This document shows positions 1 through 64,000 of a stretch of 64,000 nucleotides of DNA, piece after piece. The DNA comes from Mytilus edulis. Lineage: Eukaryota. Position 1 is the first letter of the stretch, and each line of letters opens with the position of its first letter. The notes under the pieces are model-generated. The model did not search any database. It saw only the letters and a list, made by a program, of their open reading frames with translations, and was not told where the DNA came from. The stretch spans positions 45,198,001 to 45,262,000 of the forward strand of contig NC_092351.1 of the NCBI RefSeq assembly GCF_963676685.1, given 5' to 3'. A program made the translations under genes and the position numbers.

Positions 1-1477
1 CGGGTTGTTGTCTCTTTGGCACATTCCCCATTTCTATTCTCAATTTTATTAAAAAGAGAATGTAATGAGCAACACGACGGGTGTTATTAGTGAATCAGTA
101 TATGCTTACTCTTCCGGACGGAGGCGAGGACGGAGGGCATGATATCAACCCTGGTTTTAGGTGGGGTTCGTGTTGCTCGATTTTATGGTTTTTTTTGTGA
201 TTTGTTATACTGTTGCTAATTTTTTATCGTTTTGGGGGGTTTATTTGTTTGCCATGGAATTGTCAGTTTAGATTCGACTTGTATTTTGTGTCTCTTTTAT
301 TAGGAAGCGATGCAAATTATTCTCATAATTATGCCATATATATGAGATACTACCGATAGGAAAACACTATCCAAAACAATGTGCACTAAACGTATTTTCA
401 TTAACCGTTTAACAAATACGTTATAGTGACAAAAACAGCAATGCATGGCGTTATCAGTTTATTTTCAATTTATGAGTTACAATTTGTTTTTAAAATCGTC
501 TACGTACATTTTTAGCATGTAGTCATATTTTGTCGCAAAACACGCTCCATTCATCTGTCAACTAGACACTCTAACATTGACATTAAATACAGAATATCAC
601 GACTTCTTGAAAATGAATTGATGGAATTCCAATGATGTTGCAATGAGAACTTGGACATGTAGTTGTGCACCTGCTCATTTACTTTAAATCTGATTTATTA
701 CGGGGAGGTGTATATACACCAAAACAAAACAAATTACTTTTCCATTTTTAAATATATTTATTGAAGCGCTTATTTGACATAGCCGAACCTGCAAAAAATC
801 GCACATTTTCCCATTCAAAAAGAAAAACGGATCTCTAGATTGATATGATAATCATAACAAAATAATTTAATCTTCAAGGTATGGAAGTAATTTACGATAA
901 TTGTGATGACAAACATAGAGGAATATATCTTACCTCATTTATCTAATTGCAATAACCAAAATATTTAAATAAATAGAAAGTTATAACTTCACGCCAAAGA
1001 AAATCACTCAATATACGTGAATCGTTTTATATACTGACGGACTTTAGAAACGCAACACTCGATAATTTTTTTTTAGTTTCTATACTATTAAACGGGAAGA
1101 CCTCATGTTGTGTGTCGATTCTCTTCTTTCCACAATAAATCAATCATCATGCCTCTGTGTCCTATAGGTGACATGCATAGTCGCATTTGTCATCCATTCT
1201 TATGATTATTCAGATTGAGTTATTTTGAGAGAAAAACGACAAAAAAGGAGTCCGGATATGACTTTTAGTCATAGATAAGACTTCCGGTTTGAGACATGCA
1301 CAAATACAACCAATCGTATGATAGATAACAAAACTGAAAAAAATAAATAAGCCAATCAGAGCGTTCTCCATATCATGGTGGTTAGATAGAAAGAACCACA
1401 ACTAAAATACCTTCTTATAGAGGACATTTATTTTTCGCGATTATCTACTACATGTTAACTACGAATATACTACTTTA

Positions 1478-1945
1478 GGTGTCAGACCACCAATTAAAAA
1501 TCCCTATCTGTTCAACCAAATTTTGCAATTTTCACAGCTTTCTAAATATATTACCTTAAGTTTAACTTCAAGGAAACCAGGTATATCCTGAATTGTACAT
1601 GTATCACCTTCCTACATGCCAATTTTCAACCAATGTTTAAAGTCTTGTAACAAATTTCTGATTTTGAAAAGACAGGTACTACCAAAATAACTCCCGGTTT
1701 TCTGGAAATCTTAAATTAGTGTACTATGTAGCGCATTAATCCTGAATTTTTAATGCAAACTCATAGACAAGTGAATTTTGGCTCAAAATGGTCTAAATAT
1801 ATTTCCCTTTCACCAAAAGTTTCATTTCTGCAAATTTGTTGATTAGTTTAAGTAAACAATGACATCAAAAGCACTATTTTGTGTCAAAGTAGGACTACTT
1901 TTACATACGTTCTAAATTGGAGGGAGTAATTGGTGGTCTGACACC
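1478..1945. mobile_element. MITE (468 bp) with GGTGTCAGACCACCAATTA TIRs, flanked by TA
   Basis: Perfect 19-bp terminal inverted repeat; empty site in the paralogous repeat at about 4194-4220. Confidence 0.82.
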
Positions 1946-2519
1946 TACAATATACAGAGACTCTCAGTGTTCTGTCTACTGTTTTCTTTGAAATGTTTAC
2001 TATTGAAGGGGTCATACCAGTTGCATATATATATTAAAATAAGTAAAACATGTGACACAAGTACAACCAATCGTATGATAGATAACAAATATGAAAAATA
2101 AATAAGCCATTCAGAGCGTTCTCTATATCTTGTTGTTTAAATCGCAAGAATCACAACTATTTTACCTCTTTAGAGAGGACAATTATTTTTCGCGTTTCAT
2201 ATAATGGTGATAGATCACAAGAGCCACAACTATTATACCTCCTTAGAGAGGACAATTATTTTTCACGTTTATATATGTTACAGTAAATAGGTGAAATTAG
2301 GAATTACATGTAATTACTAAAATTTAGGAATTACAGGTAATTCCCGATGCACTTAGTTAATACAGGTAATTCCTGAAACGGCCCAGTTATTACCAGTAAT
2401 TACTAACTTTAAAATGAGTTTTTACACCTATTTACTGACTGCTAAAACAATGTTTTATTATGGTCAGATGATCAAAAGTTATGGTAATACTAACTAGATG
2501 ATCAGTAAGTACTCTTAGA

Positions 2520-2760
2520 ATATTGAATGGTTGATTTGTATTCAAAATATCTTGAATAATTATGGACTTTCAAATATTTGGTTAAATCTGAGTAACTTTA
2601 GTTTTAATCCAAAATGGTTAAAGTTAAGCATTATACAGATAATTTTTGACCAATTTCAGCAGACATGGAAATCAGAAATGGAAAATTCTCCCAAAGCATT
2701 ATGTTTTAACTTTTTTCAAAACAACTTTGAGTTTGAAGAATATTTAGACTTATTACCTTA
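2520..2760 (+). mobile_element. Non-LTR retrotransposon ORF2 C-terminal fragment
   Basis: ORF 2531-2794: GLSNIW...WLK...FDQFQQTW...NSPK...FEEYLDLL resembles the post-RT region of invertebrate LINEs. Confidence 0.55.
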
Positions 2761-3055
2761 TAATTTAATTTTAACGGGTCTTCTGATTGGCTGACGTTAT
2801 TTTGTTATGAGCCCATAGACATAATTTAGTCATGTTACCGTGACGTCATCAACGTTTTTTCATGGTTTTCTACGGTTAAATATGGAATTTACAATTAAAT
2901 TATAAGAAATGACTGTAATATATTTTCTGTCTATTCGAAATAACATAAAAAAAAAATGTGGTGCACAATGTTACGCTACGCTCGTTATTCAGTATGCACC
3001 AAATTTTTTATGTTATTTCTTCATAGACAGAAAAAATATTACAGTCATTCCTTAA
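2760..3055. mobile_element. Short element ending in a long hairpin (stem 2903-3054)
   Basis: aatgactgtaatatattttctgtctat / atagacagaaaaaatattacagtcatt arms, apex cgctacgctcg. Confidence 0.65.
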
Positions 3056-4626
3056 ATAAAGATCAGATAACATTGTGAAGGTAAAGAAAAGGAATGAACT
3101 GTTATGTGCATTAGCTTCGAGATATAAAAAAAGTTAAATATATATATTTTTTTTGTTGTTAAATCATTAATAAAAATGATATAGTGAAATTATAATTCAC
3201 TGTTAGTAGCCAATCCAGTTCTATAATTAGCTGAGAAACAAGGTTGATGAGTTGTGCACTTGCGAGTGAATATTTGGACCTCATTGAATACGTATTCATG
3301 TGACCTTCAATTCAACCCCTAGCTGAAGATGGGTTATCGATGTATTAAGCTATTAAAATTGTAAGGGTTTTGCAGAACAAACAGTCTCGAATACTTTTGC
3401 TATTAATCGCAGGCTCAACAAAAATGAGGAAAAAATGTTAACATTTTCCTCTAGATACTATCTTTAACTAGTACTATAAGAAACTTCTGTCAAAATTGGG
3501 TAAAAATCCAGGATGGTTTATAAAATCTAATGTTTTAAAAACTTAAACTTCAGAGTGTATGCAATGTTTACTGGGAAAAAACTAGTCCATTTATCCTGAT
3601 TATAATTGATATAGGAAAAAAAAGGATTGTTTTTACAAGCTTTACTTTCGGATATTATCTTATGATCATAACATTTAGCTTCTGTCCAAGTTTGATAGAA
3701 ATCCAAGATATTTGGAGAAAGTTATTTTAAAGTTTTAAACCACAGCGCATGATTGAGATTTTAGTTTAACAAAATTATGAAAATCAATTTTGGATTGATA
3801 TCATTGTCTTGCATGCATACATTTACGGAATTTCAAGACATATAAAACAACCATTTTCCAGTTTCAATTCACAAACAGTAAAGAGTATGCACTTTTGATG
3901 TGCCTTATATTCCTACATCCTCAAGTAAGCTCCCTTAAAATCCCTACCCCTTTACTTTCTTATTTTGAATCTTGAGTTATGTTTTTAATTTTAAAACAAA
4001 AAATCAAGTTAGTAAATAGCTGTAAAAATGTCCAAAAAAATCAGTAATTACCAGTAATCACTGAAACAACTAGTAAATACAGGTAATTACTAAATTGTCT
4101 AGTAATTACAGGTATTAACTGAAATGTTTAGTAATTACGTGTAATTCCTAATTTCACCTATTTACTGTAACATATATACATGTAAACTACGAATATACTA
4201 CTTTAATATATAGAGTCTCTGTTTTCTGTCAGGGACTTTCTATGTTAGTATAGAAAGTCCCTAATTCTGTCTACTGATTTCGTTGAAATGTTTACTTTTT
4301 AAGGGGTTATACCACTTGCATATATATTAAAATAAGTAACACATGCTCAACTTCATCTAAAACTACCTCGAGCAAAAACTTTAACCCGAAGCGTGACAGA
4401 CGGACGACCAAACGAACGATCGCACGGATGCACAGACTAGAAAACATAATGCCCATAAATGGGGCATACAAATTAATTGTTGAAAGGGAAAATAGTGATT
4501 TGGCAAAAATAAAAGTATGTTAGAGATTAGAGGAAGGCATGACCTTTTTCTGGGCGTCGGGATCGGGTGTTAGTAAGCTCGGGATTTGGGGATTGATCCT
4601 TACGGGATCAGGGAATATATTTTTCA

Positions 4627-4973
4627 ATTTCGGGATATGAATTTCTTTACGTTCTGCATCTCTGAATTTCATGGTTTTAAGCCCGGGATTTCGGGATCAG
4701 GACCCCGCCGACCACCCCTCAAATTAGCCTTAGTCGGTCTTAGTCTTTTATACATGATTCACATCCTACCATTGGCATGTTAATAAGGCTCTCAAAATTT
4801 TCGATTTCGGGATATGAATTTCTTTACGTTCTGCATTTCGGGATTTCATGGTTTAAACCCGGGATTTCGAGATCAGGACCCCGCCGACCACCCCTCAAAT
4901 TAGCCTTAGTCGGTCTTAGTCTTTTATACATGATTCACATCCTACCATTGGCATGTTTATAAGGCTCTCAAAA
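4627..4973. repeat. Tandem duplication, period about 178 bp
   Basis: atttcgggatatgaatttctttacg at 4627 and 4805; explains the twin ORFs 4586 and 4777. Confidence 0.9.
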
Positions 4974-7900
4974 GAAAAAGCACTGATGGATTGTCCTAGA
5001 AGCATATTTTATTAGACTAATAATGGTCTATATATAAGCACTTACATTTATTTCATGTTTGAAACGGTGCAAATTAATTTTTTAAGCATTGTAGCAAAGG
5101 AGAAGAATAATTGTGGTCCGAGGCAAGAAACACGAAAATAATTGAATTTAACAGAAAGGAAACAAATATTGGACTTTGGAAAAAAGGACAGGGCTTTTGA
5201 TACCTTTTATGAAATTCTCCATACATAATATCTTTTACAAAAAATCCTCCTGCAACAGTTCACAAGCTGTATATTTCCGCGATTTCGCGGGTGTGTTCTA
5301 GTTACATTTAAAATAAACATTACTCATGAAATACTAAATATTTATAATGAATATAAAGTTAAATCATTTCTTTATCTTCTAAAGTAAGTTTGAAATTCAA
5401 AATTTGAATTTATTACGTTATGCTTAACGTTTAAATCGTGTGCTGGGCACACACATCTTGGTTTTTAACTCTTCATTATGGTTATGTCAATCGTCGAAGA
5501 CAGAGAGAGCTGTTAAAAATCGCTTAATTATTGACAGAAAGGTTAACCAATACTTATGGGAATATTTTAGTCAAAAGCAACATCACAAAAATACTGAACT
5601 TCGATGAAAATTCAAAACGACAAGTCCCTAATCGAGTGGTGAAAACAAATGATCAGACTCATCAAACGAATGTATAACAACTGTCATATTCCTGATTTCT
5701 TATTTTAATTATTTCCACTAATTTTAGTCTGGTTTGCAGTAATGTTGCATACAATGAAATCTTTATAAGCAATACCAAAGTTGTTTATGTGGCATTTCAG
5801 CATAAGAGAATCATTGCTATGACATCCAACAATTTGGTAAACAAACAACTGACGTTGTAGCCGTTATACAGTGTTGCAAATGATGATGTCTTTTTTTTTT
5901 TTATTGAAATGACGTAACGTTAAACTACAGGTTAACCGGGTCCGTTGTTTTTCATTTACGAATTATGACTATCTGTTCTCAAGTTTCACCAACTTAAAAG
6001 TAATTTATTAGCGCGAATTGGTTCTCAAAAGCACGTGCACTCAAACTTGTCTGTGAATTTCTAATGACTTAATTCAAATTTTCATTTCTCAGTCATGACA
6101 AAAAGGAAAATCGATAACTTTTTACTGATTAAAACGGGAAGCATGAAAAGCAATGTAATGAATAAACGTCATGCTTGGATGAAAAAGATGAACACACTGT
6201 GTGTTGCGTTTTTATAGTCTGTCAGTATATATTAATATAAATTCGAGGACTTCAAAGCGTTTCATATCTATCTCGAAATGACGAAATGTTTGTATTTAAC
6301 CAGAGATGTCCCTGATTTATCACATTCAAAAGTTGTCTTTTCAATTTCGTCTAAAGTTCCAAGGTAAATTGGCATTCTTTTTTAATAAGATTATTAAAAA
6401 GGATTAAGAGATGTGGTATGATTGTCAATGAGACAGCGATCCACAAGAGTTCGAATGATAAGGATATAAAAACAATGATGACAGGCAATCGTATCGCTTT
6501 AATGACCGTACTTTATTATGTTTTTGGCTATATTTATTATGTTTTGTTGACGCTAAAATATGTATATGTTTTCCTGATACATTCTCCTTGAAACGAAAAT
6601 ATAAAGTAACCGTACCTATGTAACTTAATTTACATTAGAAGTGTAATAAATTGTAGATGTCATTTTTCGACTGTACGCGTCTGTCCTGGGCATATACTTT
6701 TGATAGATGCTTAAATGGATAGCACTCTATTAAAAGTTTGCTAAAATGGATATATAATAAAATTTCAAATACAAGCCCTAACTATTGACGGTAACGTTTG
6801 TTCACTTAAAATTTCATTTACATTATGTGAACACAGCTTGTATTTTACAAAACTTGTATCTCTCAATAATAAACTACTGATGTAGGATATCATGCAATGG
6901 CGTTAAACACTTATCTATAGTAAATACAAAACGCTAATGAATACTCATTGGATCAATTAATAACCTTTTACGCTGTTGACCATTAAAAAGAACACATTTA
7001 ATCCTAAAAGACTTTTGGTGTTCCGAAAGACTTTAGAAATCTTTCAATATATACTAGGGTTCACGCAATAACACATGTGACTAAAGTGTCCTCCACAATA
7101 GACTTTCGAATAAAAGCAAATTCTGGCACACAAACAGACACCATTCAAAGTATATAATTTATTAGCTAAATGGTAGCTCAGCATACTGCATAACACAGTT
7201 CAAATTGGTATTAACTGTTTACATAAATTGTGTTAACATATAACATATTTAGCTTTCTTTCTATACTGATGCAATGTATAGTATATAGCAAACACAAGAG
7301 TTACTGCTGTCTTATAACTGAACAAATAATGAATTTTCATTATCTATGTCTCATTAAAGTACAAATTAAAATATCAAAAGTACAGAGCTCCAAGGAAAAT
7401 TCAAAACGGAAAGTCCCATATCAAATATAAAAATCTCAAGCTGTAACATGTACAACAATCAAATGGAAAACAGCTGTTATATTTCTGAAATAGTACAGAC
7501 TTTTCCTTACGGAGCTACCATTTGATTTTTATTGATGGTTAGGATAAAAAAATCGAAGTCCATTCAGCATTTTTTTTTCACTCTATGCGATCCTGCCTTT
7601 TGTATAAGTTATTCCTTACTTTTTGTTCTTAAATTGTTGCCCTGCCTTTTTTCCCCAAAGTGACTCATCCTTCCTTTTTTCAAGCTAAAAAATCCTGTCC
7701 TGCAATTATTTTTCAATTTCAATTCCCATTAATAATGAATGGTAGATCCACTAGAGCTATGCAAAATATTTGAGAGAGACTGTTGATCAGATATTGTAGT
7801 CTCGTGTCAAGTGAATTCACCAAAACAAATATCAAATATGTAAAACTGTTTGTTACTTTTTATAATCGTTTGAAACGTCAATGTAAAAAGATGTCAGATT

Positions 7901-8820
7901 TAGAATCAAATAAAAATGTAAATACAGCTGTTTCTCAAACCACGCCTCTATTTGGAAGAAATTGAATAATCATAGATAATTAACTTTGTTTTTGGTTCCC
8001 AGTTCTGATCTGTAGGTTGCATCTCATAGAGACGTATCTTGGGAATGTTACCAGTAAATATACATGTAAATATTGTTTATATTGAAATCTGTGGTAACCT
8101 TACAGTCGAGGTAGGGATATTTAAGAAATCTAGTGTTAGTTTAAACCCTTAGAAGTTCGGGGAATATACACGTTGAAAATATGGTGTACAGCCCTATATT
8201 TTGATCTTTGTAAAAAGTAGAGGTGCGTATGAACTTTCCACTCTAGTATATGATTTTTTTTCAAAACTTCAAAGTAAAAGTGGTACAGTTTAAGCCGTAA
8301 AGGGAGTTCCTATGGAAAAATGCATTGTTTATATTTACAGAAATGCAAACTAAACATAAATTTGTTTCATGTGTGAATATGTTTTCGAAGACAAATTAGG
8401 AATAGATATTTACCTATGGTAATTTGAAGCATGATAGTCGTATGACCTCCGATTTTTGTCATGTTTAAGTTGTTGTATGTTTTTGTTTTAGTAACATAAG
8501 CAAATTGATAATAAAAGTACAAACCATTTATATGTTTTGTTGAATTGTTGGTTACTTTTTTGTAAATATTATGGAGCAAATTTATGAAAAAACAGAAGAT
8601 TCTCAATTTCTTATAATAATGCTGAAGTTTTATAAAGCATCTTATTGTTCTGGATGCCGTTCTTTGATAGCGGATTAAGAAACTAGTTAAAAGCACTAAA
8701 ATATAAGTTGTAAAACACTCTCTAGAGGCCGAGATGAAACGGTTTTTTCGTGTGTTTTTTTTGGTGTAATTTATGCAACAAATACATGATAGAGATCTTC
8801 GAATGTTAAGAAAACGCCAT

Positions 8821-9145
8821 AAAAGGGAGGCGAAAGATTCCAGAGGAATAGCCAAACTCATAGGTCGAAAACAAATTGACAACGCTAACAAAGAAAACGA
8901 CAAACAGACAAATAATAGTTTACTCGATACAACATAGAAAACTAAGGACTAAGCAACACGAACACCACAAAAACTGGGCGTTATCTCAGGTGCTCTGGAA
9001 GGATAAGCAGATCCAGCTCCACATGTGGCACTCGTCGTGTTGCTCATGTTATTACAAACCCGGTTTACAGTTTAATTCGGTAAGTCACATTCGTGAAAAG
9101 AAAAGAGGTTTGTAGTTAGTACAAAAGGAACATATCCGATATCAT
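8821..9145 (-). repeat. Second, diverged copy of the Penelope-like 3' end in tandem with the element
   Basis: Colinear with 9158-9511 (aaagat.cca, gacaacgc, tctcaggtgctc.ggaagg, cgtcgtgttgct, aaggaacatatccgatatcat). Confidence 0.75.
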
Positions 9146-9157
9146 ACGTGCATCTTA

Positions 9158-11653
9158 AAAGAGGGATGAAAGATACCAAAAGGGCAGTCAAACTCAAAAA
9201 TCTAAAACAAATGGACAACGCCATGGTTAAAAATGAAAAAGACAAACAAAAAACAGCACACATGACACAACATAGAAAACTAAAGAATAAACAACACGAC
9301 CCCCCCCCCCAAAAAAAAAACAAACAAAAAACAAAACAAAACAAGGGGTGATCTCAGGTGCTCCGGAAGGGTAAACTGATCCTGCTCCAAATGCGGTACC
9401 CGTCGTGTTGCTTATGTGATAACAAATTCGGTAAATAGTCTTATTCGGTAGGTCACATTCATGAAAGGGAAGGTGATTGTAGTTACGACGTAAGGAACAT
9501 ATCCGATATCATTTGTGAAACGGTTATTCCATAACGGTTAACCAACTCGTGATGGCATCCGTAAAATTTACGAAGGGATGATTTCAACATCACCATTTGG
9601 AACTCTTGGTTTGATAGCTTCCTTGTGAGCAGCAACCCTCTATCAAGAAAATCATGATAGGAAATGCAAGCACTGGAATATCGTATCAATTGGGAGATAT
9701 ATATCCCGTATGCAGGTGCTGCTGGAATGTTGCGACCCTCTTTGTCAATTTTTAGATGTAAGTCAAGATATGAGGCCGACTTAACTGTATCTGTAGTATC
9801 CCTTATCTCTAGCTCGATGGGATAGATGCGTTCCACATAGTCACCAAATGTTGAATTATTTAGTGAAAGAACATCATCTATATAGCGGAAATTAGAGTTA
9901 AAGGATATTGCTAACTTCTTATCTTTCTTCCTAAGAAGTTCCTGCATGAAGTCAGCCTCATAATGATAAAGAAACAAGTCGGAGAGTAGAGGGGCACAGT
10001 TTGTTCCCATTGTGATGCCGACAGTCTGTTGAAAAACACGTCCTCCGAACGTAACAAATATGTTGTCAATCAAGAAATCAAGCATCTTGATAACATCAGT
10101 TTCAGAGAATTTTTTGTTTGAATCAGAGTGGTCCTTTACAAAGTAGGATTTATCCCTCCCTAAGACAAAATACTTGTATCTACGTTGGCCATTCTTTTTT
10201 ATAAAGCAAAGCAATACCAACACTTTCAATTTGTCTCTTAGTTTGGAATGTGGAATACTAGTATAAAGAATAAAAAGTCAAATGTTTTAATACTGTTACA
10301 AGATGAAAGAGAGTTAGATTGTATGTACTCTAAAAGATTTTTGGAATTTTTAAGTATCCACATCTGATTCACGCCCCCTCTAGAATAGGCAGTTTCACAA
10401 TAACTTTGAAACCGGTCTTTGATTGCTGATAAAATGGATGTTAATAATTTAGAAAGAGGTTTTGTGGAGCACTTGGAAGACCCAGCAATATACCGTTGTT
10501 TGTAAGGACACTTATGTAGTTGAGGTATCCAATACAGTGATGGAAGATCCAGTTCTTCATCTTTGGTTGAAATTCCAAAGGAACACAGAACAGACCTATG
10601 ATTATCCAGGATTTCCTCTTTGGTAAGTGTCGTGAGGGTATATGTTGAGTTTCCAAGAGAATTGTCAATACCTAATTCGTTTATCAAGCAGTTAATGTAA
10701 TGAGTTTTACACACAAAAACGATGTTGTTTGGGGCTTTATCTGCGGAGACAACAAAATATTTGTCACGGAGGTAGGATAGGTGTTTTGCAACATTTGGGT
10801 CTTTAAAGATTGATGTAGCATGGGCATTGATAGACCGATTCAGTTTCTTAATTCTGATTTGTATCAACGACCTCACTGCCTTAATCCATTCGGAAAGAGT
10901 GTCTACGTCTTCCTTCTCGCGCTTAGTCTATTGCCTGGCATAATCCTCAACTGAATCCATCAAAATTTTAAAGTTGTATTTCCAATTGATGGATTTAGGA
11001 TCACGATATTTCGGACCTTTCGATAACACATTTCGTAGAGAAGTGTTATTAACAATGTTGAGGTCACCGGTAATAACGTGGCCAGGAGGATTATATGTGA
11101 ATTGGGAAGTAGCACAAGTGCAATCAGGAGGTTGAGACTTGAAGTCGTGAATATCGAGATCCTGCAAAACGTGTTTGTAATTGAAAATTTCAGTTGCAAT
11201 AGTTTGGTATCGGTATAGGATATTGCCTAAGTTGACGCCATCGATACCTTTGTTGGCAAAGGAAAGATTAAGGAAAGTTCTTTTCTCTTTTTCAGCTTTG
11301 CCAATGCGGACTAGCTTGAAAAGTCTGTGACTTGCAATATCCGAAATTATAGCTGTACTTTTGTATTGGTTTGAATGAGGGTTTGTAACAGTGGATTCCG
11401 ATCATAAATGGAACAGAGAATGAAGTTTTGAAAGGGGTAATGAATAAAGTTTCATGCGAATGTGATGAATACCTAAAGGCTTTTGTATAAATGGCAGCAA
11501 GTCATTAATAGATATATCATGCAGCGAAGGTGATGTATAATGACGATGACCAGGACTGCATCTACGTCGAGGAGTCGAGTTGAAAATATTCATCACATTC
11601 ACCGAGTTACACGAAGGACTAGACAGAATACCTATACCATCAATTTTGTCATT
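9158..11653 (-). mobile_element. 5'-truncated, inactivated Penelope-like retroelement (probably Naiad-type, RT at C-terminus)
   Basis: ORFs 11402-11602, 10928-11167, 10238-10876 and 9483-10229 form one broken frame with RT motifs (LYWIPQLHK, TFDF, GITMGTNCAPLLSDLFL, FRYIDD, YLDL, AYGIYISQLIRY). Defects: TAG at 10928, frameshift near 10270, loss of the YDKRDD segment near 9733. No endonuclease follows the RT. Confidence 0.85.
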
Positions 11654-11969
11654 GGTAAGGTGTGACCTGGTTATTAAATGAATGTTTACTATTTGACTCT
11701 ATTTTGAAAAAAAAAAAAAATATATTCTAAAGAACTTAATTCCGAGTAAATTGCTGTTTTTTGTACTAAATATATGATAAATGATGTTATCACGACTGTA
11801 TATATTGCATACCATCAACACCTTTTTGGTTTTTGAAGTTTGTTCCTGATGTTAGAAATAGGCATATTATGTACCCTTTTGATTATTTCAGAATACTTTT
11901 CGGAGGTCTGATATTCGAATATAAACAACATTAATACATTTATTGTAATTACCAAGAGATTATATATAT

Positions 11970-12640
11970 AGAATAATTTATGGCAAAATCCGTATCACAT
12001 GCTGTATCACCACGAGAAACCAATATCAGTCCCAAGGGCCGAAGGTCCCAAGGGCTGATATTGGTCGAGTGGTGATACATCATGCGATACGGATTTTGCC
12101 ATGTATTATTCTGTTTATCATATATTTTAATAGAATCCGATTCACGGGATATCTTTTTTTTTTAAATCGTCCGAAAATATAAGCTAGAAAAGAACATAAT
12201 TTTCCTGTATTTTTCCAACTGACTTTTTTTTAGACTTCCTTATTTTCTTAATATCCACATCGTTAAGTCTCCTATAACCTTTTGTCTTTCTCAATATACA
12301 TTGAAGACCGTGTATTTAAATGCATCCACTAACGATACCGGTATTGCATACCCCGTATCGCATATCAAAACTCGTATCGCCTACCTTGCTGTATTTCTCG
12401 GTTTTGGAAAAAAATGAGTTTTCACTAAAAACATGATCCCCCAAAAAATATTAGACTACTGAGTTACTTTACGAGCGATTTTTATATAAAAAAGACACAA
12501 TAAGATGTAGAAATATCTGACGTTTTATTGTTTAATTATTTGTTATTTTTTTTTGCTATGCGATACGGGTTATGCGATATGGGTTTAACTATGCGATACG
12601 GGGTAGGTGATGCAGAATGGAAAAAAAGAACCTTTAATAT
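11970..12640. mobile_element. Hairpin-terminated element (stem 11970-12112) between (TA)n runs
   Basis: atggcaaaatccgtatc / gatacggattttgccat arms, apex ggccgaaggtcc; the CGTATCGC motif recurs at 12354-12380 and inverted at 12558-12600. Confidence 0.65.
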
Positions 12641-12962
12641 ATATACAAAATTGCTGTTTTTTGTACTAAATATATGATAAATGATGTTATCATGACTGTT
12701 TATATTGATAATCATCAACGTAATGCAGTCATGGCGTTCTGTAATCTTTATTTTGATTCACTTGTGACTTCCATCGTTTTACACATGGTAATTCTGTAAT
12801 AAGTCGCCTTGAATCATATAACAGTTAACGAAAGAAAGGAGAATGTAACTACGAAATGTCTTTAAAATATGGGGGTATTTCCGAGGCATAATAAAGTAGA
12901 TTTTGTTTAACTAGACAAAATAATAGTTTATGAATTTCCATTTTAATGCACATGTATATGTA

Positions 12963-13417
12963 CTATTTTGAGCACACAACACATGTCAGAGGATAATTGT
13001 GTATATAGGGAGGACACTGTAAGGCTCCACACTTTGCTAACACAGAAAACAATAATTTGCCATTAGTATCTTGAACACCAGCATTTAGGTATTCAGGATG
13101 GCTGTCCACGCATACATATGATGACGCGGCTGCATGACCATGATCTCCCGAACCTAGATATCCATGGTATTCTATATTCCATCCGTTATAACATTTGTTC
13201 TTCCCAGGAACCATAAGGATTGAAGTTGAACGTATCTTTCTGCAGACAGCACATGGTACATCTTCATCATCTTTACCAAAAAAGTTCGTTTCGTATTCTG
13301 CGCCATACATACGTCCGCCATCAGAACCACTAGTCTTCACAAAATCTGGATCTGGTGGAAGACAGACATACTCTGCTGCGGAACCTGGATTGGTATAATA
13401 TCCACCTCCAGCATAAC
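12963..13417 (-). CDS. Exon 3 (terminal) of short-chain collagen C4-like protein; spliced product 250 aa
   Basis: Acceptor ttttgttag at 13418; GYAGGGYY...YVCLPPDP...YGAEYE...DVPCAVC...EYHGYL...YVCVD...CGALQCPPY...LTCVVCSK* matches the Cys pattern of the invertebrate short-chain collagen C4-like family; TAG at 12963-12965. Confidence 0.9.
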
Positions 13418-15562
13418 CTAACAAAAATAGAAAGGTCACGCTTTAGACAATAATCAAGAAATAGAAGAACATGTATCCGACTTCTGGTTCATAAATACAA
13501 AAATTGTACAACGATCTATACAATCTGCTGTCGTATGGTATTTTAATAGACTTTCATATTCATTTTTTGGAGTATATATAAAGTTAAAAATAAATTTAAA
13601 TTGAAAAAAAAATCATATCTATTTTTTCCTATTTGAAAGTATTTTTCATTACTCTAAATTTTGAATGAAATTTGTTGTTATAATTTTTGAATTCAATTTT
13701 AATTCCGTAACATATCTTCCTCGCTTAAAGATGTTTCAATGTCTGAATTTGAGTATAATGTTACCTTTTTATGGATTAAATTAGATTCTCAAAGTTTCCG
13801 TAAAGTTTTGGATTTTGAAATATTTTGGCCTCAAACACTTCTATAGAATCATTAATTTGGGAAATAGTAGGGTGTCCAGTATCGGAAAAGACGCCTAGTT
13901 AACGAGTTTAAGTTAACAGATAACACACGGCTATATTTATAAATTATGCAAACTAATGGAAAATCATTATATTTTCCAATCATGAATGTCGTCGTACGCT
14001 CCTGTGCTCACGTGTTTTTTTTTAAATTTGTAGTTTCTTATTGTACCCAAAGATACCTCCTCATACAGGCCATCTTCAACACGAAAAATAAAGGTATTGC
14101 TGTCTGTGTTATTTGTTCAAATGATAATAATCGTTTAGCTTTAACATTTAATTGATCATATAACGAAAGCTGAAAAGATTTATATAATTTAAATAATTTT
14201 AGTAAGACTATGTTTTTAGTTGAAAGTTACCACATTTTGAACGAAAGAAAATTTATTGCGTGAAACTTTCACAGGATTTTACTCTGATACGTATACATCA
14301 ATAAGACATGGTTCATATGTGTGCCAAATATCATTCGTGTAATGCCAATTTGTGAAAAGAAAATAGAAATTTTAAACACAGTGATAATTCTGCCTTGATT
14401 CAAACACGCCTTTTCTCGTGCCGTTAATCGTTTTGTAGCTTACACTATCAGGAGTTGAAGTCATAAAACTTCGCTCAATGCTTGGAGCACAAACATCATG
14501 CTCGAAAGATGAAATCAAGCATTTTGATTGGTTGATTTAAGAGTATGAGTACAAAAATCTGATTCTAAATTGTCAAGGCCAGGTCATTAACTAGGACAAT
14601 TGTCACTAAATTCATTACTTTTTTTGGCTTGTTGTAAGGTCGATTTGTATGTTTTGGATAGTCGAGATAGATAGAGGATCGTTGTTTTATATTAGGAAAT
14701 ATTTTGGAATGGAATAAGTGTGTTATAGTTAAGGGTTCTTCTATTGAATTGCTTATAAATATGCGAAAAATCAACACAAACAAAAGCTTTATCGAGGCTA
14801 TGGGAGCACAGAAAGATCAGGTATATTTTAGTATATTGCATGATGCTTCAAACCTAACCCGTCGTACAGATAATTACAAAATATTGTATCACCATTCTAG
14901 TTATGAATCTTATACTAGCAGACACAACAGCAGTTATTTTAAATTTAAATCAAATTCTTGTTCGTCTGTAAAAGTGTTTCAGGTCATATAGAGAAGGTCG
15001 TCAAGTTCTTGCCTAGAAAAAGTTTTTTTGAGTCAGTAAGAACCAGCAGGCCTTAATCAGGTTTCTTGACGAATCAATTTTGCAGCATCATGGTATATCA
15101 ACAGTTACTATGATACATGTGTTGATTGGGCACCCTACTAAAATGCGCATCTCGTGAACTAAATTTGGTATCTTTAACATTGTATTTTTTATAATTTACG
15201 ATGTCTGTAGATTTGAAAACGTGAAACTAGAAACACATACGAAATACACTAACAAACGACAACCACAGAACAACATGCTCCTGACTTAGGACCTTGAACA
15301 GTGGAATATAAAAAAATGTTTTAGTAAATGCTGATGCATGTTTCTTTCAGCGACGCTTCCGTTTTTTGTTATCAGTCTGTTGACGCACCAGTATTACTAT
15401 TGTCCTCATCTTATTTGTTTACTCTAACTTCTGTTGCATCAAATTTATAGAAATATGGCTACATCTGTATTTTGGAAGACCAGAATATAACATTTAAATT
15501 GTTTTTGTGTCGTTTACATTGACTTAAAACACCCTTTTATTTTATCATTTAAATAGATATAG

Positions 15563-15880
15563 TAAGATGTGGTATTAGTGCCAATGGGACAACTCTTCAT
15601 CCAAATAGCAATTTATAAAAGTAAACCATTATAGGTCAGTGTACGGCATTCAACACAGAGCCTTGGCTCACACCGAACAACAAGGTATAAAAGACCCCCA
15701 AATTACTAGTGTAAAACCATTCAAACGGGAAAACTAACGGTCTTATCTATACTCCAAAAAAACCGCGAGAAACGAGAAACACGTATAAATTACACAAACA
15801 AACGACAACTACTGTACATCAGATTCCTGACATAGGACAGGTGGAAACATTTGCAGCGGGATTAAACGTTTAAATGGTAC
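15563..15880 (+). repeat. Abundant ~300-bp dispersed SINE-like repeat (agatgtggtatgattgccaatgagacaac family)
   Basis: Other copies at about 6409, 20678, 32385 and 41609 (+) and about 22195-22436, 36890-37030, 38715-38966 and 50538-50789 (-). Confidence 0.75.
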
Positions 15881-16036
15881 CAAATATAACTGACTAACGT
15901 TTTGTATCGTAAACGAAGGACAATTCACGGTGAAATCTGACTACAGTAAACTATAACAGATCACAATATTAAATTTTTGTACGCAGAAATCATTCAAAGA
16001 AATGTATTACAATCATGATGAGAATACAATAGTTAC

Positions 16037-16111
16037 CCGAATACACCTGTTCTGTGTCTGTGTGGTTTGGACAATTTCTTCGTCCCCAAATAACATAGGT
16101 AGAACCAGTGC
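16037..16111 (-). CDS. Exon 2 of short-chain collagen C4-like protein (GTGSTYVIWGRRNCPNHTDTEQVYSG); not in ORF track
   Basis: Acceptor ttttgtag at 16112, donor G|GTAACT at 16036, 75 nt, phase 1/1. Encodes the typical YxxWGRxxCP...VYSG start of the domain and joins exons 1 and 3 in frame. Confidence 0.88.
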
Positions 16112-16893
16112 CTACAAAAGAATAGAGAAAATTAAGATGTTATTCATTGGTTTTCTCTCAATGATTTTTGTTGTTCCATATTGACGAATCGTAGAAGAAG
16201 ACAACAATTGTTTGTATGTTTATCAAGACATTGGAATATTGAGGGACGCTATCATTCTCAATTAATTTAAATTTTATATTTACAAACAAATAAAACGCAA
16301 TGTGTTACAGATTTAATTTGCAGTTACATTTTCCGATGTAAACTATAAGCATCATTGTAGTGTTTCTTTATTTATCTAATAACCTCTCATTTTTGAAAAT
16401 ATTCTCTAACAATTTAACCAGTTTTGACCGAGAATCAAAATTTTGTCAGATGTACTGACAAACGAACAAAGGAAAATCAGGATGTGTGGTTTAATTCTAA
16501 TAACATATATCAGGCAAAATTGAACTATTCAATGTTGAATAAAACTTATTCAGTCACAAAATAACCTTCGATAAACTAAACTAGTGTCTTCAAATATTAG
16601 CTGTATTTGTACGAAGCTTAGAAAGAGGTGTAATGCAAGCTTCAGCCAGCTCCTATTCCTGTTTTGACCCGAGTACACATTTCCGTTGATATTTAAAGAT
16701 ACTAACAGTTATTTTCTTTATCCTGTAATTAATTAGGTCTTTCCACTTTTCCATTGAAAGAACTATTGATATTATTTTAATTATAATGTCTTTCCACGGA
16801 CAAGTGGAAAGATCTATTGATTTTGTTCTGATTATTATTTTGCTTTCTTCCACCTAAATTTTGTTCTTGCGGGGTATTGTTATTTTACAAGAA

Positions 16894-18175
16894 GTCGCTA
16901 AGATATTTCATATATGATATCGAACAGTTTAGACGCTTTAAAAACTGAAACCTTTGAACCGAAGACTTTACCTTGTAAGAGTTATCTCCCCAAACACTGT
17001 TTTTCTTGTGTTCACTACTCCTTCGCAACGTTTAGGATTACGAGAATTTTATTTTACCAAATTGGTCTTAACGTCTTCAGGATGGCATATTGAAACGAAG
17101 CTATCCAGAGTCTCCATATGAGAGTTATTTTCCCATATGCATTTGATATAAGAGATATGTATTTATAACTGGTAAACCATAAGTGATATAGGCCTAGAGT
17201 CTTTTGATTTGAGGTCCTTGGTAAAAAAAAATGAAAATTATGTAGAGTCAAAGGTTAAGGTCATATTCTGAATTTAGATTTTTGCTTATTTTCATTTATT
17301 TTCGTAAACCGTATAAGATATGGACAAATTATTTTTACTGAATTGTTAGTTGCGACATGTCGTTACACGTATATTTTGATTGCAAGGGTATATTGAATGT
17401 AAAGGGGAGTTTTCTCACTTTTCATATTCCAAAAATATATGGTTCTATATACTTTTACATAAAAAAAAGTACAAAATTAAGCTATTGTCTGTTTACACAA
17501 AGTCATTTTCGGTTGGATTTTAAGGTCATGTAAAAGTGGCACGAAAGATACCAGAAGGACAGTAAAACTTATAAATCGAAAATAAACTGACAACGCCAGG
17601 CTAAAAATGAAATTGCAACTTAAATAAAAAAGTACAAACACTTCATATTAAATGTCGCTGAGATATTTCGTATATATTATCGAACAGTTTAGCCATTTTT
17701 AAAACTGACACCATTGAGGCGAAGACTTTACATTGTAAGAGTTATCTCCCCAAACACTGTTTGTCTTGTGTCCATTTCGCAACCGTTAAAGATTACGATT
17801 AATTTATTTTACCATTTTGCTCGTATCGTCTTCAGGATTAAGGTGGCTTTTGAACCGAAGCTATCCGGAAACGCCATATGAGAGTTATTTTCCCTTATGC
17901 ATTTGATATAAGAGGTATGCATTTTTAACTGGTAAACCATAAGTGATATAGACCTAGTGTCTTTTGATTTGAGGTCCTTGGTTAAAACAAAAACGAAAAT
18001 TAGGTCAAGGTTAAAGGTCAAGGTCATATTCCAAATTTTGATTTTTTCCTTTTTTTTCCTTTGTTTTTCAAAAACTGTGTAAGATATCGACAAATTATCT
18101 GTATTAAATTGTCATTTGCGACATGTCGTAACACGTACATTTTGATTACAAGGTAACGTTTACTGTAAAGGGCAT
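16894..18175. repeat. Two diverged tandem units (period about 760 bp) in intron 1 of the C4-like gene
   Basis: gtcgct.agatatttc at 16894 and 17654; shared gagttatctccccaaacactg and ggtcaaggt motifs; a Penelope-like 3'-end scrap sits between them (about 17532-17610). Confidence 0.8.
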
Positions 18176-18364
18176 TTATGACCTTTGAACACCGGTAACT
18201 GTTGCCTTTACTTATTTAACAATGATGAACATGCCATTTTAGCAAATGGACTTTTTTACCTTTTGTGTTTTTCCTTGATTACATTCCATTTGATTGATAT
18301 ATGAATATTTTTCAATCCGTTTAGTGACCAATACCTTAATTTAAAAGTAATTGGTACATTTTAC

Positions 18365-18587
18365 CTTCAGCAGATTGCAATTGTTTGATCTCTGATTGTT
18401 GTAACTGTATGGTTAGTGATTGCTGTTTTACCGTGGTGTTAAGGATCGATAACATATTCTCCATCCTGTTCAAACGATCATTGATTACATCTGGGTCATT
18501 CAGCAATAGACGTTTTACATCCTTTTCCCCAGCAAAACAAACTGTCAAAGCACAAAGTGCCAGAGCACATTGAAAATACCCTTTCAT
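18365..18587 (-). CDS. Exon 1 of secreted short-chain collagen C4-like domain protein (signal peptide + coiled coil)
   Basis: ATG at 18587 gives MKGYFQCALALCALTVCFAG (signal-peptide-like), then heptad-like EKDVKRLLL...QQSEIKQLQSAE; phase-1 donor G|GTAAAA at 18364. Confidence 0.85.
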
Positions 18588-18884
18588 TGTGTAACGTTCG
18601 GAATCCTTATCTGTTCTCAAGGTCTTTTAATGTCAATGAGATTATATGAATCATACATACATTCATGTACAGTTATGTAGTTCATGTATAGTATATGAAA
18701 GATAAATATCATTTGAACTTAAATGTACCTGTTGACTCGTAACAGAATAAATTTGACAGCATCACGTAATGCTAAAAAATGTTCATGATAATACTAAGAA
18801 AGCGACAATTTGGTTCTGGTGGATTTGGTTGGTGATTGGCTGGAAAGTTTGCCTTAAGTCGCGTCATAATATTCCTTTGTAGAA

Positions 18885-20249
18885 AATTCAAAGAAAAATT
18901 ATTTATTATCAATCAGAAGCAGATTTAAAAGGTTTTTGTTTTACTTTTTAATCCTGAGCTTTCGTTTTTTATTTTTTTCTGCCAGTCCCGAATATCTGTA
19001 TATAGTTAGATAGAAAACATATTTCATTTCAAAATTTTCTTTCATTTGTTGGTGTCACAGTTGTCGAAAAGAGAACATGATTGTTATAAAGACAGTTGGA
19101 ACATGTTCATACTCACCTGTGATACAGCTGTATATAACGGTCAACCAACTCGTGAAAGCATCTGCTAAAATTTCGAACAGATAATTAAAATTTCAACAAT
19201 TGGAACTATTGAATGAAGAAATGCCTTGTTAATAAACCACGATCGCACACCTCACTGCGATCTAAAAATAAATTCAGATCGTGGTGAGCGCGGTTCTTTC
19301 ACGTTGCTACTACGTCCTCATAACGCCCAAGTACCACTAGACCACGATCGCATCACGTTCACCCTGATCTAAAATAAATTCAGATCGTAGTGAGGTCGCG
19401 GTATGAGCGGTATGAAAATGTAAAGTTTTGTTGCTTTTACGATGATACTATGTCCTCATTACGCTTCTACAACGATCCCGCTACGATTATACCACGTTCT
19501 CACCACGCGTATTCACAGACCTACCTACGCTTATCAAGATATGTCTACGCTCATCACGTTCTCAACAATTCAAAGAAAAAATATTTATTATCAATCAGAA
19601 GCAGATTTAAAAGGTTTTTGTTTTACTTTTTAATCCTGAGCTTTCGTTTTTTAATTTTTTTTCTGCCAGTCCCGAATATCTGTATAAAGTTAGATAGAAA
19701 ACATATTTCATGTCAAAATTTTCTTTCATTTGTTGGTGTCACAATTGTTGAAAAGAGAACAGGATTGTAATAAAGACAGTTGGAACATGTTCATACTCAC
19801 CTGTGATACAGCTGTATATAACGGTCAACCAACTCGTGAAAGCATCTGCTAAAATTTCGAACAGATTATTAAAATTTCAACAATTGGAACTATTAAATGA
19901 AGAAATGCCTTGTTAATAAACCACGATCGCACACGCTCACTGTGATCTAAAAATAAATTCAGATCGTGGTGAGCGCGCTTCTTTCACGTTGATACTACGT
20001 CCTCATAACGCCCAAGTACCACTAGACCACGATCGCACCACGCTCACCCTGATCTAAAATAAATTCAGATCGTAGTGAGGTCGCGGTATGAGCGGTATGA
20101 AAATGTAAAGTTTTGTTGCTTTGACGATGATACTACGTCCTCATTACGCTTCTACAAGGATCCCGCTACGATTATACCACGTTCTCACCACGCGTATTCA
20201 CCGACCTCCCTACGCTTATCAAGATATGTCTACGCTCATCACGTTCTCA
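18885..20249. repeat. Recent tandem duplication, period about 682-685 bp, about 300 bp upstream of the C4-like start codon
   Basis: 18885-19564 and 19567-20249 are highly similar; twin ORFs at 19390 and 20075. Confidence 0.92.
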
Positions 20250-21800
20250 CTACGACCATACCACGAGTTATCCGATTGCAACACGATCGTACCATATATC
20301 TTCTGCGATTATAGGACGTTCTTATCACGATTATACTACGTTCATATCGATCTTAAGTTACGTTCCCAGCAATAATATCAAAATCGTGTTCCATATCAAT
20401 ACAGTTCCAATCCTTCTATTTCTGATTAATACGTAGATTTCTCGGAAACAATACAGTCATGCCACCAAAATCTACAAGAACACGTGGACGTGGTGGTAGG
20501 GGTTGATTCAGAGGCAGATAGAGCTCTGATAGTTACGAACCCTGACCCAGCAAAGATATCGGAACGACCAATACAACCTGAATTACAACCTATTCCTGGT
20601 CCATCAAGCTCAAATGACGATATTTTAGCGAACGATTGTAGAGATGACATAGATGTGTAAATATAAAAAAAAATTGGAAGATGTGGTATGATTGTCAGTA
20701 AAACAATTCTCCACAAGAGACAAGCATGGTACCGAAATTAACAACTATAGGTCACCGTACGGCCTTCAACAATGAGAAAATCCCATTCGGCATAGACCTC
20801 GAAATTACAATGTAAAACAATTCAAACGATCAAACGGATTTGTTTATGTTCAAAAAATGAATTAATAGCACATTAACAAACGACAAACACTGGCTCCTAA
20901 CTTGGGATAGGCACAAACATACTTAATGTGGCATGGTTGAGCAGTTAGAGAAAATGGACAAAAGTCCTTATTACATACAGACAAACAAAACCTGGAGAGA
21001 TTTAATATATTTTACGTGAAAATGACAATAAGAATGAAAGTTGTAGTATGAACGTAGTCAGGTCGCAGGAAGAGCGCGATGAGGACGGCAAAGGCGTGCT
21101 AGAATCGTACTATGGTCTTGAACAGCGTGATGTAAACGTGGTAAAGTCGTAGTGGAAGCGTAGTTTGGTCGCTGTGAGAACGTGATGGTCGTAGTGAGGT
21201 CGTAATAACGTCGCTGTGAGATCGTAGTGCAGTCTCTCCGAATAGAATCACGCATCCGCTACGCTCTCGCTACGATGGTACAACGACCTTTGCGATCTTA
21301 CCACGATCTTACTGCGCTCTCACTACGCTTCAACTACGACCTGATTTCGCCACGACCGCCCCGTGATTGTTTTGAACATGTCCAAAGTTGGCCACGCTCA
21401 TCACGATCATCAAAACCTCACCACGACCGTAATATGACCTTACTGCGATCTGCACGTTCGCATTACGATCGTCAAAATTTTCATATTTTTCATAGATCGT
21501 AGTGCTTCTACAACGATCCCGCTACAATTATACCACGTTGTCAGCACGCTTAGTCTGCGACCTCACTACGGCTATCACGATCTTTCTACGCTAATCACGT
21601 CCTCACTACGATCATCCCACGATTTATTCGATTGCAATACGATCTTACCTCGCTTCTACTGCGATTATAGCACGAACTTTCCACGACCATACTACGATGA
21701 TACCACGTTGAAATCGCGATCTTACAACGCTCTCAGCAATAACGTCAACAACATCGTGTTCGATATAAATACTGTATCATTCCTCGATTTCTCACTGATA
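19237..21800. repeat. CpG-rich CACG/CTACG motif-array repeat (unclassified transposon derivative)
   Basis: Dense cacgat/ctacg motifs on + at 19237-19564, 19921-20420 and 21240-21790, reversed (cgtagt/cgtggt) at 21040-21230; 21505-21790 repeats 20147-20430. Confidence 0.6.
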
Positions 21801-22530
21801 CGTATACTGTACAAGTCCGGAATATGGCAGTTGTTACCAAATAGGTCGTATCTATGTGCGTTGGCGTTTTTCTTTTGTAGCACGTCGATGTTCCTGTTGT
21901 TTCTTTGTTTTCATATTATAATTGATGTGTTTCCCTCGGTTTTGGATTTTTCGTGATGTTCCTGTTGTTTCTTTGTTTTTCTATTATAATTGATGTTATC
22001 TACTATTAGTATATCTAGTATATTGATTCACAGGCATAAATGGATGTTAACGAACAAGTGGCTAATGCGACTTTTGTTATAGGTTACGACCGACCAAACG
22101 TTTTATACTCGTTGTATAGAATTATTGCTCATATTTGGACGAATATTATTTATGATATAAAAAGAAATTGATATTTATATGTTTTTGTAGGAATCTGATG
22201 TACAGTGGTTGTAGTCTGTTAATGTATAGTTCATACGTGTTTATGATTTCTCGTTTTTATATAGATAAGACCGTTGGTTTTCCAGTTTGATTGGTTTTAC
22301 ACTAGTAATTTTTCGGGCCCTTTATAGCTTTCTGTTCGGTGTTGAAGGCCATGCCTTGACCTATAATGTTGTAGTTTTATAAATTGTGACATTGTTGGAG
22401 AGTTGTCTCATTGGCACTCATACCACATCTTCCTATATCTAAATAGAACACGGAGCAACATGACACTTGCTCTATATAGTTATGAGGTATGTATTGTGCA
22501 CCCATGCAGTGAAAACTTATCCATACTACA

Positions 22531-22966
22531 GGTTGCACTTTGTAAATACAGCTGTTTCTCAAAACACGCCTCTTTTGTGGAGATCTTAAATATTCATAGA
22601 AAATTAATTTTGTTTACATCCTGGTTCCCAGTTATGCTCTCTGTGTACCATAACTTGGGAATGTTACCAGTACATTTACATGTGCATATTGTTTACATTG
22701 AGATCTGTGGTAACCTTTCATTCGAGGTAGGGGTAGTTAAGAAAATTAGTGTTTAGTTTAAACTCTGAGAAGTTCAGGGCATATAAACGTTGAAAATATG
22801 CCACACAGCCCTATATTTTGACCATTGAAATAAATTGTGGTGCAAATGAACTTTCAATTCTAGGATAAGATTTTTTTCAAAACTTCATAGTAAAAGTGGT
22901 ACAGTTTGAGCCGATAAAGGAATTCCTATGGGAAATTGCAATGTCAATATTTACAGAAATGCAACC
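22531..22966. mobile_element. MITE (436 bp), GGTTGCA...TGCAACC termini, TACA on both flanks; truncated copy at 7917-8349
   Basis: Imperfect TIRs ggttgcactttgtaaata / tatttacagaaatgcaacc; colinear homolog starting tgtaaatacagctgtttctcaaa at 7917. Confidence 0.75.
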
Positions 22967-23011
22967 TACAATACATTTCTTTTGGCAGGGATAACGTTAA
23001 GGTCAGCATTT

Positions 23012-23408
23012 TAGACGAAACGCGCGTCTGGCGTACTAAATTATAATCCTGGTACTTTTGATAACTATTTACACTACTGGGTCGATGCCACTGCTGGTGG
23101 ACGTTTCGTCCCCGTGGGTATCACCAGCCCAGTAGTCGGCACTTCGGTGTTGACAGGAATATCAATTATGTGATCATTTTATAAATTTCCTGATACAAAA
23201 CTTTGAATTTTTCGAAAAACTAAGGATTTTCTTGTCCAAGGAATAGATTACCTTAGCCCCATTTGGCACAATTTTTTGGAATTTTGGATCCTCTATGCTC
23301 TTCAACTTTGTATAGTTTGGCTTTATAACTATTTTGATATGAGTGTCACTGATGAGTCTTATGTAGACGAAACGCGCGTCTGACGTACTAAATTATAATC
23401 CTGGTACT
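23012..23408 (+). mobile_element. Non-LTR retrozyme: one 352-nt monomer plus a 45-bp terminal repeat
   Basis: Direct repeat 23012-23056 / 23364-23408 (period 352, one mismatch), each containing the hammerhead 3' half GACGAAACGCGCGTC; no ORF. Confidence 0.85.
23343..23386 (+). ncRNA. Minimal type I hammerhead ribozyme
   Basis: gtgtca-CTGATGA-GTCT(tatgt)AGAC-GAAAC-GCGC-GTC^-tgacgt: intact CUGAUGA/GAAA/GUC core, 4-bp stem II, stem I with two G.U pairs, palindromic stem III region (ACGCGCGT); predicted cleavage after 23380. Confidence 0.92.
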
Positions 23409-23956
23409 ATTTAATTGGTATAAAATTGCAGGCAGTTTCATTCTGATTTGTGATGATTTATCTAGACACTTGTATATTCATTAACTTTCACCTTTAATTG
23501 GTATCGAATTATAAATACTATTCTAATATGACGTGCTTCTTTCGCTTTATGAATAAACTCGTGCTCTTAATCCAATAAAATTGTTGGCAAATGCGTTCAT
23601 TTACTACTGCAGAATAATGAACTTTATCAAAGTGGCATGCATGCATTTAATATATTTCATTAACTTAAAACACTTAAACATGTTAAATGATGCACATGTT
23701 GTGATCAATTCATTTATTATGACTGTAATGTGTTGAAATTGGAAATTGATATATTTGACCTAGATACGACAACCGTTCATGCTGGCTGTTCAAACTCCTC
23801 CCTCTGAAAAATCACATTGCCATTCGTTTTCTTGTTTAACTGAAACAAAAAAGGGAGGTCCATGGAAGAGCCTACAAAAACGATCTACACTTATACACCG
23901 GACATAGAAATTACCTTCATTGTCCTAATCAGAATCGACACAATTGATGCAAGCTA

Positions 23957-24077
23957 TACTTTATTGTAGTTTTAACATGGTGTGGCATTATATTCGTGTT
24001 ATGTTAGCCCTCACTATCGCTCGGGCAAAACTAATCACGAATATAATGCCTACCCATGTTAAAACTACAATAAAGTA
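23957..24077. repeat. Long hairpin, likely the end of a mobile element
   Basis: tactttattgtagttttaacatgg / ccatgttaaaactacaataaagta perfect 24-bp outer stem, imperfect inner stem. Confidence 0.75.
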
Positions 24078-24400
24078 ACGCGTCGCCATTAAACTTAATT
24101 TGCGACCATCAAATCTCCAATTAATGCCGTCGGAACTTTAAAATACAATACAGGTACTAGTATCTCCTAAATTACATGTCGCACAGGTGGCAAATAAACT
24201 CTTTTGCTCCAATATTTTTTTTACTATAAATTATTTGTTTAAAAAAAGTACACTACAAATAGTACTAGAACTTTCATTTTCAAATTCTATTTATAAACCA
24301 TATCGCGGACGTGAAAGAAAGCACTGTGAAGAAAGGTTAATGTTTATATTTAAATGAGAAAATGGTTATATAACAGGAATATCAAATCAAGAATATCAGT

Positions 24401-24741
24401 ATTTAGGAGATAACTGTATTGTATTTTAAGCTCCGACGGCATCAATTGGGGATTTGATGGTCGCAAATTAAGTTTACTGGCGACGCGTTAGCGGAGACAG
24501 TAAACGGGTATTTGCGACCATCAAATCCCCAATTGATGCCGTCGGAGCTTAAAATACAATATTGTTATCTCCATTCTAATGAAACTAACAGAAAACAACG
24601 TTAAACATGTATTTAAAATCTGTTATATGCCGTCTGCGCTTGCGCATACGTCCCATAGCATCAATTGTCAATTGATGCCATGTAAGAAAGTGACGTTATC
24701 CAATCAAAATGAACGTTACAAACGTTGTTGCATTAGAATAA
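24401..24741. mobile_element. Hairpin-terminated element (stem 24406-24572); internally deleted relatives at about 40897-41165 and 52720-52990
   Basis: tattgtattttaagctccgacggcatcaattggggatttgatggtcgcaaat and its exact reverse complement; apex cgacgcgttagcggag. Confidence 0.75.
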
Positions 24742-27654
24742 CCTTTTTTTGTCGAGGATTGCATACGTCCTGGCCGTTTTATCTGTGGCTAGTTGTTTTG
24801 TGAAATTTTGTTTCTTTGAATGCAAAAGTCTGAATGTAAGTCTGTGTCTGTGACTGTATTTGCTATGGAATTTTAATATATAACATGATAATATATAGTG
24901 TAAGCTTTAATGTGTTATTGTGGGAGTGTATGTGTGTAATGCATGTAAGTGTTTATAATATTCTTATCAATACTACATTTCGTTTCACATCCTATATAAA
25001 CATTTGCCGATTTTCAAGTTAAGTCTCTCTCTCTGATCTGTGCCGATTACCAGCGTATAGGAAGTTAATGTAAAGACAGTTATTAACCTTATTAATAATT
25101 ATGGATTAGAGTTTAAATTCAAACAGTGGATGTCACTATTGTAAAACATGTACATACCCTTTAGTCGATCATTATAAACAGCATTACAGGTACGTGACAC
25201 CTCTAATAATGTTTGTAAGTATGACATTTCGTATAGTATCGAATTTAAATTTAATATCAGATTCACAGTCATCCGTTTTGTGGGATACCGAAAGTTAGTT
25301 AAACTTAGTTGGCTTATATATCAAACGTGTCAGAAAAATCAACTCAAAAAGCTAAACAGAAGAACCAATATCAAAACTTACTGGTCCCAAAGTAGATTGC
25401 AGCATGATGAAACATTTGATATAATTGAGGACTATTTGAGTATGCCTCTATTTTTGGTGAGTCTCTGGTAATGTCCGTCTCTTTGTTAGGGAAATATTAA
25501 TATTAAATAACATTTGGATGCGTCAGTGAACATTTGTTCAACATTAACGACAAATATATGAATGAAAGGGCATTTAACATGAACCCACACCAAAACAAAA
25601 CGAAATTTAATATGAAAAAAATATTTTGTGAATCAAACGTCATTTTGATAGCAATTTACAACAAAAACGAGATATTAAGATGACATTATAAATTCTCTTA
25701 TAATTAGACCTACACAAGTTTCTATACATGCATTTAACGGAGTTTTTACAAAGTCAGGAATATGGTACGAGTAGTAAATAGTTTCATCAAATTGTTTGCA
25801 TCTAAGTATGTTGCTTTGGCGTTTGCTTTTGTTGTACTTCAGCGTTTCTTTTGTTTCGTTGTTTTCCGTTTATACTTGATGTGTTTACCTCGGTTTTAGT
25901 TTGTAACCCGCATTTGTTTACTTTCAATCGATTTTTTTTAACAGCGGTATACTACTGTCACCGTTATTAATAATAATATGATATATAATGTTTTGATAGG
26001 TACTAATTATTTCCAAATTAATTGGATACCAGCCACCGACATCCGGTAATTATAAGTATACCACAACAGCTGTCACCCTTGGAATGATGATATCTATTCT
26101 GCCTATAGTACTTATTATCATTTGTGCATTGGATGCAATCATAAAGGCTAAGGGAAACTCAATTTATTAAGTATTGCATGTACATATTATCTACATGCAT
26201 TAATCATGTTAATACTAATTTCATACAATAAACGCCTATACATTTCGTTCGTCCTTTTATTTATCTTCATTGCGTGATAAATTAAATCTACACATTTGAA
26301 AGATATAGATGCACAAATACACGTCAACATTAGGAGCTACATGTTTATACCACAAAAAGGACCTAAACAAAATACCATTATTAATTTCACGTCAACTTCG
26401 TATGAAGGAGTTGGAACCTTAATCTTGTAATTATATTTTTATTGATGAACTGAAATTTTGACAAAGAATATGTTATAAATCAGGTCAGTACCGAAGCACT
26501 GACTACCGATTTAACTATAGCCTAACTGACACACTTATTTCAAATTTAAAATGCATCGATTCTTAGATTTTGCTTTCATGTATTGGTTCACGTATGTACA
26601 TGTATTCATTTATTATTGTTTTGGTCTCAGAGCAACAAAGTAATACTGTATGCATATTATTCGAACTGTTGATGTTTAGCTGTAACTTTTAAAGTTTTGT
26701 CATCTGAATCTCGTTAGCAACATAGGATAGTTGATAAAAACAAATGTTGGTATAAATGATCGTTCGACAAATGCATCATACGTTTTAATCAAATTTTTAG
26801 TGCCATTAGGTAGAAGTATCTGCCTAACGCTTTGGGCATATCACATCCCTTTCTCTCCATAAAAACACAAAAAATCACAAGTAATAAGATTATTGTTGTG
26901 TATGTGTTAATTAACTGTGGGTATTGAAATGAAGATATTTAATTACCAAATGAAGGACTTACCTAGCAAATAAATATCGACATACGTGTACATTTTATTT
27001 GTAATCGGATAATAGTGTTTTCTTATTTGTTTCAGAAAATGCATTGAAACCAACATCACAATGGAAACCAGTTGGTCAAGAATACGAGACCGTGTGAAAT
27101 TACAGACTTGAATGTACTAGAGAAAATCAAACTTAACCTACTTGGCGAGACAAACGTTTGTGAAAACATTTTTTTAAAATAGTGAATGTGGGGTATCTAT
27201 TCATCACACATAATTAGCACAACAACAAAAAACATACACATACACAAAAAGCAAAGGAGCAGCGCTTGTATTGCTGTTTCTATTGTCAAAGTCTCAGCGA
27301 GGCGTTCAACAGGCTAAACAAACTCTCACCTAACTGAAGTTTAAGATCCCTAGAACCGACTACAGTGGAATTTTTTGCAAAAATAGTTTTAAATACATCA
27401 TAACTTATTCACATTGTGTTACCTTGAATAAAATTATAAGGGCAAGGGTAGTGTGGTTCCTCCGTAGACAATATCGCAATTTGCCTAACCTGCTTTTGTA
27501 TTTATCATTTGTTTCTAACATTATGTTTCTGTGTATACACATGTATGAACTGGATGTATATTTTGACTTAACATAGATTTAAATTATTCATTAAAGGTGT
27601 AGGATAAAGGAAATACGTCTTGTCTCATATACCAATATTGTAGTCTAAATAGTT

Positions 27655-28101
27655 TTTTCATGCTGAAGACATAATCTTTCAATCAGTTTAATTGAGGTCT
27701 GGAGCTGGCATGTCAGTAACTGCTAGTTGTCCTTTGTAAACTTATGTATGTTACCTAATCTGACATCGGACTCGGACTTCTTTTGAACTGAGTGAGTATT
27801 GCTGTGTGTTTGTTTTTTCTACATTGGCTAAAAAACATATTCAACCGCTCCGCATTTTTGCGCTTGTCTCGGGTCAGGAGAATCTGGCGTTTGTTAATCT
27901 TGAATGATTTTTTATTTTAGTTTTGTATATATTTCGGAGTTTAGTATGTGTCCATAATCACTGAATCAGTACATATTTTTGTTTTTGGCCCAGCTGAAGC
28001 ACGCCTCCAGATGCGTGGTTTTCTCGCTGAATTGAAGACACATTGGGGGCCTTCAGTTGTTTTCTCCCATTTGGTCTGGTTGTTGTCCCTTTGACACATT
28101 C
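27655..28101 (+). repeat. Dispersed repeat ending ggttgttgtc.ctttgacacattccccatttccatt.tcaattt; same 3' end at 1-48
   Basis: 28078-28120 matches window positions 3-46. Confidence 0.65.
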
Positions 28102-28296
28102 CCCATTTCCATTTTCAATTTAGTAGGTGTTTTAAATGTTAAACCCCTATGATAACTAATTAATCACATAACTGTAAGTATTTCTAGAATATGGTATCTA
28201 TTTGTGGGAAAACATGTGTTTAATAAAAGCGTTAACACAAATACTCCGGATTATAATATTACCTGATATATAAAATGTATATTTGATAGAAAGCAT

Positions 28297-28440
28297 GCTG
28301 CTGGTGGACGTTCTCTTCCTGTGAGCATCTAAGCTAAGTAGTCAGGACTTCTTATTGACGTCAAAATGTCAGTGATATATTAGTAGTTATTCTGAACTGT
28401 TTACAAAACAACGTTGATTTTTTTTCCGAAATACTAAGGA
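28297..28440 (+). repeat. Degenerate fragment of the same retrozyme family
   Basis: gctgctggtggacgtt...agtagtc...ttgac...cgaaatactaagga aligns by eye with 23091-23227; no ribozyme core. Confidence 0.5.
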
Positions 28441-28542
28441 TCAACACAGTGGCACCTAAACGATTTAGGCTCAATAAAAGATGCAGTCTTGAATTTAATT
28501 ATATACCATGTAAGTTATTGCTCCTGGTAGAATGTTTTTGAT

Positions 28543-29170
28543 CCGTCTGTTTATCCGTCCGTCCGTCAGTCATGTTCTTGTCATCTCAACTCTTCTGTAA
28601 CCACACAGCATAATTTCATGAAACTTTGTAGATAAAAATGACATGCTTTGTAGAAATGCATTTCGACAAGAAATTATGACTCCATTATTTTTTTTGAGTT
28701 ATGTCCTTCCTCAATATACTACCGAAGAGTTTGTCATCGTCCCTCTTGTCACACAACAGAATTTTATGAAACATTGTAAATAGTAAATAGAAAGGACATA
28801 GCATGTAGATGTTCTTTTCGACAGGAAACCATGATTAAAATGTGTTTCTAGGAGTTAAAATATATGCCACGCTGAACTTATTGGTATCAATATACCTCTG
28901 CAACAGTATCATTGCATCTCCTCTGAAACCATGCAACAGAATTTCATGAAATTTTGAAGATAAGAAGGACATAACATGTAGATGTGCATGTCGATAGAAC
29001 ATTAAGATTAAGGTTTTTTCTTAGAGTTATGCCCCTCTGAACGTTTTGGCCTCAATATATTACTGCAACAGTTTGTCATTGCAATTTCTCTGAAACCACA
29101 CAACAGAATTTTATAAAACTTTGTAGAAAATATGGACATAGTATGTTAGTATGTTTATCCGCAAGAACAT
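28543..29170. repeat. Helentron/pearl-like element: (GTCC)n microsatellite followed by about 4 diverged 150-180-bp tandem units
   Basis: ccgtctgtttatccgtccgtccgtc then aattt.atgaaa..ttgt.ga units at about 28603, 28752, 28934 and 29099. Confidence 0.6.
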
Positions 29171-30049
29171 TTTTATTAGTTAAATCAGCTTATAACTATG
29201 AGCAAAATCCATACCGTATATTCAACTATAATAGGCCCGACTTGAAAAATGTAAAATGATTAACATATCTACTATATGTAACATTTTTTCAACAAAATTT
29301 ATTCAATCGGCGTACATGACATGCATATCTATTCTGTTACCACCACTAAATCAATTACTAAATGTTTCCGCTATGAATATGGAAATATTCAGTGATTCAG
29401 ATGACCAATCATCACATCATGTTTCTTGCATATCAGTGTAGAGAAAAGAAAAGACATTTAATGGAACAAAAAGTAACTAGATAACCTTGTATCCTGTCAT
29501 CCCTATTACCTACAAATAATAACAACTATTTTAATAAATTTGTAAACATTGCAATTACGTGTTGGAAACCAAAAACACAGCACGACAGCTTTATCAATTT
29601 ATACAAAGGAGCAGTTATTTTACAACATCATTCATGAATATAGACAACTATCCTGTTATCAATGAAATAAACATAATACGAATATTTGTGAACAGTGTTG
29701 CATAATCATACCTCTGACTAAAATCTCAGAACGTTCATTAACGTATGCATAACAAGGCGATATATAGTTAAGCTGTTAGTGCTTTATAAAATATTTAAAA
29801 TTCAGTTCTTTTTATATGTCTCTTTTGAAGATAAATTGACAAATTAAAATTTATTTGATGTCTTATCATATGATATATGACTCACCAATCGTAATTGTAC
29901 AAGGATATACACAGTTGTAATTAGAAGAACAATGACTGCTGACCCTTCAAGATATATCAAATTATTGGTGTAAGATATGAGCACACACACTTCCTATAAT
30001 AGAAAAGGTTAATGTTGTAGAAAAAATGTTTTACGTGTCAAAAAACGAC

Positions 30050-30810
30050 CTGGAATCAGACGGTCATCTTCGGATTGTATCTTATGTTCTTGTAATAAAG
30101 AACAAGTGTTCAACTGTTCAAAAAGTATGAATGAGTCAGAAAAATTGTTATTCAGTCTTGGTATGAATAATGATTTTGATAATCAGTTGCTGTTGAATGT
30201 AGAGAGTTTATATTTACGATTAACTAGACAACATTTATTTGATCAAGTCAAAAACGAGTTCCAATTTTTACAAGACTCTTCTTTCAATTGTAGATTAAAC
30301 AAAATAAATAGTGGTAGCAAATTCAGATTTACATTTTCACTTACGGAAATGTATTCGTGTACCTTTTCTCCAATTTATTACATAATTATGTCAAAGGATC
30401 ATTTTGTCTTAACTGGAAGTTATGTTGGTACTAATTGAGATGATATAAATTGTGTTTTTTGTGTGATTTTAGAGGGATAGAGGATGAATTTCCTGTCATC
30501 CTACAATGTAGTAGATATGCTTATTTTCTAGGCCATCAACTTTCAAGTAAATATAATAATGGTCTGTTGAAAAGTAAAAAAAAAAAAAAACTTTGTTACC
30601 TGGAAATTAGTTTAACATTTATATAAATGATTTACTTTTCTCTTTTAAATTAAGAAACAGTTTATTTATTTTTTTGTAAACGTGAAATTTCTGACGTCGC
30701 CTCCTGCATGTAATTTATACAAATTGTTTATAGTTTGTGTAATATGCCATATGTATATATTGTATTTGAACGGTTATAATGAGCAGTAAGGCTTTAAGTT
30801 AATAAATAAT
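30050..30810 (+). mobile_element. Highly decayed LINE 3' fragment
   Basis: LFDQV... segment in ORF 30106 and a CxxC...IEDEF.VILQC-like zinc-knuckle remnant at about 30450-30520. Confidence 0.35.
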
Positions 30811-33800
30811 TGATATGTAGGTGACATGCCTTCCTCCAGAATAATACATTTTTGTATATGCTGGTTTAAAAAGTATTATACATTATTATATAAGACTGTG
30901 GCTGCTAAGAATTCAATTTCAAATCACTTTGCCTTGGAACTCAGATCAAAATAGCACACGACTTTGTGTTCGACTTAAGAGTTTGAATGGTCAGTTTCAA
31001 AATAAATAACTTTTTTATACACAGCTAAATTAGTTGATTTACTTTGCACTCTAAGTATATACTTGTACAATTTCAGGCATACATTTTCACAAGGAAATTA
31101 ACTATACTTTTGCTCTCATTTATAAGAATTAATATTTAGTGATTTTTAAGATTTCAAGTGCCTCAAATTTGGGAACCACATTTTAAAATAGGCATGAATT
31201 GTTTGATAGAAATATGAAGATTTGTATAATTGTTTGATAGAAATATGAAGATTTGTGTATATTTGATACTACCAAAAACACCTTTTAGTTACATAACAAA
31301 ATCAATTTCACCTTAACATTCTCCCATCTGTTTTTTAGACTCTATAAACTTTAATAAGTTGACTAGTAATGTAGTGCGAAATGTTGACGGTACACGCATG
31401 AACAGTTTATTAACATAAACTATTAAACCATTAATTTTTCATACCGTCATACCGTCCTGTTTCAGTTATTGGAAGGCAAGTCTTTTTTTCATATTTTATA
31501 ATATTGCTTTAATTTAGTATATATGCTTGTTCATGTCTATGCTTGTGAACCAAAGTTTGAAACTCAAATCATGTTTATCGATCTGAGCTGGATCTTTTAT
31601 TAATCTTGTCTATATAATACGCACGGAAATTCAAGTGGTTAATATCAAGACAGAGTTATCTTTATTTAATTCATAATGTATGTTGATATAGTCAATATGC
31701 GACGGCGATGGTATTTCAATATCCATAACGATTCTTTTCACCTAAAATATCAAAAAGTTATATCAAAAAGAATCCTGGTTTGTAGTTAAGTGTGTAGTTG
31801 CATTTTGCTATAGTTTCGGTTTAACTATTTTTTTTATAATGTGCTGTTTCTTACGAACGTGGAACTATAGAAAATTACCTTTCTTTTCTTGTTTTCACAC
31901 TAGAATAATAGTAATGAAATGATATGATGGAATGCGTTGAAAAGGCTTGTAATAAAGTTTCAGATTGTTATAACTAACGATGTAACAACATTCAGGTTCC
32001 AAACTACATTTGGTCAAACTCATAAAGGGCAGCGAGTAGACTCTTTCAATTACTTATTCGAATATTAAATTTATGTGATTGACGATAAAGAATTATGACA
32101 TACATACGATTGGAATTGGGACATTTAATCTGTACCTCGTTTGGAGAGAGTGACACACTATCTCCACGTTAGAGAAATCTTACAACAACTTCTAAGGGGT
32201 CTGTAAATTATTTTTTGCATGGTGTAAATTCTGCCCATTATCCAATCCCTTGACTGTCAAAATTCTTGCCATTTCCCCATTGTAAAAAGGGCATTGATAA
32301 TATATCTCGGTTTCACAAATGGATTTAGTTTTAACTGATTTGAATAAAAGTTTATTATAAACTGAACCAATATTTTCTTCCAAGAAGATGGCGTATGATT
32401 GCCAATGAGACAAACCTCCACCAGATACAAACGATAGTGGAATGAATCAATTACATTCCGCACTGGAGGTTATCGTACGACCGTCAACAATGAGCAAATC
32501 CCATATCACATAGGAAGCTATACAAGGTCCAGGCATGACAAAGGGAAACATTCGAACGAAAAAACAAACGGCCCGATTTATGCTTAAACACTGAACGAAA
32601 ATAAAATATGGCATCCGACAACGATTATACAACAGGCTTCTGACTTCCGGCAGTCACAACATGATTGGGTAGGAATAAACATGTTTGTAAGTGCTCAACA
32701 CTTCCATCTCAACCCGATACTGTCGTGTAACAGCACAACGTAAAAACAAACTGTAAAAATCATTTATGAAGGATTTCTTTTTCATTAGATTGGAGAAAAA
32801 CATAAAAAGTAGGATGTTACTGATCTTAGAGTACTCCCAATTACAGAAAGCTATTTAGAAACAAATTACGATTACTACATAAATCAGGTGTCGCAACATA
32901 TGTCTATATGAATAATTCATGCAAGCGTCTATTCATTGCTGTATCTCTTTCAAATCAATAACCAAAACAGTGGAATATTTTCAATTCAATGGGTCCCAAA
33001 TGTAACGTCATTGGGACGTGACTTCACATATCAAATGACGTCATTATTGGTCATGTTGTCACTTTTTAAAATAAGCGGCAGCAAGAGGTTGAGTATTCTT
33101 GTGATTTCATTCAAACATTGATCAAAAACTGGTATTTCATTCTCTCTGATTAAAACAAAACCGGCACACATGGTTGTCGATGGTTGCTGTATGCCGCATT
33201 CGTTTTTCGTTTATTTGTTTATAGCACTCATAAGCTGGTTTTGATTCTTGTATTGTTTCACATTTGGTCATACATGGGGCTTTTATTACACGGTACGGAT
33301 AGTACCAATTGTTGAAAGCCGTGTGGTGACATATAGTTGCTTACATTCTAGTACTTTGGTCTTTGGTTGATTGATGTCTCAATGTTAATTATACTTAAAC
33401 AAATTCAACAAATATTTTACTGACAAAGTAAGATTGCGAATATAATAAAGCAACTGTTCTAGAAGTTGCTACAATAACATTCTAACCTTGACTTATCAGT
33501 GAAAAGTGAATGGTGCAAACTGAATAGCAGTAGAATGTTTATTTCTGTTTGTTGTTATAAAAAAAGCTAAACGCTCTAAAGTGATCACAAACGTAAGCAG
33601 CATATTTCAATTTTGTCACTAATTTGTAAAATATTGAAATAAAAATGAAAATGGGTACCCATCGCAATTGGGACTGTTTATGTTATTATAACCCCGGATA
33701 GACCGTAGAGTTTATAGTCAGTGATAAACCCTTTTTATTCTTTTCTTTCTGTAGGATAATAATGAAACTTTTGTTTTGGTTTAATGTTATCATTTATATA

Positions 33801-35175
33801 ATCTGGCTATCTATCGTAATAATTGCTTTACTGTATATAAATCATACGAGTACTTATCGTCAAATCACTTGTTACTGGGTGGGTGGCACTTCAAGTACTA
33901 ACAGTTCGCAGTATCGTAAGATACTCAGATACTTTATGATGTTCTCCTTATTTTTACTTCTTTTTAGTTCATTTTCCGTCATTTATGAGATGGTCTACAA
34001 TAAGAAACGTTCAAAGGTTGTTAAATGATCTTAAATGTTCATTTAAGAAAGCAAAATACTGCCTTTCATTATTTCAAAGGAGCAACTCATCCTTCAAGAT
34101 CTTTCGTGCGTAACTGAAAACATCAGTTAATGGAGTATAACCGCCATATATCATGTATATGAATCTAAATAAGATGGTTTATGTAGTATGAAACATAATT
34201 TACGGAAATTTTTTTTTTTTAAAATCGACTATGAATTATTTAATAAAACGTAGTAAATCGGATATGCTAGTCAATGATACAATGAAAGAAATGTATGTAG
34301 GTCACCGGCTTTCAGCTATAAGTAGAACCCATCCAGTATATTAAGCTATAAATTGTGTACATGTACTTGTTTTGTTATTATCAGATTCTGCATGTTTCGG
34401 GTCTTTGAATCTGAGTTATATTGCATTTAAAAATGTCAACCGTAATGGCCTTTATAACATATTTGCTCTCTGATTCAGTATTCGTTAATGGAAGCTTTAA
34501 CGTATGAAATTAATTAAGAAGAACTTTGTACATGATAAAATTGAAAAAAACACACAAATTCTTACTAGAACATAACTGTTAGTAGAACTCGCATATCTAT
34601 ACTAAAAAAGATATGTTAGCAGAACTCACAGATTCAAATTACCGCTCCCCATGTCGGAAAAGCCGGTAACTGTTTTACGAGCAGAATGTACATGAAATGC
34701 AAAATTGTTTATATATATGGCTAAGTACATGATGGACCCTTGGAAATATCAAAACTAATTTAGACCTAAATGTATAATGTCCGACTTACAATTTCGTAAT
34801 GTGTTAAGATTGTTCGCAATTTACAATTTTACTGTGAAATAAAACGGTGTTTAATGAAAGAGTTGTTGATTCAAGTGTCATCAGATGTGTCTAATTTATT
34901 TCAGATTTTGTTATGATCAAGTTTTTCTAAAGGAATTCCTCAATCAAAACAATAAGATACATTATATAAAAACATTAAAAAGAAAGTTCCAATGCAATAC
35001 GGGTTGGCAGATTGTGAAAATGTTTCAGAACAATTCGGTTAGGAAGTCCTCAAAGGAACAGCTATGAAATCCAGGTATTCGAAAAAGTCTTCTCAAAATT
35101 AAGTCAATAAGGAAAACAATTACTTTTTTCAATGCAATACAACAGATTGTGTAAATATTTCAGCACAATCCGGTC

Positions 35176-36468
35176 ATTTCACGCAAAGATGAAAAACTGG
35201 ATCTTCCATCACTGTATAGGATACATAAACTACATAAGTGTCTTTACAAATAACGGTATATTGCTGGGTCTTCCAAGTACCCCATGAAACTTCTTTTTAG
35301 ATTATTTACATAAATTTTATAAGCAATCAAAGCTGGGCTTCAAAGTTATTATTATACTGCCTATGCTAGAGGTGGCGTGAATCGTAGTGGATACTGAAAA
35401 TTCCAAAGATCTTTTAGAGTGCATACAATCTAAGACTCTTTCATCTTGCAAAAGTATTAAAACATTTGACTTTTCTACACTTTACACAGGCATTCCACAT
35501 TCCAAACTAAATGGCAAACTGAAAAATTGGTCCTGCTTTGTTTCATAAAAAAAGGGCCAACATTGATACAAGTATCTAGTCTAAGGGATGGATCAATCCT
35601 ACTTTGTAAAAAATCACTTAGTTTAAACAAAAAATTCTCTGGAACTGACATTATCAAGATGCTTGATATCATGATTGACAATATATTTGTTACGTTTGGA
35701 GGACGTGTATTCAACAAACAATCGGCATTCCCATGGGAACAAACTGTGCCCCTCTTCTTGCTGACTTGTTCCTTTAATCATATATTGCTGCATTTAGTCA
35801 GCAATTGCTTTGGAAGAAAGAAAAGAAGTTGGCTGTATCTTTTAACTTTACTTTCAGCTATAAAGATGGTGTTCTCTTACTAAATATTTCAAAATTTGGT
35901 GACAATGTTGAACACATCTATCCAATCGAACTTCGGATCAAGGGAACAATTAACAGATACAGTTAGATCTACCTCATATCTTGACTTATTTCTATGATGA
36001 GGGTCGGTTAAAAACAAAAGTTTACGACAAAAGAGATGATATCAGCTTCCCAATTGTGAACTTTCCATTTTTATGTAGCAACATTCCAGCAGCACCTGCA
36101 TACGGAGCATATGTCTCCCAGTTGACATGATATTCCAGGGCTTGTATTTCCTATCATGATTTCCTTGATAGAGAGTTGTTGCTCATAAGGAACCTATCAA
36201 ACCAAGAGTTGAAAGTGGAGAAGTTGAAATCATTCCTTCGTAAGTTTTACGGACGCCATCACGAGTTGGGTGACCGTTATGGAATATCCATTTCACAGAT
36301 GATAGCGAATATGTACCTAATGTCGTAACTACAATCCCGTCACTTTTCCCGAATGTGACCTACCAAATTAGACTTATTACCGGGTTTGTACTAAAATAAA
36401 GAACACAGTTGGTATCACATGTGGAGCAGGATCTAAATACTCTTCCGGGGCAGTGAGATTACCCGTAG
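35176..36468 (+). mobile_element. Penelope-like RT relic, copy 1 (5' and 3' truncated)
   Basis: Homologous to the reverse complement of about 9350-10572 (KMLDxMIDNIFVTFGGRVF, YDKRDD, NIPAAPAYG); many frameshifts. Confidence 0.85.
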
Positions 36469-39400
36469 TCAACCACATTAACAGACGACAACCACTAAAC
36501 GAAAGTCTAGTTAGTCTTAGATACATAGGCTGTTATTGACTTTGCACTAGCTGTCAGTATCTGTGAGTACTTTCAGATCTGTATTTTGTGTCTTTTTTGT
36601 TGCGAGGGATGTATAAATTCCCTGTCACGTCCGATCTGTGGTTTGTTGTTTTTCCGCTAATTTGCATCGATCAAATAAGTTAAGTTTCAACTTATTTTTA
36701 TAGTTTGTTATTATGATTTACTGTTACACCACTATCCCATGTAGGAGGAGTTGACGCCAGCAGACTAGTTTAACCCCGCCACATTCTATATCTGCCTGTT
36801 CCAAGTTAGGATCCTGTAATTTAGTCCTTGGTTTTGGTGCTTTATACCATAATTGTATTTCATTCATTGTTTTGTACATAAATGAGGCCGTTTGTTTTGT
36901 GGCCCTTTATAGTTTACTATGCGGTATAGGTTTTGTTCATTGTTGAAGGCCGTATGGTAATCTATAATTGTTAACCTCTATGTCATTTAGTCTCTGATGG
37001 AGAAATGTCTCATTAGTAGTAATACGACATTTTCTTATTTTAATAATTAAAATCTATCACTAGAGCTAAATGCATTGGGATTTTCTAGCATGTTTACCAT
37101 GGAGAATAGAGATATTCATTCGTGATCGATTCGAACGTTATGGTAACTTTGCCTAATCTGTTGCAAAATATTAGGATCGATGGACTGATCTTGTTGTTCA
37201 AACATTACCCGCACCATACGAATCTACATTAATTCAAAGAGTGATATACAGGAATAATACGCAATCACGAAATGAAGACGTAGTTACTCTTTTTGAATGG
37301 ATGAAGCATGAGAGGTCAATTATAGTTGTCAACGTCTTCAGAGTTGCATGATGTAGATCATTCCTAGACAATGAGTTGTTTCATTTTATCAACCCTCATA
37401 CACTAAGATATTGTCGCCATCATATCTTAACGAAAGAAAACTGTTTAAACATCGATATTTTCCTAGATGGCCTTAACTACATTTAGATTAAACCTTTTGG
37501 TAACTTTTGAATTTCATTGCTTTTCAACTATTATTTTAGCATTCCATCGGTGGGGCATATATCGACAAATGCGTGATATGTATTCTTTTTATGATCAAGG
37601 TATATCTTACAGGAATTTTCCGTGCGGGTTGCAAACATTGTACTAGAAAAATTAAAATAACAAAAACAACGAACTTCGAGGATTATTTTAAACGGAAAGT
37701 CACTAATCAAATGGCAAAATCAAAAGCTCAAACAAACCAAAATGAATAGATAACAACTGTCACATTCCTGACTAGGAACAGGTATTTTCCTATGTAGAAA
37801 ATGGTGGATTAAACCTGGTTTTATAGCTAGCTAAACCTCTAACTTGTATGACATGACAGTCAACGATGCTTATAAAACAAAGTTGGTTTGAAATTAGTTT
37901 AAGTTGAATGTGTTCGTCTATGCCAACTATTTTAGACAGTAACCTGTTAGGATCGCCAAACGTGGTTTAGAATCTGAATCTAGTTTGAACAATAGAGAAT
38001 CGTTTGTTCGTGACTTTATTACGTACGTTTCACCACAGTGACTGAAATTAAATAACAAAGTATATTTGATGAGTTTATTTGTAACGTTTTATATTTCAGT
38101 GAACGAATACTTAGATTGCTGGTAAATCACGAAGTCGGGGACTTTGTTTCAATGTATCATTTAAAATTTGACCTAAATTTGTTAGAGAAATAAATGCTTG
38201 GTTCGAAAGTGTTGCTGTTCCTTTAGAAACCTTATTACAAACGGAATATTACATACCAGTCAAACATGGGGATAAAACTGCTTGAAACAATAGAAACTAA
38301 TTACTAGTTGAATCATTACAAACTTCGTTATAAAATTCTGCAATGTAAGCATACAGTGGGATGGCCAATTTAGTTTGTCATTACAATTGTTTGACATTTA
38401 AATACACTTAATATCTAATGAGTAAGTGACATGTACTATTCTAAGCCTCTTGTTAGGGTGACCGATTATAGTATGGAACCTGCATCTGATAATACAAAAT
38501 GAGGTATAACAATCGGATATTTAATTGCATACTGGGTTGATATTTTCAACACATTCTGTTATAACTTTTCATTGCTATTATTCGAGTGTGAAATCAAGAA
38601 AAATAGGCAATTGGCCGTTTCAGAAACTAAAAGACATTTCTATTTAAACAAAAATTAGAGCAAAATGCAAATTACCTACACACCAGGTTGCAACAATATT
38701 TACTAGACTTTCGTTTAGTGGTTGTCGTCTGTTAATGTGGTTGATGTTTGTATCTCGTTTCTCGTTTTTTTTATATATACATTTAACCGTTGGTTTTCTT
38801 GTTTGAATTGTTTTACACTAGTCATTTTGGGGCCCTTTGTAGTTTTCTGTTCGATTTGAGCCAATGCTTCGTGTTGAAGGCCGTACTTTTGCCTATAATT
38901 GTTTACTTTTAACACATTGTGACTTAGATGGAGAATTGTCTCATTGCCACTCATTCCACATCTTCTTATTTTATTTCGAAATGATATTAATCTTTGTTGT
39001 ATCAGAACGACATAGGTAATCATTCTACCAAGCATTAAATGAAACTGGTATTCCCTTAAACTTTACCCCAACTGTTAGGTAATACCGCCATTCATCTGTT
39101 TAATTATAATACTTCGCATTCTGGAGTTGATTCTCTTGTTTTACTAATGAAATGTACATGTATAACATTCTTATTCTTATTTCTGCGATAAGTATCTGAA
39201 AAGAATTGACTTCAATGAATATATTACATAATATAATATCAATACGTATACAGGCGTAAAATGAAGGTAGTTTCAATATTCAGTTGCAGAGCTGTCACGA
39301 CGTAAAATTCCGCATACTAGTATATTTGAAATTTAACCAACTTTACTGCATGTAATATCTCTTTTAATGATGTAAAAGCATATCGGTAAACATCCTACTT

Positions 39401-39870
39401 TTACGTAAATATTCTCTCTTCTTTTACATTATGTAAATAATACTTATCGTAAACTTCAAATATAGATGATATGCAGGTCCAATAAAATATATCAGGCTTT
39501 TAATCGCTTCAAATCACATAATATTCATCATGAATGCTTTGCAAATCATGTCATAGACGTTAAGCAAACTAAATGGATCATTAAAAATTAAATGTCGATT
39601 ATTCAGTCCATGTACAACGTTGCATGTATAATGAATCAAAGCATTGACAATAAACACGATTTAGTTCTATTGTGACCAGATTGAAATATATTTTAGTCAT
39701 AATTTATGTGCGTACAGTTTCAGGGTAAAACATTTCAAATGATTTTTTTCATTTTGTCTGATTGCCTTGACATCTGCAAAGTAAAGTATTTAAGAACGTT
39801 GATGATAACTATAACAAAAAATAAAAATCACAGTTTCTTTCTTATAAAACGTTTTACAAATATGTATATA

Positions 39871-42175
39871 CTCGAGGCTGAGGTTGACAAATTAGACTTT
39901 AAATGTAGGGACTGTGTCATAACATTGATTATCGATTTAAACCCGTCAAAGATAATGTTGACCGTCTACCATATATACTGGTTCATTTGAATTAAATTAA
40001 TTTATAGTGTTATACCGAACATGTTACAAATGTTTATATATTCTGATATCATTGCTTACGATTGCAGGACAGGATGGGTATACGTTTAAGCCGCGAGGGA
40101 TTAGCAGTATTGCAGGTATCCGTATATTGTTTTTTTTTTAATTTGAATTCATCTTAAGGTTACAACGTCCTCATCTTAGCAATTTAGCACACACAAAATG
40201 CAATGCTTCTATAGGTTACATGATAGAGTAAAAACAGTTTACAGGATAGATGTTGATACTGGTGTTATATCGTGAACGTACATTCCTAGGCCTGTTATCA
40301 AAAACAAAAAGGCAAAAAAGTAAAACATATTTGAGGGAACTATTTGATGTTGGGTTTATTAGAAAAGGGAAAAAAATATGAACATTAAAATTGCTGTCTT
40401 AGACTTACACTGCTGGTGGCTGAAACCCAATTTTTATAGGTATTTTTCGTTACAACATGGAAAAAGAAAAAAGCAATCTGTCAATACACAGAAAAAATAT
40501 ATTGAACTTTTGTTCGTACACACCACCTTATTTGCCATGGAAAACAAGCTGACATTTGTAATTTAATTTCTTGCATCCTCTTAAAATGAACTTTGGGGGA
40601 TAGTTGTCTCATTGGTAATCTTACCACATATTTTTTTTCTCGATACCTTTGTTAAATCGCCAAAAATCCTTTCCAACATGGTAACAGGAGAGACAAAATA
40701 TTGCAACACATAACACAAAATGTTTCACTACTTCGTTTATGATGTTATAAAGATTGCAATTGATAATACATGTAATATGTGTTCTAAAAATATTTTTTTG
40801 TTATAATTTGCTTACAAAGAGGTTGTTTTAAACTATTTACTTTAATCTAATTTTGCAACTTCAAAAGTCGACATATTTTGAAAATGACACATACAATTAG
40901 GAGATAAATGTATTGTTTTTAAGGTTCTACGGCATCAAATGGCACATGGTGCCGTTGGAGCTTAAAAAACAATATTGTTTTATCCATTTTAATGAAACTG
41001 ACTGAAAACAACGTCAAAATCATACATTTAAAATCAGCCTTACGTCGTCTGCGTTTACGACTACGTTTTCATAGCATCAATTGTGAATTGATGCAATGAA
41101 AATTGGTGGCGTTATCAAATAAAAAAAAACAAAAAAAAAACGTTACAAACAATTTTCATTAGAATAAACGGCGTTGCATTATTTGTAACTAATCCATAAG
41201 GTCTGAACTCGAGTTAACGCACCGTTAAGTTAAAAGCTCCGTCGATATAGTTTTAAAATTGTAAAATTAAAAATACTAAGTACATGAACATGTACATTTG
41301 TAGGTTTAATTTAAAATGGTAGACTGAGGGTTTCTGCCTTTTTGTCCCGAACTCCTTATTTTCTACTTCTTCTCTCTCTTTTAATGTTGAATTCATTTCC
41401 TTTCTCTAATCTCCTTGCCCCATGTCAGTGCTCCAAATGGAAGACAGATTATGAAAATTATAATATTTCTTCCTCATGAAATAAATGTTTTGAAATATTC
41501 GTTTAATACGGAATATTTACTATGGAATAATCAATGATAATGTTTGAAAAGGACATATGTTATAAGGAACGAATACATTTTGTTTATATCTGAACAAAAT
41601 GAAATATGGAGATGTGGGATGGTTGCCAATGATCATGAGACAATGAGACAACAATTAATCAGAGTACAGCTTATAACTATGAGAAAAATCCATACCGTAT
41701 ATTCAACTTTAATAGGCCCGACTTGAAAAATGTAAAATGATTAACATCCTTAGTTATAACAATACAATTTTTAAGAAAAATGATTTAAACAACCACTTAA
41801 TTACAGGCTTCTAATTTAAAGAAGGCACATAACGTATGTTGCGGGGTTGTATTTAACATTTTTGTGAGCGATGAATCCCCATAAATCGGGATAGTGGTGT
41901 AACTGTATCACGTAAGAACTAACTGTTGAAAATAGCTGAAATTAAAAGATTAGTACAAAGCACAAACAACAAATAACATCAAATAATAGACGATATATGC
42001 ATCCTCACAGTTGCATGAACTGAAAGCTAGTTCAAAACAATTTACATCTCATAAATAAATCCTGTTTTCCCAGTATAATGATACACAGGTTCTAGTAGTT
42101 TAAATCTTTAAATCACTTTTGTATTTTGATACAATAACCACATTTAAAGTCAAATTTGTCAACCTCAGCCTCGAG
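39871..42175. mobile_element. Putative 2.3-kb non-autonomous TIR element flanked by TA (Tc1/mariner-like); duplicate at 51695-54000
   Basis: 36-bp inverted repeat CTCGAGGCTGAGGTTGACAAATTWGACTTTAAATGT at 39871-39906 and 42140-42175 (1 mismatch); TATATA on both flanks. Confidence 0.6.
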
Positions 42176-45100
42176 TATATACCATTTCAAACATATCTAC
42201 TATATGTAACATTTTGTCAACAAAATTAATTCAATCGGCGTACATGACATGCATATCTATTCTGTTACCATCACTAAATCAATTGCTAAATTTTTCCGCT
42301 ATGAATATGGAAATATTCAGTGATTCAGATCACCAATCATCACATGTGTCTTGTATATCACTGTAGGGAAAAGAAAAGACATTAAATGGAATAAAAAGTA
42401 AGTGGATAACCTTGTATCCTGTCGTCCCTGTTACCTACAAATAATAACAACTATCTCATTAACATTGAGATAATTAATATCTACATTCAGCTGTTTTGCA
42501 ATAAAACAATAGAAACATACCGTGTTTGTATGCCATTCTGGTGAATATGAATGCTAACTGTAACAATGACGATAATTCATTCTACAGCGAAATTTAAAAG
42601 CCGAACAAATAATTTCGATATGTAGTGGAAAACGACCTAGAGCTTACACACAGCTAAATTAGTTGATTTACAATAAACTCTAAGTATATACTTGTACAAT
42701 TCCAGGAATAAATTTTCACAAGGAAATTAACTATACTTTTGCTCTAACTTATAAGGATTAATATTTAGTGATTTAAGATTTCAAGTGCCTCAAATTTGTG
42801 AACCACATTTTAAAATAGGCATAAATTATTTGATAGAAATATGAAGATTTGTGTCAATATTTGTCATGATACTACCAAAAACACCTTTTAGTTACATAAC
42901 AAAATCAATTTCACCTCAACATTCTCCCATCTGTTTTTTAGACTCTATAAATTTTAATAAGTTGACTAGTAATGTAGTACGAAATGTTGACGGTACACGC
43001 ATGAACACTTTATTAACATAAACTATTAACCATTAAATTTTCATACTGTCATACCGTCTTGTTTCAGATATTAGAAGGCAAGTCTTTTTTCATATTTTAT
43101 AATATTGCTTTAATTTGATATATATGCTTGTCCATGTCTATGCTTGTGAACCAAAGTTTGAAAGTCAAATCATGTTTATCGATCTAAAATGGATCTTTTA
43201 TTAACCTTGTCTATTTTGCAGGGAAATTCAAATGGTTAATATCAAGACAGGGTTATCTTTATTTAATTCATCATGTATGTTTGATAAAGTTTATATGCGA
43301 CGACGATGGTATTTCAATATCCATAACGATTTTTTTCTCCTAAAATATCAAAAAGTTATATCAAGAAGAATTCGTTGCAGCATCCTGGTTTCTAGTCAAG
43401 TGTGTTGTTGCATTTTGCTATAGTTTTGGTTTAACTATTTTTTGATAATGTGCTGTTTCTTATGAACGTTAAACTATAGAAAATTACCTTTCTTTTCTTG
43501 TTTTCACACTAGAATTATAGTAATGATATGATATGATGGAATGCGTTGCAAGACCTGTAATAAAGTGTCCGATTGTTATTACTTACTATGTAACAACATT
43601 CAGTTTCCAAACTACAATTGGTCAAACTCATAAAGGGTAGCGATTAAAATCTTTCAATTACTTATTCGAATATTAAATTTATGTGATTGACTATCAAAAA
43701 TTATGACATGCTATTTTGTTCATTAAGGTTGCAGAATGTTACATCGAAGTTTGTATTAATTCAACTAATAATTAATTTCTATTGTTCAAATTAGATTTAC
43801 TATAATGTCTGACTTGGATATAGAAATAGGGTCATCCATCGCATCTCTACAGTCGGTCAGTAAAACATTGCTGACGATGTTGGGCGTTGGTGTGGCTTGG
43901 TGTTTCTTTAAATACGCAACCACGTACGATTGGAATTGGGACTTTTAATCTGTACCTCGTTTGGAGAGAGTGACACACTATCTCCACGTTAGAGAAATCT
44001 TACAACAACTTCGAAGGGGTCTGTAAGATACTTTTTGCATGGTGTAAATTCTGCCCATTATCCGATCCCTTGACCGTCAAAATTCTTGCCATGTCCCCAT
44101 TGTAAAAAGGGCATTGAAAATATATCTCGGTTTCACAAATGGATTTAGTTTTAACTGATTTAAATAAAAGTTTATTATAAACTGATACAATATTTTCTTC
44201 CAAGAAGATGGTGTATAATTGCCAATGAGACAAACCTCCTCCAGATACACACGATAGTGGAATGAAGCAACTACATTCCGCACTAGAGGTTATCGTACGA
44301 CCGTCAACAATGATCAAATCCCATATCACATAGGAAGCTATACAAGGTCCAGGCATGACAAAAGTGGAACATTCGAACGAGATAACAAACGGTCTAAGTT
44401 ATGCTTAAACACTGAACGAAAATAAAATATGGCATCCGACAACGATTACTATATCACAGGCTCCTGACTGCCGGCAGTCACAACACGATTGGGTAGGGTT
44501 ATACATGTTTGTAAGTTCTCAAAACTTCCATCTCAACCTAATACTGTGGTGTAACAGCACAACATAAGAACAAACTGTAAAAATGATTTATAAAGGATTT
44601 CTTTTTCATTAGATTGGAGAAAAACATAAAAAGTAGGATGTTACCGATCTAAGAGTACTCCCAATTACAGAAAGCTATTTAGAAACAAATAACGATTACT
44701 ACATAAATCAGGTGTCCAAACATATGTCTATATGAATAATTCATGCAAGCGTCTATTCATTGCTGTATCTCTTTCAAATCAAATACCAAAACAGTGGTAT
44801 ATTTTCAATTCAATGTGTCCCAAATGAAACGTCATTGGGACGTGACTTCACATATCAAATGACGTCATTATTGGTCATGTTGTCACTTTTTAAAATAAGC
44901 GGCAGCAAGAGGTTGAGTATTCCTGTGATTTCATTCAAACATTGATCAAAAACTGGTATTTCATTCTCTCTGATTAAAACAAAACCGGCACACATGGTTG
45001 TCGATGGTTGCTGTATGCCGCATTCGTTTTTCGTTTATTTGTTTATAGCACTCATAAGCTGGTTTTGATTCTTGTATTGTTTCACATTTGGTCATACATG

Positions 45101-46998
45101 GGGCTTTTATTACACGGTACGGATAGTACCAATTGTTGAAAGCCGTGTGGTGACATATAGTTGCTTACATTCTAGTACTTTGGTCTTTGGTTGATTGATG
45201 TCTCAATGTTAATTATACTTAAACAAATTCAACAAATATTTTACTGACAAAGTAAGATTGCGAATATAATAAAGCAACTGTTCTAGAAGTTGCTACAATA
45301 ACATTCTAACCTTGACTTATCAGTGAAAAGTGAATGGTGCAAACTGAATAGCAGTAGAATGTTTATTTCTGTTTGTTGTTATAAAAAAAGCTAAACGCTC
45401 TAAAGTGATCACAAACGTAAGCAGCATATTTCAATTTTGTCACTAATTTGTAAAATATTGAAATAAAAATGAAAATGGGTACCCATCGCAATTGGGACTG
45501 TTTATGTTATTATAACCCCGGATAGACCGAAGAGTTTATAGTCAGTGATAAACCCTTTTTATTCTTTTCTTTCTGTAGGATAATAATGAAACTTTTGTTT
45601 TGGTTTAATGTTATCATTTATATAATCTGGCTATCTATCGTAATAATTGCTTTACTGTATATAAATCATACGAGTACTCATCGTCAAATCACTTGTTACT
45701 GGGTGGGTGGCACTTCAAGTACTAACAGTTCGCAGTATCGTAAGATACTCAGATACTTTATGATGTTCTCCTTATTTTTACTTCTTTTTAGTTCATTTTC
45801 CGTCATTTATGAGATGGTCTACAATAAGAAACGTTCAAAGGTTGTTAAATGATCTTTAATGTTCATTTAAGAAAGCAAAATACTGCCTTTCATTATTTCA
45901 AAGGAGCAACTCATCCTTCAAGATCTTTCGTGCGTAACTGAAAACATCAGTTAATGGAGTATAACCGCCATATATCATGTATATGAATCTTAATAAGATG
46001 GTTTATGTAGTATGAAACATAATTTACGGAAATTTTTTTTTTTAAAATCGACTATGAATTATTTAATAAAACGTAGTAAATCGGATATGCTAGTCAATGA
46101 TACAATGAAAGAAATGTATGTAGGTCACCGGCTTTCAGCTATAAGTAGAACCCATCCAGTATATTAAGCTATAAATTGTGTATATGTACTTGTTTTGTTA
46201 TTATCAGATTCTGCATGTTTCGGGTCTTTGAATCTGAGTTATATTGCATTTAAAAATGTCAACCGTAATGGCCTTTATAACATATTTGCTCTCTGATTCA
46301 GTATTCGTTAATGGAAGCTTTAACGTATGAAATTAATTAAGAAGAACTTTGTACATGATAAAATTGAAAAAAACACACAAATTCTTACTAGAACATAACT
46401 GTTAGTAGAACTCGCATATCTATACTAAAAAAGATATGTTAGCAGAACTCACAGATTCAAATTACCGCTCCCCATGTCGGAAAAGCCGGTAACTGTTTTA
46501 CGAGCAGAATGTACATGAAATGCAAAATTGTTTATATATATGGCTAAGTACATGATGGACCCTTGGAAATATCAAAACTAATTTAGACCTAAATGTATAA
46601 TGTCCGACTTACAATTTCGTAATGTGTTAAGATTGTTCGCAATTTACAATTTTACAGTGAAATAAAACGGTGTTTAATGAAAGAGTTGTTGATTCAAGTG
46701 TCATCAGATGTGTCTAATTTATTTCAGATTTTGTTATGATCAAGTTTTTCTAAAGGAATTCCTCAATCAAAACAATAAGATACATTATATAAAAACATTA
46801 AAAAGAAAGTTCCAATGCAATACGGGTTGGCAGATTGTGAAAATGTTTCAGAACAATTCGGTTAGGAAGTCCTCAAAGGAACAGCTATGAAATCCAGGTA
46901 TTCGAAAAAGTCTTCTCAAAATTAAGTCAATAAGGAAAACAATTACTTTTTTCAATGCAATACAACAGATTGTGTAAATATTTCAGCACAATCCGGTC

Positions 46999-48291
46999 AT
47001 TTCACGCAAAGATGAAAAACTGGATCTTCCATCACTGTATAGGATACATAAACTACATAAGTGTCTTTACAAATAACGGTATATTGCTGGGTCTTCCAAG
47101 TACCCCATGAAACTTCTTTTTAGATTATTTACATAAATTTTATAAGCAATCAAAGCTGGGCTTCAAAGTTATTATTATACTGCCTATGCTAGAGGTGGCG
47201 TGAATCGTAGTGGATACTGAAAATTCCAAAGATCTTTTAGAGTGCATACAATCTAAGACTCTTTCATCTTGCAAAAGTATTAAAACATTTGACTTTTCTA
47301 CACTTTACACAGGCATTCCACATTCCAAACTAAATGGCAAACTGAAAAATTGGTCCTGCTTTGTTTCATAAAAAAAGGGCCAACATTGATACAAGTATCT
47401 AGTCTAAGGGATGGATCAATCCTACTTTGTAAAAAATCACTTAGTTTAAACAAAAAATTCTCTGGAACTGACATTTTCAAGATGCTTGATTTCATGATTG
47501 ACAATATATTTGTTACGTTTGGAGGACGTGTATTCAACAAACAATCGGCATTCCCATGGGAACAAACTGTGCCCCTCTTCTTGCTGACTTGTTCCTTTAA
47601 TCATATATTGCTGCATTTAGTCAGCAATTGCTTTGGAAGAAAGAAAAGAAGTTGGCTGTATCTTTTAACTTTACTTTCAGCTATAAAGATGGTGTTCTCT
47701 TACTAAATATTTCAAAATTTGGTGACAATGTTGAACACATCTATCCAATCGAACTTCGGATCAAGGGAACAATTAACAGATACAGTTAGATCTACCTCAT
47801 ATCTTGACTTATTTCTATGATGAGGGTCGGTTAAAAACAAAAGTTTACGACAAAAGAGATGATATCAGCTTCCCAATTGTGAACTTTCCATTTTTATGTA
47901 GCAACATTCCAGCAGCGCCTGCATACGGAGCATATGTCTCCCAGTTGACATGATATTCCAGGGCTTGTATTTCCTATCATGATTTCCTTGATAGAGAGTT
48001 GTTGCTCATAAGGAACCTATCAAACCAAGAGTTGAAAGTGGAGAAGTTGAAATCATTCCTTCGTAAGTTTTACGGACGCCATCACGAGTTGGGTGACCGT
48101 TATGGAATATCCATTTCACAGATGATAGCGAATATGTACCTAATGTCGTAACTACAATCCCGTCACTTTTCCCGAATGTGACCTACCAAATTAGACTTAT
48201 TACCGGGTTTGTACTAAAATAAAGAACACAGTTGGTATCACATGTGGAGCAGGATCTAAATACTCTTCCGGGGCAGTGAGATTACCCGTAG
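46999..48291 (+). mobile_element. Penelope-like RT relic, copy 2 (segmental duplicate of copy 1)
   Basis: Near-identical to 35176-36468 at offset 11823. Confidence 0.85.
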
Positions 48292-51200
48292 TCAACCACA
48301 TTAACAGACGACAACCACTAAACGAAAGTCTAGTTAGTCTTAGATACATAGGCTGTTATTGACTTTGCACTAGCTGTCAGTATCTGTGAGTACTTTCAGA
48401 TCTGTATTTTGTGTCTTTTTTGTTGCGAGGGATGTATAAATTCCCTGTCACGTCCGATCTGTGGTTTGTTGTTTTTCCGCTAATTTGCATCGATCAAATA
48501 AGTTAAGTTTCAACTTATTTTTATAGTTTGTTATTATGATTTACTGTTACACCACTATCCCATGTAGGAGGAGTTGACGCCAGCAGACTAGTTTAACCCC
48601 GCCACATTCTATATCTGCCTGTCCCAAGTTAGGATCCTGTAATTTAGTCCTTGGTTTTGGTGCTTTATACCATAATTGTATTTCATTCATTGTTTTGTAC
48701 ATAAATGAGGCCGTTTGTTTTATGGCCCTTTATAGTTTACTATGCGGTATAGGTTTTGTTCATTGTTGAAGGCCGTATGGTAATCTATAATTGTTAACCT
48801 CTATGTCATTTAGTCTCTGATGGAGAAATGTCTCATTAGTAGTAATACGACATTTTCTTATTTTAATAATTAAAATCTATCACTAGAGCTAAATGCATTG
48901 GGATTTTCTAGCATGTTTACCATGGAGAATAGAGATATTCATTCGTGATCGATTCGAACGTTATGGTAACTTTGCCTAATCTGTTGCAAAATATTAGGAT
49001 CGATGGACTGATCTTGTTGTTCAAACATTACCCGCACCATACGAATCTACATTAATTCAAAGAGTGATATACAGGAATAATACGCAATCACGAAATGAAG
49101 ACGTAGTTACTCTTTTTGAATGGATGAAGCATGAGAGGTCAATTATAGTTGTCAACGTCTTCAGAGTTGCATGATGTAGATCATTCCTAGACAATGAGTT
49201 GTTTCATTTTATCAACCCTCATACACTAAGATATTGTCGCCATCATATCTTAACGAAAGAAAACTGTTTAAACATCGATATTTTCCTAGATGGCCTTAAC
49301 TACATTTAGATTAAACCTTTTGGTAACTTTTGAATTTCATTGCTTTTCAACTATTATTTTAGCATTCCATCGGTGGGGCATATATCGACAAATGCGTGAT
49401 ATGTATTCTTTTTATGATCAAGGTATATCTTACAGGAATTTTCCGTGCGGGTTGCAAACATTGTACTAGAAAAATTAAAATAACAAAAACAACGAACTTC
49501 GAGGATTATTTTAAACGGAAAGTCACTAATCAAATGGCAAAATCAAAAGCTCAAACAAACCAAAATGAATAGATAACAACTGTCACATTCCTGACTAGGA
49601 ACAGGTATTTTCCTATGTAGAAAATGGTGGATTAAACCTGGTTTTATAGCTAGCTAAACCTCTAACTTGTATGACATGACAGTCAACGATGCTTATAAAA
49701 CAAAGTTGGTTTGAAATTAGTTTAAGTTGAATGTGTTCGTCTATGCCAACTATTTTAGACAGTAACCTGTTAGGATCGCCAAACGTGGTTTAGAATCTGA
49801 ATCTAGTTTGAACAATAGAGAATCGTTTGTTCGTGACTTTATAACGTACGTTTCACCACAGTGACTGAAATTAAATAACAAAGTATATTTGATGAGTTTA
49901 TTTGTAACGTTTTATATTTCAGTGAACGAATACTTAGATTGCTGGTAAATCACGAAGTCGGGGACTTTGTTTCAATATATCATTTAAAATTTGACCTAAA
50001 TTTGTTAGAGAAATAAATGCTTGGTTCGAAAGTGTTGCTGTTCCTTTAGAAACCTTATTACAAACGGAATATTACATACCAGTCAAACATGGGGATAAAA
50101 CTGCTTGAAACAATAGAAACTAATTACTAGTTGAATCATTACAAACTTCGTTATAAAATTCTGCAATGTAAGCATACAGTGGGATGGCCAATTTAGTTTG
50201 TCATTACAATTGTTTGACATTTAAATACACTTAATATCTAATGAGTAAGTGACATGTACTATTCTAAGCCTCTTGTTAGGGTGACCGATTATAGTATGGA
50301 ACCTGCATCTGATAATACAAAATGAGGTATAACAATCGGATATTTAATTGCATACTGGGTTGATATTTTCAACACATTCTGTTATAACTTTTCATTGCTA
50401 TTATTCGAGTGTGAAATCAAGAAAAATAGGCAATTGGCCGTTTCAGAAACTAAAAGACATTTCTATTTAAACAAAAATTAGAGCAAAATGCAAATTACCT
50501 ACACACCAGGTTGCAACAATATTTACTAGACTTTCGTTTAGTGGTTGTCGTCTGTTAATGTGGTTGATGTTTGTATCTCGTTTCTCGTTTTTTTTATATA
50601 TACATTAAACCGTTGGTTTTCTTGTTTGAATTGTTTTACACTAGTCATTTTGGGGCCCTTTGTAGTTTTCTGTTCGATTTGAGCCAATGCTTCGTGTTGA
50701 AGGCCGTACTTTTGCCTATAATTGTTTACTTTTAACACATTGTGACTTAGATGGAGAATTGTCTCATTGGCACTCATTCCACATCTTCTTATTTTATTTC
50801 GAAATGATTTTAATCTTTGTTGTATCAGAACGACATAGGTAATCATTCTACCAAGCATTAAATGAAACTGGTATTCCCTTAAACTTTACCCCAACTGTTA
50901 GGTAATACCGCCATTCATCTGTTTTAATTATAATACTTCGCATTCTAGAGTTGATTCTCTTGTTTTACTAATGAAATGTACATGTATAACATTCTTATTC
51001 TTATTTCTGCGATAAGTATCTGAAAAGAATTGACTTCAATGAATATATTACATAATATAATATCAATACGTATACAGGCGTAAAATGAAGGTAGTTTCAA
51101 TATTCAGTTGCAGAGCTGTCACGACGTAAAATTCCGCATACTAGTATATTTGAAATTTAACCAACTTTACTGCATGTAATATCTCTTTTAATGATGTAAA

Positions 51201-54200
51201 AGCATATCGGTAAACATCCTACTTTTACGTAAATATTCTCTCTTCTTTTACATTATGTAAATAATACTTATCGTAAACTTCAAATATAGATGATATGCAG
51301 GTCCAATAAAATATATCAGGCTTTTAATCGCTTCAAATCACATAATATTCATCATGAATGCTTTGCAAATCATGTCATAGACGTTAAGCAAACTAAATGG
51401 ATCATTAAAAATTAAATGTCGATTATTCAGTCCATGTACAACGTTGCATGTATAATGAATCAAAGCATTGACAATAAACACGATTTAGTTCTATTGTGAC
51501 CAGATTGAAATATATTTTAGTCATAATTTATGTGCGTACAGTTTCAGGGTAAAACATTTCAAATGATTTTTTTCATTTTGTCTGATTGCCTTGACATCTG
51601 CAAAGTAAAGTATTTAAGAACGTTGATGATAACTATAACAAAAAATAAAAATCACAGTTTCTTTCTTATAAAACGTTTTACAAATATGTATATACTCGAG
51701 GCTGAGGTTGACAAATTAGACTTTAAATGTAGGGACTGTGTCATAACATTGATTATCGATTTAAACCCGTCAAAGTTGATGTTGACCGTCTACCATATAT
51801 ACTGGTTCATTTGAATTAAATTAATTTATAGTGTTATACCGAACATGTTACAAATGTTTATATATTCTGATATCATTGCTTACGATTGCAGGACAGGATG
51901 GGTATACGTTTAAGCCGCGAGGGATTAGCAGTATTGCAGGTATCCGTATATTGTTTTTTTTTTTATTTGAATTCATCTTAAGGTTACAACGTCCTCATCT
52001 TAGCAATTTAGCACACACAAAATGCAATGCTTCTATAGGTTACATGATAGAGTAAAAACAGTTTACAGGATAGATGTTGATACTGGTGTTATATCGTGAA
52101 CGTACATTCCTAGGCCTGTTATCAAAAACAAAAAGGCAAAAAAGTAAAACATATTTGAGGGAACTATTTGATGTTGGGTTTATTAGAAAAGGGAAAAAAA
52201 TATGAACATTAAAATTGCTGTCTTAGACTTACACTGCTGGTGGCTGAAACCCAATTTTTATAGGTATTTTTCGTTACAACATGGAAAAAGAAAAAAGCAA
52301 TCTGTCAATACACAGAAAAAATATATTGAACTTTTGTTCGTACACACCACCTTATTTGCCATGGAAAACAAGCTTACATTTGTAATTTAATTTCTTGCAT
52401 CCTCTTAAAATGAACTTTGGGGGATAGTTGTCTCATTGGTAATCTTACCACATATTTTTTTTCTCGATACCTTTGTTAAATCGCCAAAAATCCTTTCCAA
52501 CATGGTAACAGGAGAGACAAAATATTGCAACACATAACACAAAATGTTTCACTACTTCGTTTATGATGTTATAAAGATTGCAATTGATAATACATGTAAT
52601 ATGTGTTCTAAAAATATTTTTTTGTTATAATTTGCTTACAAAGAGGTTGTTTTAAACTATTTACTTTAATCTAATTTTGCAACTTCAAAAGTCGACATAT
52701 TTTGAAAATGACACATACAATTAGGAGATAAATGTATTGTTTTTAAGGTTCTACGGCATCAAATGGCACATGGTGCCGTTGGAGCTTAAAAAACAATATT
52801 GTTTTATCCATTTTAATGAAACTGACTGAAAACAACGTCAAAATCATACATTTAAAATCAGCCTTACGTCGTCTGCGTTTACGACTACGTTTTCATAGCA
52901 TCAATTGTGAATTGATGCAATGAAAATTGGTGGCGTTATCAAATAAAAAAAAACAAAAAAAAAAACGTTACAAACAATTTTCATTAGAATAAACGGCGTT
53001 GCATTATTTGTAACTAATCCATAAGGTCTGAACTCGAGTTAACGCACCGTTAAGTTAAAAGCTCCGTCGATATAGTTTTAAAATTGTAAAATTAAAAATA
53101 CTAAGTACATGAACATGTACATTTGTAGGTTTAATTTAAAATGGTAGACTGAGGGTTTCTGCCTTTTTGTCCCGAACTCCTTATTTTCTACTTCTTCTCT
53201 CTCTTTTAATGTTGAATTCATTTCCTTTCTCTAATCTCCTTGCCCCATGTCAGTGCTCCAAATGGAAGACAGATTATGAAAATTATAATATTTCTTCCTC
53301 ATGAAATAAATGTTTTGAAATATTCGTTTAATACGGAATATTTACTATGGAATAATCAATGATAATGTTTGAAAAGGACATATGTTATAAGGAACGAATA
53401 AATTTTGTTTATATCTGAACAAAATGAAATATGGAGATGTGGGATGGTTGCCAATGATCATGAGGCAATGAGACAACAATTAATCAGAGTACAGCTTATA
53501 ACTCGGAGAAAAATCCATACCGTATATTCAACTATAATAGGCCCGACTTGAAAAATGTAAAATGATTAACATCCTTAGTTATAACAATACAATTTTCAAG
53601 AAAAATGATTTAAACAACCACTTACTTACAGGCTCCTAATTTAAAGAAGGCACATAACGTATGTTGCGGGGTTGTATTTAACATTTTTGTGAGCGATGAA
53701 TCCCCATAAATCGGGATAGTGGTGTAACTGTACCACGTAAGAACTAACTGTTGAAAATAGCTGAAATTAAAAGATTAGTACAAAGCACAAACAACAAATA
53801 ACATCAAACAATAGACAATATATGCATCCTCACAGTTGCATGAACTGAAAGCTAGTTCAAAACAATTTACAACTCATAAGTAAATCCTGTTTTCCCAGTA
53901 TAATGATACACAGGTTCTAGTAGTTTAAATCTTTAAATCACTTTTGTATTTTGATACAATAACCACATTTAAAGTCAAATTTGTCAACCTCAGCCTCGAG
54001 TATATACCTTTTCAAACATATCTACTATATGTAACATTTTTTCAACAAAATTAATTCAATCGGCGTACATGACATGCATATCTATTCTGTTACCACCACT
54101 AAATCAATTGCTAAATTTTTCCGCTATGAATATGGAAATATTCAGTGATTCAGATCACCAATCATCACATGTTTCTTGTATATCACTGTAGGGAAAAGAA

Positions 54201-57200
54201 AAGACATTAAATGGAATAAAAAGTAAGTGGATAACCTTGTATCCTGTCGTCCCTGTTACCTACAAATAATAACAACTATCTCATTAACATTGAGATAATT
54301 AATATCTACATTCAGCTGTTTTGCAATAAAACAATAGAAACATACCGTGTTTGTATGCCATTCTGGTGAATATGAATGCTAACTGTAACAATGACGATAA
54401 TTCATTCTACAGCGAAATTTAAAAGCCGAACAAATAATTTCGATATGTAGTGGAAAACGATCTAGAGCTTACACACAGCTAAATTAGTTGATTTACAATA
54501 AACTCTAAGTATATACTTGTACAATTCCAGGAATAAATTTTCACAAGGAAATTAACTATACTTTTGCTCTAACTTATAAGGATTAATATTTAGTGATTTA
54601 AGATTTCAAGTGCCTCAAATTTGTGAACCACATTTTAAAATAGGCATAAATTATTTGATAGAAATATGAAGATTTGTGTCAATATTTGTCATGATACTAC
54701 CAAAAACACCTTTTAGTTACATAACAAAATCAATTTCACCTCAACATTCTCCCATCTGTTTTTTAGACTCTATAAATTTTAATAAGTTGACTAGTAATGT
54801 AGTACGAAATGTTGACGGTACACGCATGAACAGTTTATTAACATAAACTATTAACCATTAAATTTTCATACCGTCATACCGTCTTGTTACAGATATTGGA
54901 AGGCAAGTCTTTTTTCATATTTTATAATATTGCTTTAATTTGATATATATGCTTGTCCATGTCTATGCTTGTGAATCAAAGTTTGAAAGTCAAATCATGT
55001 TTATCGATCTAAAATGGATCTTTTATTAACCTTGTCTATTTTGCAGGGAAATTCAAATGGTTAATATCAAGACAGGGTTATCTTTATTTAATTCATCATG
55101 TATGTTTGATAAAGTTTATATGCGACGACGATGGTATTTCAATATCCATAACGATTTTTTCTCCTAAAATATCAAAAAGTTATATCAAGAAGAATTCGTT
55201 GCAGCATCCTGGTTTCTAGTTAAGTGTGTTGTTGCATTTTGCTATAGTTTTGGTTTAACTATTTTTTTGATAATGTGCTGTTTCTTATGAACGTAAAACT
55301 ATAGAAAATTACCTTTCTTTTCTTGTTTTCACACTAGAATTATAGTAATGATGTGATATGATGGAATGCGTTGCAAGACCTGTAATAAAGTGTCAGATTG
55401 TTATAACTTACTATGTAACAACATTCAGGTTCCAAACTACAATTGGTCAAACTCATAAAGGGTAGCGATTAAAATCTTTCAATTACTTATTCGAATATTA
55501 AATTTATGTGATTGACTATCAAAAATTATGACATACTATTTTGTTCATTAAGGTTGCAGAATGTTACATCGAAGTTTGTATTAATTCAACTAATAATTAA
55601 TTTCTATTGTTCAAATTAGATTTACTATAATGTCTGACTTGGATATAGAAATAGGGTCATCCATCGCATCTCTACAGTCGGTCAGTAAAACATTGCTGAC
55701 GATGTTGGGCGTTGGTGTGGCTTGGTGTTTCTTTAAATACGCAACCACGTACGATTGGAATTGGGACTTTTAATCTGTACCTCGTTTGGAGAGAGTGACA
55801 CACTATCTCCACGTTAGAGAAATCTTACAACAACTTCGAAGGGGTCTGTAAGATACTTTTTGCATGGTGTAAATTCTGCCCATTATCCGATCCCTTGACC
55901 GTCAAAATTCTTGCCATGTCCCCATTGTAAAAAGGGCATTGAAAATATATCTCGGTTTCACAAAGGGATTTAGTTTTAACTGATTTAAATAAAAGTTTAT
56001 TATAAACTGATACAATATTTTCTTCCAAGAAGATGGTGTATGATTGCCAATGAGACAAACCTCCTCCAGATACACACGATAGTGGAATGAAGCAACTACA
56101 TTCCGCACTAGAGGTTATCGTACGACCGTCAACAATGATGAAATCCCATATCACATAGGAAGCTATACACGGTCCAGGCATGACAAAAGTGGAATATTCG
56201 AACGAGATAACAAACGGTCTAAGTTATGCTTAAACACTGAACGAAAATAAAATATGGCATCCGACAACGATTACTATATCACAGGCTCCTGACTGCCGGC
56301 AGTCACAACATGATTGGGTAGGGTTATACATGTTTGTAAGTTCTCAAAACTTCCATCTCAACCTAATACTGTGGTGTAACAGCACAACATAAGAACAAAC
56401 TGTAAAAATCATTTATAAAGGATTTCTTTTTCATTAGATTGGAGAAAAACATAAAAAGTAGGATGTTACCGATCTAAGAGTACTCCCAATTACAGAAAGC
56501 TATTTAGAAACAAATAACGATTACTACATAAATCAGGTGTCCCAACATATGTCTATCTGAATAATTTATGCAAGCTTCTATTCATTGCTGTATCTCTTTC
56601 AAATAAAATACCAAAACAGTGCAATATTTTCAATTCAATGGGTCCCAAATGTAACGTCATTAGGACGTGACTTCATATATCAAATGACGTCATTATTGGT
56701 CATGTTGTCACTTTTTAAAATAAACGGCAGTAAGAGGTTGAGCATTCCTGTGATTTCATTCAAACATTGATCAAAAACTGGTATTTCATTCTCTCTGATT
56801 AAAACAAAACCGGCACACATTGTTGTCGATGGTTGCTGTGTGCCGCATTCGTTTTTCGTTTATTTGTTTATAGCACTCATAAGCTGGTTTTGATTTTTGT
56901 ATTGTTTCACATTTGGTCATACATGGGGCTTTTATTACACGGTACGGATAGTACCAATTGTTGAAAGCCGTGTGGTGACATATAGTTGCTTACATTCTAG
57001 TACTTTGGTCTCTGGTTGATTGATGTCTCAATGTTAATTATACTTAAACACCTACATCTACAAATTCAACAAATATTTTACTGACAAAGTAAGATTGCGA
57101 ATATAATAAAGCAACTGTTCAAGAAGTTGCTACAATAACATTTTAACCTTTACTTATCAGTGAAAAGTGAATGGTGCAAACTGAATAGCAGTAGAATGTT

Positions 57201-57557
57201 TATTTCTGTTTGTTGTTATAAAAAAAGCTAAACGCGCTAAAGTGATCACAAACGTAAGCAGCATATTTCAATTGTGTCACTAATTTGTGTAATATTATTA
57301 TAAAAATGAAAATGGGTACCCATCGCAATTGGGACTGTTTATGTTATTATAACCCCGTAGAGTATACAATTAAAATTGCAATTGTTCTGAAGTGCAAAAC
57401 CTACAGCAAATTATTCCGAAGATGAAAAATTCATTCGTTCTATTATTGAGTGTGTCAAAAGCCATCATCGTCCCACATTTTTAAAACTTTACTTTGTGTA
57501 CTGTAGGCATTCAATTCTAATCAGTGATAAATCCTTTTTGTTCTTTTCTTTTTGCAG

Positions 57558-57610
57558 GATAACATGTAACTGGGTGGGTGGCAGTTCCAGTACTAACAGT
57601 TCGCAGTATC
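57558..57610 (+). other. Candidate upstream exon of the SLC6 gene (paralogous copies at 33755-33915 and 45579-45739)
   Basis: Long polypyrimidine tract + CAG acceptor and C|GTAAGA donor; the open frame ITCNWVGGSSSTNSSQY ends in phase 1, compatible with the acceptor at 62241. Confidence 0.45.
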
Positions 57611-58282
57611 GTAAGATACTCAGATACTATATTATGTTCTCCTTATTTTTACTTCTTTTTAGTTCATTTTCCGTCATTTTATGAGATGATCTACAATAAG
57701 AAACGTTCAAAGGTTGTTAAATGTTCATTTAAAAAAGCAAAATACTGCCTTTCATTATTTCAAAGGAGCAACTCATCCTTCAAGATCTTTCATGCGTAAC
57801 TGAAAACATCAGTTAATGGAGTATAACCGCCATATATCATGTATATGAATCCAAATAAGATGGTTAATGTAGCATGAAACATAATTTACGAAAAATATTT
57901 TTTTAAAATCGACTATGAATTATTATATAAAACGTAGTAAATCGGATATGCTTGTCAATGATACAATGAAAGAAATGTATGTAGGTCACCGTCTTTCAGC
58001 TATAAGTAGAACCCATACAGTATATTAAGCTATAAATTGTGTACATGTACTTGTTTTGCTATTATCAGATTCTACATACAAGTAATGAACGAATTTACGT
58101 TTGTTAAAGATACTTTTACAGATAGGTTTACGATTAAAATATCAATAAAGATTATATGATAGACATAGTAGTTTGCAATTTTGTCTCATGATGAAGAAGA
58201 AGTTTATGTTTCGGGTCTTTGAATCTGAGTTATTTTGCATTTAAAAATGTCAACTGGAATCAATACCGTAATGGTCTTTATA

Positions 58283-58893
58283 CTGCACTCGTTCTATTTG
58301 AGCAGTCAAAATGCGTTGACCGTATATTTCTATGTCATATACAGTCACTGACCTGATATCACTTTTCCTCATGAATATTTAATTAGAAATTATAATTATA
58401 ATTAATTATTCATACGACCTATTCAACCTGTTCTTGTTTCCAATGTATACAACTACTTAAACTTATTTCTTTTGCAATTTTTAGAAAAATAACATATTTC
58501 ACTTGTTTTAAATATTTTTGGTTTGCAAACTATAAATTATTATGTTTTATGGTTATTGCTGATATTTTAGTTCACTCTCAAACAAATTCGTTCACCATGT
58601 ACATTTCATCGTGTTGTATATTTCACCGCCTGCATGATATGAGGCCTTTTTATAAAAGGGAGAAGTTTCCAATATTTAAGCAAAAAATAACATTATCACA
58701 TTAAACAACAATTGAAAATGTTTTTTTTTAGATTGCAGTATAAAGACAATAATAGTGCATTGACTTGACATATCAACGATATAAGGATTCGGCCCGAAAC
58801 GGTGAAAAAGCTCGGCACAGCCTCGCATTTCCCCGTTTCTAAGCCTCATCCTTATATCGTTGATATGTCAAGTCAATGCACTATTATTGTCTA
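58283..58893. mobile_element. Hairpin-terminated insertion flanked by a 6-bp direct repeat TTTATA (Crypton-like, inferred)
   Basis: Perfect 45-bp stem 58744-58788 / 58848-58892; absent from the paralogous site ggcctttataacat at about 34450 and 46272. Confidence 0.75.
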
Positions 58894-59624
58894 TTTATAA
58901 CATATTTGCTCTCTAATTCAGTATTCGTTAATGGAAGCTGTAACGTATGAAATTAATTAAGAAGACTTTTGTACAGAATAAAATTGAGAAAAACACACAA
59001 ATTCTTACTAGAACATAACTGTGAGTAGAACTCGCATATCTATACTAAAAAAGATATGTTTGCAGAACTCACAGATTCAAATTACCGCTCCCCATGTTGG
59101 AAAAGCCGTTAACTGTTTTACGAGCAAAATGTATATAAAATGCAAACACAAAATTGTTTATATATATGGCTAAGTACATGATGGACCCTTGGAAATCTCA
59201 AAAATAATTTAGACCTTAATGTATAATGTCCGACGTACAATTTCGTAATGTATTAAAATTGTTCTTATTTTACAATTTTACAGTTAAATAAAACGATTTA
59301 TACTGAAAGAGTTGTTGATTAAAGTGTCATCAGATGTGTCTAATTTATTTCAGATTTTGTTATGACCAAGTTTTTCTAAAGGAAACCCTCAAACAAAACA
59401 ATAAGATACATTATATAAAAACATTATAAAGAAAGTTCGAATGCAATACGGGTTGGCAGATTGTGAAAACGTTTCAGAACAATTCGGTTATGAAGTACTC
59501 AAAGGAACAGCGATGAAATCCAGGTATTCGAAAAAGTCTTCTCAAAATTATGTCAATAAGGAAAACAATTGCTTTTTTCAATGCAATACAACAGATTGTG
59601 TAAACATTTCAGCACAATCCGGTC

Positions 59625-62157
59625 ATTTCAACCAAAGTTGAAAAACTGGATCGTCCATCACTGTATTGGATATGTTCCGGACCATATGAGATATGAGTAT
59701 TTGGACCATACGCGTATGGTCATGACCATATGGGTATATACTCATATGGTCCGACCATACGCGTATGGTCCGACCGTACGCGTATGGGCGGGGTAATTAA
59801 CATTCTGCTGTAGTTGACTTTTAATTCTTCTAAACTCTTCAGATGGTATGGCCGTTTATTAAAAAGACGCTATCATATAGGTAATGTTTTTAGTATATTA
59901 TAATAAAAAAAATAAGCTAAATAAAAATAAGAAGTTTCATATAGTTAATTTTACTTAATTGTCAAATTGTACACATTTTATACCGATGGTCATTACCGAT
60001 GATCATTACCGATTTGTTATTACGAGTGAATGGTAATATGTCGACTAAAAATTAAATTCCAAAATATTCTTAGTGAACTGTTACACAAGAAGTCACTGGA
60101 AAGTAACATAGTTTATTTAAGTTGTCTTGTGAATATGGTGTATTGCAGTTACTTTACGATATTTGAGATCTAGAGCTTCTTAAAAACACCGTAGACATCA
60201 GAATAGCCAAAGATCTCGGTATCACTGTACACAGCTGCAAAAAGGCTAGCTTTTCACTACTAAACAAACGTTGTAAATGAAAAGGATCGTGCATGCACAA
60301 ATTTTTTGCGAATGCATAAAATATATGATACCTTGTGGAAGTGAATGTCACCCCAAGCCTACATACAAGAATGTAACTAGTGATGAAAACTATGGCATCA
60401 ATATTTAATTTTTACGTAGTTTTTGGATTATAAAATTAATAAATTGTCATGTAACTATCACTTTTTGTTTAGATATTTTTTTTTTGTATTAATAAAACGT
60501 TTATAATGTAATTTGAAAAAAGAAAATACCTATATGGTCCAAATACTCATATGGTCCGGCCCGTTAATAACTAAATGAGTATTATACTCATATGGTCCGA
60601 CCATACGCGTACGGTCGGACCATACGTGTATGGTCGGACCATATGAGTATATGCATATGGTCATGACCATACGCGTATGGTCCAAATACTCATATGGTCC
60701 GGAACAGATACATAAACTACATAAGTGTCCGTACAAACAACGGTTTATTGCTGGGTCTTCAAAGTCCTCAATGAAACTTCTGTTTAAATTATTAACATCA
60801 ATTTTATAAGTAATCAAAGCCGGGTTTCAAAGTTATTTTTTTACTACCTATGCTAGAGGTGGCGTGAATCAGATGTGGATACTGAAAATTCCAAAGATTT
60901 TTTAGAGTGCATACAATCTAAGACTCTTTCATCTTGCAAAAGTATTAAAACATTTGACTTTTCTACACTTTACACAGGCATTCCACATTCCAAACTAAAA
61001 GACAAACTGAAAGACTTGGTCCTGCTTTGTTTCATAAAAAATAATGGCAAACGTTGATATGAGTATCTAGTCTAAGGGAGGGATAAATCCTACTTTGTAA
61101 AAAAATAATTTAGTTTAAACAAAAAAAAAATTTCTGGAACTGACATCATCAAGATGCTTGATTTCATGATTGACAACATATTTGTTACAGTTGGAGGACG
61201 TGTATTCAACAAACAATGGCATTCCCGTGGGAACAAACTGTGCCCCTCTTCTTGCCGACTTGTTCCTTTAATCATATGAGGCTGAATTTAGTCAGCAACT
61301 GCTTTGGAAGAAAGAAAACGAGTTGGCTGTATCCTTTAACTTTACTTTCCGCTATGAAGATGGTGTTCTCTCACTAAATAATTCAAAATTTGGTGACAAT
61401 GTTGAACACATCTATCCAATCAAACTTCAGATCAAGGAAACAATTAACAGATACAGTTATATCTGCCTCATATCTTGACTTATATTTATGATGAGGGTTG
61501 GTTAAAAACAAAACTTTACGACAAAAGAGATGATTTCAGCTTGCCAATTGTGAACTCTCTATTTTTATGTAGCAACATTCCAGCAGCACCTGCATACGGA
61601 GCATATGTCTCCCAGTTGACATGATATTCCAGGGCTTGTATTTCCTATCATGATTTCCTTGATAGAGAGTTGTTGCTCATCAGGAACCTATCAAACCAAG
61701 AGTTGAAAGTGGAAAAGTTGAAATCATTCCTTCGTAAGTTTTAAGGACGCAATGACGAGCTGGTTGACCGTTATGGAATATCCATTTCACAGATGATAGC
61801 GAATATGTACCTAATGTCGTAGCTATAATCCCGTCACTTTTCCCGAATGTGACCTACCAAATTAGACTTATTACCGGGTTTGTACTAACATAGGGAACAC
61901 AGTGGGTGTCACATGTGGAGCAGGATCTAAATACCCTTCCGGGGCACTGAGATTACCCGTAGTTGGTTTTTTTATTGGGAGGGGGGGGGGGGGGGGGGGT
62001 TTGGGTTCATGTTGCTAAGTCTTTAGTTTTTTATGTTGAATTTTGTGTTCCATTGTTTGTATATTGATGTTTTTTTTTCTTTTTTAGCCATGGCTTTGTC
62101 AGTTTAATTTCGACTTATGAGTTTGAATATCCCTCTGGTATCTTTCGCCTCTCCTTT
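59625..62157 (+). mobile_element. Penelope-like RT relic, copy 3, with full 3' end and a nested MITE
   Basis: Same 5' truncation point as copies 1 and 2; keeps the 3' end (...ggtatctttcgcctctccttt) and a G19 tract at 61981-61999; ends about 85 bp before the SLC6 acceptor. Confidence 0.85.
59673..60706. mobile_element. Non-autonomous TIR element with TGT...ACA termini and 4-bp TSD GATA (Ginger-like)
   Basis: TGTTCCGGACCATATGAG / CTCATATGGTCCGGAACA ends; about 110-bp TIRs built from GACCATACGCGTATGGTC palindromes; GATA at 59669-72 and 60707-10; empty site visible in copies 1 and 2 (ggatacataaac at about 35219). Confidence 0.88.
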
Positions 62158-62246
62158 CAAACTGTTTTGATTATGAATGATTAAAAAAGTTACGAAGTAT
62201 TTTTTTTGTATTATAATAACTTTTTTTATTTTTTCAATTAGTGAAA

Positions 62247-62397
62247 ATGAAAAATGAAAGCAACGACAGCACGCGAAGTACTTCCGAAAGGGGAAAATGG
62301 AATAACAAAATAGAGTATTGTTTGTCGATTATTGGTTACTTGGTTGGATTAGGTAACCTGTGGCGTTTTCCTTACATCTGTATGAGAAATGGAGGAG
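62247..62397 (+). CDS. First recognisable coding exon of an SLC6 (neurotransmitter:sodium symporter) family transporter; no further exon recognised in the window
   Basis: [38 protein letters not shown] contains the NSS TM1 signature (RxxW...GxGNxWRFPY...NGGG); donor G|GTAAGA at 62398; acceptor ttttcaattag ends at 62241, 5 nt before the ATG. Confidence 0.93.
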
Positions 62398-62715
62398 GTA
62401 AGATCTGGAGAACTTTTTGTCCGAGATGGGATTAGGTAACCTCTGGCGTTTCCCTTATTTATATGATAACTGGAGGAGGTATTATCTAGAATAGTGTTTG
62501 TCCATGGTAGGATTATGTAACCTCTTGCATTTTCCTTATTTATATAATAAATTGAGGCAGGATCTGAGTACTGTTTGTCCATGGTGAGATTAGGTAACCT
62601 CTGGCATTTTCCATACATCTGTATGAGAAATGGGGGAGGTAAGATCTAGATAACTGTTTGACCATTGTAGGATTAGGTAACCTTTGGTCTTTTCTTTACA
62701 CATATGTGAGAAATA
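62346..62715 (+). repeat. ~80-bp minisatellite (4 units plus a partial) derived from the SLC6 exon 3' end and splice donor
   Basis: gatta(g/t)gtaacct units start at 62346, 62429, 62510, 62587 and 62670. Confidence 0.9.
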
Positions 62716-62770
62716 CTCAATCTATTACTCTTTTATTTCAGATAAGGAGGCATTTGAAAAAAATAACTCG

Positions 62771-63322
62771 CTTCCGGTAAAATCCAAAATGGCGGACATT
62801 ATACTTAAATCAGCCCAATATCGAAGGCTAGTATGTGAAAAGGTGTTAATATCATGCTACTAACAGAATATTTGGTACCAACCTTTGTTATATACTACTT
62901 TTGGATATATGATATAGATAAGATGTCTTCAAAAACCTTACTTCCGGTAAAATCCAACATGGCGGACATAGTACTAGAATAAACTTATTTTTAGGGAGGG
63001 TAGTTGAAATGTGTTTTATTGTATTGCTACTATCATTACATTGTGCAGGAACCTTTCTTTTGTGCTTCTCTTGGATACAATGTATAAGACATATCTCTTT
63101 AAAAGCCTTACTTCCGGTAATATCCAAAATGGCGGACATAGAAATATCAATTTTCTATTTTAATATTCAACTTTTTTCAAAATGTAAAGAAAATGTTTTT
63201 TGTTGTTGTTCTTTTTTGCTTGTCATTAAACTTTTGGCTTCTAGTTATCCTCAAAACCACTAATTTTATTCTGTAGGAAATTTTTAAATAACACTTCCTG
63301 TAAAAAAAAACCAATATGGCGT
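62771..63322 (+). repeat. ~170-bp periodic repeat with core CTTCCGGTAAAATCCAAAATGGCGGACAT
   Basis: Cores at 62771, 62941 and 63111, degenerate one at about 63293. Confidence 0.8.
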
Positions 63323-63522
63323 AAATTTCAAGAAATGAGTCCTCAATCCATATCTTTGATTAAAAGTTTTATATAGATTGATTAAAACAAAACAAAATTA
63401 CTAAAGTACTTAAACATTACTACTATTTGGCTTAAAATACATGTTTATTCACAGTCACCACCACGTGCATACAAAGCAGTGCACGGGAGACCCGATTTTC
63501 CACATTTAAAACGACCGCGACA

Positions 63523-64000
63523 TCTATATCTGTATCTGTATCTGTATGAATACTTTGACGAAACCAATTCTGGCTTTAATATGACGGTTTGAGAGAGCGC
63601 CGCCGATTTATTGACAAGGCGCAAGAGCAGATTTGACCCTCTCTATTCTTCGAACTTCTTGGCAGTTATGTTTTTCTTAGGACGTGCTTTTTTGAGAAAT
63701 TCGTCTGGTTCAATAGTGGGAATCAGCCCCTAAACCACTTTGTACATAAATATCAATTTCTAGCTTGTTCGTCTTGCAATTATCTTGAGGTCTTGCAGTT
63801 CCAGTTGGGCAAGCATATTGGAGACACACCCGTCCTCTTTTGACCTATAATCTATGGTGATAAATCTTGCCCCTTGACGTTGTATCCTTTGTAGCTTATT
63901 CATGTTTGTTACCGTGTAGGGGTCCCGTACTATGGCTCCATATTCCATCGTTGATCTGACGGGCTAGATGTAAGCTGTTTTTTGCAATCTTGTGGGCAGT
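63523..64000 (-). mobile_element. 3' end of a non-LTR retrotransposon (LINE) with a (TACAGA)n tail
   Basis: AY...VRSTMEYGAIVRDPY...KLQRIQRQGARFIT is the typical post-RT motif; atctgt repeats at 63523-63547 mark the 3' tail. Confidence 0.8.

Follow-up and report, generated by a model that had tools for sequence, protein, structure and literature searches.

A truncated, mutated hammerhead retrozyme in Mytilus edulis and a hairpin that its family has in common with Naiad elements

The element near position 23,000 of the window, which is the whole 64,000-nt stretch of DNA analyzed here, is probably a 5'-truncated, mutated and likely inactive insertion of a retrozyme that was likely copied by a Naiad enzyme. 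It is a copy of an already described family. The evidence on the copying enzyme comes from the family, whose copies end at a fixed point directly before a hairpin related to one that precedes intact Naiad ORFs. The features of the window are as follows.

23012-23028 (+): 3' half of an upstream hammerhead, with the 5' truncation point at ~23012 and a GUC ending at 23028
23029-23380 (+): full 352-nt non-coding retrozyme unit, from cleavage site to cleavage site
23067-23073 (+): end point of most copies in the family (+39 to +45 of the unit); putative internal start of reverse transcription
23074-23135 (+): GC-rich 62-nt hairpin, homologous to the hairpin before intact Naiad ORFs; predicted recognition signal of the helper enzyme
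23343-23386 (+): complete type I hammerhead, its core intact but its stem I made weaker by T23344, with a predicted cut after 23380
23381-23413 (+): 3' tail of the insertion, with the unit match reaching 23408 (+28)
9156-11653 (-): broken 5'-truncated Naiad with 84-88% protein identity to the intact 1000-aa family

The hammerhead at 23343-23386 consists of a CUGAUGA core, a 4-bp stem II and GAAA, and its GUC ends at 23380, 352 nt from the GUC that ends at 23028. The original prediction had described this type I hammerhead, the 3' half 352 nt upstream and both GUC ends, and all of its coordinates were confirmed, together with its reading of the stem I 3' strand as TGGCG in the upstream copy and TGACG in the downstream copy. 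A comparison with Rfam Hammerhead_1 aligned over model positions 1-45 of 45 with 31.8 bits (E 5.4e-6), slightly below the gathering score of 34. A scan of the window at gathering level therefore returned no match, and the hammerhead is visible only in the E-value scan. The element is absent from the Tandem Repeats Finder listing of the window. Stem III sits inside the palindrome ACGCGCGT and is formed by 2 bp and a tetraloop, so the word "minimal", which had been applied to this ribozyme, departs from published usage. Minimal PLE hammerheads, in which helix III is made of conserved letters only and which lie in the pLTR of a coding PLE, were considered as a class for the window ribozyme and rejected; no homology was found between it and the hammerheads of the intact PLEs compared. 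The accompanying claim that cleavage depends on dimers is not supported, as the published mussel monomer cleaves at ~0.1 per min, with abundant circles and ligation by RtcB (PMC7229834, in the text available).

A genome-wide copy count, suggested earlier as a check, gave at least 7,451 hammerhead copies in the 1.37-Gb genome as exact matches of a 36-nt ribozyme stretch, and 0 matches for the reversed control, so the hammerhead match is not due to chance. Units of 352-356 nt, most commonly 353 nt, form arrays of up to 11 sites with a period of 351-366, and a second subfamily has a unit of ~364 nt (359 exact matches of one internal pattern). The family accordingly shows the tandem units of 150-450 bp and the many dispersed copies by which retrozymes are recognized. 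The element is non-coding, with no overlapping stop-to-stop frame of 100 aa, and the 2-kb bin around it has 34% GC, under the 50% used for retrozymes. Six loci from a metagenome scan all resemble the two known subfamilies, and no distant relatives appeared in that scan. Within the genome, 51 of 60 units have their nearest unit in their own array, and ten units in one array differ by at most 1 letter.

The type I hammerhead, the unit length and the tandem dispersed copies bear out the earlier assignment to a ~350-nt retrozyme of the mussel kind. Matched by description, the window element fits the published family of Mytilus galloprovincialis, for which the available text of Cervera and de la Pena 2020 (PMC7229834) gives ~5,000 hammerheads and two families with repeats of 350-390 bp. 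The two species are alike in the type I hammerhead, the non-coding tandem units of ~350-390 bp in thousands of copies, the two related subfamilies and the length of the monomer, which is 353 nt in DRtz_Mg353 as in the commonest unit here. By these descriptions we find no difference in kind, except that the window copy is truncated and mutated. It holds one complete ribozyme and a 3' half, rather than the two consecutive complete hammerheads of the criterion of Li et al. The single complete ribozyme counts against an active locus and leaves membership of the retrozyme family untouched.

The wear of the window copy is evident along the unit. The sequence from 23029 to 23380 departs from the majority of 46 other units in 12 columns and has 13 differences from the nearest unit among those compared. 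The earlier description of the ribozyme as intact holds for the catalytic core but not for the rest: T23344 stands where 44 of the 46 other units have the family C, and the forced hammerhead fold is weak, at -1.5 kcal/mol in the linear form and -0.9 kcal/mol across the circle junction, against -5.7 kcal/mol for an array copy. In none of these three is the hammerhead the favored fold. A target-site duplication was looked for near the ends of the window copy and none was found.

It had been predicted that the window copy itself yields a 352-nt circle, and we consider an active source at this place very unlikely. Its core is intact, and a fold that forces the downstream core onto the upstream site is modeled at -95.4 kcal/mol (-90.1 for the local fold and -105.2 unconstrained); on this fold, cleavage at the upstream site too would in principle be within reach of the downstream core. 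In RNA the family has good coverage, with 6,039 reads aligned over the stretch from 8.7 million records of one RNA run, of which 6% was read and whose animal may lack the window insertion; the strand bias fits + strand RNA in the usual stranded library. Against this, only one complete ribozyme is present and its stem I is weakened, the private letters of the copy are nearly absent from the RNA, the depth is zero in this partly read run over the downstream flank 23428-23499, and no promoter was identified for the copy. At four private positions the reads carry the family letter: 23075 (112 of 113), 23115 (97 of 99), 23138 (48 of 48) and 23156 (28 of 28). The window copy is probably silent, and this can be put no more firmly because the sampled animal may lack the insertion; among the read joints listed, none skips the element as an empty allele would. 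One 70-nt contig matches 23384-23453 without differences, with fewer than 31 letters on the element side. The unit junction is spanned by 169 reads, and a circle and a tandem transcript give such reads alike. A Pol III promoter was considered from box-like words found by eye and rejected, since several T runs lie on the + strand. T runs would stop Pol III.

Copies of the family have scattered 5' ends and a fixed 3' end. In genome order, 21 of 25 loci (30 minus 5 duplicates) have their end between +39 and +45, counted from the cleavage site; of the four exceptions, two belong to the second subfamily and two end earlier by ungapped matching. The same end is found in 18 of 22 best-hit loci. From the second subfamily, 29 of 30 loci entered the analysis; the downstream end was in view in 25, all of which (25/25) end in one 7-nt window at the homologous place. 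The RNA reads leave the element at 23069-23071 into mixed flanks (50, 34 and 39 reads). The window copy and one array match only to +28, short of this end, and a loss of 10 nt would bring the letters after 23408 of the window copy into line with the usual +43 end. The insertion would be the product of ~1.1 turns of a template.

The 5' ends bear on the form of this template. No pile-up was seen at the cleavage site, with 41 ends at +1, 47 at +3 and 28 at -1, and 9 of 12 inspected +1 matches are true truncations. A cut linear monomer would yield only ~42-nt copies beginning at +1, so the missing pile-up means that the main template is continuous across the cleavage site, being either a circle or an uncut multimer.

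The hairpin at 23074-23135 lies directly after the family end point and has a z of about -3 against shuffles. Homologous hairpins above the shuffle maximum precede 14 of 18 Naiad ORFs, in three families that are 55-64% identical in protein, and none was found before the other 4 of 18. Compared with the 1000-aa Naiad family, 52 of 62 letters are identical in the window hairpin and 54 in an array copy. In a covariation alignment of four retrozyme and six Naiad sequences, which are related and represent about five lineages, 10 of 23 hairpin pairs have compensatory changes and pairing is kept in 97.4% of cells, compared with 38-55% in slid controls; the structure used for this count was predicted on the same alignment.

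The same stretch, read on the other strand, raises a further candidate. A second, antisense hammerhead at 23100-23127 (-), as in ambisense viroid-like RNAs, would draw on the words CUGGUGA...GAAACGUC of the - strand, which are kept in most units of subfamily 1. We give this reading almost no credence and rejected it: the core has G for A, stem II has no closing pair, the Rfam scan contains no - strand hammerhead, the motif is kept in 0 of 29 subfamily-2 loci, and the stretch corresponds to the Naiad hairpin read on the opposite strand.

The retrozyme and the Naiads have more in common than the hairpin itself. In all intact 1000-aa Naiads with the 3' end in view (6/6), this end lies 0-4 nt short of the hairpin. 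Among 30 terminal Naiad rows, of which two repeat a locus, 25 end 0-6 nt short of it, and two of the misses run into the edge of the locus. Not counted here are six 3' ends from the 1053-aa family, as they had been chosen by where they end. A cis signal and an end register are common to retrozyme and Naiad, as expected of a Naiad-dependent non-autonomous element.

The Naiads concerned are identified by their protein domains. Three of them (L220, L219 and L095) have an N-terminal GIY-YIG, CxC, DKA and a C-terminal RT in one ORF, the diagnostic motifs being those given in the available text of PMC8557442. In L220, whose intact 1000-aa ORF occupies 1371-4355 of the locus, the GIY-like motif is at 135, CxC at 431, DKA at 558 and YIDD at 844. 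Pfam returned RVT_1 or GIY-YIG matches for the three proteins, two of three below the cut-off. Copies of the 1000-aa family are 98-99.9% identical in protein and its hairpin has 105 exact matches, 24 of them in one 83-nt array, and because of this identity and these matches the helper family looks young as judged from its sequences. The earlier proposal of a Penelope-like helper is likely in this narrower form, with Naiads as the group, but not with the elements of the window as the source of the RT. The four Penelope-like fragments in the window are all Naiads, and all are truncated, interrupted by stops or frameshifts and devoid of the hairpin; the broken Naiad listed above has its 3' end at 9156, a position that keeps the register relative to the missing hairpin.

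The Penelope-like families with a C-terminal endonuclease were rejected as helpers, having no sequence in common with the retrozyme in 20 regions and 30 short loci. One 13-letter match near such an element fell in its flank, and the hairpin scores at these loci are within the shuffle range.

Alternatively, a Naiad ancestor might have handed down the hairpin as a signal for translation, for RNA 3' processing or for promoter function, the fixed end being due to RNA ends at this place or to another enzyme. The position of the hairpin in Naiads, ~15 nt before the first ATG, is compatible with such a role, and the genome contains several other intact Penelope-like families. We nevertheless hold this to be rather improbable. 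The retrozyme has no ORF to translate and yet keeps the hairpin pairing, the RNA depth continues through +42 with no sharp start or end, and the other intact families share no sequence with the unit, three of them ending in (TA)n runs.

We lean, with modest confidence, towards a circle that has pirated the enzyme-loading hairpin of the hammerhead-free Naiads, with the Naiad enzyme priming before the hairpin and copying the circle in a rolling fashion. Transcripts of tandem copies on the + strand, of which reads were seen here, are cut by the hammerheads into monomers of ~353 nt, which a host ligase closes, as published for the mussel family. By analogy with the Poseidon enzyme of Anolis, from which we infer both binding and priming, the Naiad protein may then bind the hairpin at unit +46 to +107 and nick genomic DNA, with reverse transcription being primed 0-6 nt before the hairpin. 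From there copying would cross the ribozyme junction backwards and continue around the template until the enzyme falls off. Internal priming combined with rolling copying would account for the observed pattern, in which 3' ends are fixed, 5' ends are random and the units of an array are nearly identical. That the circle serves as the template is likewise inferred.

The same Naiad helper may use a different template, namely uncut linear multimers transcribed from genomic arrays, with the circles as a stable by-product. We judge this unlikely, though it deserves serious attention. According to the available text of PMC11167929, Poseidon uses unprocessed RNA and ribozyme cleavage is dispensable in vitro; Naiads themselves lack canonical hammerheads (PMC8557442, available text), and the missing 5' pile-up at the cut site fits a multimer equally. 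On the other side, the RNA occurs in mussel mainly as circles (PMC7229834, available text), and the ten near-identical units and the 51 of 60 own-array neighbors are explained most simply by one circular template. Furthermore, 2 of 16 arrays, L149 (C2302) and L150 (C4), have alternating units with the hammerhead cores damaged at alternate sites, a pattern expected from a circle of dimer length; this is suggestive only, and DNA duplication also explains it.

PAc Poseidon of Anolis offers a parallel: its enzyme begins reverse transcription within the RNA and depends on sequence that lies 3' of this point (Frangieh et al. 2024, PMC11167929). From the available description, the two systems are alike in an internal start downstream of a hammerhead and in genomic ends that mark the start; PAc Poseidon, unlike the retrozyme, is autonomous, with a C-terminal endonuclease and two start sites. 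The available text of Craig et al. 2021 (PMC8557442) shows Naiads with the same kind of tandem 5'-truncated insertions, in addition to the hairpin and the 3'-end register found here. They encode GIY-YIG and RT and have no canonical hammerheads, whereas the retrozyme is non-coding and has one; the words hairpin and stem-loop have 0 occurrences in that text. Chlamys MRC1-type elements are likewise non-coding tandem riders on a PLE with an N-terminal endonuclease, but as described there they have no ribozyme and resemble their helper at the 3' end. In vertebrates, sequence similarity links retrozymes to the termini of PLEs, whose enzymes they are proposed to use (Li, Clavereau, Pollet 2026, bioRxiv 10.64898/2026.07.22.740005, available text). 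In Xenopus the homology is in the pLTR and with hammerhead-bearing clades, whereas in mussel the partner is hammerhead-free and only the 62-nt hairpin is in common.

Which enzyme copies animal retrozymes, and how, is a question of the retrozyme literature. PLEs are listed as a strong helper candidate in the available text of PMC7229834, in which neither a fixed 3' end nor an internal start nor the name of a helper is given and "tail" and "truncat" have 0 occurrences. No paper stating the Naiad helper, the hairpin or the fixed end was found in a search that had most subscription journals and supplements outside its range. The hairpin and the end register single out a helper that can be named and of which young intact copies exist, along with a signal of 62 nt and a predicted place for the start, and this family-level Naiad signal makes the helper question directly testable in vitro. 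If the proposal is true, an animal retrozyme would have a named helper and a defined cis signal, and the hairpin would be the first recognition signal assigned to a Naiad enzyme; an enzyme related to telomerase would be guided by a short, portable hairpin in copying circular RNA into DNA.

Several other arrangements of the hairpin and the retrozyme were seen around Naiads. One locus (L250, G000:C12:78783742-78785699) has 24 tandem 83-nt units, each of a Naiad hairpin and a short spacer, that run into a Naiad ORF; L251 holds a similar dimer of hairpin units and L252 a deleted 201-nt Naiad unit in tandem. These arrays possibly arose by repeated re-priming at the hairpin. The 3' UTR of the 1007-aa Naiad family holds an old, 5'-truncated retrozyme, ~70% identical and with a dead core (L219:4993-5240 and 438-685; L218; L228:5239-5490). 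This old copy is present in 3 of 3 loci in which the UTR is in view, its end apparently falling at the usual +41 to +43, and is carried in both tandem units; its presence suggests a long coexistence of the two elements.

Other hammerhead-bearing repeats are found in the genome. One (L089, L099, L100, L104, L110) is 72% like the window ribozyme over 47 nt, with a spacing of 549 nt in L110; its stem III words are different and mostly still palindromic, which hints that dimer pairing is retained. A 440-nt tandem unit (L085, L089, L093, L106, L109) has a hammerhead-like core followed by a tRNA-like stretch, recognized by eye, and (TA)n ends. Penelope-like families with minimal hammerheads in their pLTRs occur at L094, L096, L097, L104 and L105, and two of the three (TA)n-ending pLTR families end at either of two fixed points ~35 nt apart.

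Within the window, a much older retrozyme remnant lies at 28298-28441, with 75% identity over 55 nt of the hairpin region. Another dispersed repeat is present at 22541-22982, just upstream of the retrozyme, and at 7917-8367, and its RNA reads are biased to the opposite strand. A cysteine-rich frame of 159 aa at 12963-13442 (-) has no Pfam match and resembles an exon of a short-chain collagen C4-like protein. The segments 32102-45520 and 43922-57357 form an 11.8-kb tandem segmental duplication with 98.8% identity.
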